In this document: piece by piece, positions 1 to 64,000 of the stretch
How positions within the stretch are numbered: the first letter of the stretch is position 1
Layout of the letters: each line of letters starts with the position of its first letter
Assembly: GCA_008632985.1 (NCBI GenBank)
Contig: QPGO01000036.1
Location: forward strand, 124,001-188,000
Length of the DNA stretch: 64,000 nucleotides
Direction: 5' to 3'
Origin: Psammoneis japonica
Lineage: Eukaryota
Notes under the pieces: generated by a model
The model's database searches: none
The model's input: the letters and a program-made list of their open reading frames with translations, nothing else
What the model was told of the DNA's origin: nothing
Made by a program: the position numbers and the translations under genes

Positions 1-16
1 TGGCCTCCGCACTTCC

Positions 17-1956
17 GTGCGCTTCGCGGACGAGGAGCAACTCTACGCCATAACCTCCTCCACTCCCCCAGTCGATCTCCTCGAACAAACTCTCTTCGAC
101 GACTCCCTCGCCATGGAATCTGCGTACAGCGCCTCCGTCAAATCTCCTTGGCCTGACTGCAATTGGCACAAATGCCCGGATCCTTTACAACAGGCCTTGG
201 AAGCCGTCCAGGCCACCTCTTCATTTCCCATTGATGACTGCTCACCCGTTCCCCGCTCTTTTCGAGCCATCCTCAGACAACCTCCTGCGATTCGCGACGC
301 CTGGCTTCGTGCCGTCCGATCTGAGCTCAAGAACCTCATCGTGGACAATGAAACCTTTGCTCTTCATGAATGTCCCGTCCAGACGATGAGATCATTGGCG
401 CCACACTTGCTCTACGTGCCAAGGAGAAATCCGACGGCTCTCTGGAGAAACTCAAGGCTCGACACTGTGCGCGCGGCGACATGCAACGCAAATCAGCCGA
501 TGACGACAATTGGTCACCAAACGCATCCTCTTGTGCCATCAAGCTCTTCCCAGCTTTTGCAGCAAAGGCCAAACGGCACGTCAAGAATGGTGATTTTGTT
601 GGTGCTTGCCTTCAAGCCCCCGCTCGCGGCCGCCTCTTTGTTCGATTCGACCCGATTCTGAAGCAACATTTTCCTGAATGTGCTGAATGTTTTGGTGTGC
701 CCCTTCGTCTCAAGAAAGGCATGTGCGGGACCATCCGCAGTGGTCTTTGGTGGTCCACCGAGCTCTCCGAATTTTTGCTTGCCCAAGGACACACCAATTC
801 CAAAGCAGATCCCACCTTCTTTGCCAAGCACTTCCCCGACGGCTCATGTCTCAAGCTCATTTTCTACACGGATGACATCATCTACTTTGGGTCTCACGAC
901 AGAGTCGAGAAGGACTTTGAGAACCTCACACGATCCAGGTGCAACATCACATTCAACAGTGACGTCACCTGGTTCTTGCAAATGTGCATCCACCGACATT
1001 CCGACGGCTCCTTCTCTCTCGACCAACATCGACATGTGCGCAATCTCCTCAAGCGGTTCCTTGCTCCCACCTCGCCTTGGGGCAGCCCCAGCTTTCAGGA
1101 TGCCCCAGCCCCCGTTGATTGTGTGTGCTCCAAAGCGAATCAACCCAAGGACGCCGCCGAATCCAAGCAAATCGCGAACAAGTATCCTGGTCTCCATTTT
1201 CGATCCGCTGTCTGCTCCATCCTTTATCTCGCCTGCAACACTCGCGCTGACATTCTCTGGATCACCTGCAAACTTGCAAAGGCTTGCACCAACCCTGGTG
1301 TGAAGGATTTTGATGCTCTCGTCCACCTTTTTGGCTGTCTCCGCAAACATCAAGACCTCGCCATCAAATTTTATTCTGATCCCACCGCGAGCCCTGTTCA
1401 CGCTATTTGCGAAGCTCACGACATCAGCCATTCTGAATTTGTGGTCTTCGCCGATGCCAGCTGGCAGGATTGTCCGGACACCGCCAAGTCAACCGTTGGA
1501 TTTATGGTCTACTTCAATGGGGCAACAGTGGAAGCCAATTCCACTGTCCCAACCCCTGTTGCAATGTCCACTGCCGAATCCGAGTGGATGGGTGCCTGCA
1601 CTGGCGCCATGGCTGTCGCTCACCTGCGCATGTTGGCCTGCGACTTCACCTTCCTTGGCACTCGCCACTGCTCCATTGACTCCCAGCGACTGTCCACTGC
1701 TCCCACAATCCTCATGTTGGACAACCAAGCCGCAGTCCAAATGGCCCAAAACGACCAACAAACTCGACGAACCCGACATGTTGAGCGACGCTTCCAATGT
1801 GTCCGCGAAGGGCAGCGACTCGGTCATCACTTGCTTGTTTGGGTTCCCGCGGAAAGTCAATTAGCGGACTGCCTCACCAAAACTCAATGTGCAGACAAAA
1901 TTTGGGTCATGGTCGACCGTGTCCTGTGGCGCCTACCTGCACACATGCTGTCATGA
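17..1956 (+). pseudogene. Copia pol (RT-RNase H), frameshifted near 370, with Tyr to Cys/His changes
   Basis: ORFs 17-661 and 370-1956 overlap in different frames. GACLQA, KKGMCG and FQCVREG correspond to the usual GAYLQA, KxIYG and YVRE motifs. Confidence 0.85.
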
Positions 1957-1993
1957 GCCCCTTCTCATCTTCCCTCATTCGGTTCAAGGGGGG

Positions 1994-2303
1994 TGACAGG
2001 GATCCCACATGACCCTTTTATATTGGAACCTCATGTTCGAAGATAGCATATATATTCAGTCGGGTTTATGACTGAAATTTACTGATCTTTCGGAGTGTTT
2101 CAACAACCTGTCGGAATCTATCCGTTCTGACAGCCATATCGATTCTGAGACTAGCTCAGAATCTCTCACAACTTCTAGACAAAGCATTATCGCAAGGTAC
2201 TGTTTCTAGATTAGGCTCTAGCTTACTCTCTCCTGTCAGTGCACGGACTTGATCACCCAAGACACTCTCAGGCGAGTACCCAGCTCTTACCCATTTCCTA
2301 TCA
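1994..2303 (+). repeat. Copia 3' LTR (probable)
   Basis: Starts TGACAGG right after the PPT and ends CCTATCA at 2303 (alternative end CCTGTCA at 2238). The 5' LTR is outside the window, so the end is unconfirmed. Confidence 0.7.
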
Positions 2304-2653
2304 GCTTTCAAACAAGCACTATTCATACCTCTGCACTACTCTCTAGCTAGTGGGTAAAATGACAGCCTGCAGGTCCAGCTGGGGGTTCATTTTTGCAGGG
2401 TCGCAACTTCATGCAGACCGCGAAGAACGGACAGATGAACCCCAGACGCAATAAGCGAGCACGTACGCACGCACAACCATTCTTTCATTCACGTAGTCAG
2501 GACCATCGTTGTTCTTTTGTTGATTTCTTCGCATTATTCGATAGCCGACCGAAAGACGCAGACGATATGACTATGTACAAGCCTCTTATGTTATAAATAT
2601 GAATAGCTTCAAACTCGGGGAGGCCAAATCCTAGCCGAACGCTGAACCGTAAA

Positions 2654-3587
2654 TCATGATTGTGTTTTCCGCCCTCGTCGCGCCTCGATCACCGAGGGAT
2701 TTGTACCAAAAATATTATCAATAGCCGGGATTGTAAAGCTGCAGAGCGCAGCAATCATTTAGTTTCAAAAAAGTTAGAATAATCTGTTTTCATATACCTC
2801 TCGGTATCAGCATGAACGCGCACGGCAACACTTACCAAAACCAAAAATCGTTGTTGACAAGATGATGTCTCATGTGATGGTCTCTCACACGCCTCCAGAA
2901 TGCATTTGGTGGTTTCACTCGTGTATGCACAATGTAATGTGCCCACTCATACACTAGTCCTGACATTACATAGCCGATTGAAGCTGATAACGCCAGTTCC
3001 AGGGATGGCATACAAAGCCTCAGGATCAAATGTGCGGTCAACAGCCAACCTATCATGAGCCCAAAAGGATCGATGGATACATGAAAGTACGGCTTCTTGT
3101 GGTGCGATATGTGAATTTCTTTACCCAACCAATCAAATTTCGAGTGCAGCACGTGGTTATGAAGAAAGAACTCCTGAAACCACCAAAATACAATCATGGA
3201 GGCGAACGCCACAAAATCAACAGGCGAAAAGGATGCAAGACCAAGCTGGAGTCTCCACACCATCATTGAGACAAGAGCCATTGCCGCTGCAATGGGTCCA
3301 TAGTCTGGCCCAAAAAAGAACCGTTTCATTGCGTCGGGCATAGTCCTGGGGACCTCTTCTTCTTCCGGTTGCTCATTCGCAGTCGTTGAGGGCGGCACGG
3401 CGATAACGCTGGCTGTATCTTTTGCGACCATTGTCAGATATGTTGGCGATTGTGACCACCTATGAGAACAGTTGGTATCGCGTGTTCTCGTTTTTGACAT
3501 TCCAAAACCAGCAACTGGCTCGTTTCGATTCAAAATTGTCAGTAAGGCTATAAGTGTGATCAAAATGTTCAATCTCTGAGGGATCAT
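2654..3587 (-). CDS. Fatty acid hydroxylase / sterol desaturase-superfamily membrane protein (2 exons)
   Basis: His boxes LHNHVLH, HISHH, EWAHYIVH and DHHMRHH. GT-AG intron 2739-2835 restores the C-terminal FCFTIPAIDNIFGT. N-terminal signal/transit-like peptide from ATG 3587. Confidence 0.85.
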
Positions 3588-4244
3588 TCTCCTTCTTGAG
3601 ATAGTGGTGCGCAAGTCGGAATCCAAGTGATACAAACACACCTGAGTATCCCACGCCCCTCTACTTGTCAAGTATATGTGGAATTCTAAATTGGATTGCG
3701 TGCAATGGCAATGGCAAATGGCAATGGCAATGGCCAGCCATCGCCGCATCGCTCTCGCGACGAGCGGGTGACTTGAAGTTTTGAAAAAATGAGTGAGTCA
3801 GAGATTGCCATCACCCGGAAGTTGAACTGTTCGCGAGAAGATTCAGAATTTTGAGAGATCATGATTTATTTCGGGCACGATGATTCGGTGTTCGTACTTC
3901 TACTACATGCATGGTCAGATAAACGAATTTCGAGGCAGCCGCGTTCAAATTTTCAAATTATGTTCCAGTTTCGATTTTGTTCATCTTTCACAGTCACTCC
4001 GTCTCTTGCCGTCGTCTCTTGCTGCCTCTACTGCAGTGCATCGCTAACGAATACCTATCTGTGACTGACATACTGCAGTATCCAACACTGACACCAAAAC
4101 GGCGGACCAGCTTGATGGTCTCGGCGTTTGAACCCGTGATGCAAAATGGCCGGAAGCGCGAGCGGGCTCGACCACGAACGAAAGAGCGGAGGCAAGTCGT
4201 TCAGTCCTCCCGGGTTGAGGCGTTCGTCGTTGATTCAGAGGTTG

Positions 4245-4610
4245 AGGGTCACGATGATCACTTTGGCAAGGAGTCGATGCATCATGACGAGGGAAGTAAT
4301 GATAAGGATGAGTCCGCTACAGACAATACGGAGGGTGAGCCTTGCGAAGATCGCGTTGGCAAGGAGTCGAGGAATCATGACGAGGGAGGCAATAATAAGG
4401 ATGAGTCCGCTACCGACAACGATGCCGTGGACGGGGAGGTTCAGATTCATTGCAACGGGGGTATCGGAGGGTGAGCCTCACGATAATCACGTTGGCAAGG
4501 AGTCAGTCGAGGTATCAGACGAAGGAAGCAATGATATGGATGTGTCTGCTACCGACAATGATGCCGAGGATGGAGGAGGTTAAGATTTTTCATTGCATCG
4601 GGGGTATCAG
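4245..4610 (+). repeat. Three imperfect ~100-130 bp tandem units encoding an acidic peptide repeat
   Basis: Recurrent GGCAAGGAGTC...GA(G/A)GGA(A/G)G...AAT...GGATG(A/T)GTC(C/T)GCTAC(A/C)GACAA. Translates as GKES..HDEG.N.KDESATDN. The frame is broken by a stop at 4472-4474. Confidence 0.7.
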
Positions 4611-6127
4611 TGCTGTCAGAGAGTCGATATGATATGAGCGACTACGACAACGAAAGTGAAGTTCAAGTCAGCGGAGACATCAACATTGATTCTGATGCGG
4701 ATGGAGAGTCGGATGGAGGAATGCACGGAACAAGAACATGTGTCACTGCATCGTTCAACTGGGAATATTCTTGGCAAATTTCCTACTTTGTGTATTCCGA
4801 TACCTTGCAACCCACAGAGTTGAAGTTGTGGTCAATTTTGTGCAAAAAAAAAAAAAAGATCGATACGACACCGTCGTCTCCGATAATCCAGCGACAAACA
4901 CCGACTGTTTTGGACGCTTCCCGGCAGCCTATAGCGTTTTCGTCTATGCCTGCCAAACCCGACAGCGCAACCATGTGGAGTGACAGTGATGAGTGCGTCT
5001 TTTGTTGTCTGCTCCACCTCAGTTCATGAACATGTTGGCTGTTGTTTTCGTGCTCAGCTCATCGTCCTCTGTTGGAGGTAGAGGGATTGGATTGTCACTG
5101 GGTCTGACAAGCCTCCTCCCCTACTGAGTAAGAAGTTGTTTCAGTCTCTACCGTTTGTATAATGGCAGTGTGATTCTTTCCCTTTTCCTGTTTTATTGAC
5201 AAACTTCTTGATGCACAGGGTTTCCATCGCCATTCGAGTCAGCCTGATGTGCTTCGGTCGCGCGATCTGCAATCTGTTTCGCTGTCTTCTCATGGAGATT
5301 GACACCAGTCCGGAGGCTAGCACTACACTAGATGCAGAGACAAAACAGATTGGACCGCTAAAACTTTTCTTTCTGAAGTGAACTTGAGCAACATGTCAAA
5401 GACTTTTGATGGGAATGAGATGGATGCGCTTCAAGGGATGACAGATGGCCGCAAGAATTCGAAATAGGAGCTTCCCTGCCTCGTCTCATTAGGAGCTGAG
5501 CTTGGAACCTTGGTTGAGTACGGCCAGATTTTCAACCGTCCTAATCACCCATGGATGAGCTTGCATAATGCGCAGAAAAAGAATGGATAATCGTGATTCT
5601 CTTCCGAAGATGTACTGTGGGCTGTCATGCGCACGGAATCGCACAGCTGAGCAAGTGTTGGAGCGATAAGCACCGAGTGCAGAAGAAGATATTTTGACAA
5701 TAACAGCGGTGTAGCGTGAAATCATCGTTTCATGGCTCCTGGACTACAGTGCGACAGTCCTTGTGGCAAAGTGTAAATGTCTACCTCCCCCTTTTCAATT
5801 GTCGTTATGCCAATTCTTACTCTCTCATGACCTTTGGTAAATAGATTCCGTATAAAGTTAATCGAAACTCTCGGCAATTGTTGAATTCCACCCGACTTTT
5901 GATATCCGAAGGTAAAAGCTCGGAACCGGTGCCGGTAAACCGTCTAGTTTTCGACGGATCTTAGTCTTTTTACCTCTTGGATCAGATTCTCAACTCACGC
6001 AGTCTTTCTTAGAACCATAGAGCGACGCAGATGTAAAAGTCGACCTTCAGAGAACGATACCTCACTACTGTACGAATTATTCAGTCACTACCCACAATTA
6101 ATTTTCACTGCATACGCGGAATTTATT

Positions 6128-6859
6128 TTACTCGAGATGCATGGCATTTGAATCATTAATCTCCCTCTTTTCCAAGGCATGACAATCGAGGCAAAAGCCG
6201 CGTTCTGCCTTCTCACTGTAGTCCATCACGGAGCAAAAGGAACAAAACATCATTTCGCACCGTTCACAACTACGACAGCATGACGAGCATGCTTGCCGTT
6301 CACAAAATGTACATGATAGTAACGAGTATGCGACTTGGCGGTCGGCGAAGGAGTCTTTTGCGCACGTGACGGACAAGGTTGCTTTTGGAGAAAAGTATGA
6401 AAGAATCGATTTCGTCTTGTTTTCGTTGAATCTACCGAGCGCTGACTTGCAAGTCTTTTGGCAGACAAAGCACGATTGAAGACATCCAAAGTCGTTCTTG
6501 TTGTTGCTACTGCTGCTGCTGTCCATCATTTTATCAATAGACATAAGAGGCAACGGAGATGACGAGTTGCTTTGTTTCCACCATTCGCCGGAGCTTCGTT
6601 TCGCTGGAGCTCGCGCATGTGCGTCTACTGGTGTCAATTCTGATTCAGAATCTCTTCCTGCGGCTAGACTGACGATGCCTGGGGACCGAGCTTCTTGGAG
6701 AGAAATACAAAGGCGCTTCAATGAGGGAGAGCATGTTGTTTCGTCGTCGTCCACATCCATTGAACATTCTTGAGGGTTCTCCCGATATCTTTTGAACCCC
6801 AGCTGGTTCACTGAATCTGGCGCTGACATGTTATTTGTAGGGAAGCTTTGACTTGGCAT
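6128..6859 (-). CDS. SIVA-like zinc-finger protein
   Basis: The C-terminal Cys pattern CxxC...CTFCERQACSSCCRSCERCEMMFCSFCSVMDY...FCLDC matches the spacing of the SIVA1 C-terminal Zn domain. Low-complexity N-terminus. Confidence 0.7.
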   Translation of the reverse strand: MPSQSFPTNNMSAPDSVNQLGFKRYRENPQECSMDVDDDETTCSPSLKRLCISLQEARSPGIVSLAAGRDSESELTPVDAHARAPAKRSSGEWWKQSNSSSPLPLMSIDKMMDSSSSSNNKNDFGCLQSCFVCQKTCKSALGRFNENKTKSILSYFSPKATLSVTCAKDSFADRQVAYSLLSCTFCERQACSSCCRSCERCEMMFCSFCSVMDYSEKAERGFCLDCHALEKREINDSNAMHLE

Positions 6860-7574
6860 ACGGCGTGGAGATTGAATATTAGAGAGTCTCTTCTTTCTGC
6901 TGTTGCTCTCAGTTGTTGTGCTGCATGTTGCATCTTCTATCTTCTATCTCGCTTGAGCGTCGCGAGCGTTGGCGATGAATAAGCGCGCCAAAAGTTTCTG
7001 TGGGGGCCTCGTACTGTACTACGGTGTCCTACAGCGTGATGCGCACAGTACCGGTAGGTGGGGGGGCACAGGACATGAGCTCTGCAAGACTTGCAGGGCA
7101 GTCAAGTCTCAATGTGGCTGTTCTGGGTGTCGCCACTTGCAAGGAGAATCGCAGGCGGGGGCGGACGAAAGTGCAAAATGTACATACTTCTAGAAACCAT
7201 TGCACAGACAGACCATCACCACTTCAACTCTCCTTGCAAGTGGTGACACCCAGGAGTTCTCCTGACACTCAGGGGCTTTGGCAACAACTCTTCTGGTGCA
7301 GTCATGACGACAGAAGGTTGGTTGCTCTCGACACCATTTTGGGCATTCTTGTTCATCTCAACAAGGTGCAAAACATGGGCCGCCAGCCTTGCACTCTCGG
7401 GATTGGCTGGTGTTGCACCATGGACAGAGAGAGTGCCTCTCTGCTGAGAGACGAGCCATGTGTTTTCTCGGTGATCATGCAGCCAGAGCAACAGAATCAG
7501 TGCAGCCAAACAGCATGAGAAGAGCAAGCATGGTGAGGGAGGCCATGCAACACAGATGTTCTTTGCAAGACAGA

Positions 7575-7780
7575 GGCCATCATTCTCAACATGCAAACAA
7601 GTCCAAGTTTTTCACAAAATTGAATGGCTGCATTGTCAAAGGCAAAGGCATGAAGACAGAGGGTGCCACACGAAGGATCCTTTTCAACCATGTCAATGCA
7701 TTTCTCAACCAGGATCATTGCCAAACCTGAGTGCCAAAATTCAGATCAGGGTCACAATGCATGGCAGCTTGTTGGTGCCA
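7575..7780 (-). pseudogene. Decayed NAA60-like GNAT N-acetyltransferase fragment inside a TpA-depleted island
   Basis: CIVTL...EFWHSGLAMILVEKC...CGTLCLHAFAFDNAAIQFCEKLG resembles YIMTL...G.A...LYLHV...N..AI.FYEKLG with Tyr to Cys changes. Stops and frameshifts on both sides. Confidence 0.7.
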
Positions 7781-8146
7781 TCTGTGGCTCCTTCCCGTGT
7801 CACCCAACATCACATCCCGAAAAAGTCGTGATGGCAAGACGTGCTGCTCTGACAGAGTCGGTGATGTCCGAATCAAGGTTGTGGCTTTGATCGACAAGCA
7901 CAGCCACCATGCGTTCATCATTGCATTGTGATCAAGTGGACAGTGGTGATGTGGTTTCTGCTTTATGTCGATGAATGGCAAGTGACGGCAGGACGATGCG
8001 TTCACAGCTTGTCGTTTTTGGCTGACAAACAGAGAAAATGAGAAACGGAAATGGTGTGCAAGAGTCGAGCCGCTCATCCAGAAATGCTAGGGCCCCTAAG
8101 TATGGCTTGATTGCCTATAATGTTTCCAACATCTTGTCTGAATGGA

Positions 8147-9583
8147 TCATGAATTCAAAAGTCCTTCTCCCAACAAAACCAGATCAGGCACAATGAGACA
8201 AACTGAAATGGTAGCTAGACAGTAGAGGGCCGGGGAACCACCAATGAGTCTGCCGGGCATGAGATCGTCCTTGTTTTCCTTTCGTAGGTTGATCACCGCC
8301 AATGCTGGAAGGATTCCGTAAAGCGAGACACCACCAATCAGCCCGGCGTTTTCAAGGGCGCCGAGAAAGGCATCGGGGTAGACGCAGGCGAGAACAAGTG
8401 GTGGTGCCAATGCAAGACTTGCAGCTAGTAGCCTGGGAGTCATTGCCTCTTTGTATTGTGAGGACTCAACCTCACTCAAATCTTGTCTCGTAGTGGTGAT
8501 GGCGTCTTGAAAAAAGTCGACGAGAGAGACCGACGCACCAGCCATGGAGGATCCAATGGAACAAGCACTAAAGACTTCCACCAAATCCTTTACAATAACA
8601 CCGCCAACGTCACCAAGTGCTTCCACTACTTGCATCTTAGAACCCCCAATAGAATCATCGAAAGGAACAACGCCTAGAAAGACTGCCTCCCAAACACAAT
8701 ACATAGCGAGCGGAATCAGGCTACCAATCAATATGGCTTGTCGTGTTCGCAGAGGGTCGCTACCAAGGTAACCAAAAAGAGTTGGAACGACATTCTGAGC
8801 GCCAAACGAAAGAATTCCAATCGAAATAACTTGGGGATACACCGTTGTCCAGTCCGTCCTGGACAAATTGTCGAGTACAATTCCAGACAACGAGACTGAA
8901 ACGAGAGAAACGAATGATGCAACTAATCCAGCCACCAAGACTCGATTGACGAGATCTACTCGATTTGTTCCAAATATGGAGAGAGACGCAAAGAATACCA
9001 TAAACAAGCCGCTTCCGACAGATGCTTGTAAATTTAAACTCAATACTTCATCTGCTGCTTGTGACAACAATTGTCCTCCCTCCGACGTGTATGCAACCAC
9101 AATCGACGTGAGCAAGAACCAAAACAGCAGTCCCGTTGCAACTTCTCCTACTCGTCCGAGCGCTTGTTTGGTAATACTCAAGAATCCAGTTTGTGGCTGC
9201 TTGCTGGTCTGTGAAACCACCCATGTAGCTTCGAGCGTGACGAACGAAGTGACAATCGTAAAAAGCCAACAAATAACCAGACTGGAAACGGAGGGGACGA
9301 AACCAGCAGGTGCTGTTTCTGCCGGCAGAGCCAGCATGCCAGCCCCGATAGCCGTTCCAGCAAACAGAAGAGAAGCCCCCAAAACTGAGCCTGTGTCATC
9401 GTTGGATTCTTCAGAAACCATGTGTAGCCCTTTCTCACCCATCACTCGGCCATGCTGATGAAACGAAAGCGCACTCGATGCAGGGACATGTCGAATGCCA
9501 GCTGAAAACGCACAAACGCCATTCAAAGCGCAGAGAATGATAAAGGAAACTATTGTAATCGACAAAGAACAGTGCCACTTCAT
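8147..9583 (-). CDS. Aromatic amino acid (TyrP/Mtr, HAAAP family) permease, probably plastid-targeted
   Basis: GASLLFAGTAIGAGMLALP family motif and many TM helices. Signal peptide followed by VCA-FSA (ASAF-like). Intronless 478 aa ORF. Confidence 0.9.
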   Translation of the reverse strand: MKWHCSLSITIVSFIILCALNGVCAFSAGIRHVPASSALSFHQHGRVMGEKGLHMVSEESNDDTGSVLGASLLFAGTAIGAGMLALPAETAPAGFVPSVSSLVICWLFTIVTSFVTLEATWVVSQTSKQPQTGFLSITKQALGRVGEVATGLLFWFLLTSIVVAYTSEGGQLLSQAADEVLSLNLQASVGSGLFMVFFASLSIFGTNRVDLVNRVLVAGLVASFVSLVSVSLSGIVLDNLSRTDWTTVYPQVISIGILSFGAQNVVPTLFGYLGSDPLRTRQAILIGSLIPLAMYCVWEAVFLGVVPFDDSIGGSKMQVVEALGDVGGVIVKDLVEVFSACSIGSSMAGASVSLVDFFQDAITTTRQDLSEVESSQYKEAMTPRLLAASLALAPPLVLACVYPDAFLGALENAGLIGGVSLYGILPALAVINLRKENKDDLMPGRLIGGSPALYCLATISVCLIVPDLVLLGEGLLNS

Positions 9584-10090
9584 GAGTCGTATCTTGTAGG
9601 CTTCGTACTGGCATCAGCTACTTCTAACAACCAGCACCTACCAATCACTGCTGATTGCTGATGTGGAACGCGTACCTACCCTTGCCCCTCGCGCGCCCGC
9701 GCCACAATCGTTTCCAAATTGGCGGTGGGACCCATTCGAATCATCACATACTGTGTAGAGTTGTAGTTTTGATGACGACGACTCACCCTGCAAACGACAG
9801 GAGGTTTTAGGAAGAAGATGGGGGTCCGTCCCATCAACTCCTGAGCGCGCCTACGATGGTATACCCGCGTAGGACTCACTGTATTGTCATTGGCCTCGCG
9901 CCCAGATTCATTTCCTGGTCTTCTCCGAGAAACGTCGGAAAGGCATAGTACAAGGTCTTCTCCGTAAGAGTGTTTAAGGAATTAAAATACTAATTGTTCT
10001 CGCCGGGCTGCATCAAGATACTATTATTTATGATACATTTACGCAGAACTCATCCTTGGTGTACATTGATTGGAACCAGAACCCTCCTAC

Positions 10091-11821
10091 TTAGCGACGA
10101 ACAGAACAAAAGACGGGCACGTCGTCGCTGGGCCGTTGACCTGCCGAGGCATGCTTGACATGAAGCTCGTAACCAGGCTTCCAGTGAAACTTAATGTCAC
10201 GAAGCAGCGTAGCAAGGACAAGAACAGCCTCTTGCGTTGCAAACCTTTGTCCAGGACACGAGCGTCCTCCAGTGGAAAACGACAAGAATGCGTCTCTGTT
10301 GCCTTTCTGAACTTTGCTGCTGCTCTCGTCCTCCTGTTCCACCCATCGCTCCGGCAAAAACTGCGTCGGCAGGGGAAAGTTACGTTCATCACGATGAATT
10401 AAATAGAATGGAATATATGTGTATGTTCCAATGGGGAGAGTGTACTTGTTTTCGCCCGTACCCACATCAACGGGCTTGGTAAGGGTGCGAACCATTCCCG
10501 GCAAACTGGGGTACAACCTGTAATTGTGTAAAAGGAGGAAACGTAAATCCGATGAGTCTTTGCGCACCGCTTCAGAGGATCCGATTGCCCATTTCGACTA
10601 GAAAACAAGAGCGCCGTACATGGCGTCACAGCAAGTCAAGACAACAGACCTTAGTGCTTCTGTTACAATGGCGGCACAATACGTAAGCTTGCCAGGGTCG
10701 GGAACTGTTTCCTTGTCCGGCCAAACGCTCTGGATTTCTTCTAGTGCCTTGCGCTCCACCAATGGATTACGGGCTACTTCCAAAATGGCATATACCAAAG
10801 CCAACGCCGTCGTCTCGTGCCCCGCAAAGAGTAGAGTCATGAGCATGTCGGTCATGGTCTCTTCCACAATCTGAGCCGTCACATCTGATTCATTGCCCTG
10901 TAGAAGGTCTTCTTTTGCCTTTAGCAAATGATACAATAGGTCATGCTTATCGGAAGCCGCCCCACCATTACGAAGACGTTCCTGAACACACCCCTCAAGA
11001 AAATCTCGAATGTGCTTGCGGCATTTGCGATACTTCTTGTTTCTTTTCGTCGGCGTATTGTAGAAAAAGCCAGTAAGTGGGCTGCTTACTCGTCGATCGT
11101 ACTCTTCGCTCATGAATTGGAAAGCCTGAGCAGTCGGATGAAACTCGAGTCGCTTGCAGTTTTGAAAATCAAAATCGATCGCTGACCTTCCGAAGACATC
11201 TAAGGCTACCATTTTCATCAGAGGTAGAAGGTCCACCTCAAACTGCCCATCTTCAGTCGAAGAAGATTCGCACTTCTTAATCAGCGATGTCGCCAGATCA
11301 CGAGCAACTTGGACAGAATTGATCTTCCCGTTCAACATTGTTTGAGAGCCGAGAGATCGAACAATAGCCGATCGATGGAACTTCCATTCCTTATCTTCCA
11401 GAACTAAAATATTTCGTCTTCCAGCGAGCATGTCAAGGTGTTTACGAATAATGGTCGGCATATTCATGCGGTTGGGTGTTGAGTGAAGAATTGCTCGGGC
11501 GTCTTGATAACGAAGAACGGTGACAGTACTTGTTCCAAAATACCACATTGCTGTCACTCCATATGGGTTAGCATGATCGCGGCACAGGGCTGCAAGAGAA
11601 TCCTCAATGTCAATGTTTCGATCCTCCACATGGCCAATCAACCAGTGTGAATCCGCAGCAGGTGGACAGGGGAGCCCGGGGAGTGGGGATTCGCTGTGTT
11701 TTGCCTTTAGCTTCAAATACATGCAAACCAGCGCTGAGGACGACAATGCCACAGCCCAAAATAGGGAAGATTGCTGCTGCGCATACCCTTGCATGGCTAA
11801 AAGAACCGAAGGCAGCGCCAT
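10091..11821 (-). CDS. Cytochrome P450 (2 exons)
   Basis: I-helix FAGHETT, ExxR (EALR-LYP) joined by intron 10518-10649, PERW, heme motif FSTGGRSCPG, N-terminal TM anchor. Confidence 0.95.
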
Positions 11822-11902
11822 GTTGACAGCTAGAGCCGAAGATGAAATGCGACGCAGAACGCCAGATGGTAGGGCCTATGTTCGTGTTCTGTGCGGTGCT
11901 GC

Positions 11903-11916
11903 GTACTGTACTGTAC
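11903..11916. promoter_or_regulatory. GTACTGTAC palindromic motif (overlapping tandem) upstream of P450
   Basis: The same 9-mer occurs at 7011, 33754 and 56577, each in 5' intergenic DNA. Confidence 0.4.
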
Positions 11917-11996
11917 GCGTGGTGCATGAGTGCATGAGTATCTTCGCTGACTGACTCAATGTCGAGGCGATGACCGGATGACCGTTCGACAGGCAC

Positions 11997-12172
11997 TGCA
12001 AGCTCAAGCTGAGGTTGATGTCAAAACAAAGAAGTGAGTAGACCGAAGAGAGGGAGAGCCTAAGCGTCAGCGAGCGCTGGCGAGTGCTGGCGAGCCGCCT
12101 CTCAAACGGCTACGTTAATCCAATGTACAAAATTAATGCCACACATCAGAAGCGTGTGAGTGAGTTGCTGCG
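11997..12172 (-). repeat. Gypsy 3' LTR
   Basis: TGCAAGCTCAAGCTGAGG...GAGTTGCTGCG aligns with 17280-17453. Adjacent to the PPT. Confidence 0.92.
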
Positions 12173-12373
12173 CTCTTCCCTTCCATGATCCGAAAGAACT
12201 GGAGGATCATGCAAAGGGCCAAAACCAGGGACCAAAACCCAAAAAATCACAACAGCAGGAGGAAACCCAGGTGTTGGGAAGAAAACCCCCTGATCAACCA
12301 CGAAAAGGAATCAGGCGCCAAATGTTGAGGCGCTCAACCACATGAGGAGCTCGACGAAGCGAAGGCGTGCCAC

Positions 12374-15300
12374 TCACATGCACTTGAACAACAGGACAAG
12401 GGCCATGAGCACGAGGCTCAAGTCTGGACGGGTCAACCGACTTGATTGGAACTTGATCACCCACTTGACAATCGCAGGATCTTCTCTTGGCATTGGCTCT
12501 TCGGAATTGTCGTTGATCAGCGTCTGGCGATGGCCTTGGATCGTCAGCAAGTCTGCCAGCACAGGGACACCTAGGATCATGTCACGTCCAAACACCACAG
12601 CACCTGGTGAAGTCTGCAAAGAACGGGAAACAGCACAGCGAGTTGCACACATTGCAGTTGCCAAAGCATCGTCCACGAGGCCAGCTGCATCTTGAAGATT
12701 TTGAGGTGGGTTGGAAGCAATGAGCATGTGCAGTGTGTCACCGACGGTCTGGTGCATTCGTTCACAAATGGCATTGGCTTGAGGGTTGTACGAAGCAGTC
12801 GGCACATCATCAATTCCGGCTTGTTGCAACAGCATCTGAAAATCGTACCCGGTGAACTCGCCGCCGTCATTGTGGGTGCATCGATTCGGTCTGGGACAGC
12901 GTGCAAGCCAGCAGTTTTCAAATTGGTTGGCAACATGTCGGGCAGTTTTATTTTCAATTCTCACAAGTTCAACAACATTGGAGACAGGATCATGCAGGTC
13001 AATGCCCGAAACTCAATCTCTCCATTCGGCACCTTGATTTTCCACGGGCCAATGAGGTCAACCGCCACTTCCGACCAGGGAGTTAATGGAGCTTCTCGCT
13101 CGGGTGACTCTCCACAGCCAGGACCCAAAGTTTTGTTACGTTGGCAATCAGCACAAGAGTGTTCATCACACATGCAATGCAACCCAGGATGACAACAATG
13201 AGCCTGGATCGTTTCACGCATGCGCTGGCTTCCGGCATGGCCAAGGACGAGATGACACCACCGCAAGATGTCGGGCATGAGCGCAGTCGGCAAACAGATT
13301 TTCCACTGTCCTGGAGGATCATTCGGTCGCATGCAATGACACACAAGCGGTCGATCATTCACACATTCCACGAGGAAACGATCAGGGTGAGCAACGCGCA
13401 TCTGGTTCAACTGTTGGTCCTCGAACTGGTGCTCCTGAGTGCATTGTAACGTCATCGGATTCTGCATCTCTTGCATCGCAGGGCAATTCAAGAAAGAACC
13501 GAACAGTTCTGGCTCATCCACAAAGAAAGAGAAGAAGTGTGAGTGGCCTTCATTTTCAATGTTGCAACAACACTTAAATTGGCATGCGCCGAGCTCCAAG
13601 TCCTCATCGCGGAAATCCTCGACTTGGATGGTTCCTCACTCGGCACCAACTTCGAATCGAGCGGAGCAAAATCAACAACAGTTCCTTCACCCGGAGCCAA
13701 GCTCTTCCCTTCAGAGGGAGGATCCACACGAGGTAAACGAGAAAAACAATCAGCCAAGACATTCAATCGGCCTTCAATGCAATGAAACTGAGGAGAAAAG
13801 TCTTCCAGAAAGAGTCGCCAACGAAGTGCGCGCTGTGAATTCAAGGTGCGAAAGGCAAGGTTCTTGTGGTCAGTGAATGCATGCAAGTCGCCGCCAAGGA
13901 GCATCGATCGGTGTTCTCGGAAGCACATGACAATGGCCAACAGTTCTTTTTTGATCGTTGAATGGTTTTGTTGCGCCGCACTGAGCTTTCGAGACCAGCA
14001 TGCAACAGGCTTTCCATCCTGTACAATCACTGCGCCCATCTGGCAATCACTTGCATCGGTGCAGATGTGGAAGGGTTTGTTGTGATTCGGATGTGCCATT
14101 GATGTTTCGGCTGCTGGGACTGCTTTCATCTCATCGAACGCCGCCTGACATTCCGTTGTCCATGTCCATGAGCCTTTGCCTGTAAGATCTGTCAAGGGTT
14201 TCAACAGGTGAGAACGCCGAGGCCACACATTGCGACAATGCGTTGCAGCGCCAAGGAACGAACGAAGCTGCTTGATGTTTTCCGGAGGTTGCATTCGCAG
14301 GACAGCCTCCACCTTTTTCTTCCACGGACGAGTTCCAGTCGGAGTTAGCCAATGCCCAAGGAAATCCGTTTCCTGCACACACCATTCGCATTTCAAGGGA
14401 TTTACTTTGAACCCAGCTTCTTCCAAGCGTTGCAAGAGTTTGTCAAGACGGTCAAGGTGAATGTCAAAGTCGTCATCAAATTGAGCGAGATCATCAATGT
14501 GTGCGTCAACGTCCAAGTCGTGCACAGTTTTCTCAATCAAATGTTGCGCAACATCTGGAGCCGGCTTCAGACCCATTGCCAAACGGCAGCATCGGCACTT
14601 TCCAAAGGGTGTCACGATTGTCGTCAAGTCCTTGGAATCGTCATCCAATTCGAACACACAGTGCATCATTGAGAGGTCCAATTTGGTCAAAAACTTGCAC
14701 CCAGCTCTCTTCTGCAGCACATCTTGAATGATCGGTAAAGGATGAACCTTGCGCTTGAGGGCTTTGTTGAGTTCCCGAAAATCGCTGAGCCACCGCACTC
14801 GACCATCCTTCTTCGGCCGAATAAAAGCACCAGCAGCCCACTCCGTTGTTCCGGCTTCTTCAAGAACGCCAAGAGCCACCAAATGATCCAGTTCTTGTTT
14901 GAAAGTCTCGAGATCATTGTGCGGTGCTGCACGCGCTCGAGAATGGCAAGGAACAGTGTTGAGATCAACATCAAGGTGAACTTTTTCGCCAGCATGCTTG
15001 CCGAGAGTGCCGTCAAAAAGAGCAGTGTGTTTTTCCAATGCGAGGCGCAATTTTTCTTGTTGTTCGGTGGTGAGATGCTTCTGAGCCGATGCCACTTCAG
15101 AAGGGGACGTCTCCTCATACTTTGCATCGAGGATGCAGCTGTCCCACACATCATCATCGTTGGCCAGCTCATCAGTCAAGTCGTCAAGCCACTGCTGGGT
15201 GCCAATCCGATGGTTTCTTGGTTTCATTGCAATGCTTGAATTGAGCCACTTGACAATTCCGTGTTTGAAATCTAACGTGACACCTGCTCTCGCCAAGAAG

Positions 15301-15782
15301 TCCTGTCCAAGGATCACATTGCACTGGCAAGGTGAGTCAAACACATGCGCATGCATGCCATCAACACATTTGGTCTTGTCAAATTCAGGGAGCACCACAT
15401 CCTGCAGTCGAACGTAACGAGTGGATTTGAATTCTCCTGCCAACATCCGAAACTTTGCAACAATTGGTCCTGTGTCCTCCAATGCTGGCACCGCTCCAAC
15501 TGGCAACACCCGAGCATGAATCATTGAATGGGTTCCACCAGAGTCAAGTGACACCCGCAGCACGTGCTTGCTTTCCTTGTCTTGAATGAATTGCGCCGCG
15601 AATGAGGTTGCAGGGACCACATTTAAAGGTTTGGTTGGTTTTGTTTTTGGGGTTGGCACAGCGCACTCAAGTCCCACATCGTCTTCGTCATTCACAATGC
15701 AATTTTCGAAATCGTCATCATCAAACAAATCAGCAGCATGTGCACGACAATCATCAACGCAGTCAGTGCAGTCATCAAACAT
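12374..15782 (-). pseudogene. Gypsy pol (protease, RT, RNase H, integrase), frameshifted
   Basis: LDSGG protease. RT motifs PKKDGRVRW, DFRELN, HIDD. RNase H TDASD, KELLAIV, TDHKNL. Integrase HHCC and DLIGPW/DGGEF/ERMH. Split over ORFs 13488-15782, 12961-13599 and 12374-12964. Confidence 0.93.
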
Positions 15783-15839
15783 GTGGGAATCAGGAGCGAC
15801 ACACTCGGACGACAGCTCTTCAAGCTCATTGGGTCAGCG

Positions 15840-17068
15840 TCAACCGCATCCCGAGAAGCGACCACCAGGTCGAAAACTTCCCGCTCCACCTCGATGCTCA
15901 CGAGGCTCTCCCACAGAATCAAGATGATGGCTTTCAGCAGACCAATCATTGGGAGGAGCCATTCTGGCCGGATTGCCGCAACCGCCGCCATCTGCATTGG
16001 TTCGGGTGTCGTTTTGACATTGCATGCAGGAGCCACCATCTTCATGATGCTCGCCGCCATTGCCGCCAGAGTTGCAGTTTCCTTGACCGCCACAATTTTC
16101 TCGGCCACCACCATGACCTTGATGGCCATGGCCTTGCCAACCACGACCTTGATTTCCGCCATGGCCACAACCTCCACCGCGACCGCCACCTCGACCACCA
16201 CGGCCACCATGTCCACGACCGCCACGATCAGTTCTTGGACGGCAGTTGTTGGAGTCGGGGTTCATGACGCAATCTTTCCACTTGTGATTGTGAGTGTGCA
16301 ACGGACATTGGGATTCTGGGTCAACACGATTGCCTTTCTTCTTATTCGAGCGCCTTCATTCTGTCCATCTTTGTGCTTTTTCGACGTCTTCTTGTTCCCA
16401 TCCGCAAACGATTTCTCCGTGCTCATGTGCGTGACCATTTCTGCCAGTGCATCATTTCCAATCGTGCATCCTGCTCTTGTGTGCATCTCACGCCACGACA
16501 GAGGGAAGCTGTCGAAAATCATCTTCTTCTTTTGGTTCTGAGCAACAACTGGATTATTTCCCGGCAACTTGTTTGTGCATCGCACCAAAGTTTCCATTCG
16601 ATCTGCGTGTGCCTGCACTTCAACGTCATGCGGCTTTTTAAGTGCAAGCAAGTGTTCAATCATCGTGTCACGAGCTTCAGTTTCACAATGCGACAAATAA
16701 AAATGAGCCAACTCTTGGTCAAAATGAGCTGCCGTCTTCTGCGCATCCGGAATCGCCATGGTGAGATTGGACCATTTGTCTTCAGCTGCATCCGTCAACA
16801 CTTCTTCAAAATTGTCAAACAATTCTTCTCCTGTGGTGAACTCGAGTTTTGCAGCCAGTTTACGAAAACGATCTTCCACAAACAACAACGCTTCAATTCC
16901 ATCACTTCCGTCAAAACAAGGGCACTTTTTCGTACGCGTGCTTCCATCATCATGCGATTGAGTCAATTTTACGAGTTCCAAATCCGAGTGAGCAAATTTC
17001 GCAGCATGCAAAATGCATGGTTCCTCAAGGCTCTCGCGATTGCTCATCAGGCCAAGTTGGTCCACCAA
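15840..17068 (-). pseudogene. Gypsy gag-like ORF with Gly/Arg-rich C-terminal region
   Basis: CFDGSDGIEALL...FEEVL.D.A...W gag-like ORF 16262-17068, frameshifted into HKWKDC and RGG repeats. Lies between the 5' LTR and pol. Confidence 0.75.
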
Positions 17069-17279
17069 GAAACTGTTTTAAGTGCTCTACCTTCGATTCG
17101 AGTTGTGCCACTCAAATCGCCAAATCCTGTTTGCGTTGTTTTCGTGTCTCCTTTTCTTGTTTTTGTTCCAAAGCCTAGTTCGCTGCCTTTGCTCTCAAAG
17201 TTCTTTTCTCTTGTTTTGCAAGCCTGTCAATTGTGTCGTCATTTCTCATTCAGCTCTTTACAATCGACTGCAACTGCAG

Positions 17280-17453
17280 TGCAAGCTCAAGCTGAGGTTG
17301 ATGTCAAAACAAAAAAGTGAGTGGACCGAAGAGAGGGAGAGCCCAAGCGTCAGCGAGCGCTGGTGAGTGCTGGCGAGCCCTCTCAAATGGCTGTGTTCAT
17401 CTGACATCCAAAATTAACACCACACATCAGAAGCGTGCGAGTGAGTTGCTGCA
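17280..17453 (-). repeat. Gypsy 5' LTR
   Basis: Direct repeat of 11997-12172 with TG...CA ends. The plus-strand left edge could extend to 17275. Confidence 0.92.
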
Positions 17454-17601
17454 GGTGCAACACAGTGGCTGAAACCCAAACAATTGACATCATTTTGTCG
17501 GTCATTTTCAAAAATGTTGTGTGCCTCCAAACATGCTCATTGGAACTGTCAACCACATCACACCATCAGTGAATGAACACTGGTCTGAAGCTTCTTGCAT
17601 G

Positions 17602-17843
17602 AAAAAAGTCATTTGTGGAACCGGGCGCACTGTGTTCATCAACAAGGGCAATGAAAGACAGTGGTGACAACATCAGAGCGCGCATTCTGGTGATCAAGGG
17701 TGTCTTTCTCATGGCAAATTTTAAAAAAGTTGTTTGTGGAACCGGGCGCACTGTGCTCATCAACAAGGGCAATGAAAGACAGTGGTGGCAACATCAGAGC
17801 ACACATTCTGGTGATCAAGGGCATCTTTCTCATGGCAATTTTT
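17602..17843. repeat. Tandem duplication, 2 x 121 bp
   Basis: AAAAAAGT..TTTGTGGAACCGGGCGCACTGTG...TCTTTCTCATGGCAA starts at 17602 and 17723. Confidence 0.9.
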
Positions 17844-20090
17844 TTTGTGCTGTGGCAGGACACCAGATGTGCACATGGTGATTTTTTGTTGTCCACGGCA
17901 GTTGTCATTTTTTTTGCTGTGGCAACCCTGCCATCGCCGCGGGAATTTCTTCATCCATGAGATCCTCCCTTGTTCTGGCGCCTCTTTTCACAAACTCCAG
18001 ATTGCTGCAAAAAGTCAAAAATTGCAGTCATTTGCAAATTGGCATGTTTTGCTTTGATGCCCAGCATCGTTGAAAATGATGAAAGCTGCGCATTGCAAAT
18101 TAATTTCATCGGTGGTTGCTGTTTTGCTGCTTGCATTGCTTTGGCCAGGCATGGCCAAGAATGGCTCTCCTGCACCACATCTTTTTCTCCGCCTTCATCA
18201 TCCCCGCCGCTGGCAATGCTGTCTTCATCATCGTCCTCCATTTCTCCTCCTTTGCTCCTGTTCGCCACATCGTCCTCATCATCACTCGACAGCTCAATCA
18301 TTGCTTGCATCCTCTTCACCATCTTTGGCAGCTTTTTCTCCTTGGCTCCACTCTTGTTGCTCTTGTTGCAGTTTTTTTCCTTCTTGTCTTCCATGTGACC
18401 TGTGTCGAGCTGCATGCCTTTTTCACTCACCCTGTCATCTTGCACTTCTCCACGCAGCTCGTTGCATTCTGGGACTGCTGGGATGTTCTTGGAGTTGTCG
18501 GCAGGGCAGCATCCATGTTTGGGGCCTTTGGGCAGTTGCTGCACTGTGCAAAAAAAGAAGAACAACCAGCGCAATTCCCCACAGGACAAAAATCCGACGT
18601 GGGATTCTGTGCCAGGGCTGTGTGAAAATGACTCAATGTCTCTCAAACATTTCCAACTTGACTGACAGGCAGCCTGAGCCACGAAAAAAAGAAGAAAAAG
18701 CCAACTCCAAACTGCCAGTTGTTGTTGCATTGTGTGTGCATTTTGCAGCAAGGCAACGTGTGAAATCTAGAAGTGCCACATGTCAATTGCTGCCTGTGCA
18801 GCAAGAAGTGTGCTTTGTCACCCTCGCCGCACTGTTGAGAAAAAAATGTTCGAACCAAATTGTCTGGAGGCACTTGATTGTGTCAAGACAGGTGAAAAAT
18901 CATGGACAAACCACATTGCATGTGATGTTGTTTCAACCAGAGATTCTTTTGACATTTCAGCTGGACTTTTGAGGAATGTGATTGGGTTGGGTGTCTGTCA
19001 TCATTGTCATCATCGTCCCCCACTCATTTTCAGCATCTCTTTTGAACTTTTTGTGGATTTTGATCCACCAAATGGCTGTCTGTTCAATGATGTGAGTCAG
19101 CCGGGGTGGGGCCAGTTGGCTGCGCACATTTGGGTTTGATGTGACTGTGCAACTGGCCACACCCTGCAGGAAAAGCTGTTGGTGGTGCGCGAGCAGAAGC
19201 AACATCAAAGCAAAAAACACAGTGTGGGTCAAAATGTTGTAAAGTGATGCGAGAATGAGCAATGAGGAGAAACCCAACTTTGCCCAGGAAAGAAGCACAT
19301 CAATGTGTTGCCCAATCACTTTGATCTTGTCTGAAAATGCTTGCTCACAGATCATGAACGGCATTTGCGTCATTGCTTGCCATGGCATTGTTGTGTGGTG
19401 TCATGCGCTGTTGTTGTGCGCGAAGGACGGGGTTCTGTTTTACCCACAGTGAATCTGTTTTGGTCACAGCAGATGTTTCACCATGCCCAACTTGAAGACA
19501 TTTTGAGAAGCGCTTCGCAACAACTCTGTTCACACCGTTGAACATTAAAATTTTTTTGTGCAGATTCCGCAGCTGTTTTGGGGTGTTCTGTTGGACTTTT
19601 GAGTTGCCACATGCGCATTGCAAGATTCAGAAACTTCAATGACATGTGATGTCCCAAGAGACACACACAAATTTATCTTCCCTGCAGACCTTGTAGAATG
19701 TGTGCCAACGAAAATCCACTGCCTGTCAACTCACTCAGCAGCATTCCACGTGCATTCTACTTGCACCTCACACACGCACACACACCTGCACAGTCTGATG
19801 ATGCCAGAGACAGAGTCAACCGCATCAGGCGCAGCAGGCAGCAGCGGGGAGTTGCCTCAAAGTTGTTGAAACTGTGACTCAAATTGAAATGATGCACTCT
19901 TCAATTGCTTCACAAAACTTTGCAATGTCTGCATTGCGACACTGTTGGTGAATTGGACTGCACAAAATTTGGCCTGTTGCCCATCAAACATGTGAGCAAT
20001 GAACAATTGCACTCTGCAAACAAGTGGGCTCATTTGCACAGCTTTGTGGCTTTCGACAACAAGAAAGTCATCGCAGTGTGTTTGTCACCA

Positions 20091-20225
20091 AACAACTTTC
20101 AACAACTTTTTGTTGAAAGTGGACAACTTTCAACACTTTAGAAAGACGCAACTTTCAACAACTTTTTGTTGAAAGATGCAACTTTCAACAACTTTTTGTT
20201 GAAAGACGCAACTTCCAACAACTTC
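20091..20225. repeat. ~30 bp tandem array of hairpin-forming units
   Basis: Unit CAACTTTCAACAACTTTTTGTTGAAAGA(T/C)G contains inverted arms CTTTCAACA/TGTTGAAAG. Confidence 0.85.
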
Positions 20226-20971
20226 AACAGAAAACTCACCGGCACAAAAATCTGATTGGAAAAGCGACATCATCTGAGACAAGTGCACATGCATGACCGA
20301 CATTCATCATTGATGCAGCATTGGTGCCATTCGATTCTCAGTGGCGGTGCTGTCACCAACATTGTCACTTCTAAGTCCTTTGTTGATTTTAATGAGATGT
20401 GATGTGTTGAGCCATGTCCACACCTTGGTGTGACTGATGAAGTTGCTCATGACTTGGCGCTTTCATCTGAGGATGAAACCACCTGAGATGCAGCATGCTG
20501 GGACCCAGACTCAGAATGGCAGATGGGATTGCTGGGCTCAGAGGATGGAGCAGCCGATGGTTTGGTGCTGGGATGATTCTCACTTGGAGCTGCAGACAGC
20601 GCCTGACGATGCACTGGGTGAGATTGGAGGCAGATCACTGCCAGGTGGGAGCTTTGCTTGGTGTGAAGCACATTAGATGGTGGCTCACTTGGAGCCATTG
20701 AAGGTGCTCCACTGCTGGCAGATTTCAAGAAATTGACAATTCTGAAACTGCTGCAGCCAAAAATTCTGAAACTGCGCCACAAATTGTCAAACTGCTTCCA
20801 CCAAAAACCACCAAACCAGTGCTGAACTGCTGAGCCAACTTCACGCTGCTCTTTTGGGCTTTGGCAAGGTGTGCATTGCTTGTGCTGTTCTCATCACGAT
20901 CTTTGACTTTTGTGTCACCCCACTGCAGTGCAACCCTAAATGAGAACAATGTTTTTGCACGTGTCGATGTG

Positions 20972-21108
20972 GTTTTTGTTACAAAAGTGTAACTTTGAAC
21001 AGATTTTTGTTAAAAGATGTAACTTTGAACAGATTTTTGTTGAAAGATCTAACTTTCAACATCTTTTTTGTTGAAAGATCTAACTTTCAACAACTTTTTG
21101 TTGAAAGT
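20972..21108. repeat. Second ~30 bp hairpin tandem array of the same family
   Basis: Units TAACTTT(G/C)AACA..TTTTTGTT(A/G)AAAGAT repeated about 4 times. Confidence 0.85.
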
Positions 21109-21416
21109 CAGTTGTCCGTTGAGTTGTGACCATAAACTCAACATGCAACATGTGTTGCTGAATGTTTTCATGCAAGGAAAGAGCAATTTCAATGTCTTCA
21201 ATGGACATGCGTTGCAGCGTGCAAAAATGTCCATTTCACCAGAGTGAGTTGTCAGCGGGAATCAGATGCACCATGCCTGCATGCATGAGCGTGACGGGAC
21301 AACTTCAACTTTTAACAGATTTGAGGCGACTCCCAGCAGCAGCAACAGACAACAACAACGATGGCAGTGGAAACATCAGCAGGGACGTTCACGACAAGGA
21401 TGCCGGCAGAGATGCC

Positions 21417-23434
21417 ATGAACCAATTGATGGCAAATGTCTCATTGGCACCAACGACACCACCAGGACAACAAAAGAAGTCGACGACCGGCACTGGGACC
21501 AAGAAGAAGCCACGGAGGAGTCGATCCAGTTCCCGCCCGAGTGCTCTGGCAGCGACAAAAAAGAAAGGTCAGAGATCCACATCAATGCCGCCATCGTCAA
21601 AGCTGAAGCAATTGAAAAACAACTCAGAAACAATGGTGAGCAGCCACTGTTCACGGACGGAACATCATTGACATTGCATTGAACGATTCACTTCCCTCAC
21701 TTGTCTTTCCTCTTTTTTTTCTTTGATGTCTGCGTCCGAACCACAGGCTTCAGACCTTGCTGTTGAGGAGTTGCTTGGCCTGTCATCATCTGAGGCCGAC
21801 GCCCTTGGACGGCAAGAGATCATTGGCCAGCTGGTGATGCACCGTGACAGCATCCTCAACACCTCCATGCTCTGGTCTGGTGACAAGGTGTGCAAGCAGA
21901 TCACTCTAAAGATTCGCTGTCTGAAAATGTGCGTTCTGCAGAAGGCTGGGACTGTTCAGCATGGCGCCGGAGAGGCCCCCGCAAACATTTGCTGTGGGAA
22001 GTGGTCCAAGGACAAGGACAAGATCCGGAATCTTGTGTTCCAGCCTGAACCATTTTTGGGGTGCAATTTTGCAATGCACGGGGGTGAGATTGTGCAGGTG
22101 CTGGCAGAAATTCCGACGGAAGAAGACGCCAGAGCCACCCTTGGTGATGAACGTTTCAAGTTTCACAAAGGCGGAACTGTCAAGTGTCGGCACTGCTGTC
22201 CGCGGGACCTCAAGAACAATGCCGAGCTGAAGAACAAGATCACTCACATCATCGGAAAAGGATTTTGTCACCGGGACGATGAAGACCCAGAGTTCTCATT
22301 CAACGATGCGTGCATCACCCACAACTTGTTGTGCAAGCACAAGAGTGCGTCCCATGCGATCACAGTTGAGCTTGTCACTGATGAAATGGGGCCACACGGG
22401 ATCATGTGATGAAGATGTGTCACTTGGTTGGGGTTGTTCTTTTGATGGACGACATTCAGGCACACAAGAAGGAGATCCAACAAGGTCATCCCGACAAGAT
22501 TCAACAGGTCTGCCAGAAGAATTTCAGGGTCTTCAACTTAGTCCAGATCACCATTCTGAAGGAATGCTCGCACCAACGGTTGGGTTCTGTTGTGATGGAA
22601 GCTGTTGAACATGCCTTGAAGGCATTGGCAAATCCAGCCGACCACAAAGTGCCACCTGCCAGTTTCTTATTCTGGGTTGGTTGTGCCAAGAGTTTCTACA
22701 AACGTCTTGGTTGTTCTGCCAATCCAGGCTCTGATGGGGTCCCCGATGCTTGGCGAAATGTGTTTGAGTGTCCTGTGAAGCTTTCCAAATGGAAGGATGG
22801 CCAAGTTCAGGACATGACGGATCAAGAAAACCAAGAGATTTTCTTCTGCAAGTCATTCACCTGCACCAATCGGAACAAGTTTGGTGACCTTCAAAATTGG
22901 TGTCAAGATGATCCTGCCCGTCAACATCTCACTGTCACACACAGGGTTGGAGTGTTGAAGGAATGCTGCAACTTTGGTCTCAGCCGTGGCAAGCGTGCTG
23001 AGACAAAATCCATCAAAAATCTGGGGCACATTGAGGAATTCCCAACTGTTCATGATCATCGCACGGTTTGCGGTGTCACTGAAATCGATGTTGACATCAA
23101 ACAGCACACAGCTGCAAATGTCAACAGTCATGTCGAATGCAAGTGTGAGTTTGTCAAGAATTTTGTCTTCATCTGTGGCCAACGGACTGACGATGGTGGG
23201 AGGGACTTTGGGTTCAACCTCAACATCAAGGTGGCTGCTGAAGTCAAGGCGGAACACATCATCCACCATGGCCACACGCAGAATGGATTGACAGTGTCTG
23301 TCTGCGGCGACATCGTCAAGGGTGGCAACACCGCCATGCTGATCCAACTTAAATTGCCTTGGTTCAACTCGAAGGAAAGAATGAAAGTTGATCGGGATTG
23401 GCCTGCTGTTGGTCGTAAGATGGTGGAGAAATGA
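21417..23434 (+). pseudogene. TpA-mutated intron-containing gene with a GNAT acetyltransferase-like domain
   Basis: In-frame GT-AG intron 21636-21746 with a pyrimidine tract joins ORFs 21162-21671 and 21723-22409. Frameshift near 22406. Then LVGVVLL...LVQITILKECSHQRLGSVVM...AKSFYKRLGC (GNAT motif A and FYxxLG). Start uncertain. Confidence 0.6.
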
Positions 23435-26307
23435 GTCGTTGATTGCATCTTCAATTTGGTTGATCAGGCTGTGTTGGTTGCTTGGCAAAGAACAGAATTG
23501 TCGATTGCTTCTTCAATTGAGTGCAACAAATCACAATGAATCGGCCATGGTGACAGTGATGGAATGATGGGTGTCAGTCTGATGGGTCGATTGCAGCCTG
23601 CAATTTGAACTGGGAACTGGCACAAATGCAGGATGCAAAAGAAATGCATGTGTGGAATTCATTTGCATGGAGCCAGAGGGCAGCTGACACACATCGGATG
23701 GACGGTCGGTTGGTTGATCGCTGTGTGTTTGTGGGTGGGTGTTTGAAATGGTTGTTGAAAGTGACATGAACAGCAAGGAATGTTGCTTGCATCCATGGGG
23801 CACAGATTTTCATCTAAAGCTGATTGTTGATTGGAAACTTGCCCCATGACGAATGCACATTAGACTGATGTGTGTTCTCTGTTGTGTTGCTGCTCTCCGA
23901 AGCAGCATTGAACAACAACCACGCATTGACAAGACAACTCCCAAGTCTCAATTTGCATTCGTCAATTGTTGTTAGATTCGAATTTTGTTGGAGAAAGTTG
24001 AGATGCAAATGCATTGCACTGAGATGGTCCGCCAATGCCCAAATCAAAAAGAGGTGGAAGATTCCACTGCTGGCACCACCGCACCATCACTGCTCCAGCC
24101 AACAGTGCAACACACATTTTCAAAAACAAAATGTCTGACAAACAATCCCATTCTTCTTTTGCGTCATACATTGTTGATGCTGTCCCAACCATGTCGCAGC
24201 ATGTGGCATTGGTGACTTTCCACCCGACCGCAAACACACACACATGCACGTGCAAAACACAGAGAGATCAGAAAGAAAAGACAACAAGACATTGTGCACT
24301 TCATTTTTGACAATGTAGATGCTGACAAAAAACTTCTGATGGCGGCAACGTTGCCAGATGGTGGTGAAGGACACTCGTGTGCAGGATTTGTTGTCATTGA
24401 GATGATGACTTGAGACAAGACATCGGTGGACTGATCTTGCTGATCAGTGAAAAAGATGTCAATGGAATCACACTCGATTGGATCAAGGCAAACCATGTTG
24501 ATTGAAGGTTGTGGCAATGGGACGAGCAGCTGCTTGCATCACATTGTCACCCGACCTTCAAATTGACCAACAGCGAACACTGGACAAACATGGATGTGGC
24601 GCAATCCAACCAAGCCATCCTTGAACAACAGTGCATTGACATGATGACACCCCAAGTCTTGATGCGTGTGTCAATCTTCATTGACGTCAAATGAAGCAGA
24701 ACCAGAGATGGCCATGCACCAGCAAGATGGTCACAGGCAGCTGTGAACAAGGTGAAAGATTTCAACACAACCAGCTGCAGCCAGCATGCAGCCAAAAAAA
24801 AACCTTGTCCGGCAACAACAACAGCACCGTCACAAACATTTCCCTCTCGTCAAATGACATCCCGTCGGTGTGTTGATTCCGCACTGACAACTGGGATTGC
24901 TGTCACGTTAAAGGTTGTCTGCACATCAGACAACCCCCTGACACCAGAGTCCGGCAATTTTTTTATGTTTGTGGCTGGCCAAAGGAAAAGGGAAAAAAGG
25001 AGGGGATTCAACCTTTCGATGCATGCAAAAATTGACCATGCAGCAGGGCCAGAGATTCATTGGCTTCTTCTTTGTGGTCTGGGGTGGTTGCTGCAGGGGC
25101 AAAAGCTGGGTGCACATTGCAACTTCAGGGTGACTGTCAGCTCAAAGGCTGCATCAGGGGAGGGCCAGGGAGAAGAAAAACATGCAAGCTTGGCTGCTTG
25201 CTTTTCAAACCCTGGTGTGTTGGTCATGAGCAAGCTTTCGAGAGAAGAGTGAGAGAGGTTCTGGCTGCATTGCCATGCAGAGAGTCTTGTTGCTGGCACA
25301 TCTCAGGTTGTGTGTTCAGCATGCTCAATGGCTCTTGGGCCCAACAACCTCACTCAGAGCTTTTTTGTGCCAGCAACAAGCTCAAAGTTGTCTTGCTGTG
25401 CTGACAAATGACAAATGAGCTTGAGGAGGCTTGTCTGCAATTTTGCAGCTGTGACATGGGGGCACCAATGACATGAGCTCCTGCCAGCTCCAGCCTTGGC
25501 TCAGGGCTTTTACAACACTGGTGTCTCTTGCTCAACTGCAGAAAAGAGCTGTGGCATGTGAGGTCAGGCAGCCCAGGAGCCAGGCTGTCTGCACTCCTTT
25601 TGCAGATGGAACAAAGGGCCATCATGACTGCACAATGAGGGCAATTTGTGTGGTTGTGCTGGTGTTCTGAAGGTCTGGGTGTGCCCCTGGGAAGCTGCAC
25701 ATGAAGAACTCAGCATTGCCACCAGCACCATGAGTGCATTGCCGCCCTGCTCTGGGAGCCTGCAAACTCAAGTTTGGTGTCTCAGCTGGCATCGTTTTTG
25801 TGCACGATTTGGGTCGCATGTGGCTGGAACAGGTCATTCGTGTGCCAACAAGCCTCAAGCTGTGGGTCATGAAAAAGCCACCAACCTCCCAACCAGCTGC
25901 AGAGCCAGCCAAACCATGCCACTTGAGGGTCCAAGGTTCAAAACAAGAGGGTTGCATCAACTCTCTTCTTGTTTTGTGTGCTCAAGAGCCTTTTGTTCTC
26001 TCTGCAAGTCTTGTTTGGTGTGTGCTCACTTCTGTTGAGTTTGGATTGAAGAAAGGAGGCTGCAAGTTCCAGATGGGTTGATTTGCCTTTGCTGCAAAAG
26101 GTGTGCATTGTCCATTTTGATTGGACGCCCATGCAGAGATCTGAAAACCAGCATTGTTGCAAGCATTGAATGCAGAGAGAGAAAACCAATTGACATTTTG
26201 AAATGAACATGCAAATGCTTGGCAGCTGGCGCAGAAATGAAAAGATGATTTCGAATTTGACATCCTGTTTTGTCCATTCGATTTTGCTCATGCCCAAAAC
26301 TCTGCAT

Positions 26308-26428
26308 CGTTGACCATTTGGCTGTCTTTGTACCAAAGCAGAAATTTTAATTGGGGGATGTTGTCAACCATTTGGCTGTCTTTGTGCCGAAGCAGAAATT
26401 TTAATCAGGGAATGTCGTCAGCCATTTT
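26308..26428. repeat. 54 bp tandem repeat (about 2.2 copies)
   Basis: (TG/CA)ACCATTTGGCTGTCTTTGT..C.AAGCAGAAATTTTAAT at 26311 and 26365, partial copy at 26419. Confidence 0.85.
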
Positions 26429-27683
26429 TGGCTTGCTTTGGCTTGAAGTCATTTTTGTTGATGTGGGTTGTGGGCTTGTTGTTAACTGGCCATGATCCTG
26501 CTGAAATCTTTGCCAGAGTCCCTCCCTTTTTCTGCACACACTTGCTTGAACCGGCAACCCGGAAATGGGTTGAGGTCAGTGCGGTGGTTGCTTTACGAGG
26601 TCGCCCCACCTGCACTCGACACACCCGACAAACACTCAGACAAACAAACCAGCAAACCCAAAAAACAAACCTGCACAAGGCAGCTGCAAAGCAACTCACA
26701 CTGGGGCCCCTGTTGAGCACAGCACTCAACTTGGACAACTGATGGGGCACTGCTCCTCAGCCAGCCACGATGTTTTGGGCTGAGTTGCCACCCACATTTT
26801 TCCTTCCTGCGTGACTTGGTTGCCGGTCAGAGCCCACTGTCTCTCTCTCCCTACAGTTTTGCACTTCTCCACCTGCCAAAAGTCTGTGAGAGGGGCCCTG
26901 GCAGTGCCAGCTGGCAATCATTGAGCTGTGTTGCACTGCATCTCATTGACAACAGTCGCGCTGCATTTTTTTGCATGTGGTGTTGCATCGTCAGCTGCTT
27001 GCTGGGTTTTGCAGTGTTGGCTGAAACAATGTGACTTTTTTAGCATGCGCAGCTGGCAGAGCTGGCACACACAATGTCATTCTTTCAATGGGTGTCAACC
27101 AAGTGACTTGAGCCCAGTTTTCTCTTTTTTCAAAGCACAACTTTTGCCGCCAGCCAGGGAGGCATGGGGGGGAAATGAAGCAGCAGTGTGGTCACCAAAA
27201 AGTGCCGCCGTGCATGTGCAGGATTTCTAAAATGTCTTTTGGATTTTTGAAAGTGCACAAAGGGCATTTAGAAATGCCACCACGAAAACTTGTTCAACTG
27301 CCCTGTGTTGCTGGTGCCCCCTTGAGCACACAAACCCAGCTGCAAACAGCAGAGCAGCACACACACCCCGGTGCAAGCAACCATTGCAAGCACAAGCAGC
27401 ACATGAGCAAATTGTTCACACAAACATGTTTTCGTTGAGGCTCAAGCAAAAACCACAGGGATGCACAGTCAAGCCCAAACAAGACGCAGGACTCTGTCGA
27501 AGCCCTCCGAGTGTCTCCCGTCCTTGCGTCGTCCGATGCCTCTTCCTCGATCTGCTCCGATCTCCGCCGATCGATAATCTTGAAGATTCATTCTTGATGC
27601 GTTGGCGTTGACGTTGACGCGGGTATGGACATTGATAGATGCATGCATCGGCATCGCAAAAGAAATAATAAACGAATCACTGT

Positions 27684-30650
27684 ATGATGTTGCCACGAAA
27701 CTTGCTGGCCTCGATTGTAGCTGCTGTATTCTTGCCTAATCTGAAAACGAAAACAAGATCGTTAGCATTCGTTCCGCATCCAACTTACGGACGAAAGACT
27801 GCTCTTCACGCAAATCCGCCGCTTTCACGGCTGTTTTCATCATCTGAAAATGACATTATCGAGGAAGAATATGGCAATGACGAAGAGTTCACATATGCCT
27901 CGTCGGAAGAATTCATGTCGGAATCAGATGTTGCGACAGCAGCCAATGAATTGGCGAAGAACAACAATCAAGTTGAACTACAAAGGAGATCTCCAACAGT
28001 TTTCTGCAATACGCTCTCAGTATCATTCTGGGTCGCGCCCTCCCAGATGCAAGGGACGGTTTAAAGCCGGTGCACCGTCGCATACTGTATGCAATGTCTC
28101 AGTTATCGCTAGCCCCGAATTCGCCTCATCGAAAATGTGCGCGTGTGGTTGGAGAAGTACTTGGGAAATTTCATCCTCATGGGGATATGGCAGTCTATGA
28201 TGCATTGGTACGTATGGCGCAAGATTTCAATAGCGGCACTCCCCTTATTGACGGACATGGCAACTTTGGAAGTGTTGATGCGGATCCGGCTGCCGCAATG
28301 CGATACACCGAATGCAGACTAACAAAAGTATCGCACCAAGCCCTCTTGGAAGATCTGCAGCTCGATACTGTAGACTTTGTCCCTAACTTTGATGGCAATG
28401 AAGTCGAACCTACAGTGTTGCCGGCAAAGTTACCCATACTGCTACTTAATGGATGTTCCGGAATTGCAGTAGGCATGGCCACCAATGTGCCACCACACAA
28501 TTTGAATGAATTGATGGACGCTTGTGTCGCGCTCACAAACGGCTTCAAACAAGACGGAAGGCACGTCTCAGACGAAGAATTGTTTTCCTTAGTACCCGGT
28601 CCGGATTTTCCGACAGGAGCCAGCATTATGGGAACGGAAGGATCCAAGCTACTTTATTTAACCGGAAACGGCGGCGTCATAATGAGAGCAACTACGCATA
28701 TCGAAAAGATTGTAACGAAGAAGAAGCAATCGAGGTCTGCCATAGTTGTGACACAGCTTCCCTATCAAGTGAATAAGGCTGCGTTGTTGGAGAAGATTGC
28801 TAATTTAGTCAATGACAAAAAGCTAGATGGCGTGGCAGATTTGAGGGATGAATCTGATCGGGAGGGTATTCGAGTAGTGATTGAATTGAAGCGCGACGCT
28901 GTAGCTGCTGTAGTACTGGTAAGAATTCTGTCTCGAACCGTTTTGTTCTACGTAAGATGTTGATTTTTCCCTTACTCATCCCGACGTTGGTTTAATGTTG
29001 TTGATACCTACATCAGAACAATCTGTACAAAAAGACGTCGTTACAAAGTTCCTTCTCTGGAAACTTCTTGGCTCTCATGGGATCAGGAACGGTCCCACAG
29101 AGGTTTACGCTACGATCAGCCTTGGAATGCTTTTTGGACTTTCGTTTTCAAACCATCCGTCGCAAGTCTAGATTTCAATTGGGCAAGGTATCATCTCGGG
29201 TACACATCGTCTCGGGCCTCCTCAAGGCTCTGGCCTCCGTCGATCATGTAATCGATGTAATTCGAACCGCACCCGATCAAGCCGCAGCCAGGGAAGCTCT
29301 CATGGAAGATGATGAGAACGATGAAGCGTCACTGAGTCTTTCTCATGAGCAGGCCGACGCGGTGTTGCGCTTACAGTTGGGACAATTGACCAGACTCAAT
29401 AAGGACAAGCTACAAGATGAAAAGAGTACACTGGAACAATCCCAAAAGGAGCTACAGAATCTGCTTGACGACGATGATGCAGTCCGCAGTGTGATGGTCG
29501 GGGAATTTGAAGAGCTGAAACACAAGTTCGGGATTCCAAGACGGACTGCAATTGAGGTAGAAGAAGGGGAATTGTCCGAAATCGATTTGATTCGTAATTC
29601 TCGATCAGGTATGTTTGTAGTGACTTGATATAAGGGCTTGCTTCTTCCGCATGTATTTTCGCTCACAATCTGTATGCGTAATCAGTGATTGTTGTAACTC
29701 GTGGGGGCTACATTAAACGCATGCCGCTGAAAACATTTGAAAGCCAAGGTCGAGGGACGCGTGGAAAGAAGGGAACGTCAGACGCATCAGCAGATAATGA
29801 AGTTGCCCAATGCTTTACGTGCAACGATCACGATACGCTACTCATGACGACGCAGAGGGGTATTGCCTTTGGTCTTCGAGCATTTCAGGTCCCCAAGGGA
29901 GGTCGCACGGCCAAGGGCGTAGTACTGCCGTCGGTTCTCCCAATCAAATCCAATGATGTGGTTACGTCCATCTTACCCGTCTCGGAGTTTACGAATGATA
30001 ACGAGTTCATTGTCCTAGCTACAGAACGGGGATGGATTAAAAAGACCCCGCTTGCTGCATTCGAGAACTTAACCAGTCGTGGCCTCACCATTGCTTCCCT
30101 CGCCGACGGAGATTCTCTCAAATGGTGTCACCGCTGCACAGATAGTGACGATTTGTTGATCGGATCAACCCAAGGGAGAGCTACAAGGTTTGAGGCGGCG
30201 TGTTTGCGCCCCACAGGCCGAACGAGTCGTGGAGTGCGGGCGATGAAGTTAAAGGAGGGAGACACAATTGCTGGCATGAATGTGTTGAGTTCTTCACCTT
30301 CATCTGGGAAGGATTCGTCGGAATTTGTCCTTGCAGTGACGAATCGTGGGTTTGGGAAGCGCGTATCGACCGACGAGTTTCGCGTCCAAGCTCGTGGAGG
30401 CGTGGGTGTGATTGCGATGAAGTTCAAAAAGGATGAGAATGACAGTGTTAGCTGTCTTCTCACGGCCCGTGAAGACGATGAGATCCTTGGCATTTCAAAC
30501 AGAGGAATCATTGTTAGGCAGCGTGTTTCTGACATTCCTGTGCAATCGCGAACCGCCACCGGTGTTCGGGTACAGAAGCTTGACGTGGACAACGGAGACT
30601 GCATAAGCAGTGTCAGTATAGTACCAAAGTATGAAGAAAGGGATGACTGA
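27684..30650 (+). CDS. gyrA: DNA gyrase subunit A, nucleus-encoded and organelle-targeted (3 exons, one apparent 1-bp frameshift)
   Basis: [24 protein letters not shown], catalytic AAMRYTE, GyrA box QGRGTRG and beta-pinwheel repeats. Introns 28919-29016 and 29609-29685. Presequence with SLA-FVP. One base is missing near 27981-27984. Confidence 0.96.
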
Positions 30651-31169
30651 GGAGGTTAGAGCGTTCGGCGGCCTACCTGTCGAGTGTCAAGAACAATATG
30701 CTGGGGTGGGAGAAATGGCTGAAGCGTGCGCAGCTAAGAATATAGATTTTTCCCTAAAGCGGCGACTTCGATATCGTTGCTTGTTGCGTATGAAACTCAA
30801 GGTCACAGTAACCGACAGTCTGTGATTGCTCTCTATTTGTGACCTAGATCTCAGTGACTTGGACCAATTAGAACATAAAACGGTTTTGATTCCGCAGCCC
30901 GACTTGGCATGATTCGTGTTGCTTAACTCGTATGCTCTGCAGCAGTTCCTTGGCTTCCTCCGCTGCCAGTTCAACCAGTGCCGGACGCGCTCAAACCGCA
31001 CCTACTAGGGCCCTACGGAGACAAGTCACATGGCATTTTGAATTTCCAAGCAGGCTTGTAAATACAGTATTATGAGAATGGTATTTATACATTTACCGGT
31101 ATCACCGTTCGTGACCTTGTGTGAGCTCTTTCCGTTGACAATACAGCACCACGTGGTGCTTGGCAATGT

Positions 31170-33354
31170 TCATGACCAGGGTCGGTTTTCTTCGTCGAGT
31201 TGATTCAGGCTCGTCGAGTCCATTATGTCCTTCTTCTTGTCGCTTTCTTCTACATCAAGTTGTTGCTGGATTTCTGCAAGCAACCCGTCAATCCTACTAC
31301 TGGTCCCGCCGCCGCCGCTACTGCTTCGTTTTGGCTTGAACTTGGACCACCATGAGTCCGTCATGAACATTTTCGTCTCGGCCGTGTCTGCCAACTTTCC
31401 CAATGTCTCTTTCCCCGTTTCGTCGTGTCCATTCCCTGCACAACGTTTGCCAATCGATTGACCAATTGAAGATCGTCTGCATATGCTTCCTTCAACGCAC
31501 TGAGACGACCACTATCGTTGGCTTGCTTGACGAGCGCGTCCCACATTTCCGCACCAATGTCCATCATCAATTCTCCCCGACGATTCCGTTGACGCTGTAG
31601 CTCCGCCACCCACGCGTCCGGAAGGAAACCATTTGAGGATGCCACGTGCGCCAACTTGACGTAGAAGGGTCCCAATTTACAAATGCCTTTGCTAAAGATT
31701 TGGCACGTTTGCTTGGTCCACGTGCTCTTGTCGATACAGTCGGCATAGTTTTCTTGCAATTCCAAGAATAGCTTGGCAACGTCATCACCACGCTTGTGCG
31801 GGCTTTCCTCGTAAAAGGACCATTGCTTACACGTTTCTTCGTCGTGTGAAAACGTTTGAATAGTTGAGGAAGACATTTGTGCCATGTCATTCTCCTGTAC
31901 AAGAGCCCGTGCAAGGCTCAAGTGTGATTTCCACGAGTTGACAGACTTCCATGGATCCTTCTCTGGTGAGCTCGAGACGTGTGCGAGAAAAGGTAGTTGC
32001 CACGAGTGCTTGCCTTGTGGTAACCGCCATGGATCATCTTCTTTTGCCAAATCGCTTGTCTTGGCACTTGTCCCTGTCGGAGGCGCGGACCCTGCTGTAT
32101 GCGTGGATGTCTTCTCCTTGTTGTGCAAAGGCGATGTCTTGGGAATAATAACGGGCTCGTGTTGGCTCTTGCTGTCTTTTCGTGGTTGCGCAGAACTCTT
32201 GGTGGACGCTGAAGGAGGAGAGGACGAGGGTTTGCCGTTGTTATCTTTGGTGGAACTCTTGTTCAAAGAGGGAGACGATTGCTTTTTCCTCTTTCGCGTG
32301 GAAGAAAGGGAGAGCGTGGCCGATGTTGAGTTTTGCAAAGCCCCCATGGTGGCAGGAAAGTAGGAAGACGGTTTGTCCTTGTTGACGTTCAATTTCGCAG
32401 TACTCGTCGAAGAGGTCGTGGGCTCCTTGTTGTTGCTGTCCTTGAATGCGTCTTTGCTTGATGATCGTGTAAGAGATTGTTTGCCGCCCTTATGCTTGAC
32501 TTGAAAGTCAGTAGTGTTCCTTCCGGTACTATTGTTGCTCGACAAGCTCTTGAAGGTGGACGATACGGACCGTGTATCATTGTCTGTAAATCGAGACGTA
32601 TCTGACTTTGACTGGGAGGAATCGCCCATCATTTCTCGCTTCAAAAAGCCCGTGGTTGGAACGACGTTGCGATCTGAAGGTTCTGCTACTTGTTCTGGTT
32701 GCGTCGAGAACGAAGGCAAGCGGAGAGGCGGTGCCTTGTCTGAGTTGTGCTTGATACGCATGGACGCCACCGTCACTGCAACCATCGCTACAAAAGGCAA
32801 GACGCTCACAATCCATTGATTGCGTGTCGACAGTTTCAGCCACTCGTACTTGCAACACGCACCAACATAGCGCAATTGCTCGATCCACATGTGCATTCGC
32901 CACGTCTTGCAGCACGCTACGAATTGATCCCAGTGATTATATCCCGCCGCCTTGTAGAGAAACCACATGTAGTCGAGTCGTTGAACCATACCGTATGCTT
33001 GAGTGTCATGGCGAATCGTTGCAACCGGGGACAAGTCGCGGCTCCAATTACTAAACTCAATTGCAGAGCCAGTCCCGCGCATAAACACTTGGCCCAACGA
33101 GACAGCGTCTTGCTTGCTTTCGTAGGACGGATAAGATCATTATGTTTACGGGATAGCGATACGGAGACACCACTGCGAGGACGAATAACAGTTGTAAAAG
33201 TAGTAGTAGAAGAAGTATGCTGCGGATGACGTGCTCTTACAGCGACGAGTGTTGGACTGATGCCGACAAACGCTTCGGCATGTTGTGAAACGCTCGCAAG
33301 TAGCAAAAATGGCACCAGCAACCATTGCCACAGAGTCGACTTTACTATCGTCAT
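31170..33354 (-). CDS. Hypothetical plastid-targeted protein, Ser/Lys-rich, with two apparent 1-bp frameshifts
   Basis: Signal peptide plus AEA-FV. Three overlapping ORFs join if single bases are restored near 33135 and 31432. LGPFYVKLAHVASS resembles the ABC1-kinase N-terminal helix but no kinase core is visible. Confidence 0.6.
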
Positions 33355-33976
33355 GTTCTTATGGTACGCAACAAGAGACGGCGGCAGCAAAGCGAAATAG
33401 GCCTAATGAGAGAATTGAGAAACAGCACCACGAACAACACTTTGAACTTGTCGCGCCATGCTCGATTTTTTTGGCCTGTTTGCCTTCGACAGCTGGCACG
33501 CGCCGTCCCGCCTTGGAAGGTCCAACGCGTCGCACTGTAAGTAGAATTGTACGGTCATTGTGCGAACACCGACGTTAAATAATGAGTTTTTGAATTTGAA
33601 AGACTGACCTCGGGCGGATGATGGATGAGGGTCCCCAGCAATCTCCGTTCCACGTTGGTTTGCCGGCAACGAAATAAATCGGCAGCGAAATGAAGTTGTC
33701 GCCTCTGATCTGACGATGAAAACACATTATTTTACATGTTGTTGTTGTGGTACGTACTGTACGGTAGGGGTCATCAGCTTGTTCATTGTGATGGTCGTGA
33801 GGAGTCGTGATGGCGGATGGGGCGCGCGCGCGCCTTCTGGTCTGGCTGTGTCCGTCCGGCGTCGCGTCAAACCCAGAGATGAGGCGAATAATCATGCATC
33901 ATAAATCGACGATGAGCAGAACAGCGGCGGCCGCGACTGCCACTGCGACTGCAGCATTACGGGCGACCCAAGCACA

Positions 33977-34863
33977 ATGAGACGATCGACAACCTCTCTG
34001 ATTTACACGACAGGCTTTCTCTTCTTGTCGTTAGTGCCCTTGTCTGTTTTTGCCCGCACTGTACAAGTGTCCTCTGCAATTCACTCACGACATGTTTGCT
34101 CTCGAGGCGGCAGTCAAAACACAGCAACCCAACCACAAAACAGTGACGCTATTTCTGGTGATGGCCAAGACGGTGATCAAGAGAATGTGATTTATTGGAA
34201 GGAGCTAGTTCCTCCAGAGCAACAAGAAATGACCTCGATGGATTCCAAACAAAGCCGCAAGATTACCACAAAAGAAAAACGAAAATGGCTGTGGAGCAAG
34301 AAAGACTCGGTCGTTCGAGATATACAATCTTCTTATTCACCCATCACATCTCGAAAAACGATTCATCACTTGATGGAGCCTCATCCTATGAGAACTGATC
34401 AATGGAAACTCAAATTAGCTGTGAAAAGACGTCACGAAACCTTTATCCCAGAGCGAGAGCTCTTGTTGGAGTTTTCAAACAATGGGTATGTTCGGGTTAT
34501 GAATAATTGTAGTACAGTCGTAACAGCCATTGGTAAGTGGAAATTAAATCCTGCTGGTGTCGATTGGTCCATACCTGTACAGCTCCAGCAACGGCAACAA
34601 GTCGACGACTCGTGCGAGACGGTCATGGTGCATTATCACGCAGACTTGCATTTAAATCAATTTGGTAACCAACCACGCATGACACGAGGCGTCGTGACGC
34701 GAGATCGGACAACTCGCAGTGCTAAACCTGGATTCCAAAACGGTGGTTTCGTCCCGTCGTTGCCACCTTTTCGGGAAATGGTGTTGGACAAGATACTCTG
34801 GACGTTTCCTATCAACAACGAAGATTTGGAATGCCACCAAAGCAATATGTAAACGCAGAGTAA
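33977..34863 (+). CDS. Hypothetical protein with signal peptide (apparent 1-bp frameshift near 34735)
   Basis: Long ORF with hydrophobic N-terminus. The shifted frame gives a more protein-like tail (WFRPVVATFSGNGVGQDTLDVSY) ending TAA 34861-34863. Confidence 0.65.
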
Positions 34864-34937
34864 ACTTCTACTAGAATAGCCTACTCTTTGAGCGGATAAG
34901 TGTGTACAAAGCATAGAGAAGTACATCTATTTTAAAA

Positions 34938-37632
34938 CTAGCAGGTCGCCAAAAGCAGAGCAACAGAAACCCCAATTGTCACCCAGCGAGAAACACCAGA
35001 GACTAGCACCTCTACAGCCAAGGAGGGAGCGGCAGCAGTTGCAGGATACTGATTCGTAAAGCAGCCATATACTGTGGCAAGCGCAAAGTTCTGTTGCGAA
35101 GATTCTTGTTGAGTCGACGAAACAGTAACACGCACGGAATCGCCGTCTGCCACACCAATGCGGGTACGTTCGACATTGTTTAGGCTGTCGGCCGAGTCAA
35201 GTCCATTTGGGAAGTGATCGGTGCTCGTCCCATCCTCCAAAGTCCTTTTCACATTCAAATCGAGATTAGAGATCAAGCACCTCAAGCATGACGTGTATCC
35301 CGGAGGATCGATCCACGACAGCGTGACGCTAAACCCTGGGTCTGTACATTTCAAGTTGCTTATATCAATGTCAAACTCATAAACTTTAGGTTCAGCCCCT
35401 TGGACAATTGTCTCATTGTCTCGAAAATCACCAATCAACTCATTTTCTCCCGCAAGGGGTAATGAATCGATCAAACTGATTCTGCCAAAGCCTTGCTCGT
35501 GATTTACAGAATCAAAATCGAATCCTTGTAGAGCTTGCGCACCATTGACCAATATCGCTTTCGCCATTGCAGCAGTTATCATCGTAGTAGGAGCGCTGCC
35601 CTTGGTTCCATCCCCATGCCATCCCTCTTGAAAGTATTGGCGTATTAAACCAACAGTGCCGCTCACTACCGGAGTTGCCATGGATGTTCCCTGGAGCGAG
35701 AGAACGCCATATGTAGAGTTTTTTTCGCCGGGTCCCGGGAGATCATTGACGCTCGGAGGGTCGCAAGACTCTTCTGGTTTCGCACCAACAGACAAGATGT
35801 AGCTTCCCGGCGCTACGACGTCTGGTTTGAAGCGCTTGTCCATAGAGGGTCCACGAGATGAGAACCGCGCAAGCTCGTCTATTGGTGACTGATTCGGCTT
35901 GACATCCATTCCAGCACTGGTGCTTGCACCCACTAGAAACAAGAGTTCAGTGGAGTTTGAGCTATCATGCTATTTCAAACAAGTATTATCAGTACAAGCA
36001 TCGTGACGTACCCGTGATTACATTCTTTGCATTTGCAGGGGAGCCAACTGTACTGCCTGCTGGGCCAGAGTTTCCCGCCGCTACTACAATCGCAAAGTGA
36101 GGGTTTTGGTAAACATAGCGATCAAAGTCCCGGTCCTGGTTTGTATAAAAGCGTGACTTGCTCCCCCAGCTACAAGAATGGGTGAGCGCACCCGCCATGG
36201 CGCCTGGACTCATGAGCGAATCAGCGCCGGGAACTTTGAGACCTGTGCGATGAAACAATGATAATACATCAACGAGGACCATAAGGTACAATACACCATA
36301 AAAAGTCGCTATGAGTAAGCAATTGCACTTACGATCTTCGAGCCCAATGTCAAAGAAAGCTAGCTTCGCGTCAATGGCAATGCCATCAACGAATCCATCC
36401 GTCTCATTGATTCCGTCCTCTGCCTTGCGGCCAGCAATTGTGCCAGCACAGTGTGAGCCGTGACCATCCGTATAGTCTTGAGAATCTACATAATTCACAT
36501 ACTGAATAACCTTTCGATTCGAGTTGTTAAAAGTCTGTGTGGAAAGCGAAAAAGTGTTTAGATTGTGCAAAAAGGTTTGGTTGGAATGTTGTGTCAAACT
36601 TACTGTGCCAAACTCAAAATTATCCACGAGGGCGTCTCTGAAGTAGCAGCTGTTCAAGTCCAGTCCAGTATCGGATAAGGCAATAACTTGCCCTTTACCG
36701 GTAATGCCGCGACGAAAGAATGGTCTCTCATTTTGGACTCCAGACTGCGTGATCCATTGTGCCTCCACGTTGCCAATCACGTAGGGCGCTCTTCGCTCGA
36801 TAAAGCAAATTTCTGGAGCATGCGCTAGCCCCAGCGCAAGGAGCAAGAAGCAAGCTTCTGGTGCAAATCCTTCTTCCGTTACATTCAGGCGTAGAATGAC
36901 ATAATCAATACCCGCCTGTTCGACCTCAAGGTTATTCAACATGGCATCGCAATAGTCTGGGTCTTGGACGAGCTGTTCTTGCAATGCGACAAGATCTGGT
37001 GCAAAAGGATCGACTTCTGGAACCGTCAATAGAAAATTAATCATGGGCAAAATCATATCGAGTGTCTCGAGAAAAAAGTCTGTCAGATTGAGCCATGGCA
37101 AACCTGGGCATATTTGCACCGAGTACTCCGTCGCCTTTGTCTCGTCACTGACAAAGTCCACAGTGCCAGAGTTGATCTTTAGAATGAATCCGATTGGCTG
37201 AACAATAAACTCCCCCAGGCCTTGCGCTACGGAATAGTTAGCCACAGCAACGACACACGTTACGTAGGGGACGTTGAAGATGGTATACGTGTCGTTGAGT
37301 GTGGATCCGGTCTGGTCAGCAATCGCTTTTCGACGTTCCAGGCTTGTACGATCTGGATTGTCATCACAAAAAATATAGGGAAACTCTTTACCTTGTTCTT
37401 CTTGAAGCGTCTTGGAATAGTTCCAGTTCCATTCCGTTTGTATAGTCCAATTATTTAGTGGCAACGTGCTGTTGACATCGTCACTAAACTCTGATCCAAC
37501 TGCCGTAAAAAGAATCTGGACAAAGAAATGTCTTGACATGGAACGTGCTTCGCGAGCCTGCGCCCACGGAAACCCCATCATCAGGAGTAGCAGTGGCAGA
37601 AGGATAAGGGAACGCTTATTGTGCCGCATCAT
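34938..37632 (-). CDS. Subtilisin-like serine protease (S8, KP-43-like), secreted or membrane-anchored, 4 exons
   Basis: Catalytic DTG, HGSHCAG, AAGN and GTSMATP. Introns 36535-36603, 36243-36332 and 35933-36011. Signal peptide and hydrophobic C-tail. Confidence 0.93.
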
Positions 37633-37878
37633 GGTCTTCTTCACTGGTTATGCTGTTGATAGTAGTCGTACAAAAAAGATGCGAAGAAGAACAAAGAACC
37701 CAACCATCCATCGCTTCAATATTATTTGCGAATCCTTTCCCTCCAACATCGATAAATTTAGCCTAGTCAAGACCGAAGTGTCAATCCTATGCGAACCCTA
37801 TGTACTTTTTCGCACGATCTCATCCATCATCGATCTTACATTTCTAGCTAGTATTGATTTCTTACGAGTATATCTAAC

Positions 37879-38925
37879 ATGATGGTCCACTTTGTCGCTG
37901 CTGTTGCGGTGCTCTTCCTTCAGCTCGGAACCAACCGAGTCGCTGCGAACGAGTGTCAAGACGAGTATGAAACCTGCTTTCGCACTTGCGAAACGCTTCG
38001 AAAGTATGGAGGAATTGGAAACTGGTGGAGTTGCTATCCAGAATGTGCAGATCAAAAGGACGCCTGTGAAGAATCCGCCGGTGGTATATTGGGTACCGAC
38101 AGTTGTGAAGCCCAGCGCGCAGAGTGCAATGTGCCGTGCTATAACATGCTCAAGTACTGTCCGGAGCACTGCCCCTTTTCGGCTTGCTTCAATGGCTGCG
38201 CTGGTCGCGAATGCGAAAACGATCCAACTCCCCAAGACAAGCCGGATCCTCCGGTACGTGACTGTCAAGAGACTTGGCAAAGGTGCTTCTACGTCTGCGA
38301 GCAGCAAAGAAAGTTTTGCTCTGGCTGTGATGTCTGGGGTTGCTACGTTGGCTGTGCCGACGACAAGCAACTCTGCGAAAAGGAACAAGAACTCACCGAC
38401 GTTTTGCTTGGCACGAGTTGTAACGACACCTTGGTTTCTTGTGCGGATGCATGCAATTCTACGAACGTAGAGGAACGAGGCCAATGTCTCGTCACTTGTG
38501 GAGATGAGAGGGCAACCTGTGACGGAGAAGATCCCGTCGATCCTATTGACTTGGGTGGAGTTCAAGACTGCCAGGAACACCTTCAATCATGTCAGAACAC
38601 CTGCGGCGCACAGCTCAGGTACTGTTATACTTGTGACATTGGCGCTTGCTACATTGGTTGCTCCAAAGACAAGATCCAATGCGACTACAACAACCTTGCT
38701 CAAGAAGACGTTGTTGATAGTTGCCAAGCCAGTCGAGTTTTGTGCGATGCAAACTGTGACGCTTGTGCTGATTGTGATGCCGCTGTTGTCGATGACTGCT
38801 CATCAGGATGCGAGACGCAAAGTGATAGTTGTTTTCAGGTAGCCGGCAATGATAGCAGTGGGTTTCGTCTTGTTGCGGTATCCTTTGCTGGTTTGATCAT
38901 TTCCGCTCTCGGAATTGCGTTTTAA
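37879..38925 (+). CDS. Cys-rich secreted / putative GPI-anchored surface protein with repeated CxxxC helical modules
   Basis: Signal peptide, three ~95 aa repeats beginning (E/D)CQ....C...C, hydrophobic C-terminus. Normal Tyr and TpA content, so the Cys richness is genuine. Confidence 0.8.
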   Translation: MMVHFVAAVAVLFLQLGTNRVAANECQDEYETCFRTCETLRKYGGIGNWWSCYPECADQKDACEESAGGILGTDSCEAQRAECNVPCYNMLKYCPEHCPFSACFNGCAGRECENDPTPQDKPDPPVRDCQETWQRCFYVCEQQRKFCSGCDVWGCYVGCADDKQLCEKEQELTDVLLGTSCNDTLVSCADACNSTNVEERGQCLVTCGDERATCDGEDPVDPIDLGGVQDCQEHLQSCQNTCGAQLRYCYTCDIGACYIGCSKDKIQCDYNNLAQEDVVDSCQASRVLCDANCDACADCDAAVVDDCSSGCETQSDSCFQVAGNDSSGFRLVAVSFAGLIISALGIAF

Positions 38926-39208
38926 GAATGTCCAAGTGAGAACGAATCTTGGATACGTTGCACTGTATGATGTAGTGTAGATGTAGTGTAATGCATGGAA
39001 AACAGAATTAACTCTATGAATCATTAAAACTCCTTGAAAGATTAGAAGCTACTCATAAATGCAATATTGAACTTCATTGGGAAAGCTTGTAACTGTACGT
39101 TATAAACATACTGGCACTCTATTCCAGACACTACTCGAGTAGTCTCGCAGTCATCGGGGCGTGCAGTTACGGTATCACAATGGGCATGGTGTATGGGTTC
39201 CAAAGCCA

Positions 39209-40138
39209 TTAGTAGACACTGCGAGTCATGGAGGTTGGATTGACGAGCTTTTGATAAGCTTGAACAAACACTCGTCGATAGGCAGTTTCGTCTCTAGCAA
39301 AATGTTGTACATGACGGCGCAAACCCTTGTCCACAACGAGAGCAACGTCTGTTGGAATAAAGGCCACGTCACCCAACTCGATTTGATTGTTATTCCATTT
39401 CAACAGATAGGTAAAGTAGTCGTTGGTAAAGGAATCCACAGATGACGTGACAAAAGGAAGCAATGTTGGTGCTCCTTCCAAGCATGCCCGTGTCAAATTT
39501 CGTACGCACGACTTTGGCATGTTGAGCAACGACACATGCCGACCCAAACCATGGACTCCACACAACGCTACAAACTCCTCCTCACTCAATCCAAGTCTAC
39601 CAAAGTATAGCCGCAGTCCATCCGAGTCTAGTCCGGCTTCAGGCAACGCATTGGTAACAACAGATCGTTTTGTCTGCTTTGACATGGGGTGAGCGAGTTT
39701 TCTGGGATCTTGTTGTCCGTCCGCGACATTAACTCTCCCGAGCCCGATTGGCACGTGTGGTCCACCAGCAAACTCCACAGCCTGTGCACCAGCAAGGGCA
39801 ATAACATCTGCCAAGGGACGCAGCAACGAATCTTGCATGCATGCCGAATCATTACAAATCCCAGTCACAATTTCAAGTGGGCGACTCAAAGCCCGATTCT
39901 CGCTCCATTCCAATTCATTTCGAATCGACCCATTCGGACCACCGGTTCTGATTGGTCTTTTCACTTCATCGAACGAATAATCAAGAGTTGTCGCATCGTG
40001 AAAAGCGAGACGTATCAAAGGACCCGCAAGAGTTGGATCAGCCACCAACACATCATTGACACGGTTTCGTACGCATCGAGACCATTCCTTGAAGCATTGA
40101 CCCTCTTCTTCGTCAGTTGCCAAAGACTTTCGGTTCAA
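39209..40138 (-). CDS. Class I heme peroxidase (ascorbate/cytochrome c peroxidase-like), 5' end unresolved
   Basis: LIRLAFHDA, GGPNGSIR..EL...EN, ADVIALAGA.AVE..GGP, VALCGVHGLGR, PTD.AL. No clean in-frame ATG upstream (frameshift or disruption near 40160-40190). Confidence 0.85.
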   Translation of the reverse strand: MNRKSLATDEEEGQCFKEWSRCVRNRVNDVLVADPTLAGPLIRLAFHDATTLDYSFDEVKRPIRTGGPNGSIRNELEWSENRALSRPLEIVTGICNDSACMQDSLLRPLADVIALAGAQAVEFAGGPHVPIGLGRVNVADGQQDPRKLAHPMSKQTKRSVVTNALPEAGLDSDGLRLYFGRLGLSEEEFVALCGVHGLGRHVSLLNMPKSCVRNLTRACLEGAPTLLPFVTSSVDSFTNDYFTYLLKWNNNQIELGDVAFIPTDVALVVDKGLRRHVQHFARDETAYRRVFVQAYQKLVNPTSMTRSVY

Positions 40139-40699
40139 AATGCTGTGAATGGCTACAAGAGTGTGCTTGATTGCAACAAGTTGGTGCTAAATAGCAAAAA
40201 TGCGCTTCTCGTCACCACAACGCTCAAAGGCACCATCATGGGGTTGGGGGGAAACTGCCATGCCGGTGCCGGTGCTGTACACCCTCTACGTGCGCGTGAG
40301 GAGGGGGGGGCAGACGCGGAGCAACGGTCGTGCCTGAGTAGAGTCATGCAGGCAGGAAAAGGGATGGATTTCGAATTGGGGTTGGAGAGTTGGGATTGTA
40401 GTTTGGCAGAGTAGCGGGTCAGTTAGTCAGCGAGCGATTTGGTGATCGCAAGGCTCAGGCTTTGAAGGCCCCATTGTGATGGAGCAGAAGTGGTGTGGTG
40501 GGTCAGACCGAAGCATCAGGTGGATGTGTTTTGCCAAGCGGCCGTGGCAGTGGGTGGAATGGCAGATGGTGACAGTTGGGCACAGGTGCACGTGGCATGG
40601 GCAGCTGGGTGTTGAAAGGAGGATTGGCACATCAAAGCTCGGGCCATCGAAGACAACACCGATCCGCAATCTTTCCAGCCCACCAGCATCTCCAAAAGT

Positions 40700-41700
40700 G
40701 GAGCCCCCAAGCACAATGTGCCCAGAGTGCCCATGCTGTGACACATGGTCTCCGCCAGAAAATTCTGCCACCCAAGACCTTCCCAAGGCAGTTCAAGCTC
40801 ACCTGCGTGCAGAGCATAAAAAACCAGACCTCCAATTTCTCCCACAAGACTTTCTTTCCCAAGCCAACCTCTGCACTCCTGCCAGCACATGTGCAACTCC
40901 ACCCAACACCTGGGCCTCTGCGCGCCCCGGCAACCTGCACAACCACCTTTTGCCCACCACAACCCAGCCCACACTGACACCAACTCAGCCCTTGCAGCTG
41001 CACACCTGTCTCATGGCATGCCTGGCCCACAACAATGCAGTTGCTCGCTGCTCTCGAAGTTGCACCTCCGCCGTTTCGCGCATCCACACATCACAAGCTC
41101 TCTCCCTCCACATGACATGAAGCATTTGTCACCCTGCACCACATCCTCACCTGGATCATTGAATCCACTGAGCCCCTGCACCTTGACCCTGACAACCTGG
41201 CTCCACCCCATGAGTGCACATCTCCCTCTTCTGGAAACTGCTGCTTCTCTTTGAAGCCATCATCCTTGCCCCACCTTGCCGCTCCCCTGCCGCCAACACC
41301 AAGAGACACCCATTGGCTTCCTCCGTTGCCTCAACTCACCTTAAACTCTTCCAACAAGGCTGCATCCATGAGCTGCACAACATCACATGCACCACTCCCT
41401 CCCACTCTGCTCCCACTGCCCATGCACTCGACTTCTCTGCCTCCACCTGCCACCTGCTGCCACACGGCTCAAGCATCCTCTGATGCTGACAACTTCAGCA
41501 CTGCTTGCTGTTGCATCACCTTCAATCTTCCAGTCACCACCATTGATGACACCCGCCTTCACCTTGTCCATGCATCATGCCCACCATGCGCCCCACACCC
41601 GCCGCGGGCATCTGCTTCTAACGCACGACACCCTGTGCCAAAACCATGACCACCGTGCATCTCTGATGATCATTTCCTCACTGCCCCCAGCAAATGCAAG
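40700..41700 (+). mobile_element. Decayed non-LTR retrotransposon-like ORF fragment (Zn finger and pre-RT region)
   Basis: CPxC...HLRAEH, FWKLLLLFEAIILAP...LKLFQQGCIHELH and ADNFSTA...PVTTID across shifted frames resemble CRE/Ambal-type ORFs (recognition from memory). TpA-depleted. Confidence 0.45.
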
Positions 41701-42531
41701 CCTGGCACTCATCTTTGGCGTGGTCCTCAAGCAACTCAATGCTGGACTTTGCCAATGCCTCCCTTCCTCCAATGTCATGCTCACACTGCCTCCCTCATTG
41801 ACGACACTGGCATCTCGCTCCTGCACACTGAATTGCCATGGTTCCTTCAATGCCCCGGGCCCAAAGTGACGGTCATGCCAAATGAGCTTGCAAAAAATGC
41901 AACAGCAAAAACAAGTGACATCACCAAAGTTTGAGGCATTGAATGATGATGACATGCACAGCATCACACCTCGTCACACTTGAGACAATGCATGCATCAC
42001 AGAAGATTCCACCAAGCAGCAGTGACGTGGAATTCCCATTGAATTTTGAAATTGTTCACGTGCAAATCCAACCACATGCACTCGGTTCTTTGTCTGTTGA
42101 GTCGCTCTCCATGATCCATTGGTGCTTTCTCTCACTGCTTGTGGCTTCTGACAAGCAACAAGAGAGAGAGTCATCATGTCATCGTCGCTGCACAGTGCTG
42201 CAACAGATTGAGTTGTTCTGACAAGGCCGCCGTCGTGTTGGCACATGCTTGTGAGGAAATGCAGGCTTTCTTGCCTGGTGCTCACAATGTGATGAAGATT
42301 CTTGAATCAAAGAAGAACAACAAGGGCCAGCAAACATGTGAGAAGAAAATGGTGGAAGAACAGAAGAGGAATCTCTGGCAACTGCTTTGCAGCACACAAT
42401 TTCCAGTTCTGGCATTCAGGTTCATGGGCAGTGCGTCAGGTGGCACCTTCAATGTTGTCAGTGGTTCTGGTGTCACTGTCAAAGGTGGTGAGAATTTCAG
42501 GTTGGGAGAACCCTCATCGTAGACACAGCAA

Positions 42532-43310
42532 ATGGGCCTTCATCTTCTTCTTCACAAAGGAAACTCGTGGCTGATGACGAAGTTTCGGAGCTGCAACAAA
42601 ACTCCCACGATGTGCTCCAAGCATCACAAATTGGCCACACCAATGCTCAGCGAATGCATTGCCAAGGTGGACCCATCACAAAACAACAGCCGCACCAAGC
42701 ATGGAGTCACATGTTCACCGGACGTCAAGGTCGTGAAAAAAGTGGCAAAGAACAGTCGAGTTCCAACTTGGAGAGAAATAAGCCTCACCGCGACGGACAA
42801 TTTGGATCGAGCAAAGTTCATTGGCAACCTTGCTCTTGACACGAACCGTGACTTGCGTGACCACAATCACGAGCTTGTCATGGAGGAATGCAAGAGTGAT
42901 CAAGTGGATCGTTGTCGCCATGAGCAGCACCAGGCCCATTTGGAAGCAGTCCGTTTGCAGGGGGACAATGAACGTTATACTGCCGTGAGCTAAAAGAGGT
43001 GCGTGACAACTGACAACATTGAGCATCTGCACCACAGGTGGAAGGAGGCATGCAATGTCCTTGAGACACGTGAGGGCACCGAGACAGCCCATTTGAGGTC
43101 GGAAAATGAACGTCTTCGCCGCGAGCGAAACGAGGCACGAGAAGATAATAATCGTCTTCGTCGCGAGTGAAACGAGTCACCTGATGATAATGATCGTCTT
43201 TGCCGCGAGCGGAATGAGGCTCTTGCTGACAACGACCGTCATTACCACCAGCTCCGTCCTCTCTAGAGAGACATGCATCCGACTGGATGTCCTTGGCAAT
43301 GACAAATTAA
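42532..43310 (+). pseudogene. Decayed ORF with 42 bp coiled-coil repeats (ENERLRRERNEARE)
   Basis: Three to four 42 bp units at about 43100-43250, with internal stops and frameshifts. Confidence 0.5.
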
Positions 43311-43856
43311 CATAAACTGTTAGCATTGCATTTGAGAAACAAGTAGATTTTCTTAGAATAATTTCGGCGGCATCCACCCCATTGTTCGATATTTTTCCTC
43401 ATGTGATTTCATAGAGGCACACACAGGCATTGCATGTATAATCCCTTGACCAACCAATCATTTATCATTAAAGTGTTCATTCACTCTGCGGTGCCGTATG
43501 AAAGCTAAAATGAAAGAATGAAACTTGCAAGCACGACTCTAGAGTAGCTAGCTTCAAAAGAAGTTAATGAACGTGAGTACACTGTATGAGCACTATACTT
43601 GGAGACGAGAAATGATAGCTCCAAACCCGCAGCGGCTTGCCGAGCCAATTAAAACCACATTATTTTGTGCTCGCACGTTTGAAGAGCAGTGCGATGGGTA
43701 ATAAACGAAAAGTTCATCTATAACAGAGCGATATGCAGACGAAATGGAAGGCCGAAGGGCATGTATGGGGCATTGCCTCTTCCTAATTGTCGTCGTATTA
43801 TAATTAGTCGCAACCGCAACAATTTCAAATCAATCAGTTAATCCACCGTTGCAAGC

Positions 43857-45262
43857 CTATGTTTTCCATTCTTCGCTGGCAGTTTCACGCTCTTCCTCCC
43901 ACCATGTCGTTGTTTTATACCCAGTGCGCAAAAAGTTGAGCGTCTTGCTTTCTTCCTCCAAGATACCTCTTTCCTTCAGTGCGTCGGTGAGTTGTTCCTT
44001 GAACTCACCCAGTGCTGGACGCACCTTGCTACCCACCACCCTTCGGTATTTTCCATTTCCTGTATCTAGAAGCGTTTGATATTGACCGGGATAAGATCGA
44101 AAAAGACACCCTTGGTAATTTACCATGAAACTAACAGGAAATCAACAGTTCGTCATCCATATACGAAATCTGTGTGAGATGCCGTACAGTCCAAACACCA
44201 TGTCCCAAGAAACAAACAAAGGAGCGAATAGTGAACACTTACGGAGGTGAGGCCGTGGACCGACTGTACTGGCGAGTTCGCAAGTAATACACTGGTTTGA
44301 CAAGCGAAAGGAAACGGTCTTGAAACTCTTTGCTAGGGAAAGCCGGCGCACCCAAATCACCACGCAACACATCCAGTTTGAGATTGTAAAAGACGATAGT
44401 CTTTTCCGGGTCGATCTTGTGCAATTCTTCGATATCGGGAAGTTCTTGTGCCGAAGCTACAATGCACACATACATGTCGGTGTTGTTCATCGCTTTTACA
44501 GTGCCTCCGCTGCCATTTCCGAATAAGGACAGGAGAACCTGTTCTGGCTGTAATGGGGGAAGATTGCACGAGATTTATTGTAAGCGTGACAAGATTATTG
44601 CAACTTGTAGTCAAACTGTTTTCGTCTATGAAAACTGTACCTTGAAGATACGATCGTCTCCTTCTTCACTCTTTCTCAAACTCGAAATCGTAACACCGGG
44701 ATGAGGTTCGGCGAACCCGCCAATATTCTCAATCGCAATGTTTGCTTCGGCCTCGTCTGGGAGAAGGACCGCAACCTTTTTCCCCTCTTGCGTAAAAGAC
44801 TTGGCAAAATCAATAGCGAGCTTTAGATTTGCTTCTGCAACATCGTAAGCTGAAACGTCGTCGAGCTCAAGAACATTCGCTGGTAATGGCGGGAACTTCA
44901 CAAAAGAAGAAGGTAAAAAGATGAGATGAATATATGCGGTGAGCAGGAAGGCCCAAGAAGTCTGGATCTCTGTTACTTACCTCGACTTCTATGAGTTTGT
45001 ATCCATCGGCAATCGCCAACTTGGCCGCACGGGCAGAATTAATCTGTAGTTCGAAAAATGACGACGGAGGCTTCTCTCGGTCGGCGGCCTCCTTGACAGC
45101 CACTGGATCGTCCATTGACGGTGGCGGTACGTTGTATAGACGGGTGGAATATCCAAAAGGGGCATTCACGGCTGCATGTCTTGCGTTCGATGTCCACGCC
45201 CATGATGATCCAATTCTACAAACAAAAAGTGACACTGTGAATAGCCACCCGACGAGTTTCAT
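43857..45262 (-). CDS. LPA3: LOW PSII ACCUMULATION 3-like (DUF1995) plastid protein, 4 exons
   Basis: IEVEFPPL, DDVSAYD...AN, YNLKLD.LRGDLG, NYQGCLFR.YPG.YQ, FLR.GYK..TWWE. Introns 44896-44980, 44548-44640 and 44131-44242. Bipartite presequence. Confidence 0.88.
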
Positions 45263-45668
45263 GGTGTCCGGTCGGTGTCTCCTACTGAAGCAAAAGATGA
45301 TCAACGATTTCCCAAACTTTGCTGCGATTGAAAGTATATTCCTTCTGTCTTGGAACTATTCTGACTATGCTGCTTTTCTTCTATTGCATGTTGCCTTTGT
45401 TTCTTGCTTCATGTGAGTCGCCGGGTTGCGCTTGCGAGCTGCCACCGTGGTCTTCTGTGGTCATCGTCGGGCGGATGTGAAATGCGCGGGAACGGGAACA
45501 CGTCATTCCGATGTCTTCTTGTCTGTCGTTACCGGTGCGTCTGCAAAGAAGTGATTGGGCCCGCCTCTCCCGGTGCCGGCAGGTGCTGTGCTGGTAGGGT
45601 GTGCATTGCTCTTATCTTCTGACGGGAGTGTTGCTCGTCTCAGCCGGTCACAGATGTGCACGTCACAA

Positions 45669-48600
45669 GGGCGCCCCATTGTCACTGCAGCAGTTGTTTG
45701 CAGCAAACCCCAAACGCAAGTGTTGTCAAGCTGCCGTGCATGCACCTTGCTCTGTGAGCTTGAGAGTGGCTTGCTTGTGCAGAGCAACTCACCAAGGGTG
45801 ATTGTTCTGAAAGAGTGCACTGCATGTTCAACTCAGTGAGCTCTGTCAGCAGTTGAGAAGGCGCGCACTGTTTGCACAATTGGCCACACTTTTTTCACTT
45901 CCTCCTGCCTTGTGTTTTCCCAGATTCTCACAGAGATCAAGGGAGCATCAGCACACTTGGTGTCTTTGAAATTTTGAGCGCAAATGCCAGTGCTTGCTTT
46001 GCATCTTTGGAGGCGAAAAACAACAAACAACTCCCAAACCATTCTCTGATTAAATGCAGTGTTTTCTTTCTGACTTTGCAGCTGCTCCTCTGCTGACCTT
46101 GACAACTTGGAGTTGTGTTGACTCTGCTGCTTCTCCTCCATTGCACATTGTCCTGCACCACCTCTTGGCCAACACAAGCCAGCTCCAAGCTGTCATTGTT
46201 GTTGTCATGCAGACATGTGTGAAGTGTGCAAGAACAACACATCATTTCATTGTCTTGTCCATCATTTTGTCAGCAGGATGTGCTTGCTCTTCTGACAAAA
46301 GTGTTGCATCACTTTGTTCAGCTGGCTAAAAACCTGTCAAGAGAGTGCCCCCTGTTGGCGCTTGTCAAGATGGTGCAGTTGAGTGGGTTCAGACAATTTT
46401 GCAGTGCTTTTCTGGAAATCATGTTGTGCCCCTGTTTTGCCAGAAAAATGCAAGAGAAAGAGCACTGCAGCCATGGCCCGTGTTGGCTGGGAGGTGAGTG
46501 TTGTTGCTGTGGCTGGTGCCTGTGCAGGCGCCAGCTGTCAGAAATGCTGCTGGGCCAGTGGCATCAACAGCTGCTCTGTCCTGCTTTGTGCCTCCTCCAC
46601 TTGCTGTGTTTTTGTTCCCTTCCTCCTGCTTTTCTTCTCTGTGCACAACTGGTGCTCTCTGGGAGAGAGCTCTCCAAGAGAAAATCAGGCTCTTTGATGT
46701 GAGGAGCACAGCAACAATGTTGGGAAAAGAAAAAAATTGTCTGGCAGTGCTTGTTGAGCCCAGAGGCAAGGCAGCAGTGCCCCCAGAGCTGCTGAAAAGA
46801 GGAGAAGAAACCCCCAGTGCTGCAAAGAAAACATGTCTTGATTGTGAGCACACAAGAGCAAGGGGGGTGCCAGCTCCAGATCTCAGCTTCTGCCCAGGTG
46901 CTGGGAAGGGGGGGGCAATGCTGTGCTGCCTGTTCCCTGGGCAGCACTTTCAGCTTTGCTTTGAGTTTCTTGGTGCCTCCAGCCACACAGGAGGCTGTGC
47001 TTTGAAAGCTGCCCAGTTTTTTGTTTTGTGTCATTGGGAAAGATCAGCTTTCAATGAGTGTGCAAAAAATTGGCACATCCACAAAACAGCAGAGCTTGGT
47101 GTGTCAATGTGAGAACATTTCCATTGGCAGCATGCACTTTTGTTGAAACATTTTTGAAAACTGAAACTCACACTTCATTCTCAGTGGTTGATGGTTGGCT
47201 TGCTCATCTCACACTGCTCTCCTCATTGAGTGTCTGCAAGTGCACAGGGTTCAAAAGTCTGCTTGATGCTGGTGGCCAACTGGAGACATCTGTTGACTCA
47301 AGCATCAGCTGGAAGCAGTGGTGGTGATGGCCAATGTTGACAAGATCTCCATTGTCAAGTGAGAAAAAATTTCTGCCTTGTTGTGGAGTGAAGTGGCTGC
47401 AAAACAAGTGGGATGTTGCTCATGCTGCTGTTTTGCTTTGCAACATGAAGCCCACTGCACTTGGCTGCCTGCAGGCTTCTTGTTCATCACATGCTCCCCC
47501 ACAAAAAAATTCAGCTTGCAATGAAGCAAAAGGTGGTGGCTCCAAAATTGAAATGCTGCCAACATTGTTGCCCCAGTTTGCAATGTGCTGGGGCCTGTCA
47601 TGCTTGTCTGCGAGTGCTGCTTGGTTGTTCAGCACCCTCAAAACTGAGCAGAGCAACTCTTTTGTCCCTGTGTGACAAAGCTGATGTGGGAAAACTTCAA
47701 AGGCTGTTTTTTGTGTTGCTCTTTGCAGCTGGCATTGCTGAGCTCACAAAAAATGGCATCATGAAAATGCAGTTGAGCAATCTGAAGGAGAAAAAATGAG
47801 GCCACATGCAAAAAATGCCATGAGTTGCAATGCTCTCTGCAAGCCAGAACAAAGTGCAAAATCCAAAATTTTAACCAAAGCATGGTGGCATTGAGGAGCA
47901 TGGCCTTCTTGGTGACCTGCCACCATGCTCTCACCTTCTTGGTCCTGGTGGTTGTTGGTTTGAGGATTTGCAAGTTCATGGTGTGCATGAAAAGGGTGCT
48001 GGTGCATTTGTGTGACAATCCTGTGATGCTTTTGCTTGTGTTGATGGCCTGGCATGTGTCTTGTGAGCCCTTGAAGCTGCTGCACTTAAAAATTCCTTTG
48101 ACAACTCAATCATGAGAGCATGTTTTGACTCTGTTCCATCTTCTGCAAGTGACCCAGGTGCCTCATGCCAATGTGGCACTTTTTGCATGGAGCACAAAAA
48201 AGATCTTGAGCCCAACAGACTCCCCTGTGCCAATCAGTGGACATGCTCCAAAACATCTTTGCATCTTGCAGGAGCAAAGTTCACCAAGTGGTGACAACAC
48301 CAACAGAGTTTAATGTCAAAGGCTGGGATGACATCAGCAAATGTGCTCCACACTTGCTTGCTGGTCAACTGCTGCCTGCAGGTGCTTGAGCATGAGCAAG
48401 AGGCCTTGCATGAGTTGAAAACAGTCATTTCCATTGAGTGATTTTCCACAGAATGGGCTGTGTTTTGCTTTGATCAGTGGCTTGTTCTTCAGCAGCTTCT
48501 CACATTTGCTTGAGTTGTCCTCTTTTGGCTTTTGGCACAGTCATTTTTAAGTCCTTCAGCAACTTTTCAAGTGATGGCAGTGCTCTTTTTCTCCTTTTTT

Positions 48601-50680
48601 GGCATCAATTCCTGGCTGGCATGTGCTGCCATGAGAATGGTGAAGAAACTGCTCTTGGCTGCCACCCAGATTGCCAATTTGGCAGGCCTCAAAAAAGCTC
48701 ATCCCATGCTTTCTTGAAAATCTCTTTTGCACTTTTGACAGATTTGTTGTTCAGCATGTTTCTCAGCCTTCTTGAAGATGACAAATGCAGTGATCAAGTC
48801 ATGAGTGTCTGAAAATTCATGGCACACTGGTCATCACTCTGACAGTTGACTCAAAAACCAGCTCATCCCACAACTTGTTTGTGACACAAAAAAACATGAA
48901 GCAGGACAGTTTGACAAATGTGGGAGAAGTTGGCTGGAATGAGTGGCTCATGCATTGCTGAGCTGTTTTTGTTTGTGCATCATTTTCATTTGCCAATTGG
49001 CTTCATTTGTTTTGCTTCCTGAAGCTGTTTCTGAAATTGTCCATGAGTCCATGAGTGTGTGCCTCTCTTCACATTTCATGTGTTTGTCTCACTTTTTCAA
49101 AGTTTTAAAGAGGACATTGCACATGCAGCATGGGAGGGGGGTTCTTGAAGAGGCATCCTGAGATTTTGTGCCACCAAGAACACAGTGTAAGTTGCAGATC
49201 ACTGTTGTCACTTTCCCAGATTGCATTTTTTGGTGCAGAATGCTTGAGGAGTCCAGCTGCACATTTCTTTTGTCCCTTTCTGTGTCAAGGAGCTGAGCTC
49301 CCCATGCCATGTGGATTGAAAGTTCATGACAAGTTCTTGCCAACTCAGTGCAGGCTGCCCAGTTGAGCCTTTCCCATTGAAGACCATGGCACAAAGCACC
49401 CTCTTCTCAAAAACTTGTGGGACCATCTTTGGAGGTGCCTTGCATGTTGAATCAAAGCAAAAATCCACATCATCTTTCATGGTGTCAAATGCGCCCTTTT
49501 TGAAACTGCAGCATGTGTCTGGTGCATCCAAGGCTGCACAAACATCAAAGAAGTCTGTGCTGTTAGGCTCAATGCACACATCACGGTTGCTTCAAACTTG
49601 AGCTGCATGAATTTGTCTCCTTTGTCCCTGCCAAAACACATGATGACAGTTTTGTCATCACAAGCAAAGGCATTTTTGATGATGTTCACACAAGCAGCTT
49701 TGAGCCACACAACAGCGCAACACTGCAGCACACTGTTTTGCCAACACTGTCAACAGCATGTTGTTGCCACTCTGGCACCTCTTGTCTTTTTGACATGAGC
49801 TTCACTTTGTCAACAGCACAGTCTGGTGGAGTCCCTTCCATCATCCTTGAAAGAGTCTGCCTTCAACCACACAAACCAGCACCCCTGGCAGCAGGAAAAG
49901 CAAACAGCTGGTTGTGGCAATTTCTTGTTCAGTGCCCCCCTCCCCTCCCAGCCTGTGTTGCAGCTGTCAAGCATTGACTTCACCCAACATCTGCATTTTC
50001 CTGTGGAAATGAGTGTGCAGCCCCCCTCTTGGCACGCGACAATTTTTTCCATTGCAGCACCCTTTTGCCACAAATCACATTGTGAGACAGAGTTTTGGGC
50101 AAGACACTTGCAGCAGATGCAATGTCCCTCTGCTTTGTTTGTGTGCTGGCACCACCTCTTGAACTCTTGGCTTGCATCCACTCTGACCCCCAATCATCTT
50201 GGTCCTTTGGCTTGACAAAGCCATGCAAGTTTGGACCCTGGACCCCAGTGGGCTCTGTTGCCAGTTCACGCTCAGTGTGCTTGACCATTTTCAACATCAA
50301 CTCATCATCAATTTTCACAAAACTGTTCAAAGATGACAGCAAAATTTTGCTGCCACAGCACCATTGGATGAGTCTGCTGGCAACTCAGATTCTGTTTCTG
50401 GGGGGGGGGGGAACATGACACCAAGGCACCACTTGCCTTTGCCAAATTGGAGCCAGAGTCAGAGTCAGACTCTCCTCTTGTGCAGGGGGTGGCAGGAAGT
50501 GGCATCATTGGCATTGTTCTTGCCACAGCTGCCAAAGCAATGGAAGAAGGTTGAGCACCCTTTTGTGTGCAACCATGCCACAGATCTTCTTTTGCCAAGT
50601 TTTCAAGCTGAAGTTGTGACAGCAAGGTGTGACAGAGGTGCCGCCATGCCCAGCCAGAGGTCGGGTGACTCATTTTCACT
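45669..50680. repeat. Copy 1 of a ~5 kb decayed repeat unit (unclassified element)
   Basis: Collinear anchors shared with 50683-55430: GGG(CG/TG)CCCCATTG.CACTGCAGCAG, CACTTCCTCCTGCCTTGTGTT, GAAGCAGTGGTGGTGA, TGACAAATGCAGTGATCAA, ATGACACCAAGGCACCACTTGCC. Confidence 0.8.
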
Positions 50681-50682
50681 GA

Positions 50683-53600
50683 GGGTGCCCCATTGCCACT
50701 GCAGCAGCTGGCACTTGTTGAGCTGATTGGTTGACAGAGAGCCAACGCCTCATGCATGGCTGTCAAAGCACATTTTCTTTGGCTTTGTCATGTTCCCTGG
50801 GATTTGTGCACTCTACAGAAAATTGGTCAAAAATTGAAAAAGCCAACACATTGTCCAAAATTTGATGACAACTCTGATGGAAAAGTTGGCCTTTGAAGTT
50901 TCACTCACATTTCAATGCCCCCCAAGCCCAAATGCAAATGTTTGGGCTGTCACGCAAGCAAGAAGCTTGCTGCCAGATTGTTGTGAGAGAGCAGGGTGCA
51001 CTTTCAGTGCAGCACACTTTGCATGTTTCTTGTTGGGAAGACATGCGCTGTCTGCACAGTTTGTTGCACTTTCTGTCACTTCCTCCTGCCTTGTGTTCAC
51101 CTCAATTTGCACAGAGATTGAGTGAACATCAACACATTTGTCGGTGTCTTTGGAGCTTTGAGAGAACACCGCTGCATGCTCTGTGTCTTTGGAGGCAAAA
51201 GATGATCAACAACTCCAAACTTTTCTCTGATTGAAAGTGTTCTCCTTTTGTCTCAGCTGCTCCTCTGCTGACTTTGACAACTTGGAGCTGTTCTGACTTT
51301 GCTGTTTCTCCTCCATTGCATGTTGTCCTGCACCACCACCTCTTGGTCAATGTGAGATGTGAGAGTCAGTTGCAAGCTGCCATGGTTGTCATCATGTGGG
51401 CATGTGTGAAGTGTGCAGGAACACAAATCAAGTGGAGCACAAAGATGAAATGCCCAAGTTGCCATCTTGAGGAGAGGGTCAAAGTGGATGAGGTGACTTC
51501 AGCAGCTTGCATGGAAAACATGCTGAGCTCTGCATGTGGCACAAAATCTGCCCCAAATTTGCGCCCACTCTGCCTTAAAAGAGCGGAGCTGCAAAAATGT
51601 TAAAAAGTTGTTCAATGGACAGCCCAATGTGTGAAAGTCACACAAAAATGCAAGTGCGTGACAAGCAGTGCTGGTGCTGGATGAAGAAAATTTCAGTGTT
51701 GCAGTCCAGTGCCATGAGGTCTCACCCAGAGCTGGAGTGCATTGTTGGCTTGCTGGGAATTCTGATGGTTGAACACCACTTTTGTTGAGTTTGCAAATGC
51801 ATGTGGCTCAAAAGCAGTCATGTGCTTAACAGCAATGGTCCAATGGAGATGTCTGTCAACTCAAGTGTCAGTCAGAAGCAGTGGTGGTGACAGAAAATGA
51901 CATTGGCAAGACCCACATTGTCAAGCAAGAAAATTTCTACCTTGCTGTGGAATGAAGCAGCTGCAAAACAACTGGCACATTGCTCATGCTGCTGCTTTGC
52001 TTTGCAGTGCAAAGCCCACTGCACTTGGCTGCCTGCAGGCTTCTTGTTTGTCACATGTTCCAAACAACAAATTTCAGTGCTGCAATGAAGAAGCAAAAAG
52101 TGGTGGCTCCAAAACTGAAATGCTGCCAACATTGTTGCCCTGGTTTGCAATGTGCTGGGGTCTGTCACACTTGTTTGTGTGCCAGTTGATTGTTCTGCAC
52201 CTTCAAATCTGGGTGGAGCCAGCAACTCTTTTATCCCCATGTGACAAACTTGATGTGGGAAAACTTGACGTGCAGCAGACACCTGCATGTTGCAAAGACA
52301 CTCCAGCCTGCAACCAAGTCTGTTTTTGTGTTGTCTTTTGCAGCTGGCATTGCTGAGCTCAAAGTGAACAGCATCATGAAAAATCCTGCTGAGCAATCTG
52401 AAGGAGAGAAAATGGTCTAAGGTCACATGCAAAAAAGGCCATGAGTTGCAAAGCTCTCCACAAGCCAGAGCAAACTGCAAAATCCAAAATTTCAACCAAA
52501 GCATGGCAATGTGAGGAGCATGGTCTCCTTGGCAACACACCACTGTGCTCTCACCTGGTCCTGACAGCTGTTGGTTTGAGGATGAACAAGAAGTTTGTGG
52601 TGGGGGCAAAAAGGGTGCTGGTGACTTTGTGCAACCCTGTGATGCTTTTGCTTTCATTGATGACCAGAAATGTGTCTTGTGAGCCCTTGAAACTGTGCTT
52701 CTTTCTCTTGCTCTAAGTTTCTTCACAACATGACTGGCACATCACACTGAGGGCAATGCCACAAGTTTTTGTAACAACTCACTCATAACAGCGCAGTGTG
52801 TTGACTCCATTTTTTTGTCTGCAAGCAACCCAAATGTCCCATGCCAACCATTTTCTTCTGTGTGGAGGATGAGAAAATGGATCTTGAACACAACAGACCC
52901 TGTGGTGCATCAGTTGGTGCACATGCTCCAAAAGATCTTGGCATCTTGCAGCAGTGAAATTTGCTCAAATGGCAACATCAGCTGAGCTGAACATGAAAGG
53001 CTGTGATGACATCAGCAAATGCACTGGTGTTTCCCAAATGTGCATTTTGGTCGGACCAAATTGTCATTTTGGTCGAACCAGATTTGTTGACAAATTTGAT
53101 GCTCACGACCAAAATGATTTTGTTTCCCGAAAATGTCATTTTGGTCGGCGGAATTTGGCACGCTTCAGAGGGAATCTTCCATTGGAAAGCGAGCACGTCA
53201 ACACACCGTGCAAATTTCGTGGGAGCCACGTCAGTGTTGTTTGTGTGGAAACATGTGTGAAAATGAATTTGGTCGAGATTTTGCAAATGTCAATTTGGTC
53301 GACCAAATTGATTTGGTCGGTCTGGCAATTTGGTCAACAAAAGTGTTTTGGCTCAACCAAATGCCAATTTGGGCCAACCAAAATGCACATTTGGGAAACA
53401 CTGCTCCAAACTTGCTTGTGTTCTTGTGAAATCATTTCTGTTGACAAATGCAGTGATCAAATGATGAGTGTCTGAAAGTTCATGGCACACTGCTGGTTGT
53501 CACTGTGACAGTCGACTTGCCAACCCCAAAACCCAGCTTGTTCCACAACTTCTTTGCAACACCCAGAACAACATGCGTGGGACAAAGAGGACACAGCAGA

Positions 53601-55430
53601 AGTTGGCTTCTTCATTTGTGCATTGTTCTCATTTGCCAATTGACATCATCTGTTTTGCTTCCTGAAGCCATTTCAGAAAGTGTCCATGGGTGCTTGCCTC
53701 TTTCCACTTTTCATGCCTTTGTCTCTCTTCTTCAAAAGTTCACAAGAGGACATTGCATGCACAGCATGGGAAGGTTGCCAAACAGCCTTGAAGACCCAAC
53801 ATGACATTTTGTTGCTGCCAAGAACAAAGCACAAGTTGCAGATCACTGCTGTCACTTCTCCAAGATTGCATTTTTAGCACAGGATGCTTGTTGAGTCCAA
53901 CCACACATTTTTTTTGTCCCCTCCTGTGTTGAGGAGCTGAGCTCCTCATGCCATGTCACCCTCATGAAAATTGAAAGTTCACAATGAGCTGCCAACTAAC
54001 TGAGTGCAGGCCACCCAAGTGCACCACTTTGGACAACTGGCTCACATCCCTTGGGTGCTCTGCACTGTCATGCTTTTTCAAAATTGAGTTTCGCCCACTG
54101 AAGACCATGGTGCAAAGCACCCTCTTCCCTCCGAGACATGTCTTTTTAAGAGCCTTGCATGTTGCATCGAAGCAGAAATTTGCTTTGTCTTTCATGGCAT
54201 CAAACACACAGTTCTTGAGATTGCAGCAGGTGTTTGTTGCACACAAGGTTGCACAAATGTCAAAGGAGTTTGTGCCATTGGACTCTCAATGCCACTCATT
54301 GCAGTTGCTCCAAACTTGAGCTGCACAAAGAATTTGCCTTTCTTGTTCTTGCCAAAACACATGATGATGGTTTTGTCATCAAGCAAAGACATTTTGGTTG
54401 TGGTCAAAGCAGCTTTTTTGAGCCATGCACAATGGCATGACTCTGTCACATGCTGCTTTGCTGACTTGGTCAACAATGCACAATTGGTGCTCTACCTTTT
54501 GTCCTTGTGCCATGATGATGAGCTTTCTTGCTTTGTCAACAGCAAAGTTTTGTGAAGCCTTTTGCTTCTGTCATCCTTGAAAGATTCAACTTTTGGCCAC
54601 AGAAGACCACCCGTTGTGCCTGCTGGCAGCTGGGAAAGCAAATGGCTGGGGGTGAAGCTGTTTTTTGTCTGATGCCCCCCAACCTGTGTTGCAGCTGCAA
54701 TGCATCCACCATGCCTGACGTTTGCACTTTCCCAAGGAAATGACTGTGTGTCAGCACACTGGCTGTCCCCTCCCACCTGCTTGACAAATGATTTTTCCAT
54801 TTTCCACTGTGGTGCCCTTTTTGTCATCCTTCACATGTGAGACAGAGTTTGCAATGTGGCGCTTCTTGCAGCAGACACACCAGTGTCCCTCTGCCTTGTT
54901 TGTGTGCTGGCACACCACCTCTTGAACTCTTGGTTTCATTCCACTCTGACTCCTGACCAACTTGGCCACTCAGCTTGACAAAGTCATGCAAGTCTGGACC
55001 ACAAGAACGGGCTGTTGCCAATTCATTCACAGCGTGTGGTGTGACCATTTTCAATGTTGGCTCATCAAGCTTTTTTGTTCAAAGTTGTTTGGGAAGCTCC
55101 AAGCAACTCTTCAAAGACAAAACAGCAGACCTTTGCTGCCACAACCCCATCAGCTGGCAAGTCAGAGTCTGCTTCTGGTGCAGCAGCTCCTGAGTGGTTT
55201 TTTGCATCTTGTCAGTGGGAGACAACATGACACCAAGGCACCACTTGCCATTGCTGAGCTGGAGCCAGAGTCAGGGTCAGATTCTCTCAGAGGGGGTGGT
55301 GGCCGATGGCTTCATTGGCCCTGTTCTTGCTGCAGCCACCAAAGAAATGGAAGAAGAATAGAAGAAGCACTTTGTTTGAGTGTAGTCGTTCTCATTTGCT
55401 TAAATTATGACCTCAATGACAGGAACGCCC
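50683..55430. repeat. Copy 2 of the ~5 kb decayed repeat unit
   Basis: Same anchors in the same order and orientation. Carries an extra MITE insertion. The right boundary is approximate. Confidence 0.8.
53026..53402. mobile_element. 377 bp MITE with ~55 bp imperfect TIRs and probable 3-bp TSD
   Basis: GTGTTTCCCAAATGTGCATTTTGG ... CCAAAATGCACATTTGGGAAACAC. The empty site ATCAGCAAATGTGCTCCA is seen in copy 1 at about 48333-48350. Flanks ACT/GCT. Confidence 0.88.
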
Positions 55431-55657
55431 AGATGCGTCAAGATTAACTTCAAATTGGACGGCTCCTAATACATTCCGAAGGTAAAACGCTTATTTTAGA
55501 ATGGTGTTTAGATATCACGTGCACGTTCCCTTTAGTCTAGCTCAACTTTCTCATTCAGCCGCGAGCGCCTGTGCAAGCTAAACACTCGCAGATGCAACTG
55601 TCAGCCACCCTGTACATCCAATCCATTTGACAAGAACGACCACCACCCTCACAGAAG

Positions 55658-56428
55658 CTAAAAGAAAAAATCCTGCATCATGGACCTTTGCAATCGCATC
55701 ATGGATTCAACCTCTCGATCAAAGTCATCATCTGGATCCTGCCTCAGCAGGAACGTCGAGGATTTATCCATCACACCCTTCGACCGACCTTCAAGTAGGC
55801 TTGGAACGTTGGATCTTATGCTTTTCTTCTGGGATGTCTCTATACGTCCGTCTGGTGTTAAGGACTGACTTTGGTAAACACTACTTTGGTAGTAAACATA
55901 GCTAGAATCAGAGGAACCCAACCCTCCGAAAAGTGCTTTGAGTAGCAATAGAACTGCAACAACAGGTATCAGCATCTTTACCAACCCAGGTTTATCTTCG
56001 TTCCTTTTTTCTGTTGTTCTGGGCGATGATGATCTACCTCCAACTCGCGCTGAGGTTGGTCGTTGAATCGGATTTCTAGCGGAAATCTCTCCCTCTTTAG
56101 TGCTTTTGCTGTTCGCTACATCGTTCCTGCTATCACCATCGTCCGACGATTCCATCAACAACGCTGTTCGCGAGGGCCTTGTCGAAATGGCTTGAATAGG
56201 CATAGAACTGTGACCAAAGGCAAACTTTCGCTCAAGCAGCTTTTTCTTGGAGCTGCTGTCTGCACCAAGCGGTCGAAATGGTCGCTCCGCAACAGAGAGG
56301 CAAGACACCGAGTCTGAGACGAACAACATGAACGCCGACAGTCCAATCACAGAAATCGTCAGCCATCGTGATGTTGTCTGGCACTTCTTGCTCAAAGACG
56401 CGGGCATCCTTAGAAGAGTAAATGGCAA
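55658..56428 (-). CDS. Hypothetical protein with signal peptide and one TM helix
   Basis: 256 aa ORF with normal composition, hydrophobic N-terminal and internal segments. The start could be the second ATG. Confidence 0.7.
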   Translation of the reverse strand: MPFTLLRMPASLSKKCQTTSRWLTISVIGLSAFMLFVSDSVSCLSVAERPFRPLGADSSSKKKLLERKFAFGHSSMPIQAISTRPSRTALLMESSDDGDSRNDVANSKSTKEGEISARNPIQRPTSARVGGRSSSPRTTEKRNEDKPGLVKMLIPVVAVLLLLKALFGGLGSSDSSYVYYQSSVYQSQSLTPDGRIETSQKKSIRSNVPSLLEGRSKGVMDKSSTFLLRQDPDDDFDREVESMMRLQRSMMQDFFF

Positions 56429-56752
56429 TGCAGCCTTCTCTTTTTGTTTCGTTTCGACTCGTGACAGAATGCCATCATTTTATGACATGAGATCTTAGAT
56501 CTTCTTTCTCAGACCCCATACTAACTATATGCTTCTTTGCGCGACGTGCGACGTGCTTCTTTTGCGCGTCGATGCTGTACTGTACGATAACCTTGCCACG
56601 TGTAATCACCAAGGGGAAAGGGAAGGAACTCAACACGGGGAACAGCCTGTGGTACCCCGCATTATCGAAAGTCTCCCTCACACTCCAAAATAGAACAATT
56701 CTAAAGTAGTTATTCATTACGGAATACACTCTAGTCTAGTCTCTAGAGGGCC

Positions 56753-59700
56753 CTACTTGTTCCTTGCCGACCGACGAGACGGCCTGGACTTTCGTCTGGA
56801 CATCTTGTCGAGCTGCTTTGTCTGTGATTCTGTACTCTCCTCCTCTTCGTCTTCTTCTCGCGGAGCGGGCATTAGACTAAGGCGAATCTTAGGAAGAGGT
56901 TTCACCTCAATCGTCATGGGTGTCTTATTCGAAGGTGAAGTATTAACCTCATTCGTAGCGGGAAGATCAGTGGCAAATTCTGTTGAGTTGTAATATTGCT
57001 TCTTGCGCTTTGGCTTTGATCCTTTTGGACTGTTATCCACGTGCATCATTGACGGTGTTGGAGGACGATCTAATATGTGTCGACTATCAGACGCGGACCT
57101 TTTCGGCTTCAACATGTCTTCAAATGACACCAGGCCCGATTCCATTCCATTGGGCAGGGCATTGTTTGGCGTTGGTGCCTTGGGCAACTTATTCTCTTTG
57201 TTCTTAGGCTCGGTCCTTTGAAAGGGACGAGTCAAGCTTCTGTCGCCTTCCGACTTGTACGGACCATTCGCCTTAACAAATCTTTTGGGCGACTGCGACA
57301 AATCAGAGCTCGGAAGAGTCTTCGCCACTGTCAGGAACCCAGCCAACAGCCCGTTACCCTCATGTCCATACCGCACCTTGATTTCGTTCAATACCAATAA
57401 GAAAGCCTTGTGGACGGCGCTTTGATTGGACATGTTCTTCCCCACTGGTCGGACTTCGGCGAGAATAGATGCATCGCAACAGTCTTCTTTAGACGAACGC
57501 AACAAGACTCGCACCTTGACGGAAAATCCACGACGCGGTACACGCTCACTGATGGTGAAAGCCAATTTTTCGGAGTCGTCAGCATCAACAATATGTGTTT
57601 CCGAAAGACGAAAGACGCTGCCATTCCGTACTCGGTCAAACGCTATGGTGCGGTTTGCCCCCATCATGGTTCCACTGGCGATCAACTGATGCTCAGAATC
57701 ATGCTGCTCCATTTCTCGTGGAGTTGCAGGTGGGAATGTCCAATTCGTCTTTTCAATATTTGTATCACCGCGATTGTTTTCCCATTCCATGATTACAGGT
57801 GAACTAGAGTCCAGCAGGAGAACCCGACAAAGGGGAAGGGGTAGCGGTAGAGCAACGTGCTTGGCGATATCCCGAACAAGCAGCTGGCCGTGTACATACT
57901 TTGTTTTGTTGGCGATTCTACCTTCCATTGCTACGTCGTGCTGGGGCGACGCTTGTTCCCGCATGTACTGCCTTCCTGGAACACGACTCCAACTTTGTCG
58001 TCCCTCGGGAACTCGATGCTGTGGTTGGAGGCTGAACGAGTCATCGGCAGTGCACTGACTTTCGTCTTCAATGTCTAGTTCAGACGAGGAGTATCCAGAC
58101 TCGCCCCGTCGGTTCTTTTTCTTTCGCGATTTGGTACGAACCGTGCTCTTACTCGTGGTTGGAGCGACTTTATGTATCTCCTTAAAACCTCTTGCAGCAG
58201 CTGGTGACATGGCGCCTTCGCCGGCCCTTCCACCCAAAGCTGTAATGGGAACACCACCACGAACACTAAGGCGCGTCGTTTCTCTTTCGAGGAGCAATTT
58301 CAGACCGCAAACTAACAACTCTGCTTCACGAAAGTTATTGGCAACAAATAACAACGAAGTACCAGAGACGTCCTGGATCGAAATGACTCGCAGATGTTCA
58401 GTCTGATCATCAGAGTTGAACTTAATTGGGACCTGTAGTGAACAAGGAACAAAGCTGAGGTGAAGGTCCGGCACAACAAAGAGACAGACCAAACCAGCGT
58501 TTTCTCTTACCTGTGGTTCTTGAGATAGTATTGTGACATCCGTCAAGGCAAGCGAGTGCTTGTGGGAAAGCTGCACATTTCCGGTACGAATATGTCCCAT
58601 GTTCGTGTCCGCTCTCTCAACAATCGCTGAATCCAACGTCACTTCTTCAGAGGCAACAGTTCCTTGGTCACCGTCATAGCCTGATACACTATAATCTGAC
58701 GATCTTGCTCGTTGGGTACTTAACTTGTTTGACACTGCAGCCCCATCACCATCACTCAGTTTGGACACGAATCCTAATCGCAAGGATCCCATTTCGGGAA
58801 GCATAAGCCACAGCGTCCGTCGCTCCTTTCTAGTTTTGCCTGATCGCGATTCTGTATTGGGCAAAAGACGCTGCACCGAGACGCCTCCGTACATGAATTT
58901 CTTGAAGTCAGTTTCGAAGGACTCACACTCTGCCATATCTTCTATCGACAGAAACGACAAGAACGGAAAGGGGTCCGACGAGACAGAATCTGTATCACTT
59001 CCCAAAGTAGATCGGTCGTAGTACCACGCATGAGATGAATCATTCCGAAGAACCTCTGGAGGCCGGGGCAAACGTGACATTTCGTGTGTGAATTCCACCG
59101 AATGAAGTGAGGCATATAAATCTTCTGCTTCAGGCGGTGTCGCCACCTTGCCGGATAAAATGTCATTGGCCGATACCTCCCGCCCTGTATTAAATTTGTA
59201 AGCTCTTGCATTGATATCGTCTCTCGTGAAAATGCGTGATCCCTCCAAAGAAACTCCGACATAGAGACCTTGTGATTTGGCATAGGCTACAATGGGGGCA
59301 ATGCCGACAGAGCTACTAGCATTCATGCGTTGATCAAAAGTATCATCATCGTCGTATTCGTCGTTGTGAATTGTGCTGTCTTGTGAGCACAAGGGCCCAA
59401 TGCTGGCGGCACCATAGGCTTCTCGTCCTATTCCCGCCACAGCGGCTCCAACATTACCGCCAATGGTAAAGGAGCCGCCTCGACAGAAATGACTGAGTGA
59501 CTCGTGCGTTCTCAGTATAAAAATGTAATCAGCCACCTCCAAGCCAAATTGAATCCCCAAACCAAGTCCCCAAGTTCCAATCGCAGACGGCGCTGACCAC
59601 GTCCCGTCAGACAATCGCGAAATACAAATCCCAGATCCCACATGCATCGACACTCCCACAACAACCTTGGAGGCCCGGATAAACGCCAAGCCAACTGCGT

Positions 59701-60682
59701 TCTGAATCATGCCTCTTATTGTGGCAGCCTCTACATCTTCTGTCCGATCGACTTGAATAGCCTCGGCCGCCATTCGCGATCGGAGCTGCGCCAGTTTTTG
59801 AGATCGCTCCCTTTCGTATTCATCCAACGGTATGCCCAACGTTTCCTCGTCGGAATTTGCTCGCACTGGCGCGTGCTTCCCCTGAGCATGAGTGGGCGGA
59901 AGCATGCTTCCACTGCCCAACAACCAATCTGTTCCATCGTGAACAAGCTCCTGCCATGAATCTGGCGGTGGTACCTCCATATCTGATGTGGGCGCCAGTC
60001 GTTTGATCAGGGAAGAGGCAAAATCACACTCATCGTCTAGTCGAAACGCAGGCAGAATACCTATTGGATTGACGGACTGCCGTTGTCTTGTTCTTCGCAA
60101 CACAAAGACAACAGGTCGTGGTTGAGCTCCTCTGAATGGAGAGGATGCCCCTTGTGTCATGAATTCGTCATCTTCATTCGGAGCACACATTGTAATTGTC
60201 GAAGGAATCGGCGGTCCCATCCACTGTCCCTGTCTGGCTGAAGTCGGAGACGGAGATGTAAACACGTCCTGAACATTGGTTCCTTCTTGCAGTATGCGTC
60301 GCAGTTCCGTATAGCTTATTCTCATTCCATGTGATTCACATTCCAATGCATATTGCGCCGCACGATCCTCGGGACTCTCTTCTTCGCCTCCCTCTGCGAT
60401 CCAATCCGTTTTCGAGACAGCCGCAAACTGAACAGCATCTCGCGCCAAGATCCCCGCCTTTGCAGCTTCCGAATTCGGTGTCACGGTCTTTACATATGCT
60501 CTTCCGTTCACTTCCAAAAAGGTCATCCCCAAGCGAAGTGCGTCACCCGTCGGATTGAGTTGCGGTCGACACACAAACACAAGCCGTGCTGATTTGCCAG
60601 CATCATCGCCCAGTACGAGGCTTCCGTAAGCATCTGAGAACGAATTCGTCACTTCTCTCGATACTCGTGACAATACCGACAT
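56753..60682 (-). CDS. Large SYLF/Ysc84-domain protein with PDZ-like, PH-like and VASt-like regions (2 exons)
   Basis: SYLF motifs GSG..I.RL.DG.WSAPSAIG, G.QFG.E..D, KSQGLY.GVSLEGS, N...Y. Stop-free 78 bp intron 58433-58510. ATG at 60682. Confidence 0.85.
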   Translation of the reverse strand: MSVLSRVSREVTNSFSDAYGSLVLGDDAGKSARLVFVCRPQLNPTGDALRLGMTFLEVNGRAYVKTVTPNSEAAKAGILARDAVQFAAVSKTDWIAEGGEEESPEDRAAQYALECESHGMRISYTELRRILQEGTNVQDVFTSPSPTSARQGQWMGPPIPSTITMCAPNEDDEFMTQGASSPFRGAQPRPVVFVLRRTRQRQSVNPIGILPAFRLDDECDFASSLIKRLAPTSDMEVPPPDSWQELVHDGTDWLLGSGSMLPPTHAQGKHAPVRANSDEETLGIPLDEYERERSQKLAQLRSRMAAEAIQVDRTEDVEAATIRGMIQNAVGLAFIRASKVVVGVSMHVGSGICISRLSDGTWSAPSAIGTWGLGLGIQFGLEVADYIFILRTHESLSHFCRGGSFTIGGNVGAAVAGIGREAYGAASIGPLCSQDSTIHNDEYDDDDTFDQRMNASSSVGIAPIVAYAKSQGLYVGVSLEGSRIFTRDDINARAYKFNTGREVSANDILSGKVATPPEAEDLYASLHSVEFTHEMSRLPRPPEVLRNDSSHAWYYDRSTLGSDTDSVSSDPFPFLSFLSIEDMAECESFETDFKKFMYGGVSVQRLLPNTESRSGKTRKERRTLWLMLPEMGSLRLGFVSKLSDGDGAAVSNKLSTQRARSSDYSVSGYDGDQGTVASEEVTLDSAIVERADTNMGHIRTGNVQLSHKHSLALTDVTILSQEPQVRENAGLVCLFVVPDLHLSFVPCSLQVPIKFNSDDQTEHLRVISIQDVSGTSLLFVANNFREAELLVCGLKLLLERETTRLSVRGGVPITALGGRAGEGAMSPAAARGFKEIHKVAPTTSKSTVRTKSRKKKNRRGESGYSSSELDIEDESQCTADDSFSLQPQHRVPEGRQSWSRVPGRQYMREQASPQHDVAMEGRIANKTKYVHGQLLVRDIAKHVALPLPLPLCRVLLLDSSSPVIMEWENNRGDTNIEKTNWTFPPATPREMEQHDSEHQLIASGTMMGANRTIAFDRVRNGSVFRLSETHIVDADDSEKLAFTISERVPRRGFSVKVRVLLRSSKEDCCDASILAEVRPVGKNMSNQSAVHKAFLLVLNEIKVRYGHEGNGLLAGFLTVAKTLPSSDLSQSPKRFVKANGPYKSEGDRSLTRPFQRTEPKNKENKLPKAPTPNNALPNGMESGLVSFEDMLKPKRSASDSRHILDRPPTPSMMHVDNSPKGSKPKRKKQYYNSTEFATDLPATNEVNTSPSNKTPMTIEVKPLPKIRLSLMPAPREEDEEEESTESQTKQLDKMSRRKSRPSRRSARNK

Positions 60683-61208
60683 GGGATGTTTTAATGCCTT
60701 CGACTGCAGTATTGTGTGTGACTGCACTTGTATTCTACTTTGCTCTTTTTGCTGTGGTTAAGCCGCCGTCTACCTACCTCATCATTGCAATTCAGCATTT
60801 TTTGTGTCGTGTTTGCTGCCAAAAGGGTCTTCTGGAGAGTTACGCGCGCAAAATCGATAATACCTTTGTTCGGGAACTAATAATAATAATGAGAAAGTTT
60901 ATATATGACAGGCATAGGTAATTATATACGTATATTATAAGGTATTTAAAAGCATTAATAAGTATATAAAATATTAATATATAAGACCTTGAGTACAATT
61001 GTAATCATGTCACTTTTTCGCTCACACAATTTTCAACCGCAGCATTTTCGAGCCATCGCCACTTGAATGGCGAAGCAGCTATTTAGTCTAATATTAGGCC
61101 GGCTTGAGTTTCTTCTATTGCAACATAATAAAGAAAGAGACACTTTACAGGATGAAAATTGGAAGAGATGTACCGGTATTATGAATCGTCCATACAAAGC
61201 ATCCGTCC

Positions 61209-62278
61209 ATGATTCTTTGTAGTTGGAAAAACAACTACTTGACTTTCGGCGCCTTGACATTGTTCATCCGGCACACGGCGCAAGCAATGGCTCTGGAGGG
61301 AGGAAAGCGCATCTTGTGGAATGGCCCGCTCTTTGGTAGGTTGACAAAAAGAGGGAAATCACATTTATTGGAAAATGGTTGGGTTGACAATGGCCTGGAA
61401 CCAAATCAATATCCAAACACCCCGCTCCACTTTTGTTGGCCATCCAAATCGGGTCCGCAGCTGGACATTCAAGACCGACACCCAGCTTTGATTCGACCTT
61501 ATCCTACTAGCATAACGAATTTCATCGACGACAAGATATTATTGGCCCAGTTACTCAAAGGATCCAGTATTGGACCGGACTGCAATGAGGACCCCGGCAA
61601 AGAAGCAAAACCAGGTGTTTTGTATTTTTGCAAACATCGACACGGCGTACAGGGAAAGAGTGTGTACGTCATGGACAAGGAAGAATTACTTAGTTGGTGG
61701 GAAAAAATGCGAAACAACAAGAGTAAGAATGAAAAAGACTTTGTCATTCAACAAGAGATTCCCACTGCGTTGGATGACGCGGGCAGGAAGTTTGTCTTGC
61801 GCTCTCACATTTTGATTTATCAACAAGCCGATTGCTTTGAAGCGTTTTTGCAAAGAAACATAATTTGCTTGACCCACTCCTCAACTTACGAAAGTGGTGG
61901 ACGCTCGGCACACATTCGTCAAGTAGGAAAGCGTCACCCCAAGCCGTGCCTTATTCACGAGTTGAATGAAAGTCATCCGGCGTTTTCTTCCTATCCCGCG
62001 GTTCGGGCCTGCAGCCAACAACTCATTCGTTTGGTCAAACCAAAACTCTGTGAACATTTTATTGGGGAAGGCGTGAGATGCTTGCCTTGATGGGCTGTGA
62101 CATGTTAGTTTTGCCAGATTGGAGTATCAAAATTTGCGAAGTAAATTCTCACCCCGCTTTGGGATGGGGCACAATGAAGGACGTCGACACTGAGGTCTTT
62201 GCGAACCTGATTCGTGATACTCTTGATCTGATTGCAATCAACAAGCTAAGCGAAACGTCAGGGTTTGATAGGTTGTAG
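61209..62278 (+). CDS. Tubulin-tyrosine-ligase-like ATP-grasp protein (apparent 1-bp frameshift near 62082)
   Basis: K..HG.QG, FVIQQEI, GRKFVLRSHIL, and after the shift ALMGCDML...ICEVNSHPAL. The start may be 61287. Confidence 0.75.
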
Positions 62279-62509
62279 TGTTCGCACGTCGTTCATTCAA
62301 ACGGTAGTAGCTGAGCAACTGACTGTAAAGGAGGAATACCGTTCGTCATCGTAAAAGCTGGGAGCGAGAAAGATCTCGACCTCTGTACAGTCTTGTTGAT
62401 AAATTTTACTCAGTGCTACATTCATCATAATTTAGGAACTATGTATAGCAGTTCTATTCTTCTGTTGGCCTGACGGCTTCAGTGTGATGACGAGTTGCTT
62501 GGAGTGCAT

Positions 62510-64000
62510 CTAGAAAGCGACAGCTTTGTTCGTCCCCGAGTGAAATCCGGAACTACGCGGTGAGTACACGTCGCCGTTGTCATGAGATGCCCCAGCAAAG
62601 CGCTCTGAATAAACTGGAGAGGAAGCAGCAAAGTCTTCCTCGTATGTCCTTCCTGGTTCTTCGCTCGGATAATCAAATTGCTTTTGTCCGTCATCAACAT
62701 AAACTGTTTCTTGCAGTGATGATCGAAGAGTCAGCATCATGAAGGAGGAAAATGCAATTACCAGACAAGCGGACCAAATCCAAGTAATTCCGGTTACAGA
62801 GTAGGTGCAAGTGCCTTCGTAGACGGCCTGAGTGTAGATTGGGACGATTCGTGAGCACCGCAAAAGGTCAAGTACCGATGCAGCGTTCTCAAACAGTATT
62901 TCCAAGTCTCCACGGATAGACTGTAGCAAAACATCAAGCGGACCAAAGTCTCTCCCACACAGAACGCCTAATTCAGCCACACCAACTGTTTGGAAGGCAT
63001 TGAAGAGATTTCCAACCTGAGATCTTGCGCCCGCCTGTATAGTCAAAAGTCGGAGTATGAGCTAGGTCGGCCCACAGGCGCTACAACAACAACAATCGAC
63101 GAAACAACAAAACTTACAATTTCACCTTCGTATTCACGAATAAATTCCCACGGATCATCAGTTCGACATTGCTGTTAAGAGACAATCAACAATCAACGGA
63201 AAATCATGAGTCGTTCACCAAAAAGAACAGGAAAATTCTTGATGAACTATTACGTACCGAAACATAGAACCCGACGGCCAGGAACACGAGGGATTGTGTA
63301 TCGACGTTTTGGTTAGACATGATTTGAAGAATGGTATTGTCGGGCGAGTTTTCATTCGAAAGATTCTGCACAGAGACAAATTGGGGATCCTGAAACTGAC
63401 TGTTTCCGGAGCACCAATCTTGGAGATGACGGGAGAGCGAACAAAGAAACAAGTACAAAACGTGAGGTGATGGTTCGAAAGAAGATGGAAGAACATTTCC
63501 GTTGCCATTCACACCTGCATTGACTACGGAAGCGATTGCTACGGCTCCCGATCCGACAAAGGCCCCAACTGCAATGAGGATGAAGAGAGGCATAATGATC
63601 CAGTAAATAATGACAGAAAAGACAGGGTTGGAAGCAAATGGAACCTCAAACCACGCCATCATGGCTTGCAACATCAAAATTGTCGGAATGATTGCAATCG
63701 GGATCAAAATAATAAGGGCCTGCCAATCATTGATATCAATGTTTTCGACTCCATTGTCAATATCGCCCGTTGTCCTGCGGGCGGTTTCGACGGCGCTGTC
63801 AAGAGTATCCAACTCGTTGTTTAAGAACCCGTCCAGTGTGTCCAGTAAATCAATCGCCTGACGTGCGAGGTTGTCAAAGTCAAAACCTGTAATGGATTCA
63901 ACATTCGGTTCAGCCGGACAGAAATTGCCTAACGATGATTGCAATTCATTACGAACTATCGCTGTCGATTCCCCAACGGATCGAAGCGACGCAGAAATCT
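62510..64000 (-). CDS. Multi-exon multi-pass membrane protein of unknown function (5' end outside window)
   Basis: ORFs 63204-63944 and 62510-63046 have TM helices and Cys-containing loops, separated by GT-AG intron-like segments. Confidence 0.7.

Follow-up and report, generated by a model that had tools for sequence, protein, structure and literature searches.

A footprint of TpA-directed hypermutation on integrated mobile elements in a diatom-like nuclear genome

The 64,000 nucleotides from Psammoneis japonica analyzed here (the window; all positions are counted from its first nucleotide) raise the question of why blocks of mobile DNA are nearly devoid of the dinucleotide TpA when the genes next to them are not. 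An earlier note had described repeat blocks stripped of TpA and rich in TG/CA among normal host genes. Our approach was to scan sliding 1-kb windows for observed/expected (obs/exp) dinucleotide ratios, and the description holds: over positions 1–2000, 7000–8100, 12000–27500, 40500–43000, and 45600–55300, TpA is at 0.00–0.18 and TpG and CpA are at 1.3–2.5; in the 1-kb windows that flank the blocks, TpA is at 0.4–0.8. In total, the five stripped blocks (31 kb) contain 138 TpA vs 2030 expected from base composition (obs/exp 0.04–0.15 per block); the rest of the window contains 1298 of 2231 (0.58), including host intergenic-like DNA with 432 of 565 (0.76) and Pfam-supported host ORFs with an obs/exp of 0.54. 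Per block, TG and CA are both at 1.45–1.86, and AA/TT are not depleted (1.04–1.39).

The listed TpA positions resolve the block edges to ~100–400 bases, and the edges are sharp; for example, dense TpA ends at 40424 and the next TpA is found only at 40817, and a single TpA at 55359 is followed by dense TpA from 55383. The blocks are interspersed among nine Pfam-supported host genes, and the flanking host genes are TpA-normal. With these edges and a gene island between two blocks, the TpA loss is restricted to integrated mobile-element DNA, as in hypermutation of the type found in the chlorarachniophyte Bigelowiella natans (vide infra); the claim that it is confined to insertions between normal genes is therefore supported.

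The window opens in a copia-type element fragment (1–1990, + strand) that is truncated at the start of the window and shows partial hypermutation (RVT_2 match in ORF 370–1953; TpA 15/103; CpG obs/exp 0.87). A 1-kb stripped block (7070–8080; TpA 4/63; CpG 0.44) in which a domain search recognized nothing has a Siva-like gene on one side and a Trp/Tyr permease gene on the other. The block at 11993–27500 (TpA 82/1025) begins with the best-defined target, an element on the − strand with the hallmarks of Ty3/gypsy LTR retrotransposons, that is, an LTR pair, a 5-base target-site duplication, and the pol order RT-RNaseH-integrase. Its outer (3′) LTR (11997–12175) adjoins the start, ~120 bases away, of a TpA-normal host cytochrome P450 gene (10094–11875, − strand); a spliced contig of run X2 omits 10516–10647 of this gene. 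The internal part (12176–17279) contains a dead pol identified by Pfam (RVT_1, RT_RNaseH, and Integrase_H2C2), blastx, composition, and a conserved-Tyr test, with an RT-RNaseH ORF at 13491–15782 and integrase remnants at 12300–13635 (both − strand; Pfam and blastx); the inner (5′) LTR (17280–17454) has stripped DNA on both sides. An older mosaic of stripped sequence follows (17460–27500; TpA obs/exp 0.02–0.15; CpG 0.1–0.65), including a relic ORF (22385–23431, + strand) with a TpA-normal relative, P0241. The TpA-normal host gene for a plastid-type DNA gyrase A (27977–30647, + strand) starts ~480 bases past the right edge of the block. A fourth stripped block (40425–43300; TpA 13/159; CpG 0.51), again with no domain recognized in a domain search, is flanked by a peroxidase gene and a DUF1995 gene; the latter (44242–44976, − strand) occupies a 2.3-kb TpA-normal island (43301–45619) that is evident in both the sliding windows and the TpA positions. 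On the far side of the island, the block at 45620–55370 (TpA 24/680) contains two diverged direct copies of a ~4.6–5.2-kb unit that were defined by pairwise alignment (45620–50560 and 50801–55370); the first is the most degraded (TpA obs/exp ~0.04; CpG ~0.1).

The 'flood' of TG/CA had been attributed to TpA, and half of this attribution stands. Compared with the dinucleotide ratios of host DNA, ~1043 TpA and ~1037 CpG are missing from the blocks and ~2037 TpG+CpA are in surplus, and the combined TpA and CpG deficit balances the surplus in every block; about half of the TG/CA excess derives from TpA, with CpG decay supplying the rest. In the gypsy and copia blocks, TpA is at 0.04–0.18 but CpG is at 0.72–1.01; the older, unrecognizable blocks are depleted in both (CpG 0.11–0.57), that is, the CpG loss and TpG/CpA gain of methyl-CpG decay occur there alongside TpA loss. 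Although methyl-CpG decay also yields TpG/CpA and operates in the same blocks, it is unable to remove TpA, and in these blocks TpA loss is faster than the decay of methylated CpG. Two relatives from metagenomes, L052 and L075, have CpG at 0.11 and 0.27 and normal TpA.

The direction of the change, claimed as TA>TG/CA, was established with conserved Tyr columns, defined as positions with Tyr in at least 70% of 60 intact gypsy relatives. At the 18 such columns in the gypsy pol, the residue in the window is Cys in nine, His in seven, Arg in one, and Tyr in one, so that 16 of 18 conserved Tyr are now Cys or His; ten control relatives retain Tyr at 17–23 of 18–23 such columns. The pol contains 0.3% Tyr (3.6% in intact relatives), its YxDD motif reads HIDD, Val is replaced by Ala at 7 of 19 conserved Val columns, and conserved catalytic residues are destroyed. 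The same direction is seen in the relic ORF, in which three of the four Tyr positions of P0241 are occupied by Cys, Cys, and His, and a like pattern is present in an unrelated JGI protein, P0167 (Cys 9 and His 4 of 18).

We then polarized the 59 differences at conserved columns that are explicable by a single base change: A>G after T accounts for 14.3 and T>C before A for 14.0, as expected from the claim that either strand is hit; A>G and T>C elsewhere account for 2.0 each, and CpG transitions for 7. The excess of A>G/T>C at TpA (28.3 vs 4.0 away from it) is thus present. An A>G change at TpA is indistinguishable from T>C on the opposite strand, because the dinucleotide reads the same on both strands. 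Pol-eta-type WA>WG mutagenesis, an earlier candidate, requires A>G after A as well, so it fits poorly (2.0 after A vs 14.3 after T, and no depletion of AA/TT) and we rejected it. The concern that unmutated elements might already lack TpA is answered by 78 related gypsy loci from metagenomes, in which TpA obs/exp is 0.45–1.08, with search patterns that favored Tyr-bearing copies; judged from these sequences, TpA poverty appears not to be native to the element.

The LTRs of one element are identical at insertion. Those of the gypsy element are now 88% identical over 181 aligned bases, and 13 of the 21 substitutions are in TA- or CG-derived dinucleotides, including three CA/TG doublets; the outer LTR retains six TpA (positions 12039–12134) and the inner LTR one, a single case. 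The target-site duplication, which is host DNA, reads GGCAC on the left (11992–11996) and GGTGC on the right (17455–17459), that is, its copies differ by only a CA/TG doublet. Between the two copies at 45.6–55.4 kb, 99 CA/TG doublet differences occur over 3328 well-aligned columns, and any other double difference occurs at most 10 times. The change acts on DNA after insertion and not solely on RNA before reverse transcription, in agreement with the earlier proposal of a DNA-level process.

The explanation that we favor, with a probability of roughly 70% for the whole, is that mobile elements integrate in a diatom-like nuclear genome and that a DNA-level process would then convert A:T to G:C almost only at TpA, with TpG or CpA as the product according to the strand hit. 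The process would be confined to inserted, presumably silenced DNA and would run near to saturation (with a loss of 88–94% of the expected TpA); the remaining half of the TG/CA surplus would come from ordinary methyl-CpG decay, which is slower in the same blocks. Because the process never makes stop codons, it would leave long reading frames that are open but dead and in which Tyr is replaced by Cys or His. By analogy with B. natans, for which an ADAT2-like deaminase has been proposed as the candidate enzyme (Mettrop et al., bioRxiv 10.64898/2026.01.13.699255), the chemistry might be enzymatic adenine deamination in DNA by an ADAT2/TadA-like deaminase, an assignment that we make tentatively and at somewhat less than even odds. 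The targeting would be by silent chromatin or 'foreignness' instead of homology between repeats, and the role would be genome defense. That the change has this polarity, TpA specificity, and occurrence in both orientations, acts after integration, is confined to insertions, and is reproduced by a second data set is, taken together, highly probable.

The same TpA hypermutation could instead be truly repeat-induced, that is, homology between copies could be sensed as in fungal RIP/MIP, perhaps around sexual reproduction and perhaps with the DNMT4 enzymes of diatoms, which group with fungal RID. Sequence that is demonstrably repeated includes the LTR pair, the duplicated unit at 45.6–55.4 kb, and the multi-copy gypsy family, for which the summed depth in run X1 (library type not on record) is ~2000 vs ~58 for single-copy DNA, counting sequence with at least 90% likeness to the stripped window copy. 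Because TpA is restored at few of the 40 variant sites displayed (of 223) in this family, most genomic gypsy copies are probably also stripped; this may reflect independent hits on each copy or later multiplication of one stripped copy. However, 17758–19719 and 21216–25010 are at single-copy depth in X1 at at least 90% likeness, a limit beyond which older copies may have diverged, and are stripped to the same degree, so the qualifier 'repeat-restricted' in the earlier note is not sustained. The two LTRs share homology and terminal position, yet the inner LTR, with stripped neighbors, lost five of six TpA and the gene-side LTR kept six of six. The substrate of RID-type enzymes is cytosine rather than an A:T pair. 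DNMT4 relatives of RID are present in other diatom species, and diatom DNMT4, for which no function is known, falls into one cluster with RID (PMC9998398), but the main target in B. natans is single-copy (bioRxiv 10.64898/2026.01.13.699255). We consider homology sensing unlikely.

Thymine could be the altered base if a modified thymine (of the 5-hydroxymethyluracil or base-J type) were made preferentially at TpA in silent DNA and then mis-repaired or mis-paired to give T>C. With TpA palindromic, the LTR, duplicated-unit, Tyr, and polarized-change results fit this route equally well, and 5-hydroxymethyluracil is known to be enriched at TpA in dinoflagellates. Nothing in our analysis pointed to such a base in diatoms, and sequencing-by-synthesis contigs give ordinary C and G at these sites at full depth, so any modified base was an intermediate that is now absent; we regard this route as rather improbable.

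Another rival, in which element RNA undergoes A-to-I editing of the ADAR or ADAT type at UA and the result is fixed through reverse transcription and re-integration, is very unlikely, and as the sole cause it is wrong given the LTR and strand data. Such editors favor U before the edited A (bioRxiv 10.64898/2026.01.13.699255), and the gypsy sense strand has more TG (577) than CA (425), where the median TG/CA in the 78 intact relatives is 0.87 (range 0.40–1.39); because of this excess, a strand bias or some contribution of RNA-level editing may exist in this element. However, sense-strand T>C (14.0) is as frequent as A>G (14.3), Tyr>His (7) occurs nearly as often as Tyr>Cys (9), two LTRs that arose from a single template are unlike at TpA-derived sites, with six TpA left in the outer one, the target-site duplication of host DNA carries a CA/TG doublet, and stripping extends to blocks that lack a retroelement domain. 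The non-synonymous polarized changes are symmetric between strands, contrary to the sense-strand TG excess.

A sequencing or assembly artefact, in which miscalling of a modified base in silent DNA makes TA appear as TG or CA, is scarcely credible. X1, which may be the sample from which the window was assembled, reproduces the stripped sequence at ~60x, so a base-calling artefact is unlikely: over the single-copy intervals 17758–19719 and 21216–25010, its contigs have 0–3 differences each at a word depth of ~58–67 (host DNA, 58–59). Strand-specific misreading should yield a pair of versions at half depth, all-TG in one and all-CA in the other, but the X1 contigs read TpA-poor sequence with TG and CA intermixed at host-like depth (59–67 vs 58–59). 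The window and X1 differ at eight positions in 5.8 kb of single-copy stripped DNA vs one in 5.4 kb of host DNA, and seven of the eight are CpG/TpG/CpA, so a few methyl-CpG assembly miscalls are possible; none of the eight restores TpA, and the pattern in the unrelated P0167 also argues against an artefact. Non-targeted causes (the elements' native composition, selection on RNA against UA, gene conversion between repeats with a GC bias, or errors of the Pol-eta type) have a negligible chance even though host DNA is itself mildly TpA-poor (0.58), given the TpA and Tyr contents of intact relatives (0.45–1.08 and 3.6%), the destroyed catalytic residues, the rarity of A>G and T>C outside TpA, and the undepleted AA/TT.

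To our knowledge, no mutational genome defense that writes A:T>G:C at TpA was known before the 2026 preprint on B. natans. The novelty suggested by the earlier note therefore stands in part: our search of the literature found no report of TpA-erasing hypermutation for diatoms, but the same TpA-only T/A>C/G signature has been measured on integrated viral DNA in mutation-accumulation lines of B. natans (Mettrop et al., bioRxiv 10.64898/2026.01.13.699255). There, the rate on silent integrated viral DNA is ~6e−7 per site per generation, a local elevation of ~1000-fold in real time; the long-term footprint is clusters poor in TpA and rich in CpA+TpG, reverse transcriptase and DDE domains are over-represented among TpA-depleted coding sequences, and the accessible part of the preprint makes no mention of diatoms (bioRxiv 10.64898/2026.01.13.699255). 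In both organisms, A>G and T>C occur nearly exclusively, at TpA, and give both TpG and CpA. The lineages differ (Rhizaria there, a diatom-like stramenopile here), as do the evidence (measured live there, known here from the footprint, with LTR divergence giving a rough argument on rate), the targets (giant-virus and virophage inserts there, LTR retrotransposons and unidentified relics here), and the depth (main target mildly depleted there, Rho 0.45; near saturation here, 0.04–0.15).

Fungal RIP (Neurospora etc.) likewise makes dense, dinucleotide-specific DNA-level transitions in mobile DNA, with sharp limits and permanent loss of coding capacity. However, RIP needs duplicated sequence, acts before meiosis, converts CpA to TpA, raises TpA and AT content, and makes stop codons; in the window, TpA is lost, CpA/TpG are gained, and no stop codons are made. 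RIP itself (C>T at CpA, G>A at TpG) was rejected as the process, with the polarity set by outgroup proteins. ADAR A>G and APOBEC G>A hypermutation also place clustered transitions with a neighbor-base preference in retroelement copies, but they act before integration on RNA or first-strand cDNA, are strand-specific, and leave no difference between the two LTRs; in the window, changes are seen in both orientations, the two LTRs are unlike, and sequence other than retroelements is hit as well.

More speculatively, and we think this possible but doubtful, diatoms and chlorarachniophytes might share an old chromatin-guided DNA adenine-deaminase defense, at least across SAR, that rids silenced DNA of mobile and viral origin of its TpA as a functional mirror of fungal RIP; it would be saturating in diatoms, with the choice of TG or CA partly set by local context or the transcribed strand. 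In two elements that are only 50% identical, 9 of 12 comparable Tyr codons changed in the same way; together with the sense-strand TG excess, this would suggest that the substrate is single-stranded DNA made accessible by transcription.

A saturated footprint on diatom-like LTR retrotransposons would extend the process from one alga to two SAR lineages, and diatoms are major marine primary producers. For the annotation of diatom repeats, long open frames in stripped blocks are no evidence of function; Tyr-free, Cys/His-rich 'proteins' are dead relics, and the dating of insertions by LTR divergence is affected. Comparison of diatoms with and without the footprint offers a route to the enzyme, and this would provide a natural A-to-G editing activity on DNA with a strict preference for TpA.

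The window derives from a gene-dense stretch of the nuclear genome of a diatom-like eukaryote. Among eukaryotes, its gyrase A fragment has a single named relative, in the diatom Attheya (73% identity), and those relatives of its gypsy polyprotein that carry a name belong to the diatoms Pseudictyota and Cyclotella. Pfam matches support nine host genes (fatty-acid hydroxylase, Siva-like, Trp/Tyr permease, P450, gyrase A, subtilase, peroxidase, DUF1995, and Ysc84); interspersed among these are five blocks that contain no host genes. The earlier note described these blocks as stripped of TpA and high in TG/CA, and our sliding windows and block totals bear this out. The observed/expected ratio for TpA is 0.15 at 1–1990 (15/103), 0.06 at 7070–8080 (4/63), 0.08 at 11993–27500 (82/1025), 0.08 at 40425–43300 (13/159), and 0.04 at 45620–55370 (24/680), that is, 0.07 for the five blocks summed (138/2030), vs 0.58 for the remainder of the window (1298/2231); the fairest neutral reference, host intergenic-like DNA, has a ratio of 0.76 (432/565). 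Within the blocks, the ratios for TpG and CpA are 1.45–1.86. The block edges are sharp: at 40425–43300, TpA is dense through 40424 and next occurs at 40817; from 46051 to 55359 TpA is missing except at scattered sites and is dense again from 55383; and a 2.3-kb island of normal TpA, which contains the DUF1995 gene, is sandwiched by two stripped blocks. Tandem repeats are also present: 93-base (31-codon) units at 4233–4608 (+), 70–83% identical, are located in a host ORF region of normal TpA; a 121-base tandem duplication at 17602–17843 (93% identity) is inside a stripped block, as are arrays at 20108–20254 and 20979–21126, 0.8 kb apart, whose 30-base unit has an internal dyad symmetry of the TTGAAAG...CTTTCAA type.

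Using the host dinucleotide ratios as the reference, the blocks have a deficit of ~1043 TpA and ~1037 CpG and a surplus of ~965 TpG and ~1072 CpA, a balance that also holds block by block; thus, half of the TG/CA flood is derived from TpA and half from ordinary CpG decay, and the single origin previously given for it is wrong or unproven. In the gypsy and copia blocks, with domains that are still recognizable, the ratios are 0.04–0.18 for TpA and 0.72–1.01 for CpG; in the blocks without a recognizable domain both dinucleotides are lost. From this pattern, we infer that TpA loss precedes CpG loss and is faster. In other hosts, pronounced CpG decay need not be accompanied by TpA loss: two metagenome loci related to the gypsy element (L052 and L075) have CpG ratios of 0.11 and 0.27 and normal TpA ratios of 0.76 and 0.81, respectively.

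The direction of the change is identified by protein comparisons. The Ty3/gypsy LTR retrotransposon at 11997–17454 (−) has an LTR pair, a 5-base target-site duplication, and the pol order RT-RNaseH-integrase. An alignment of its 764-residue pol ORF included the best 60 of 120 listed relatives (52–65% identity). Tyr is shared by at least 70% of the relatives at 18 columns, which in the window read Cys (9), His (7), Arg (1), and Tyr (1); Val is replaced by Ala in 7 of 19 conserved Val columns; the Tyr content is 0.3% vs a median of 3.56% in the relatives; and HIDD is found in place of the YxDD motif of the RT. As a control, ten relatives that were used likewise as queries retain Tyr at 17–23 of 18–23 columns. 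Over 364 conserved columns there are 75 differences, 59 of which can be explained by one base change: A>G after T (14.3), T>C before A (14.0), A>G elsewhere (2.0), T>C elsewhere (2.0), CpG transitions (7), and scattered transversions (the remainder). The A>G and T>C counts sum to 28.3 at TpA (14.3 + 14.0) vs 4.0 elsewhere (2.0 + 2.0). These conserved-column tests show that the ancestor was TpA-normal and that the change is TA>TG/CA and specific to TpA. The TpA ratio is 0.45–1.08 in 78 of 78 related gypsy loci from metagenomes, a set from which stripped copies would escape detection because the search patterns contained Tyr. In the 18 Tyr columns, a JGI gypsy polyprotein (P0167; 751 aa, 50% identical to the window pol) carries Cys (9), His (4), Tyr (3), and Phe (2); of 12 Tyr codons that can be compared, 9 changed in the same direction as in the window.

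The relic ORF at 22385–23431 (+) is a second, unrelated case. Its relatives are one close protein (P0241; 283 aa, TpA-normal, with no Pfam family over the cut-off) and four weaker ones, and its own Pfam hints (GNAT, terpene synthase) are sub-threshold only. At 3 of the 4 aligned Tyr positions of P0241 (6.4% Tyr), the relic has Cys, Cys, and His; changes of the CpG type (Arg>Cys, Thr>Met, and Arg>His) are also present. The relic coding region for which P0241 is the close relative (21672–23431, +) does not encode a recognizable transposon protein; stripping is therefore not restricted to classical retroelements. When 130 stop-free ORFs of at least 90 aa from the blocks outside the gypsy element were compared with Pfam, the sole significant match was RVT_2 (370–1953); PT-repeat and DUF7439 were found only under the cut-off. 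When the whole window was queried by blastx against 120 gypsy relatives, only the one gypsy element was identified, and a scan of viral contigs identified no relatives of the window pol.

The two LTRs of an element are identical at integration. Those of the gypsy element (outer, 11997–12175; inner, 17280–17454) are now 88% identical across 181 aligned bases, and 13 of their 21 substitutions are in TA- or CG-derived dinucleotides (TA/TG, 2; TA/CA, 1; CA/TG doublets, 3, accounting for 6 substitutions; CG/TG, 4). The outer LTR, ~120 bases from the start of the P450 gene, retains 6 TpA; the inner LTR, with stripped DNA on both sides, retains 1. The left copy of the target-site duplication is GGCAC and the right copy GGTGC, that is, one ancestral dinucleotide resolved in both possible ways. 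Between the two diverged copies at 45620–50560 and 50801–55370, 3328 well-aligned columns contain 99 CA/TG doublet differences (any other double difference, at most 10), 481 transitions, and 218 transversions; with CpG and TpA both lost from this block, the doublets are not assignable to one source. As judged from these sequences, the TpA process acts on integrated DNA.

The closest known system is the hypermutation of Bigelowiella natans; the TpA hypermutation in the window is of a kind first described in 2026 and is not categorically new. According to the B. natans preprint (Mettrop et al., bioRxiv 10.64898/2026.01.13.699255), mutation-accumulation lines had 231 mutations in two integrated viral regions, 230 of them A>G or T>C and all of these at TpA, at a rate of ~6e-7 per site per generation; clusters and coding sequences depleted in TpA and enriched in CpA and TpG were enriched in reverse transcriptase and DDE domains; and the main target was single-copy. 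The window shares the three sequence-level features of this system. Fungal RIP operates in the opposite direction, so the process in the window is not RIP; diatom DNMT4 enzymes, described in PMC9998398 as clustering with fungal RID and having no known function, are a lead only. We found no description of TpA hypermutation in diatoms in the full-text literature, the coverage of which excludes most subscription journals; term searches of Krasovec 2019 (PMC6604790), Maumus 2009 (PMC2806351), and Traller 2016 (PMC5124317) identified no passage on TpA or hypermutation.

We propose a DNA-level, TpA-specific A:T>G:C mutator directed at integrated, presumably silenced mobile DNA and superimposed on methyl-CpG decay; the core of the earlier reading, a reverse-RIP-like, DNA-level mutator confined to mobile DNA, is right. 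The chemistry may be deamination of adenine to hypoxanthine by a CDA-fold, ADAT2/TadA-like enzyme, as the B. natans authors propose (bioRxiv 10.64898/2026.01.13.699255); a route by modification of thymine fits equally well.

An artefact, that is, a modified base misread on one strand, was considered using X1, a sequencing run of the same organism code that accounts for 54% of the sampled words; because X1 is possibly the sample from which the assembly was made, it tests the reading and not the biology. Its word depth is 58–59 in the host flanks and 60–79 in the stripped single-copy blocks 17758–19719 and 21216–25010, over which the X1 contigs have 0–3 differences each from the window. A one-strand misread would be expected to produce two half-depth versions (all-TG and all-CA), not a full-depth mixture, and P0167, from another data set, provides an independent hint with the same Tyr>Cys/His replacement; we infer that the artefact is unlikely. 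The window and X1 have 8 differences in ~5.8 kb of stripped single-copy DNA vs 1 in ~5.4 kb of host DNA. Of the 8, 7 are of the CpG/TpG/CpA type, and in 5 X1 has a CpG that is absent from the window; true polymorphism at methylated CpG, or a small number of methyl-CpG miscalls in the assembly, would account for these. The host-side difference is at 11940, 57 bases outside the LTR, where the window has TA and X1 has TG. A contig from a second run (X2), which also covers host genes, skips 132 bases with GT..AG ends inside the P450 gene, 10516–10647 (−), so X2 is RNA-like, though labeled ‘DNA?’, and the P450 intron is confirmed. X2 does not cover the blocks, which says nothing about their expression.

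In the gypsy region the summed X1 depth is ~900–2900 vs 58, which indicates tens of genomic copies with at least 90% likeness to the stripped copy. X1 has 223 variant places here (194 transitions, 27 transversions), and few of the 40 displayed restore TpA, so most of the genomic copies are probably stripped too. Either the copies were struck independently and the outcome was partly deterministic, or a stripped copy multiplied later; the agreement between the window and P0167 favors the deterministic outcome. A multi-copy stripped family weakens the simple story, although the protein comparison still shows that the family had a TpA-normal ancestor. The dependence on repeats claimed in the earlier note is wrong or unproven: blocks at single-copy depth (at least 90% likeness) are stripped too, although older copies could be too diverged to count at this cut-off. 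Targeting by position in a silent domain, not by homology, is suggested by the contrast between the outer and inner LTRs (a single case), by the stripping of single-copy blocks, and, in B. natans, by a target that is single-copy.

Four other explanations are contradicted: RNA editing as the sole cause, by the differences within the LTR pair and the symmetric polarized changes; and native composition, GC-biased conversion, and WA>WG synthesis by Pol-eta (previously a candidate), by intact gypsy relatives that are TpA-normal and Tyr-bearing, by the block composition, and by the rarity of A>G and T>C outside TpA in the polarized changes of gypsy pol.

The TpA that survive in the block interiors (n = 116) differ in context from 1299 host TpA: TTAA accounts for 24% vs 4.0% (six-fold enriched), CTAA/TTAG are enriched 2.7-fold, ATAT is found in 0 of 116 vs 6.8%, and ATAG and ATAC are depleted 5- to 12-fold. 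This enrichment indicates that TpA with a 5′ T or 3′ A is the most refractory; part of the surviving TpA may be new, made by other mutations. At the 18 Tyr codons of gypsy pol, no flanking-base rule for TG vs CA is visible. The gypsy sense strand has 577 TG and 425 CA vs a median TG/CA of 0.87 (range 0.40–1.39) in 78 intact relatives, and, by codon phase, its TpA deficit relative to 61 relatives is matched chiefly by TG; against this skew, Tyr>Cys vs Tyr>His is 9 to 7 in gypsy pol. On the + strand, TG/CA is 425/577 at 11993–17452, 262/340 at 40425–43300, and 1205/1037 at 45620–55370, all significant asymmetries; in the latter two blocks, the asymmetry is 15–30%.

From host DNA to the blocks, the stops per kb change from 8.6 to 2.1 for TAA, from 8.3 to 0.9 for TAG, and from 19 to 25 for TGA. 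The TpA process is unable to create a stop codon, so long, overlapping open frames abound in the blocks, whichever of the six frames is read; these long open frames are no evidence of function.

Follow-up and report, generated by a model that had tools for sequence, protein, structure and literature searches.

The question raised by this locus is whether the two pentanucleotides bordering a decayed LTR retrotransposon (left, GGCAC; right, GGTGC) descend from a single duplicated target, and by which mutations they came to differ. It was addressed in a window of 64,000 nucleotides, the whole stretch of DNA analysed, and the relevant features are collected in Table 1. The insertion is an old, degenerate Ty3/gypsy LTR retrotransposon on the minus strand. 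The Pol order of reverse transcriptase, RNase H and integrase is present, the top homologues carry rve, and the closest homologue of the 781-aa frame is 68% identical to it. Pfam analysis of this frame identified RVT_1 (E 1.3e-13) and RT_RNaseH_2 (E 7.2e-26), and HIDD stands at the YxDD box of its reverse transcriptase. Integrase_H2C2 was detected in ORF 12961-13635 (minus strand) with an E value of 1.8e-5 and 25.2 bits, slightly below the Pfam cut-off of 25.5, and this ORF contains no tyrosine among its 224 residues. A Pfam search of the Gag-position frame gave no family match; no tRNA-type primer-binding site was recognisable after the 5' LTR, nor was a match found among 78 relatives.

Table 1. 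Coordinates of the element, its flanks and the surrounding TA-poor domain in the window.
Feature	Position	Strand	Basis or remark
Putative target-site duplication, left copy GGCAC	11992..11996		Adjoins TG at 11997
Putative target-site duplication, right copy GGTGC	17454..17458		Adjoins CA at 17453
3' LTR	11997..12172	-	Repeat alignment; on the + strand starts TG and ends CG where the other LTR has CA
5' LTR	17280..17453	-	Repeat alignment; TG...CA on the + strand
Polypurine tract, minus strand GGAAGGGAAGAG	12173..12184	-	Directly upstream of the 3' LTR
Integrase remnant, two overlapping frames (ORFs 12374-13012 and 12961-13635)	12374..13635	-	Pfam profile and ORF list
781-aa open frame with reverse transcriptase and RNase H	13488..15833	-	Pfam: RVT_1, RT_RNaseH_2, RT_RNaseH
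Gag-position open frame, 271 aa	16262..17077	-	Assigned by position alone
TA-poor, CA/TG-rich domain spanning most of the element plus 10 kb on its right side	12135..27500		Borders sharp within 250 bp
TA in the window, TG in the sole X1 contig covering it	11940		TA closest to the element; distance to the LTR edge 57 bp

The two LTRs were aligned over about 176 nt and differ by 17 substitutions and one 2-nt indel (about 90% identity). The inner edge of the 3' LTR is fixed by the abutting polypurine tract, and alignment to this LTR sets the outer edge of the other one at 17453. The sequence-only reading had cautioned that an LTR edge might be placed differently, and this caution is a real one: three of the four bases preceding the repeats are shared (GCAC at 11993-96 and GCAG at 17276-79), so that the left edge relies on the TG start together with a consistent contig end. 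Word depth climbs from 58 to about 2300 at the left LTR, and the unique contig of run X1 (runs X1 and X2 derive from one sample, possibly the window's source, and are not independent) ends at 12026, 30 nt inside this LTR. Such an end is expected for 31-letter words if the shared sequence begins at 11997, and it would also fit if that sequence began at 11993 and the base at 11996 were variant.

The pentanucleotides described by the sequence-only reading were found at both flanks of the element as delimited above. They are not identical (three of five positions are equal). Target-site duplications of Ty3/gypsy LTR retrotransposons are short, 4-6 bp. When all 5-mer ancestors were enumerated under the changes TA>CA/TG or CG>TG/CA, solely GGTAC and GGCGC yielded both flanks. 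A length of 5 bp is the only one that fits: neither GCAC/GGTG at 4 bp nor AGGCAC/GGTGCA at 6 bp is a match. Among 200,000 random 5-mer pairs drawn from 8001-11996 on the left and 17454-27400 on the right, 0.10% were identical and just 0.50% compatible; the agreement of GGCAC and GGTGC is on this ground more than chance for one pre-specified junction. An empty site was sought and none was found, no contig of runs X1 and X2 linking 11996 to 17459, and the ancestral 5-mer is therefore unobserved.

The direction of mutation could be read from the coding remnants. At 17 columns in which at least 80% of 60 homologues carry Tyr, the element has Cys (TGY) at nine, His (CAY) at six, Arg (CGT) at one and Tyr at one. 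At other conserved columns of the same 60 homologues, retention was complete for Gly (23 of 23) and Trp (11 of 11), and Arg was retained at 17 of 18; CGN codons encode 16 of the 17 retained Arg, and 16 of 17 Arg CGN codons were kept. Changes affect 44 of 289 conserved columns, with 23 of TA-loss types and five of CpG-loss types, and the Tyr content of the 13488-15833 frame is 0.3% against 3.5% in 120 homologues. As conserved Tyr codons were lost while Arg CGN codons were kept, the TA dinucleotides of the element changed to TG or CA, and the nine Tyr>Cys and six Tyr>His replacements indicate that both strands were affected. CpG decay in the element is minor relative to TA loss. It is real in this copy, in which at least 14 private CpG losses versus the family majority occur among the 40 of 473 rows listed. 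A minority of the A>G changes fall outside TpA.

The same types of change separate the two LTRs. By dinucleotide, 11 of their 17 substitutions are TA-type, five are CG-type and one is of another type, with three CA/TG, four CG/TG and one CG/CA sites. From CG ancestors alone, about 0.15 CA/TG sites would be expected in the LTR pair (three seen; Poisson P 0.0005), and CA versus TG is the typical difference of old duplicates in the window, a tandem pair having 81 such sites and the two LTRs these three. At one site that is CA in the left LTR and TG in the right one, the family majority reads TA, with A at 17403 (650.8 of 688.3 depth, 11 contigs) and position 17402 being without a listed change. 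TA is retained once in the right LTR, and CG is retained 11 times in the left LTR and seven times in the right one. The two LTRs were identical when the element inserted; their present differences at TA-type sites show that the TA to CA/TG process acted on chromosomal DNA after insertion. This is in agreement with the earlier proposal of post-insertion chromosomal mutation, 16 of the 17 LTR-LTR substitutions lying in TA- or CG-type dinucleotides.

TA loss in the window is arranged in five domains with sharp borders (≤250 bp), two of which contain retroelement domains, and TA is normal in the host genes between them. The domains (30.0 kb) have 4.0 TA/kb, unique DNA (33.8 kb) has 38.7 TA/kb; CA and TG amount to about 106/kb in the domains versus about 73/kb in unique DNA, and CG to 25.6/kb versus 57.4/kb, with strong CG depletion in the right flank. 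The TA depletion of the element is matched by that of non-retroelement DNA at 17.5-27.5 kb and at 45.6-55.25 kb; a Pfam search of 27 frames in 17.4-28 kb gave 0 matches, and the 200-bp right-flank segment 17603-17800 is near single-copy (depth 71 versus 58). The TA observed/expected ratio (o/e) is 0.11 in the element versus 0.42-1.08 in 78 related metagenome elements and, with values of 0.04-0.11 in the depleted DNA of the window, the loss is near saturation. TA survival was also observed to depend on context, TTAA being kept and ATAT lost.

It had further been claimed that mutation spreads a few bases past the element edge. For this the data offer slight support: at the left LTR, hypermutation fades inside the repeat, which retains six of about nine inferred TAs (12039-12134), including both TAs of its outer 115 nt. 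No CA/TG excess was apparent by eye in the 56 bases to the left of this LTR, and flank TA density is normal from 11939 leftwards. With the outer-LTR TAs intact and the flank TA normal, a hit on the left duplication copy was not especially likely, and a change on the right is not attributable to the element because the TA-poor domain continues there for 10 kb. The TA/TG difference at 11940 is the only other hint of spread, and the only hint of ongoing events.

Two ancestors have thus to be weighed. If the duplicated target had been GGCGC, deamination of methylated CpG on the top strand at the right (TG) and on the bottom strand at the left (CA), an ordinary decay affecting a silenced element along with its borders, would give the same flanks. 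In unique DNA, CG outnumbers TA by about 1.5 to 1, GGCGC and its complement occur 50 times versus 37 for GGTAC, the domains and above all the right flank are CG-depleted, and both the five CG-type sites of the LTR pair and the private CpG losses attest to this decay. CpG loss has however been slow since insertion, with one of 17 Arg CGN codons lost versus 16 of 17 Tyr codons. CG loss per LTR is about 0.1 (left) and about 0.3 (right), so that opposite-sense change of both copies has a P of about 0.01-0.02 versus 0.04-0.2 for TA; moreover, the three CA/TG sites within the LTRs are not CG-derived as a group, and one of them is TA in the family majority. Odds for a TA ancestor calculated from the element's own LTR rates span 1:1 to 79:1 and centre on 2.4:1 to 8:1, the value of 1:1 being reached with pessimistic rates, and the GTAC context is efficiently removed in the domains (survival ratio 0.065). 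GGTAC is consequently favoured as the duplicated target, not proven, by odds of roughly 2-8 to 1. The GGTAC ancestor put forward by the sequence-only reading holds as the compatible and favoured one, but GGCGC is equally compatible in form; decay from GGCGC is considered unlikely, although it is the most serious of the alternatives.

Much less credit is given to the other explanations. That the flank 5-mers are unrelated and alike by chance, the duplication having been lost by deletion or inter-element recombination or the edge being 4 bp off, is highly improbable: the limited exact agreement, the old and broken state of the element and the GCA before both repeats, which permits an LTR start at 11993 and so non-matching flanks, would suit it, whereas the rarity of compatible random draws, the canonical TG..CA LTR ends and the polypurine tract abutting one inner edge speak against it, as does the X1 contig end 30 nt into the LTR, though this end is also compatible with a start at 11993. 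That chemically modified bases led to an artefact of assembly or base calling is given slightly lower credence still. Modified bases can produce systematic consensus errors in some long-read assemblies, and the window and run X1 do disagree at 11940. Contigs of 31-letter words at a depth of about 58 nevertheless reproduce the flank and also the TA-poor right flank (151 nt, one difference), 445 of 2188 pieces are at least 99% like this copy (the runs possibly being the assembly's own data), and a systematic error would not yield CA at an LTR site of one copy but TG at the corresponding site of the other, the context being nearly the same. Least probable of all is an ADAR-like editing of element RNA fixed by reverse transcription. 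According to the Discussion of a preprint on Bigelowiella natans, ADAR prefers a 5' U (bioRxiv 10.64898/2026.01.13.699255), and TG (o/e 1.60) is commoner than CA (o/e 1.33) on the sense strand of the element, but intact relatives already have TG > CA on this strand. As a sole cause, RNA editing is refuted by two LTRs of one insertion that differ at TA-type sites; both strands are affected, and the TA-poor domain extends 10 kb past the element without retroelement domains, with near single-copy depth at 17603-17800. ADARs are not known outside animals.

The reading retained here, a diatom LTR element subjected to domain-restricted TpA hypermutation that probably included its duplication, is assigned a probability of about 0.7. 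In the proposed sequence of events, a Ty3/gypsy element would have inserted about 120 bp upstream of a diatom cytochrome P450 gene, at the left margin of older degraded DNA, and generated a 5-bp target-site duplication. The locus would later have come under domain-restricted, DNA-level hypermutation of TpA to TpG/CpA (A:T to G:C, on either strand), with a slower CpG to TpG/CpA decay in parallel. About 90% of the element's TA dinucleotides would so have been removed and nearly all Tyr codons destroyed, the LTRs would have been made to differ almost solely at TA- and CG-type sites, and the left copy of the GGTAC duplication would most likely have become GGCAC and the right copy GGTGC. By analogy with the mechanism proposed for B. 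natans in the preprint cited above, the likeliest enzyme would be an adenine deaminase acting on DNA at TpA, inosine being read as G. Its targeting probably depends on silent chromatin, not on copy number, and the outer left LTR may have been partly spared by its position in the P450 promoter region. More tentatively, and at somewhat less than even chance, diatoms would possess a chromatin-domain-targeted TpA mutator, a "reverse RIP", also present in the rhizarian B. natans and possibly old in SAR. It would erase transposons regardless of copy number beside CpG methylation decay, would still be active in the sequenced culture (11940) and, where a domain ends, could affect host DNA such as the duplicated target and the gene promoter region.

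If this were true, a TpA-removing point mutator of silenced DNA would operate in diatoms, which are major marine primary producers, and would not be limited to one chlorarachniophyte; it would represent a widespread eukaryotic genome defence with a chemistry (A:T to G:C) opposite to that of fungal RIP. Loss of TAA and TAG stops would give degraded transposons long open frames that are spurious, the reach of the process would be naturally reported by target-site duplications and domain borders, and the contrasting fates of TTAA and ATAT would provide a testable specificity for a candidate enzyme. Insertions in such genomes could not be dated from LTR divergence, since hypermutation would here account for 16 of the 17 substitutions between the LTRs.

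Several known systems resemble the process in part. ADAR and APOBEC editing of retroelements leaves transitions that cluster in LTR elements and favour certain neighbouring bases. Such editing is pre-integration, affects one strand and is common to both LTRs, whereas here the LTRs differ, both strands are changed and non-element DNA is included. The decay of CpG at 5-methylcytosine likewise makes TG and CA from a self-complementary dinucleotide, in the same domains; diatom transposons are reported to be methylated, and diatom DNMT4 enzymes to be related to fungal RID (PMC9998398). CpG decay cannot, however, remove TA or make His or Cys from Tyr codons, and in the element it lags about 16-fold behind TA loss in completeness (1/17 vs 16/17). 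Fungal RIP shares with the present case a defence-like point mutator whose transitions riddle transposable elements, stay within the repeats with little leakage and leave a strong dinucleotide signature. RIP converts C to T and, in Neurospora, targets mainly CpA, which generates TpA. Here the reverse is seen, TpA being depleted 10-fold and CA enriched, and the right flank 17603-17800, near single-copy, does not point to a dependence on duplication.

The closest parallel is B. natans, and the TpA hypermutation signature is so far known to us solely from the 2026 preprint on this organism. In its mutation-accumulation lines, de novo TpA>TpG/CpA changes were reported in integrated viral DNA (Mettrop et al., bioRxiv 10.64898/2026.01.13.699255), and TpA-depleted coding sequences were enriched for reverse-transcriptase and DDE domains; none of the words diatom, retrotransposon, LTR and flank appears in the accessible text of the preprint. 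The hosts differ, B. natans being a chlorarachniophyte (Rhizaria) whereas all named relatives of the host genes are here from diatoms. In B. natans, according to the same text, the events were seen de novo and the viral regions retain much of their TA (region Rho 0.45), whereas here the process is known from the fossil record alone, with near-complete TA depletion plus CpG loss. Both systems have in common changes that are almost only TpA>TpG/CpA, that occur in chromosomal DNA and in discrete regions of foreign or mobile origin, and that leave the same long-term signature of TA depletion with CA and TG enrichment.

Two direct repeats bound the element, and a polypurine run adjoins the left one (see the table of features). 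Both LTRs start with TG; the right LTR ends in CA and the left in CG. Between them, a 781-aa frame on the minus strand contains RVT_1 and two RNase H families (Pfam), an integrase zinc-binding domain lies in a separate frame downstream of it on the same strand, and the closest relatives of pol are Ty3/gypsy polyproteins with rve, sharing up to 68% identity. The repeat pair, the polypurine run, the pol domains and these relatives therefore identify a minus-strand LTR retrotransposon, with at least one frame change interrupting its coding region. A primer-binding site was sought by short-word BLAST of the sequence following the 5' LTR against 78 related loci, which gave only chance matches. Two 271-aa frames (16262-17077 and 17954-18766), compared for an older element copy in the right flank, are unrelated. 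A 121-bp tandem duplication is present immediately right of the element (17602-17843), and two arrays (20108-20254 and 20979-21126), 811 bp apart and inside the TA-poor domain, consist of a ~30-bp TTTGTTGAAAG.TGCAACTTTCAACAAC-like unit.

Features of the window, in window coordinates
Feature	Position	Strand	Remark
Direct repeats (LTRs)	11997-12172 and 17280-17453	element on minus strand	repeat comparison
Polypurine run GGAAGGGAAGAG (minus strand)	12173-12184	-	adjoins left repeat
TA-poor domain 1	1-2000		abrupt border at 250-500 bp resolution
TA-poor domain 2	7251-8000		abrupt borders
TA-poor domain 3	~12135-27500		abrupt borders; element at left end
TA-poor domain 4	40500-42750		abrupt borders
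TA-poor domain 5	45600-55250		abrupt borders
DUF1995 gene, two frames	44242-44976	-	in 43250-45500, an island of normal TA with TA-poor domains on both sides
Private non-TpA changes versus family majority	12547, 13439, 15199, 16164, 16260, 12570, 13499, 13981

The direction of the changes was read from an alignment of the 781-aa frame with 60 homologues. At the 17 columns with at least 80% Tyr, the element has Cys (TGY) nine times, His (CAY) six times, Arg (CGT) once and Tyr once, and the YxDD catalytic box has become HIDD. Retention at conserved columns is 23/23 for Gly, 11/11 for Trp, 8/8 for His and 17/18 for Arg. Over 289 conserved columns we counted 44 changes: 23 are of TA-loss types (TpA to TpG or CpA) and five of CpG-loss types (CpG to TpG or CpA). 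The TA-loss changes comprise 16 at Tyr, two Leu>Ser (TCA), three Val>Ala (GCA) and two Thr>Ala after T. CGN codons specify 16 of the 17 retained Arg residues and one Arg is replaced by Gln, so that CpG loss at Arg codons amounts to 1/17 versus 16/17 for TA loss at Tyr codons. The process is thus TA>TG and TA>CA, on both strands. Fungal-type RIP was rejected because it acts in the opposite direction. A strand bias was also rejected, since the excess of TG over CA on the sense strand is found in intact relatives as well.

The depletion is not restricted to the element (TA observed/expected 0.11). The ratio is 0.34 over the whole window and its distribution is bimodal: ~0.57 in gene-bearing stretches, where CG is ~1.0, and 0.04-0.27 in the others, where CA and TG reach 1.5-1.9. 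Five TA-poor domains (30.0 kb), with borders sharp within 250 bp, contain per kb 4.0 TA versus 38.7 in the rest of the window, 25.6 versus 57.4 CG, 107.7 versus 72.8 CA and 105.4 versus 74.0 TG. Right of the element, the flank at 17603-17800 (200 bp) has a word depth of 71 versus 58 in the unique left flank, pointing to nearly single-copy DNA; the depth is ~2500-3500 in the element interior. The TA-poor domain extends 10 kb right of the element, and this part of it lacks retroelement domains (0 Pfam matches in 27 frames). In the tandem pair 45600-50950/50950-55400 (~4.6-5.2 kb), for which no Pfam match or coding signal was obtained, 3034 aligned positions include 81 CA/TG double differences, and the single differences are eight TA/TG-or-CA and 13 CG/TG-or-CA. 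When 77 frames of the remaining TA-poor regions were scanned against Pfam, the DUF1995 host gene was the sole match; the position of this gene in a normal-TA island shows that host genes lying between domains escape the depletion.

Some features of individual domains may be added. The first contains a copia-type RT frame (RVT_2, 370-1956) with 1.1% Tyr, a retained YTDD box and normal CG. The fifth is almost devoid of both TA and CG, with 0-2 and 0-3, respectively, in each 250 bp across the greater part of 46-55 kb. In six-frame translation, 12000-28000 and 40500-55250 display, on both strands, many long open frames that match no family, for example a 350-aa frame (16268-17320, plus strand) antisense to gag. 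Such frames are by-products and not genes, because TA loss deletes TAA and TAG stops.

At insertion, the two LTRs of an element have the same sequence; in this one, 17 substitutions and a 2-nt indel now separate them. Eleven of the substitutions fall in TA-type dinucleotides (TA/TG at two sites, TA/CA at one, TA/TC at two and CA/TG at three, counting two substitutions for each CA/TG site), five are of CG type and one is other; six TAs are kept in the left LTR and one in the right. At the terminal CA/CG site, one of those of CG type, the canonical LTR end argues for CA as the ancestral state. Since the LTRs have come to differ at TA-type sites, the changes were made in the chromosome after insertion, far faster than background (~1/174 sites). 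The sequence-only reading had proposed such a chromosomal TA>CA/TG process; the evidence supports it well and is stronger than that from the target-site duplication itself. ADAR-type RNA editing was rejected as main cause because of the differences between the LTRs and the presence of changes on both strands, and an RNA-editing origin is likewise excluded in this role by the non-retroelement right flank and by the tandem pair with its 81 CA/TG sites. Both LTR-LTR transversions (12121/17398 and 12131/17408) strike the A of a TpA, reading TA on the left and TC on the right; A is the family-majority base at 17398 (10 contigs).

GGCAC (11992-11996) precedes the left LTR and GGTGC (17454-17458) comes after the right one, as had been noticed from the sequence; the observation holds and the resemblance is beyond chance. 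GGTAC and GGCGC are the only 5-mers able to yield both flanks via TA>CA/TG or CG>TG/CA, and in 200,000 draws of random 5-mer pairs from both flanks 0.50% were compatible and 0.10% identical. The CA-versus-TG difference of the flanks belongs to the same class as three sites within the LTR pair. For these, CG ancestors at the CG loss observed in the LTRs (~0.1 left, ~0.3 right) predict ~0.15 CA/TG sites, with P(>=3) = 0.0005. At one of the three, 17403, the family majority has A (11 contigs, depth 650.8/688.3) and no change appears at 17402 among the places listed; TA is therefore the state of the family majority, in a comparison based on 40 of 473 places listed.

The choice between the two ancestors was expressed as odds, using a prior TA:CG of 0.67 from unique DNA and post-insertion loss rates from the LTRs. 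GGTAC is favoured 79:1 at interior rates, 8:1 with LTR-wide rates and 2.4:1 when the left copy is assumed to mutate as slowly as the outer left LTR suggests, the last two delimiting the central range; at the most pessimistic rates the odds are 1:1, and GGCGC, the rival ancestor, is equally compatible with both flanks. In the TA-poor domains the GTAC context is among those efficiently removed (survival ratio 0.065). The proposal of GGTAC is accordingly favoured without being the only one compatible: given a true duplication, it would probably be the ancestral sequence. For the whole reading we estimate a probability of about 0.7. Among the listed matches of contigs from two sequencing runs of one sample (X1 and X2) to 11600-17800 at 80% likeness, no empty site joining 11996 to 17459 was present.

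These flanks depend on the position of the LTR edge, about which the sequence-only reading had itself been cautious. The bases before the repeats, GCAC on the left and GCAG on the right, are indeed similar, and part of this caution still applies. The edge at 11997 provides the canonical TG start and is the only one with which the 5-bp flank compatibility appears. Moreover, the unique X1 contig stops at 12026, 30 nt inside the LTR, where a branch is expected for 31-letter words if shared sequence begins at 11997; this contig end would equally suit an LTR that starts at 11993 and has a private base at 11996.

The suggestion that mutation had spread a few bases past the element is weak. TA density in the left flank is normal up to 11939, TA is absent from 11940-12038, the left LTR has six TAs within 12039-12134 and about one TA per 175 bp follows up to 17500. 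Heavy mutation therefore starts within the left LTR and not outside it, and the 56 flank bases ahead of this LTR are, by eye, without CA/TG excess. A hint of spread comes from position 11940, at the TA nearest the element: the window has A (TA) there and the sole X1 contig covering it has G (TG), with no other mismatch between the two along 427 nt of unique flank. This mismatch could be a polymorphism or stem from the assembly. A minus-strand P450 frame ends at 11875. Its promoter region would reach into the flank and the outer LTR, and protection of the outer left LTR by open chromatin is a plausible hypothesis.

The process is specific for TpA, hits both strands of integrated DNA, is confined to domains and is accompanied by a slower decay of CpG. 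The proposed cause is deamination of the adenine of TpA to inosine, read as G, presumably by a deaminase that acts on DNA and is recruited to silent chromatin. As TpA is self-complementary, damage to its thymine instead, e.g. a modified T mispairing with G, would produce an identical record. The TAs surviving in the domains (n = 120 in 30.0 kb) have survival ratios of 0.61 in TTAA and 0.27 in CTAA/TTAG; near-absent contexts are ATAT (0; 0/88 on the expected scale), ATAG (0.008) and ATAC (0.017). This bias possibly corresponds to a neighbour preference of the mutator or to newly created TAs. Outside TpA, at least eight private A>G/T>C changes of this copy occur among the 40 of 473 places listed; in six of the eight the changed A is followed by T, and two conserved columns with Asn>Ser (AAT>AGT) agree with such a context, which hints at a weaker secondary target.

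The 78 related elements from metagenome contigs have TA observed/expected ratios of 0.42-1.08. None of these loci provided a usable target-site duplication, most contigs ending within LTRs; the LTR-like repeats of L059 have flanks that do not match. Differences between repeats were recorded in a group of four loci, L076, L046, L053 and L041. In L076, from a microbial-mat metagenome (contig ratio 0.42), 57-374 and 5207-5526 differ by 23 substitutions including seven CA/TG double and three TA single sites; this repeat lies in coding DNA and is bounded by Nextera adapter sequence, so the contig is partly artefactual. The end repeats of L046 differ at seven places, five of them TA/CA or TA/TG; in L053 the figure is 30 of 161. 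P0039, a protein homologue of the pol frame (JGI source, 751 aa, 61% identical), carries the same scar: it covers 17 of 20 conserved Tyr columns, with Cys at eight, His at four, Phe at two and Tyr at three, and its Tyr content is 0.8%.

Among the products of the host genes in this window are a Trp/Tyr permease, a P450, gyrase A, subtilases, a peroxidase and a Ysc84-domain protein. The named permease relatives are all from diatoms (51-58% identity), as is the sole named relative of pol, indicating that the host is a diatom that is not close to the sequenced Thalassiosirales. Diatom DNMT4 enzymes are described as related to fungal RID and of unknown function (PMC9998398). None of the papers in the limited literature collection that we searched described TpA-targeted hypermutation of diatom DNA, and its nearly saturated, sharply bordered form on the LTR retrotransposons of a diatom appears unreported in the literature searched. 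The sole description of a TpA>TpG/CpA signature found is a 2026 preprint on Bigelowiella natans (bioRxiv 10.64898/2026.01.13.699255). In mutation-accumulation lines of this organism, two integrated viral regions acquired 231 mutations, of which 230 were A>G or T>C, all of these 230 at TpA, and the rate in these regions was ~1000 times the genomic one; TpA-depleted coding sequences were enriched in reverse transcriptase and DDE domains, and an ADAT2-like adenine deaminase was proposed (bioRxiv 10.64898/2026.01.13.699255). The accessible text of that preprint mentions neither diatoms nor LTRs, retrotransposons or flanks (bioRxiv 10.64898/2026.01.13.699255). The phenomenon found here is of the same kind as the hypermutation of B. 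natans, a chlorarachniophyte unrelated to the diatom.

Follow-up and report, generated by a model that had tools for sequence, protein, structure and literature searches.

In the 64-kb window of the Psammoneis japonica genome (the whole stretch of DNA that was analysed), the mobile DNA appears to have undergone a domain-targeted, TpA-specific A:T to G:C hypermutation, probably by adenine deamination, together with ordinary CpG decay. This reading is drawn from end states, and its probability is put at about 0.8. The changes carry a distinct dinucleotide signature with a definite direction, affect both strands, postdate integration, end at the limits of particular domains and depend on the flanking nucleotides. 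They had come to attention as a depletion of tyrosine in the pol frame of a gypsy element, which a sequence-only reading had framed as a property of pol. That framing was too narrow. The loss of TpA spans about 28 kb of repeat blocks, including non-coding DNA, and the loss of tyrosine in pol is a mere symptom of it.

The repeat blocks, 28,532 bp in length, contain 4.03 TpA per kb, compared with 38.9 per kb in the 33,193 bp of host DNA. Relative to host DNA, they have gained 66.6 TG and CA per kb and lost 34.9 TA and 32.5 CG per kb (a loss of 67.4), and the GC content is about level (48.6% vs 47.9%). TAA and TAG together number 2.8 per kb of strand in the blocks, down from 16.7. Profiling in 2-kb and 500-bp windows, with cut-offs other than the exact ones of the Bigelowiella natans preprint discussed below, delimited blocks of 0.76, 2, 2.5, 9.7 and 15 kb (Table 1), in all of which TpA obs/exp does not exceed 0.18 and TG and CA obs/exp are 1.3-1.97. 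Their edges are sharp at both 500-bp and single-site resolution. CpG obs/exp in the older blocks is 0.03-0.58; within the largest domain it is about 0.8 in the gypsy element and 0.27-0.58 beyond it. The blocks contain gypsy, copia, non-coding DNA and unidentifiable repeats. The copia frame holds 6 Tyr in 528 aa, and a Pfam search of 77 ORFs of at least 110 aa in the other TA-poor blocks returned no family except one sub-threshold PT repeat; the ORFs of this size tested from 17450-27600 likewise gave none. The host genes to which Pfam gave a name (P450, permease, gyrA, subtilases, peroxidase and Ysc84) lie outside the blocks. Mobile DNA is targeted and host genes are spared. The host genes also assign the window to the nuclear genome of a diatom.

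Table 1. Features of the window, with positions counted from its first nucleotide.
Feature	Position	Strand	Remarks
TA-poor block with copia-type RT/RNase H frame (370-1956, Pfam RVT_2)	1..2018	+	TpA obs/exp 0.13
TA-free stretch, 764 bp	7200..7963		Between two host genes; rich in CA/TG
LTR, low-coordinate end (3' LTR in element sense)	11997..12172	-	Direct repeat with 17280-17453
Continuous TA-poor domain: gypsy and about 10 kb of unidentified repeats	12135..27500		TpA obs/exp 0.04-0.18
Integrase region	12300..13659	-	Three different frames; Pfam Integrase_H2C2 just below cut-off
Protease-RT-RNase H open frame	13488..15833	-	Stop to stop, 781 aa; out-of-frame read-through below about 13659
Gly/Arg-rich linker with Cys/His knuckle-like stretch, between gag and pol	15840..16355	-	Translation with 0 Tyr
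gag open frame	16262..17077	-	271 aa, 1 Tyr; resembles the ORF that precedes pol in related loci
LTR, high-coordinate end (5' LTR in element sense)	17280..17453	-	Inside the TA-poor domain; keeps 1 TA
TA-poor block	40425..42975		TpA obs/exp 0.14 and CpG obs/exp 0.44 in 40001-42000
TA-poor and CpG-poor block, two diverged copies	45614..55358		Copies at 45852-50549 and 51032-55356

The element at about 11997-17453 is a Ty3/gypsy LTR retrotransposon of 5.46 kb on the minus strand, with the domain order of that group (LTR, gag, protease, RT, RNase H, integrase, LTR). Its two LTRs lie in direct orientation and are identical at 160 of 177 aligned positions, and the low-coordinate LTR adjoins the host P450 gene. 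The flanks read GGCAC (11992-11996) and GGTGC (17454-17458), which would be identical only if the CA/TG pair came from one TA or CG. The gag frame is 48% identical to that of a related locus, L072 (E 4e-73), and has no Pfam family, and the linker is weakly matched in two related loci by tblastn (E 1e-4). In pol, Pfam recognizes RVT_1 and both RT-RNase H domains, and the protease is marked by LDSGG in the alignment. Pol is not continuous in one frame; it falls into four tblastn segments in different frames, with at least three frame changes. Those of the integrase lie near 12506-12512, 12991-13051 and 13608-13659, and its segments match the relative P0001 at 13608-12991, 13051-12506 and 12512-12300. 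All four conserved Tyr columns of the integrase are replaced. This element is a dead member of its family, and no second gypsy copy turned up in the 64-kb window when six gypsy relatives served as tblastn queries.

Most details of the sequence-only reading of pol were borne out. As it stated, the ORF is 764 aa long from the methionine at 15782 and has only two Tyr; the 781 codons also encode 27 Cys and 35 His, and the median Tyr content of 120 relatives is 3.6%. Alignment with 10 relatives upheld the replacements KVHPLP for KVYPLP, GCKF for GYK[FY], MMHC for MMYY, AHIDD for VYIDD, ICTDASDCQ for IYTDASDYQ, VACWS for VAYWS and QNH for QNY. One of the nine motifs listed, LGHW, proved to be natural, since it also occurs in five of the nine aligned relatives with normal Tyr content. 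A second, GKCRC, was half right: its second Cys lies at a mostly-Tyr column, but the column of the first is Phe in most relatives and Tyr in two. HIDD, whose His codon is CAC at 14499-14501 as reported, stands for the catalytic YIDD of RT, so that the YxDD motif of an active element is no longer intact. As for the claim of inactivation by missense instead of new stops, the process cannot make stops, but missense is not the sole lesion, because the element also carries at least three frame changes.

The replacements at conserved positions are far from evenly spread over residues. A set of 60 relatives gave 348 columns that were at least 70% conserved, 277 of them kept and 71 changed in the element; of the 18 Tyr columns among them, one is kept, nine read Cys, seven His and one Arg. 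When 45 full-length relatives were used and the integrase pieces were included, the element had lost Tyr at 20 of 21 Tyr columns, to Cys in 12, His in seven and Arg in one, whereas 53 of the 442 other conserved columns had changed and 389 were kept (Fisher p 1.4e-16). The 71 changes include 14 single TA>TG, 14 single TA>CA and one that combines both (Y>R, CGT), so TA>TG/CA alone accounts for 29 of them. Of the others, 7 are of the CpG type, 6 are transitions of another kind, 18 are transversions and 11 took more than one step. Val>Ala replacements read GCA (from GTA) in five of seven cases, and both Leu>Ser replacements read TCA. As the earlier reading had argued, TAY codons became both TGY and CAY, and therefore both strands were hit.

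The direction of change follows from the relatives. Normal Tyr content, with Tyr at the replaced columns, is found in 116 of 120 relatives in one set and 147 of 150 in another, which upholds the proposed course from Tyr to Cys or His. All 78 related metagenome loci have a TpA obs/exp of 0.39-0.94, compared with 0.08-0.10 in the element of the window, where CpG is only mildly reduced (0.83). Judged by these relatives, the low TpA of the element is a derived state, and because none of the 78 is hypermutated, hosts of the gypsy family do not have the process in general. Besides the window element, four database relatives are Tyr-poor (P0032, P0366, P0399 and P0414). The Cys or His choices within this group agree about half the time (for example, at 4 of 14, 3 of 7 and 4 of 8 positions), with higher agreement for P0032 (9 of 12), and suggest independent hits. 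The family is repeated, with 2186 contig pieces of one DNA run (X1) lying on the gypsy element. Transitions make up 350 of the 388 variable places in these pieces, and all four kinds are nearly equal. Among the 40 best-supported of the 388 differences from other copies, however, the CpG type (19) exceeds the TA type (6), which counts against the TpA reading.

The LTRs, which are identical at insertion, date the changes. Interchanges among TA, CG, TG and CA make up 13 of the 17 differences between them, and the two old tandem copies at 45614-55358, which are 70.8% identical, differ most commonly by CA versus TG (126 times). The changes therefore took place in the chromosome after integration and on both strands. 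The LTR at the domain edge keeps six TA (12039, 12061, 12111, 12116, 12126 and 12134), compared with one in the inner LTR. The loss of 20 of 21 TA sites, set against LTR differences at 4 of 177 non-signature positions, gives a rough end-state estimate of a rate of the order of at least 100-fold above background.

The strands may not have been hit quite alike, although the Cys:His split of the Tyr codons, 12:7, is not significantly uneven (p 0.36). The sense-strand obs/exp of TG exceeds that of CA both in gypsy (1.62 vs 1.30) and in copia (1.53 vs 1.35). This excess counts against a purely symmetric double-strand process, which does not predict it. With 46 intact relatives as an ancestral proxy, the gypsy element shows a gain only as TG; this result conflicts with the Tyr-codon split and was not relied on.

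The survival of TA depends on its flanks, with host DNA or distant relatives serving as a stand-in for the ancestor. TTAA survives at 0.65 and CTAA/TTAG at 0.29, while none of 88 ATAT sites remain. Most surviving TAs lie in TTAA, and this enrichment (p 6.5e-13) points to a flank preference. With relatives as the baseline, 3 ATAN sites remain of about 72 expected, and 13 TTAN sites of about 69. Such a bias suggests an enzyme-like process.

On this evidence, the following course of events is proposed. After integration, the gypsy element was hit, like all the other repeat blocks of the window, by a DNA-level process that converts TpA to TpG or CpA: on one strand or the other, the A:T pair whose A belongs to 5'-TA-3' becomes G:C. 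Since the dinucleotide is gone after one hit, no TA can be hit a second time, and a TAY codon therefore ends up as TGY (Cys) or CAY (His), with CGY a rare exception. Whole chromosomal domains with sharp edges are affected; the process stops about 150 bp inside the gypsy element where it abuts the host gene, prefers ATA over GTA and CTA and largely spares TTAA. Near saturation is reached well before ordinary divergence or CpG decay builds up. New stops do not arise, since TA>TG/CA yields TGA only from in-frame TAA; instead, TAA and TAG are erased, which leaves long open ghost frames full of missense. By analogy with the proposal for B. natans, an ADAT/TadA-like deaminase may have turned adenine in the DNA into hypoxanthine. 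Targeting may follow silenced or repeated chromatin, and the purpose may be genome defence. The CpG loss in the older blocks would represent a second, slower process, most simply the deamination of 5-methylcytosine.

The signature might also come from thymine chemistry, in which a TET/JBP-type oxidase converts the T of TpA to 5-hydroxymethyl- or 5-formyluracil, and mispairing with G or error-prone repair then gives T>C. Because TA is self-complementary, T>C at the T of TpA is indistinguishable from A>G at its A on the other strand, and the column changes, the differences between LTRs and copies and the balance of TpA, TG and CA fit both chemistries. 5-Formyluracil can pair with G, and in the DNA of dinoflagellates 5-hydroxymethyluracil is found preferentially at TpA and TpC. 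On the other hand, the natural substrate of ADAT/TadA is A34 of tRNA, which follows the invariant U33 and offers a ready reason for a TpA preference. The only experimental precedent, B. natans, is also read as adenine deamination, albeit likewise without proof in the available text. An oxidase is considered unlikely.

ADARs are animal proteins, and an ADAR-like A-to-I editing of retrotransposon RNA, or deamination of the cDNA as it is made by reverse transcription, would act before integration. The apparent excess of sense-strand A>G over T>C (evident in the TG and CA ratios of gypsy and in an A content of 24.8%, compared with 30.2% in relatives) would agree with such a process, as would the preference of ADARs for a 5' U stated in the B. 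natans preprint (bioRxiv 10.64898/2026.01.13.699255). However, changes are not confined to A>G in the sense strand, where T>C is frequent and gives 7 His and 14 of the 28 single TA hits. In addition, the LTRs differ at TA sites, the LTR at the domain edge is spared, the two old tandem copies differ by CA versus TG, and the loss of TA continues through 10 kb of neighbouring unrelated repeats and the 764-bp fragment. As the sole cause, pre-integration editing is largely refuted by the LTR and domain data, and it is given very little weight.

An assembly or base-calling artefact would require that modified bases in silenced DNA (5mC at CpG and modified A or T at TpA) were misread as TG or CA. The affected dinucleotides are indeed those where miscalls at methylated sites give transitions, and the blocks resemble methylated heterochromatin. 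Contigs of a public DNA run contain 0.54 of the 31-mers of the stretch, and 444 contig pieces lie on it at 99% or more; both are weak arguments against an artefact, since the run may be the assembly's own source. Strand-specific miscalls should give mixed calls, whereas the outcome is cleanly TG or CA, with one or two double hits in 21 Tyr codons. Moreover, the four Tyr-poor proteins of other database records have the same pattern with different Cys and His choices, and frame changes and ordinary divergence go with it. An artefact is hence hardly credible. Least probable of all is an inherited avoidance of TA by the transposon lineage and the other repeats, for instance under a TA-cutting nuclease or UpA-directed RNA decay: although the whole window is short of TpA, host DNA included (obs/exp 0.5-0.67), this explanation is refuted for the gypsy element by the destruction of invariant and catalytic Tyr, including YIDD to HIDD, which a working element could not tolerate, and by the LTR differences at TA sites. 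The ordinary TA content of all the related metagenome loci also counts against it. GC-biased gene conversion was also rejected, given the level GC content and the strict dinucleotide and flank specificity.

To our knowledge, no programmed A:T to G:C hypermutation of chromosomal DNA was known before one preprint of 2026 on Bigelowiella, and DNA adenine deaminases have so far been known mainly as laboratory-evolved enzymes. A literature search found no report of TpA hypermutation in diatoms and the same signature only in that preprint. Its occurrence at saturation on diatom retrotransposons would turn a single-species curiosity into a candidate for a widespread defence in major marine primary producers, and it points to a natural DNA adenine deaminase. 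Tentatively, and with somewhat less than even confidence, diatoms may possess an enzymatic genome defence that is the inverse of RIP, in which adenine deamination at TpA across silenced mobile-element domains (ATA > GTA/CTA >> TTA) kills transposons by missense without stops; this would imply such a deaminase and be either ancient in SAR or repeatedly evolved. The TTAA-sparing flank rule, the logic of one hit per TA and the domain edges about one nucleosome inside the element are testable properties. Annotation is affected as well, since repeats whose TA has been erased lack TAA and TAG and therefore give rise, in every one of the six frames, to long false ORFs. Public protein collections already contain Tyr-free ghost proteins.

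The closest known system is that of B. natans, where integrated giant-virus and virophage DNA is the target (Mettrop et al., bioRxiv 10.64898/2026.01.13.699255). Two viral inserts in mutation-accumulation lines gained 231 mutations, of which 230 were A>G or T>C, all of them on TpA, at a rate in living lines about 1000-fold above background; low-TpA genes were enriched in reverse-transcriptase and DDE domains, and the candidate enzyme is an ADAT2-like deaminase (bioRxiv 10.64898/2026.01.13.699255). As far as the available text of the preprint goes, both systems share transitions on TpA that give TpG or CpA according to strand, clusters of windows poor in TpA and rich in CpA and TpG, and mobile or foreign DNA as the target. 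They differ in host (a diatom of the Stramenopila here and a chlorarachniophyte of the Rhizaria there) and, by the same text, in target, with LTR retrotransposons and unidentified repeats here and viral inserts there. Depletion is near saturation here (TpA obs/exp 0.02-0.18), compared with the 0.45 given for the B. natans NCLDV region. CpG loss accompanies TpA loss in the older blocks here, and the process is known from end states instead of the new mutations described in the B. natans lines. The available preprint text mentions neither the sparing of TTAA, nor an outcome at Tyr codons that is either Cys or His, nor a spared LTR at a domain edge.

The CpG decay of methylated transposons likewise produces TG and CA, and the older blocks of the window show it, but it cannot explain the loss of Tyr or TA (CpG 0.83 and TpA 0.09 in gypsy). 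APOBEC3 (C>U on cDNA) and ADAR (A>I on dsRNA, favouring a 5' U) also inactivate retroelements in animals by deamination. Unlike the process described here, they act before integration and on one strand; in the window the hits fall on both strands, the two LTRs are not identical, and the signature extends into neighbouring DNA other than retroelements. Like ascomycete RIP, the process is a chromosomal transition hypermutation of repeats with a dinucleotide preference, action on both strands, saturation and dead copies as the outcome. RIP itself is premeiotic and depends on duplication. It converts, however, CpA to TpA (C>T), which raises TpA and AT content and creates stops, whereas in the window TpA is depleted 10-fold, CA is enriched, GC is about level and stops are erased. 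The process thus works like RIP but is not RIP.

The pol frame of the gypsy element (table) carries the Pfam domain RVT_1 and both RT-RNase H domains and contains 2 Tyr, 27 Cys and 35 His residues, so the two Tyr counted in the sequence-only reading were found again. A search of 5.8 billion protein sequences scored 7960 candidates and yielded 453 relatives at E ≤0.001. For the 120 of these relatives listed, the median Tyr content is 3.61%, the lowest 0.80% (database protein P0032) and the next 2.56%. P0032 was left out of an alignment with 60 relatives because it is itself Tyr-poor. The frame retains the conserved residue in 277 of the 348 columns conserved at ≥70% and differs in 71; among the 18 conserved Tyr columns, 1 is kept, 9 became Cys, 7 His and 1 Arg. 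A repeat analysis with 45 full-length relatives, two integrase pieces being added separately, confirmed the proposed concentration on tyrosine, with replacements in 20/21 Tyr columns (12 Cys, 7 His, 1 Arg) vs. 53/442 others (Fisher p = 1.4e-16). The nine motif replacements named earlier hold with two exceptions: LGHW is natural in 5 of 9 normal-Tyr relatives aligned, and most relatives have Phe where GKCRC has its first Cys.

By codon, the 71 changes comprise 14 single TA>TG and 14 single TA>CA, in agreement with the claim that both TGY and CAY arose from TAY, one codon with both hits (Tyr>Arg, CGT), 7 CpG-type changes, 6 other transitions, 18 transversions and 11 further multi-step changes. 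Val>Ala reads GCA in 5/7 cases and Leu>Ser TCA in 2/2, matching an origin from GTA and TTA. HIDD stands where YIDD is expected and there are at least three frame changes; the element is dead. The gag frame is 48% identical to that of the related locus L072 (E 4e-73) and matched no Pfam family. The sole mismatch in the putative target-site duplication is a CA/TG pair. Summed contig depth over the RNase H-integrase linker is 123, compared with ~2500 on both sides, and the linker seems restricted to this copy or its subfamily.

Features of the window and their coordinates
Feature	Position	Strand	Remarks
TA-poor block	1-2000		copia RT inside
Copia-type RT/RNase H frame	370-1956	+	Pfam RVT_2; cut by window start
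TA-poor block	7200-7963		764 bp, zero TA, CA/TG-rich; between Siva-like gene and Trp/Tyr permease gene
Ty3/gypsy LTR retrotransposon	11997-17453	minus	~5.46 kb; LTRs, gag, pol, integrase
Short LTRs	11997-12172 and 17280-17453	minus	two ends of the element
Putative 5-bp target-site duplication	11992-11996 and 17454-17458		GGCAC and GGTGC
gag frame	16262-17077	minus	upstream of pol; matches the equivalent pre-pol ORF of related loci
pol frame, stop to stop	13488..15833	minus	781 codons; 764 from the Met of the sequence-only reading
RNase H-integrase linker	13546-13739
Integrase, three further frames	13608-12991, 13051-12506, 12512-12300	minus	tblastn with related database protein P0001; downstream of pol
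TA-poor block	12135-27500		holds gypsy element
Tandem repeats	17602-17843, 20108-21126, 26313-26420		2 x 121 nt, several 30-nt units in two clusters, 2 x 54 nt
Plastid-type DNA gyrase A gene	27977-30650	+	three long frames, short gaps between
TA-poor block	40425-42975
TA-poor block	45614-55358		two diverged copies inside
Diverged copies	45852-50549 and 51032-55356		unit ~4.5-5 kb

The phenomenon is loss of TpA and not of tyrosine as such. The earlier interpretation is supported and extends to all listed blocks. TpA observed/expected is 0.08 in the pol frame, 0.10 over 12300-17400 and 0.5-0.67 outside the blocks. Per kb, the blocks (28,532 bp) hold 4.03 TA and 213.6 TG+CA, the host DNA (33,193 bp) 38.9 and 147.0, at GC contents of 48.6% and 47.9%. 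TG+CA thus rise by 66.6 per kb, in line with the sum of the losses of TA (34.9) and CG (32.5). The same signature is found on a second superfamily, the copia frame having a TpA ratio of 0.13 and 6 Tyr, 24 Cys and 22 His in 528 aa. The 764-bp block probably represents a short piece of a hypermutated repeat. Some of the few leftover TAs lie in tandem repeats of the gypsy-bearing domain. CpG loss is graded, with observed/expected 0.83 in gypsy and 0.03-0.19 at 46-53 kb, whereas TA loss is saturated in every block, indicating that the TA process is the faster of the two. From host DNA to blocks, TAA falls from 8.4 to 2.1 and TAG from 8.2 to 0.8 per kb of strand, which results in numerous long frames in all six phases; 77 ORFs in ~22 kb of blocks matched no Pfam family.

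Survival of TA, taken as context frequency relative to host DNA with pooled values calculated by hand from context counts, is 0.65 for TTAA, 0.29 for CTAA/TTAG, 0.14 for GTAA/TTAC, 0.10 for ATAA/TTAT, 0.06 for GTAC and CTAG, 0.01-0.02 for GTAT/ATAC and CTAT/ATAG, and 0 for ATAT (0/88). TTAA is enriched among survivors (p = 6.5e-13). By hand arithmetic rather than model fitting, all ten context classes are reproduced by assigning one rate to each base at position -2 relative to the mutated A (A > G ~ C >> T). Measured against related loci, 3 ATAN remain vs. ~72 expected, and 13 TTAN vs. ~69. TAT became CAT over TGT 5:2 and TAC became TGC over CAC 7:2, which agrees with the flank rule in small numbers. 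Double hits affect only 1-2 of 21 Tyr codons. This rarity fits the dinucleotide itself as target, since conversion of TA to TG also removes the TA from the opposite strand.

The underlying reaction is probably an enzymatic deamination of adenine in DNA; the limit of one hit per TA, the dependence on flanking bases and the Bigelowiella natans precedent speak for an enzyme. The ADAT/TadA substrate is A34 directly after the invariant U33, and the TpA preference would thereby be explained. Since TA is self-complementary, thymine oxidation is a live alternative as the chemistry. The LTR differences, the CA/TG pattern of the old diverged copies, and the presence of both TG and CA outcomes on the sense strand with few double hits argue against pre-integration editing of RNA or cDNA as the main cause. 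The two LTRs, identical at insertion, differ at 17/177 aligned positions, 13 of them TA, CG, TG or CA interchanges. The LTR adjoining the host P450 gene was spared, keeping six TAs in ordinary contexts vs. one in its twin inside the domain, which places the domain edge ~150 bp inside the element. The diverged copies, 70.8% identical and almost without TA and CG (0-4 of each per 500 bp), differ most commonly by CA vs. TG (n = 126), as expected if the same palindromic dinucleotide of the ancestor was hit independently in each copy. Overall, these comparisons show a TpA-specific A:T>G:C process that follows integration and hits both strands of chromosomal DNA; it is limited to repeat domains, biased by flank, and outpaces CpG decay as well as background divergence. 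Targeting might operate through silent chromatin or repetition, and the hypermutation may serve defence.

The gypsy family is highly repeated: 2186 pieces of contigs from one public DNA sequencing run align on the element, at a summed word depth of ~2500-3700 vs. 58 on the flank. Transitions make up 350 of 388 variable places, the four kinds being nearly equal; the best 40 of the 388 include 19 CpG-type, 6 TA-type and 15 other, and two adjacent pairs are TG/CA doubles. Sense-strand observed/expected is 1.62 for TG vs. 1.30 for CA in gypsy (12172-17275) and 1.53 vs. 1.35 in the copia frame. This TG excess possibly reflects preferential A>G change on the non-template strand; it may be connected with transcription or stem from a poor ancestral proxy. 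One run contig bridges both LTRs (12136 to 17427), omitting 5290 bases and carrying 9 different nucleotides at the junction; it could represent a solo LTR or a recombinant, at another site or in a subset of cells. Over the host flank, the window and a long run contig differ only at position 11940, 57 bp outside the LTR, with A (TA) in the window and G (TG) in the contig.

In related metagenome loci TpA observed/expected is 0.39-0.94 (all 78/78), and the TA-poor state of the window's element is evidently derived. A second protein search (1.84 billion sequences, 150 representatives examined) gave three with 0-0.46% Tyr (P0366, P0399, P0414), the next-lowest having 1.97%. These and P0032 share 47-59% identity with each other and the window. 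Their Cys/His choices at shared Tyr columns agree in 4/14, 3/7 and 4/8 cases, and in 9/12 for P0032; with agreement of only about half, these are separate hypermutation events. All four are Tyr-poor ghost pol proteins in public collections, predicted from hypermutated copies and accepted by gene callers because TAA and TAG are erased. The TA-normal parts hold plastid-type gyrA, Trp/Tyr permease, P450, subtilase and peroxidase genes with long, intron-poor frames. Named relatives of the permease are all diatom (51-58% identity; best unnamed match 64%), and those of gyrA are diatom at 71-78% plus one record labelled dinoflagellate. The protein collection contains no match at 100%, so the window belongs to a diatom whose proteome has not been deposited, and not to Bigelowiella. 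The gaps between gyrase A frames are probably small introns, and the gene begins ~400 bp past the sharp end of a TA-poor domain.

A full-text literature search found the TpA signature only in a study of B. natans mutation-accumulation lines (Mettrop et al., bioRxiv 10.64898/2026.01.13.699255) and found no report of TpA hypermutation in diatoms. In that study, which examines an integrated giant virus and virophage, 230/231 mutations in the viral inserts were A>G or T>C, all on TpA; the genome holds 124 TpA-poor, CpA+TpG-rich clusters, and an ADAT2-like deaminase is the proposed enzyme. Its text makes no mention of diatom, CpG, retrotransposon, LTR, context or flank. While the targets described there are viral inserts, the window has a diatom host, retrotransposons and saturated depletion. 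It thus represents a new, saturated case, in diatom retrotransposons, of a kind of hypermutation described once, in an unrelated alga.

Follow-up and report, generated by a model that had tools for sequence, protein, structure and literature searches.

How can a piece of DNA of moderate GC content lose one dinucleotide completely over 1.5 kb? In the window, by which we mean the whole 64,000-nucleotide stretch of DNA analysed, TA dinucleotides occur at positions 46327 and 47872, and the 1543 bases between them (46329..47871, 49% GC) contain none. A sequence-only reading had described this stretch as free of TpA and nearly free of CpG, both having drained into TG and CA. Exact counts agree with that description. 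In 10,000 base shuffles of the stretch, TA averaged 101.8 ± 7.4 and never fell below 76, while CG averaged 90.3 ± 7.2 with a minimum of 65; the natural sequence has no TA (102 expected) and four CG (90 expected), at 46359, 46479, 46529 and 47611, an observed/expected ratio (o/e) of 0.04 for CG. TG (o/e 1.89) and CA (o/e 1.68) make up 348 of the 352 pyrimidine-purine steps, and less-mutated relatives, described below, set the direction of the change. The five gene-rich blocks of the window carry 38–45 TA per kb and have no TA gap longer than 218 bases; TpA is mildly under-represented in the genes of the window (o/e 0.57–0.58). With TAA and TAG lost, TGA is the only stop left in the six frames of the stretch, and nearly the only one inside gypsy matches. 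As a description, it is nearly certain that the stretch, part of a repeat block long dead, shows the end state of TpA hypermutation together with CpG decay.

The stretch and its repeat block

Short-read contigs of run X1, possibly from the same sample as the window's source, are identical to 45456-47477 and, over 47455-52041, show 2 differences besides 3 gaps; their depth is that of single-copy sequence. Their agreement with the stretch rules out a base-calling artefact, and no second allele of 46329..47871 was seen in these contigs. The 1.5-kb limits are arbitrary, since this is the longest TA gap of a larger block and a gap of at least 1545 arose in 41% of 20,000 trials of random placement at the block's TA density (P=0.41). 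A longer gap in CpG, 47611-49492, adjoins it. The real unit is the block, 9.7 kb long (45614..55358), with 23 TA (o/e 0.034) and 59 CG (o/e 0.11). By self-alignment it consists of two repeat units on the minus strand, copy 1 at 45852..50549 and copy 2 at 51032..55356. Each carries a frameshifted remnant of a DUF1280/RAG1-fold transposase-like open reading frame, also on the minus strand (48069..50294, tblastn E 1e-49; 52622..55117, E 5e-48), found with an intact relative, L186:909-4460. The TpA-free stretch belongs to the 3' part of repeat unit 1; it sits 3' of the transposase-like frame, recurs with it in copy 2, and its coding identity was not found. Copy 2 also contains a small multicopy insertion (53022..53408) with 43-nt inverted arms, raised depth and a 75% relative in L219. 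The two copies differ at 20.4% of 2380 columns, or 15.2% outside pyrimidine-purine steps, and only 33 of their 126 small indels are multiples of 3, consistent with neutral decay. Relatives of the stretch, at 65–84% identity, occur in the tandem copy and on six other contigs. A long-alignment copy of the block above ~76% identity was not found in the 91-Mb assembly, where the best candidates were scored and a closer copy could be missed.

The intact relative (contig C80) lies between host genes, has normal TA and CG, and encodes an open frame of 1184 residues carrying DUF1280, with 11 relatives in the protein database. The same DUF1280 occurs together with a RAG1 domain in a brittle-star protein. 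A predicted model of the frame, with a mean pLDDT of 63, matches the RAG1 core (Foldseek E 2e-8; the 43 top matches are RAG1 or ProtoRAG as listed), and we take its DDE-type motifs to be RAG1-like. The fold search alone found RAG1, which sequence searches of the PDB missed. The likeness of the block to RAG1/Transib-like DDE transposases consists of the RAG1-core fold of this relative together with DUF1280. In contrast, identity to RAG1 is 10–13%, neither the decayed block nor the surroundings of L186:909-4460 yielded terminal inverted repeats or a target-site duplication, and the TpA-free stretch lies outside the matched frame. L186:909-4460 is itself a candidate domesticated transposase. Other identities were considered. 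Motifs seen by eye had suggested a Helitron, but the block matched none of 12 Helitron frames or two profiles built from them, and Helitron Rep and PIF1 helicase domains were not found in it. Pfam gave no match for six read-through frames or for 17 open reading frames, phmmer against 1.84 billion representative proteins none for the frame covering 46899-48099, and Rfam none for the stretch. Weak protein matches at L118-L126 were dropped as relatives, having only ~80-220 bases in common with the block, as was contig C160 as a keeper of ancestral TA, with only 3 TA aligned in the homologous part. Repeats on C160 do keep more TA than usual, as in L060, a CpG-poor stretch that reaches 38 TA in 500 bases, and in L075, a gypsy copy converted only in part.

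Compared with the intact relative, copy 1 of the block keeps 0 of 42 TA, 24 of them lying opposite TG/CA, and 0 of 49 CG, 32 of them opposite TG/CA. Copy 2 keeps 1 of 34 TA and 0 of 39 CG, while other dinucleotide steps are kept at ~35–70%. At the edge of the mutated domain, a gene-facing piece (45287..45517), homologous to 46106-46256 and 51192-51422, still has 5 TA and 15 CG at sites where its homologues in the interior read TG/CA for the most part.

Seven TA-poor blocks were measured in the window, with TA o/e of 0.03–0.13 and CG o/e ranging from 0.84 down to the 0.11 of block 45614-55358. A young gypsy LTR retrotransposon on the minus strand (11993..17452; TA o/e 0.11, CG o/e 0.83) is at an early stage of the same process, and a copia-type RT/RNase H fragment on the plus strand (370..1956) has TA o/e 0.13 and CG o/e 0.84. 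Blocks with no identity assigned lie at 17500..27300 (TA o/e 0.07; intermediate CpG loss, CG o/e 0.35-0.47), 40400..42600 (0.05; 0.37) and 7100..7960, a small one (0.06; 0.37). Eukaryotic genes of the window include gyrase A, P450, subtilase and peroxidase. Two arrays of 30-base repeats (20108-20254 and 20979-21126) differ in that the second keeps TA where the first has CA.

Direction, context and timing of the loss

Single changes were followed in 30 gypsy loci, with the TA-richest natural copy of each family as reference. In family 1 (17 copies), A>G after T had occurred at 974 and T>C before A at 1167 of 2524 reference TA, 2141 in sum (85%). In family 2 (11 copies) the values were 986 and 800 of 2382, giving 1786 (75%). 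The same transitions in other contexts reached 1–9% in both families, the higher values falling in steps that CpG decay also touches, and the reverse change, TG/CA to TA, reached 0.4–0.9%. Non-transition outcomes at TA numbered 2–8 of ~110-235 TA per close copy, and TA>CG 0–3 per copy. The direction from TA to TG/CA is fixed because tyrosines conserved in outside relatives read Cys or His in the copies: at 19 such positions in 28 copies, the two reference copies left out, Tyr remains at 45 of 531 sites, with Cys at 305 and His at 175.

Pairs of terminal repeats, among which there may be a few repeats of another kind, were recovered from 34 of 41 loci; they differ by TA/TG at 72 sites, TA/CA at 74, TG/CA at 68, CG-type changes at 83, other transitions at 54 and transversions at 65. 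Conversion thus strikes chromosomal DNA after insertion, on both strands. Most events are independent in each copy, since two copies make the same choice between TG and CA at no more than 55–82% of shared sites. Conversion is graded among copies, from almost none to ~98%, with L075, L086 and C336 partly converted. Helitron frames are converted too, with 0–0.6% tyrosine in 12 of 12. In both gypsy families TAY reacts 2–2.5 times faster than TAR (per-strand rates 1.48 vs 0.59 and 1.66 vs 0.82; p = 1e-18 and 7e-9, calculated on strand sites that are non-independent).

Young retrotransposon copies have lost ~65–90% of their TpA with CpG intact; CpG loss and not TpA loss therefore marks age. The sequence-only reading had taken the stretch as a mark of the oldest repeats, which holds insofar as its block has the lowest CpG of the seven in the window, but not for TpA. 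The two losses are separate processes, because CpG-dead elements elsewhere keep TpA: among 31 outside retroelement loci, from a search of metagenome contigs with the outside protein P0110 that did not recover the protein's own contig, four have CG o/e of at most 0.06 with TA o/e 0.62–0.79, and none falls below 0.48 TA o/e. Both clocks stand side by side on contig C7 (L217-L218), where a CpG-poor transposase relic lies in two pieces with a TA-poor, CpG-intact frame of 1412 residues between them.

Private changes in young copies fall on 81 of 1359 CG and on 60 of 19097 other sites, placing CpG decay at ~19 times background. At that rate, and if the clock is constant, the CpG levels of the block need 11–16% substitution. 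TpA removal may run at roughly 100–400 times the background substitution rate, as a relative estimate. The resemblance to decay of methylated transposons lies in the change of CG to TG/CA in repeats at this ~19-fold rate, and DNMT5a-dependent CG methylation of transposable elements is reported in Phaeodactylum (PMC9998398). The difference is that such decay, known here from sequence alone, explains only the CpG loss. TpA loss tends to follow private CpG decay (rho -0.56, p=0.09, 10 copies; rho -0.58, p=0.036, 13 copies) and shows no significant correlation with other private substitutions (p=0.35, 0.11). The process is no simple clock, since copy L094, whose private changes put it at the age of its relatives, keeps nearly all its TA.

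How late removal continued can be seen between the tandem copies. The sequence-only reading had inferred that new TpA is continually removed. Removal until recently is borne out for the whole block, where TA lies opposite TG/CA at 4 of 272 sites compared with 84 of 637 for control transitions (p=1e-9), but the 1.5 kb alone gives a non-significant result (2/73 vs 13/151, p=0.15), and removal may have been continual or episodic. Transversion neighbours of TA number 0 between the copies, those of AT 18. Simulated drift of 1%, 5% and 11% added 20, 92 and 192 TA to the block, and each copy has drifted roughly 7–8%. In genes YTAR accounts for 125 of 808 TA; among the residual TA of the block it accounts for 16 of 23 (p=2e-8), and RTAY for none. 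Removal lasted until recently, because ~90–190 new TpA are expected since the duplication and 23 exist, mostly in resistant contexts; on the simulated drift, it was active within about the last 1% of substitution. It is likely that a TA-specific A-to-G mutator kept working on the block until recently. We read this as recurring removal, although a single late sweep also fits the tandem-pair result.

Targeting, candidate enzymes and rival explanations

What singles out the converted DNA? In the terminal 500 bases of elements, the fraction of TA kept was 0.54 at TA-rich flanks (20 ends) and 0.16 at TA-poor flanks (16 ends; p=7e-5). Of 46 ends 42 were usable, six intermediate ones being left out of this contrast, and rho is 0.59 on all 42. 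A frame on contig C336 related to that of L186 (L213:5209-8805) has lost TA in its 3' half only, with CpG intact, and looks like an early stage; relatives of both halves have 67–75% identity, and a non-exhaustive search found no closer copy. The flank-dependent ends, the single-copy depth of the block with no long copy above ~76% found, and this half-conversion favour a chromatin domain over copy pairing, suggesting that targeting follows the domain. This reading is subject to the non-exhaustive search, to possible past copies of the block, and to the ability of RIP to use short interspersed matches. Elsewhere, a dCMP deaminase region is duplicated nearly identically over 3.4 kb (L070 and L071, on C41 and C317; 28 differences, normal TA in L070), representing either alleles assembled apart or a spared duplicate.

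We lean towards an explanation with two processes acting in silent chromatin, and rate it somewhat better than even as a whole. The fast one would likely be a recurring A-to-G change at TpA made on DNA by a putative host deaminase of the TadA/ADAT type, the adenine of TpA becoming hypoxanthine, which would be read as G. The slower one is likely CpG decay following cytosine methylation. Both would probably be confined to silent chromatin, sparing genes, and an old element would presumably approach a steady state in which only slow-reacting YTAR sites are left. A chromatin-guided adenine deaminase is our best guess for the enzyme. The genome has TadA-like genes, among them L073 and L069, the latter matching TadA structures with E 1e-30, two ADAT1/ADAR-domain genes (C40 and C79) and several C5-methyltransferase genes. 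The presence of deaminase genes is weak evidence, because tRNA deaminases are expected in any eukaryote. The flank preference recalls TadA-derived adenine base editors, which act as A>G editors on DNA and of which one is reported as most active at TAY (PMC10879117). Those editors are, in contrast, engineered, guide-directed and not limited to TpA, so that the resemblance is one of motif only. Several further loci may be mentioned. At L072:319-1791 (C79), a zinc deaminase domain shares one frame with a 2OG-Fe(II) oxygenase. Three C5 DNA-methyltransferase genes, L166, L167 and L168 (C301:34166-37723; C297:3633-7190 and 35710-39231), are themselves TA-erased (o/e 0.07–0.10, tyrosine 0–0.5%) and are possibly carried by mobile or viral DNA. 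A DNA-methyltransferase exon at L169 (C34:42155-45664) lies beside a chromodomain match just under the cut-off, and a similar chromodomain-DNMT layout is described for some diatom DNMT4 proteins (PMC9998398).

The spectrum would be formally identical if, with the same targeting and timing, T>C arose from modification of the thymine in RTA, or from error-prone repair or polymerase activity in silent chromatin. TpA is palindromic, and for that reason an adenine lesion at TAY and a thymine lesion at RTA are indistinguishable by sequence; no result here ties a deaminase to the conversion. We nevertheless consider a thymine-side origin unlikely, though it is the strongest of the rivals, given that changes at TA are nearly pure transitions and that the flank preference is as reported for the TadA-derived editor (PMC10879117). 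Among thymine lesions, the UV photoproduct of thymine and adenine gives mainly A>T and is set aside as a cause on that ground. A RIP-like process with reverse chemistry, triggered by the pairing of copies and perhaps at the sexual cycle, appears a little less probable again. Nearly every target is a repeat, RIP can work below 80% identity via short interspersed matches (PMC10787394), and diatoms have DNMT4, possibly related to RID (PMC9998398), to which the methyltransferase beside the weak chromodomain match at L169 could be compared. Against pairing, the stretch is TA-free at single-copy depth with no long copy above ~76% found among the candidates scored, ends at TA-poor DNA are strongly converted where gene-facing ends are partly spared, the C336 frame is converted in its 3' half only although both halves have relatives of 67–75%, and the hypermutated viral region of Bigelowiella is reported as single copy (bioRxiv 10.64898/2026.01.13.699255). 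One recent genome-wide sweep, removing TpA from repeats whatever their age, would account for low TpA at all ages and for independent TG/CA choices, and the tandem-pair test shows only that removal was late. It is improbable, however, since conversion runs from nearly absent to nearly complete and tends to be greater in copies with more private CpG decay, since partly converted copies exist (L075, L086 and C336), and since de novo events are reported in 11 of 15 Bigelowiella lines (bioRxiv 10.64898/2026.01.13.699255).

Two readings are refuted. That the changes were made on RNA or cDNA while elements retrotransposed, by ADAR-like editing or by miscopying, gains some plausibility from the two ADAT1/ADAR-domain genes, from L085, L096 and L104, whose interiors are converted while their terminal repeats show no TA- or CG-type difference, and from the preference of ADAR for U before the edited A (bioRxiv 10.64898/2026.01.13.699255). 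As a main cause it is refuted by strand balance, with both strands hit about equally and no one-strand bias, by most terminal-repeat pairs differing at TA, and by the DDE-transposase remnant, converted like the Helitrons although neither has an RNA stage; spared ends also track the flank. The chance that it is right is accordingly very small. Smaller still is the chance that the pattern reflects base composition or codon choice, follows from CpG decay as a by-product, or was made in assembly. TpA is indeed mildly low in genes, but the reads agree, shuffles never come near zero, conserved tyrosines are destroyed and CpG-dead outside elements keep TpA, which together refute this reading.

Relation to known systems and implications

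In Bigelowiella natans, Mettrop et al. (bioRxiv 10.64898/2026.01.13.699255) describe TpA-restricted hypermutation in NCLDV and virophage DNA that is integrated in the genome. Of 231 mutations in two viral inserts, 230 were A>G or T>C, all of them at TpA; the de novo rate was ~1000-fold over background; and an ADAT-type (ADAT2-like) enzyme was proposed, without proof. Our block matches this as a further case of TpA hypermutation, first reported in 2026 in another alga. Shared features are the change of TpA to TpG/CpA on both strands, the confinement to foreign or mobile DNA in the chromosome with host genes spared, and the lack of a demonstrated need for a second copy. The differences are several. 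The host there is a rhizarian, here likely a diatom, and the targets here are gypsy, copia, Helitron and RAG1-fold elements. Loss is saturated here, with TpA o/e of 0.03 compared with 0.45 in the NCLDV region. On our side there are a preference for TAY, edges that depend on the flank and a second clock in CpG; the words 'CpG' and 'diatom' are absent from their main text. De novo rates were measured there, whereas ours is a relative estimate derived from sequence. RIP of Neurospora and Podospora likewise hypermutates repeats, through transitions in a particular context, and ruins the reading frames of transposons. It differs in running from CpA/TpG to TpA, the reverse of the change here, and in needing paired copies and a sexual cycle (PMC10787394), neither of which is shown here. 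No report of TpA hypermutation in a diatom was found in the literature searched, most subscription papers lying outside its scope.

We read the host as a diatom because the only two organism-named relatives among 120 retrotransposon matches come from Pseudictyota and Cyclotella, which are diatoms. One of the 120 outside gypsy proteins, P0110, reads Cys or His at 14 of 19 conserved tyrosines and has 0.8% tyrosine; its identity to anything scored in this genome is at most 58%, and 51–53% over long matches. A second outside protein, P0167, has 0.5% tyrosine. The two hint at the same process in other organisms.

Measurements of a host process that rewrites A:T pairs in mobile DNA come, within the literature searched, from one alga only. 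The block shows where this leads in the long run, to a steady state free of TpA that outlasts the loss of close copies. There are practical consequences. Dead elements acquire long open frames without tyrosine because TAA and TAG stops vanish, and they get called as genes and evade homology searches. The handles gained are the TAY motif, the domain edge, the candidate deaminases and two clocks for dating repeats, TpA fast and CpG slow. A natural DNA adenine deaminase, if true, would be of interest to the base-editing field. It is possible, though we would put it well short of probable, that diatoms possess such an adenine base editor for their own silent chromatin. A deaminase of the TadA/ADAT type would go on converting TpA to TpG/CpA in any silenced DNA, needing no homologous partner, and would hold old repeats TpA-free; this defence would be shared with rhizarians and may be ancient in SAR.

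Follow-up and report, generated by a model that had tools for sequence, protein, structure and literature searches.

Silent mobile DNA in the 64-kb stretch of diatom DNA analysed here (hereafter the window) has probably been subject to a post-integration erasure of TpA dinucleotides that outruns CG decay per site. The reading centres on a non-coding MITE of 375 bp (53027..53401, + strand), delimited by its composition, its inverted ends and the edges of summed depth in a public run (X1), which contains 0 TA and 15 CG. Over the MITE and its junctions, 8 of 8 TA were lost, compared with 9 of 24 CG (Fisher p = 0.003), which supports the conclusion that, in the same DNA, a larger fraction of TA sites than of CG sites has been lost.

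The MITE is bounded by two 25-bp terminal inverted repeats (53027..53051, + strand, and 53377..53401, − strand) that pair with 0 mismatches, a pairing matched by 0 of 100 shuffles; when the ends are extended to 46 bp, ~42 of 46 positions still pair. A palindromic TTGGTCGACCAA-like motif, which is itself without TA, recurs ~10 times in the element, and GGTCG/CGACC accounts for 7 of the 15 CG of the element. The initial annotation had outlined a slightly wider interval, 53023–53405 (383 bp), which corresponds to the MITE plus 4 bases per side, namely a junction base and a 3-bp flank (ACT on the left, GCT on the right). Within this interval TA is absent against 31.2 expected from base composition, a figure that overstates the TA available for loss, and the minimum over 10,000 shuffles is 17. 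The same interval has 15 CG against 17.3 expected, 43 TG against 27.9 and 34 CA against 19.4. The element is short, has no coding capacity, carries inverted ends, shows a target duplication with a corresponding empty site and exists in many copies with shared ends; it is a MITE. A search with the end sequence at ≤3 mismatches found no further copies within the 64-kb window, and a 24-base end sequence gave 0 matches in metagenomes. A stop-to-stop frame of 195 amino acids (52888–53475) crosses the MITE and is probably an effect of missing TAA/TAG stops.

The MITE lies in copy 2 (51032..55356, + strand) of a tandem repeat whose copy 1 (45852..50549, + strand) has no recognisable coding domain. 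Comparison of the two copies reveals the empty site in copy 1, AATGTGCTCC, at approximately 48340..48349 (+ strand): it reads AAATGTGCTCC, and copy 2 reads AAATGCACTG followed by the element and TGCTCC. The MITE is thus absent from the matching site and younger than its host repeat, as the initial annotation had proposed. Both junctions are T|G, on the left at 53025..53026 and on the right at 53402..53403 (both + strand), and both are read as former TA. The left one may derive from a TA target duplication or from the last base of ACT plus the first base of the element. G→A reversion gives symmetric ends, a point already made in the initial annotation, and one copy from run X2 has an intact junction TA (...GAGTA|GTGTTT), with TA also present in the adjoining flank. 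In other copies of the family the left junction is TA (X2 contig), TG (4 contigs) or CA (consensus of 6 contigs), and the right junction is TG (5 contigs) or CA (2 contigs).

Two target duplications are candidates, TG/TG (former TA) and the 3-bp ACT/GCT. Relative to copy 1, the TA duplication requires a 3-bp indel and the 3-bp duplication requires none; the junction argument consists of two sites and is to be read with this ambiguity of duplication length (TA or 3 bp). Duplications of TAC, CT, CACT and CACTG were rejected, each placing the inverted ends out of register by 1–4 bases, as was a CACTA-type identity, for which CACTG lies at the wrong terminus and is wrongly oriented. A joint in run X1 from 53021 to 53442 was rejected as an empty allele because it skips 420 bases and not 377, and is read as a host-repeat paralogue such as copy 1.

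The evidence on the wider family comes from contigs of the public runs; variants in run X1 are pooled over contigs and so yield no true consensus. In that run, 155 contig pieces align to the MITE. Summed depth climbs at 53027, from 74–209 to 4103, and beyond 53404 it drops from 1579 to 99; relative to the flank it is 20–57x at the MITE ends and 6–10x in the centre. These depth edges (53026/27 and 53402–04) coincide with the MITE ends, and the element belongs to a multi-copy family, which includes deletion derivatives visible as joints in run X1. No contig of run X3 aligned to the MITE, a result without evidential weight. One member, an X2 contig of 339 bp with 39 substitutions relative to the window MITE (copy B), contains 6 TA and 23 CG, as against 0 TA and 15 CG in the window MITE. 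Its TA observed/expected ratio (o/e) is 0.21 (6 against 28.5 predicted from composition), and that of genes is 0.60. The family is TA-poor by nature, yet not TA-free. The refuting condition of an intrinsically TA-free family, which the initial annotation had named, therefore does not hold, the family not lacking TA but being poor in it from the outset. Given this natural poverty, the window MITE has lost ~6–11 TA plus the 2 junction TA, and not ~31.

Relative to copy B, the window MITE lost 6 TA and 9 CG and copy B lost 3 CG, with a further 3 TG↔CA double differences; the direction of these differences is set by majority and minority frequencies, which recurrent decay elsewhere biases. Among the 40 of 97 variants listed for run X1, sites that are TG or CA in the window MITE are TA at 53221 (83% of depth), 53227 (61%), 53204 (55%), 53345 (46%), 53247 (26%) and 53255 (24%). 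At 53221 the remaining depth is that of the window locus alone, and only the window MITE has G.

Judged against copy B, the window MITE has lost 9 of ~24 CG; judged by the state of most X1 copies, it has lost 4. In absolute numbers, its losses relative to copy B are larger for CG (9) than for TA (6). The claim that TpA is lost faster than CpG stands per site, both in this comparison and in the census described below, with far fewer than ~31 TA lost; a CpG loss equal to or exceeding that of TpA, which would have told against it, is not seen per site. Likewise, the MITE does keep many CpGs and no TpA, though the retention of CpG is incomplete relative to copy B. Crude ratios of the TA to the CG rate lie between ~3 and 21 and saturate in old blocks, and those derived from block densities span 1.1 to 21 owing to saturation of TA. 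Such ratios presume two clock-like processes with a common start, and we give no single figure. The further proposal that a DNA transposon is affected is supported, an integrated cut-and-paste element having lost TA together with its junctions. No RNA intermediate is needed because the process acts on integrated DNA.

Two retroelements in the window show the CpG-retained, TpA-depleted state that had been ascribed to them. Against a gene baseline, which presumes that mobile DNA began with gene-like composition, survival is 0.15 for TA and 1.02 for CG in a copia fragment (RVT_2; 61..2010, + strand; ORF 370–1956), and 0.13 and 0.91 in a gypsy body with RT, RNase H and integrase zinc domain (12121..16860, − strand; RT/RNase H ORF 13488–15833). 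Together their TA o/e is 0.07–0.18 and their CG o/e 0.72–1.01, and gene windows have TA o/e of 0.43–0.80 and CG o/e of ~1. The two gypsy LTRs offer a comparison within one element. L1 (11993..12171, − strand) sits on the margin of the purged block, with a P450 ORF 118 bp away, and has 6 TA and 10 CG; L2 (17276..17452, − strand) lies within the block and has 1 TA and 7 CG. They differ by 17 substitutions, of which 3 are TA-to-TG/CA, 6 fall in 3 double differences, 4 are of CG type, 1 is another transition and 3 are transversions. With double differences counted as TA, L2 has lost 6 of 7 TA and 3 of 10 CG; without them the contrast is not significant (3/1 vs 3/7, p = 0.24). The LTR pair repeats the TA-before-CG pattern of the MITE more weakly.

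We also took a census of the window in 128 windows of 500 bp, classed by CG o/e as ≥0.6, intermediate or <0.3. The 60 TA-poor windows divide into 21, 18 and 21 across these classes, and the 68 TA-normal windows into 65, 3 and 0, the three intermediates being two beside purged blocks and one in gene DNA. The census shows the TA-before-CG pattern clearly, and none of the 128 windows is CG-depleted with TA retained. Of the 64 kb, 30.4 kb are TA-poor, in 11 blocks that without exception lie on repeats or transposon relics and leave genes untouched; TA o/e in these blocks is 0.04–0.14 and TG/CA o/e 1.3–1.8. When the 30.4 kb of purged DNA is set against 30.4 kb of baseline, the balance per kb is −35.7 TA, −31.7 CG and +67.0 TG+CA, summing to −0.4. 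Relative to baseline density, TA survival in purged DNA is 52% in TTAA and 0–2% in ATAT, ATAG and ATAC. Among equally TA-poor blocks, CG survival ranges from 0.09 to 1.02, and CG loss grows with transversion distance (3/177 for the LTR pair, 217/3043 for the host copies).

The block that houses the MITE is purged of both dinucleotides (45531..55400; 27 TA and 65 CG in 9870 bp; TG/CA o/e 1.84). The host repeat within it is an old tandem repeat of roughly 4.5 kb, with copies that are 68–76% identical and differ by 103 TG↔CA double differences. Apart from the MITE-bearing window, its 1-kb windows have TA o/e of 0.01–0.07 and CG o/e of 0–0.12, in agreement with the view that the host has lost both TpA and CpG. 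The TA-poor tract stops at the right end of copy 2, with an edge ≤3 bp from that end; TA reappears at 55359 and 55383 and is dense beyond. Neither 25 reading frames of the host repeat nor 5 from other purged blocks gave a Pfam match above cut-off, and the best sub-threshold scores (GWT1, E = 0.016; Terpene_syn_C_2, 0.013; zinc ribbon, 0.099) were taken as chance.

We propose that in this diatom silent mobile DNA would mutate after integration from TpA to TpG or CpA, that is, by an A-to-G change on either strand. A MITE from a multi-copy family would have entered copy 2 of the old tandem repeat, yielding TA at each junction, and would then have lost, in place, both junction TA and all of its own, roughly 6–11. 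Over the same residence, somewhere between a quarter and a third of its CG would have become TG or CA. TA would go first, to a floor of ~5–15% of gene density, with CG following slowly. The chemistry may be adenine deamination on DNA, by analogy with what is proposed for Bigelowiella natans, and the CG loss may be deamination of 5-methylcytosine; the footprint seen in the repeats is CG to TG/CA. The MITE itself was perhaps mutated as part of a domain that was already a target, and not for its own copy number.

The lack of TA in the MITE would say nothing about post-insertion rates if the element had arrived TA-free, whether as a property of the family or from a mutated source copy. Copy B, with just 6 TA in 339 bp, points this way, as do the arms, which consist of the TA-less motif. 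The two 46-bp arms have 9 concordant and 0 discordant TG/CA steps, so they held few or no TA at insertion, and part of the TA loss may be inherited from the source copy. Moreover, among the 40 of 97 variants listed, the arms show two TA variants, 53289 (11%) and 53345 (46%), and the 25-bp inverted ends show none, the nearest variant being at 53064. Nevertheless, six sites that are TG or CA in the window MITE are TA in copy B and in 24–83% of X1 depth, and at 53221 the window locus stands alone. The two junction TA, furthermore, arise at insertion only and are now both TG, and the LTR pair and the census give the same order without using the MITE. We thus consider arrival in a TA-free state unlikely. 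We regard as rather unlikely, too, that the CG kept in the MITE, gypsy and copia is simply unmethylated cytosine, in which case two independent targeted processes would be at work and their order would have no meaning in time. The spread of CG survival across equally TA-poor blocks is what such independence would give, and the B. natans preprint, in the parts covered by a term search, does not mention CpG and touches on methylation only in passing. Against this, CG survival is 0.09 in the block that surrounds the MITE, and 9 of ~24 CG are gone from the MITE itself, compared with 3 lost by copy B, which argues that CG decay does act on it. CG loss also rises with transversion distance, and in the diatom species examined to date transposons carry CpG methylation, according to the part of the source consulted (PMC9998398).

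A TA deficit caused by RNA editing of retroelement transcripts, or by compositional selection against TA, and not by mutation of DNA, is highly improbable. According to the part of the preprint consulted (bioRxiv 10.64898/2026.01.13.699255), RNA editing of the ADAR type acts preferentially on an A preceded by U. However, a cut-and-paste element without an RNA stage is purged, junctions included; that such an element was hit when integrated excludes RNA editing as the cause. In addition, TA sites are among the differences between the paired gypsy LTRs, no more than 3 bp separate the edge of the TA-poor tract from that of host copy 2, and the gain of TG+CA balances the loss of TA+CG. Post-integration erasure of TpA on DNA remains our preferred reading. 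As a more tentative extension, somewhat doubtful at present, this erasure may be directed at chromosomal domains, leave a readable enzyme fingerprint in the contrast between TTAA and ATAT/ATAG/ATAC survival, and spare the cis-acting parts of the MITE, which TA-free inverted ends would make immune. Domain targeting is proposed because one MITE family has purged and unpurged members, and because the LTR beside an active gene keeps 6 TA and its twin inside the block keeps 1.

Since it outruns CG decay per site, TA loss would be the earliest readable mark of silencing and would inflate LTR-based ages. Purged DNA also gives long false reading frames because it contains few TAA/TAG stops, which calls for caution in annotation. 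Copies of one family in different TA states constitute a natural experiment on what directs the mutator. In the literature searched we found no report of TpA hypermutation in diatoms; the single report of TpA-specific hypermutation acting on invading DNA is a preprint from 2026 that concerns an unrelated alga.

Among known systems, RIP in Neurospora and other ascomycetes converts CpA to TpA, is triggered by duplicated sequence and occurs in the sexual cycle. It resembles the present process in being imposed by the host, in hypermutating mobile DNA, in abolishing its coding capacity and in the dinucleotide footprint left behind. However, RIP enriches TA, whereas here TA is erased and TG/CA enriched, and a RIP signature was rejected on the block ratios (TA o/e 0.04–0.14, TG/CA o/e 1.3–1.8). 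A further difference may lie in the duplication trigger of RIP, as members of the one multi-copy family vary in TA state here. CpG decay of methylated transposons shares the change of CG to TG/CA in repeat blocks only, and more so in older ones, but alone it cannot remove TA, and it lags TA loss in every block here. The MITE itself is comparable to Stowaway-like MITEs, which belong to the Tc1/mariner superfamily: it is short and non-coding, has perfect inverted ends and is multi-copy with deletion derivatives, and a constant, probably TA-derived dinucleotide (TA, TG or CA) flanks copies on both sides. It would differ if its duplication is the 3-bp ACT/GCT, a length that matches the empty site of copy 1 with no indel required.

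The closest known relative of the process described here is the TpA hypermutation that affects integrated DNA of giant viruses and virophages in B. natans, and the comparison that follows draws on the consulted parts of that preprint (Mettrop et al., bioRxiv 10.64898/2026.01.13.699255). There, the GC-biased mutations that arose within two integrated viral regions of mutation-accumulation lines were all at TpA, at ~6e-7 per site per generation, and came as bursts limited to certain lines; the target was single-copy, and low-TpA coding sequences were enriched for DDE transposase and reverse transcriptase domains. A term search of the same parts returned no CpG, diatoms, MITEs or flanking-base context. 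The systems differ in host, a chlorarachniophyte there and a diatom here, and in the nature of the record, which is one of mutation-accumulation lines there and a long-term footprint here. They differ also in extent, the NCLDV region of B. natans keeping 3.3% TpA, in contrast to the near-complete erasure seen here (TA at 7–15% of gene density). In both, however, TpA becomes TpG/CpA, exclusively so in B. natans and with CG loss beside it here. In both, too, the change is confined to foreign or mobile DNA in otherwise normal chromosomes and acts on integrated DNA, as evidenced here by the junction TA and by the differences between LTRs and between host copies.

The window is eukaryotic, rich in genes and poor in introns, and a gyrase A fragment within it has only diatoms as its top named relatives (Fragilaria, Fistulifera and Phaeodactylum, 77–78% identity; the top unnamed match reaches 81%). 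Eleven TA-poor (purged) blocks cover 30.4 of the 64 kb, about half, and sit on a copia fragment, a gypsy element together with its two LTRs, unclassified repeats and an old tandem repeat. Observed/expected ratios (o/e) in these blocks are 0.04–0.14 for the dinucleotide TpA (TA) and 1.3–1.8 for TG/CA, and gene windows show ~0.60 for TA and ~1.02 for CpG (CG). Between purged and baseline DNA (30.4 kb each), TA changes by −35.7 per kb, CG by −31.7 and TG + CA by +67.0; the sum is −0.4 per kb, so the missing TA and CG are fully explained as TG and CA.

One purged block of 900 bp (7191–8090; TA o/e 0.05, CG o/e 0.42) lies between a Siva-like ORF and a Trp/Tyr permease gene. The 1-kb window at 25001–26000, which may be an older nested piece, has a CG o/e of 0.10, with neighbours in the same block at 0.35–0.64. 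At 17602–17843, a 121-bp unit occurs twice in tandem at 93% identity; 2 TG↔CA doubles and 2 CG losses are among the 9 differences. Because TAA and TAG are almost absent, purged DNA also contains long stop-to-stop frames, among them frames of 195 aa (52888–53475) and 289 aa (51872–52741). A family search of 30 such long frames gave no match above the cut-off; they are a trap for gene callers.

The MITE at 53027–53401 is a non-coding element of 375 bp with inverted ends perfect over 25 bp; its arms are arrays of palindromic units resembling TTGGTCGACCAA. Its host is copy 2 (51032–55356) of the old tandem repeat, which shares 68–76% identity with copy 1 (45852–50549). Copy 1 has an empty site, AAATGTGCTCC, where copy 2 reads AAATGCACTG, the element and then TGCTCC; its insertion thus postdates the host duplication, as the initial annotation held. 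The same annotation described a MITE lacking TpA but keeping CpG in a host depleted in both, and the counts bear this out. With 4 bases on each side (53023–53405), the element has 0 TA against 31.2 expected (minimum 17 in 10,000 shuffles) and 15 CG against 17.3 expected, and the surrounding host block has 27 TA and 50 CG in 9.5 kb. The host copies also differ in length from a point ~20 bp past the right end of the element, with ~410 bp between CTTGCTTG and TGACAAATGC in copy 1 (48355–48775) and ~23 bp in copy 2 (53424–53446); either copy 2 suffered a deletion next to the inserted element or copy 1 gained extra sequence by insertion.

The locus was found in one public sample (sequencing runs X1–X3), whose contigs were aligned to the element at 80% likeness, giving 155 pieces in X1, 2 in X2 and none in X3. 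Summed depth, which is not copy number and was taken only to indicate many copies of the ends and fewer of the centre, is 74 in the flanks, 4100–4240 over the first 40 element bases, 430–750 in the centre and 1580–4170 on the right side, dropping to 99 past 53404. The element belongs to a mobile family, and several of its internal joints are deletion derivatives.

A family free of TA from the outset would account for the missing dinucleotides without any loss, but other copies carry TA. Among the 40 of 97 variant places typed, positions that read TG/CA in the element read TA in other copies at 53221 (83% of depth, the rest equalling this locus alone), 53227 (61%), 53204 (55%), 53345 (46%), 53247 (26%) and 53255 (24%). 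At 53252/3 and 53256/7, the product in most other copies is the opposite one (TG versus CA), hence these sites mutated independently in different copies. Copy B, another family member (X2 contig spanning 53045–53383; all 39 differences scored), has 6 TA and 23 CG against 0 and 15 in the element: the element lost 6 TA and 9 CG, copy B lost 3 CG, and the remainder are 3 TG↔CA doubles and 15 changes of other kinds. A contig overlapping copy B on the left reads ...GAGTA|GTGTTT beside a flank containing TA, so copy B probably resides in unpurged DNA.

The family is nonetheless TA-poor by nature. From its composition copy B should hold 28.5 TA, yet it has 6. Among the same 40 of 97 places, no TA variant falls in the 25-bp inverted ends (the nearest variant is 53064), and those deeper in the arms are 53289 (11%) and 53345 (46%). 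Between the two arms of the element, TG/CA steps agree in 9 cases and disagree in none. Taken together, these observations put the true loss in the element at about 6–11 TA plus the junctions, not ~31.

Both junctions of the element read T|G. Among the contigs listed, left flanks of other copies read TA (X2), TG (at least 4 contigs) or CA (consensus of at least 6), and right flanks TG (at least 5) or CA (at least 2), which makes a junction TA on each side a family feature; in this element both turned into TG after insertion. A TA target duplication, as made by Stowaway-like elements, fits and needs no mismatch in the inverted ends, although it requires a 3-bp indel relative to copy 1. The 3-bp ACT/GCT duplication read by the initial annotation also fits and agrees exactly with the length of copy 1, but calls for an A-N-T target preference not otherwise known. 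Either reading implies the same two TA-to-TG changes after insertion.

Counted per site, the element with its junctions lost 8 of 8 TA and 9 of ~24 CG (12 shared, 9 lost in the element, 3 lost in copy B; p = 0.003 by Fisher test, 0.017 with the junctions left out). The two minus-strand LTRs of the gypsy, L1 (11993–12171) and L2 (17276–17452), differ by 17 substitutions over 177 aligned positions. TA became TG/CA at 3 places, each time in L2, and CG was lost at 4 (3 in L2, 1 in L1); the others comprise 3 double differences, 1 other transition and 3 transversions. L1, on the edge of the block and 118 bp away from a P450 ORF, keeps 6 TA and 10 CG, and L2, inside the purged block, 1 TA and 7 CG. 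With doubles scored as TA, L2 lost 6 of 7 TA versus 3 of 10 CG (p = 0.05); without doubles the two do not differ significantly (p = 0.24). The 9.6% LTR divergence is mostly targeted mutation, thus LTR dating would overstate the age of the gypsy.

Relative to the gene baseline, survival of TA and CG is 0.15 and 1.02 in copia and 0.13 and 0.91 in gypsy, in line with the TpA-depleted, CpG-retaining bodies first annotated. It is 0 and 0.70 in the element, 0.07 and 0.50 in the 40.4–43.0 kb block, 0.10 and 0.44 at 17.1–27.6 kb, 0.08 and 0.44 at 7.2–8.1 kb, and 0.07 and 0.09 in the host repeat. A census took in 128 windows, each of 500 bp. Among the 68 that are TA-normal, CG o/e never falls below 0.3 and lies at 0.3–0.6 in 3 (2 adjoining purged blocks, 1 in gene DNA); the CG classes are evenly represented among the 60 TA-poor ones (21, 18, 21). 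Per-site counts, LTR pair, block survival and census together give the order: TA first, CG later. Crude −ln(survival) ratios run from ~3 to 21 in unsaturated blocks, with no single value trusted. The initial observation is thus confirmed and its interpretation partly supported: TA loss does run ahead, but as a clock the element is weaker than first thought, being TA-poor at the start and having already lost about one third of its CG.

Surviving TA depend on their neighbours. In all TA-poor blocks against baseline (30.4 kb each), density is 0.52 for TTAA, 0.27 for CTAA/TTAG, ~0.09–0.11 for GTAA, CTAG, CTAC and ATAA, 0.065 for GTAC, 0.02 for ATAC, 0.008 for ATAG and 0 for ATAT; the mass balance of single contexts carries noise of up to ±6 per kb. 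A simple model fits these values: what counts is the base two positions upstream of the edited A, ranked A >> G ~ C > T.

The TpA changes arose on integrated DNA, given the altered junctions of a cut-and-paste element, the LTR–LTR differences and 103 TG↔CA doubles in 3043 aligned bases of the host copies. This excludes RNA editing of retroelement transcripts and upholds the earlier proposal that the process also strikes a DNA transposon. Since TA is self-complementary, sequence alone does not separate A-to-G from T-to-C. CG loss is taken to be 5-methylcytosine deamination; diatom transposons are described as CpG-methylated in the species studied (PMC9998398). The TA-poor tract begins ~130 bp inside the gypsy, its edge falling within L1. 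The right edge of the purged host block (55356–55410) is within 3 bp of the copy 2 end, and the left edge (45382–45852) lies 300–470 bp beyond the point where copy 1 first becomes detectable. Because family copies differ in TA state and tract edges fall in L1 and at the copy 2 end, we favour targeting by domain rather than copy number, a preference that takes in a minority of the other copies' flanks.

No paper on the loss of TA from diatom transposons came up in a literature search. The nearest known parallel is a B. natans preprint (bioRxiv 10.64898/2026.01.13.699255), in which term searches gave no mention of CpG, diatoms or MITEs, nor, in its main text, of flanking-base context. It describes mutation-accumulation lines in which two integrated viral regions gained 231 mutations, 230 of them A-to-G or T-to-C; every GC-biased change among these lay on TpA, the rate was ~6e-7 per site per generation, and the effect was confined to some lines. 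Its authors propose that an ADAT2-like enzyme deaminates adenine. By analogy with that proposal, the chemistry in the diatom would be adenine deamination on DNA. The signature in this diatom is the same as that measured in the B. natans lines. RIP is the reverse in both chemistry and footprint.
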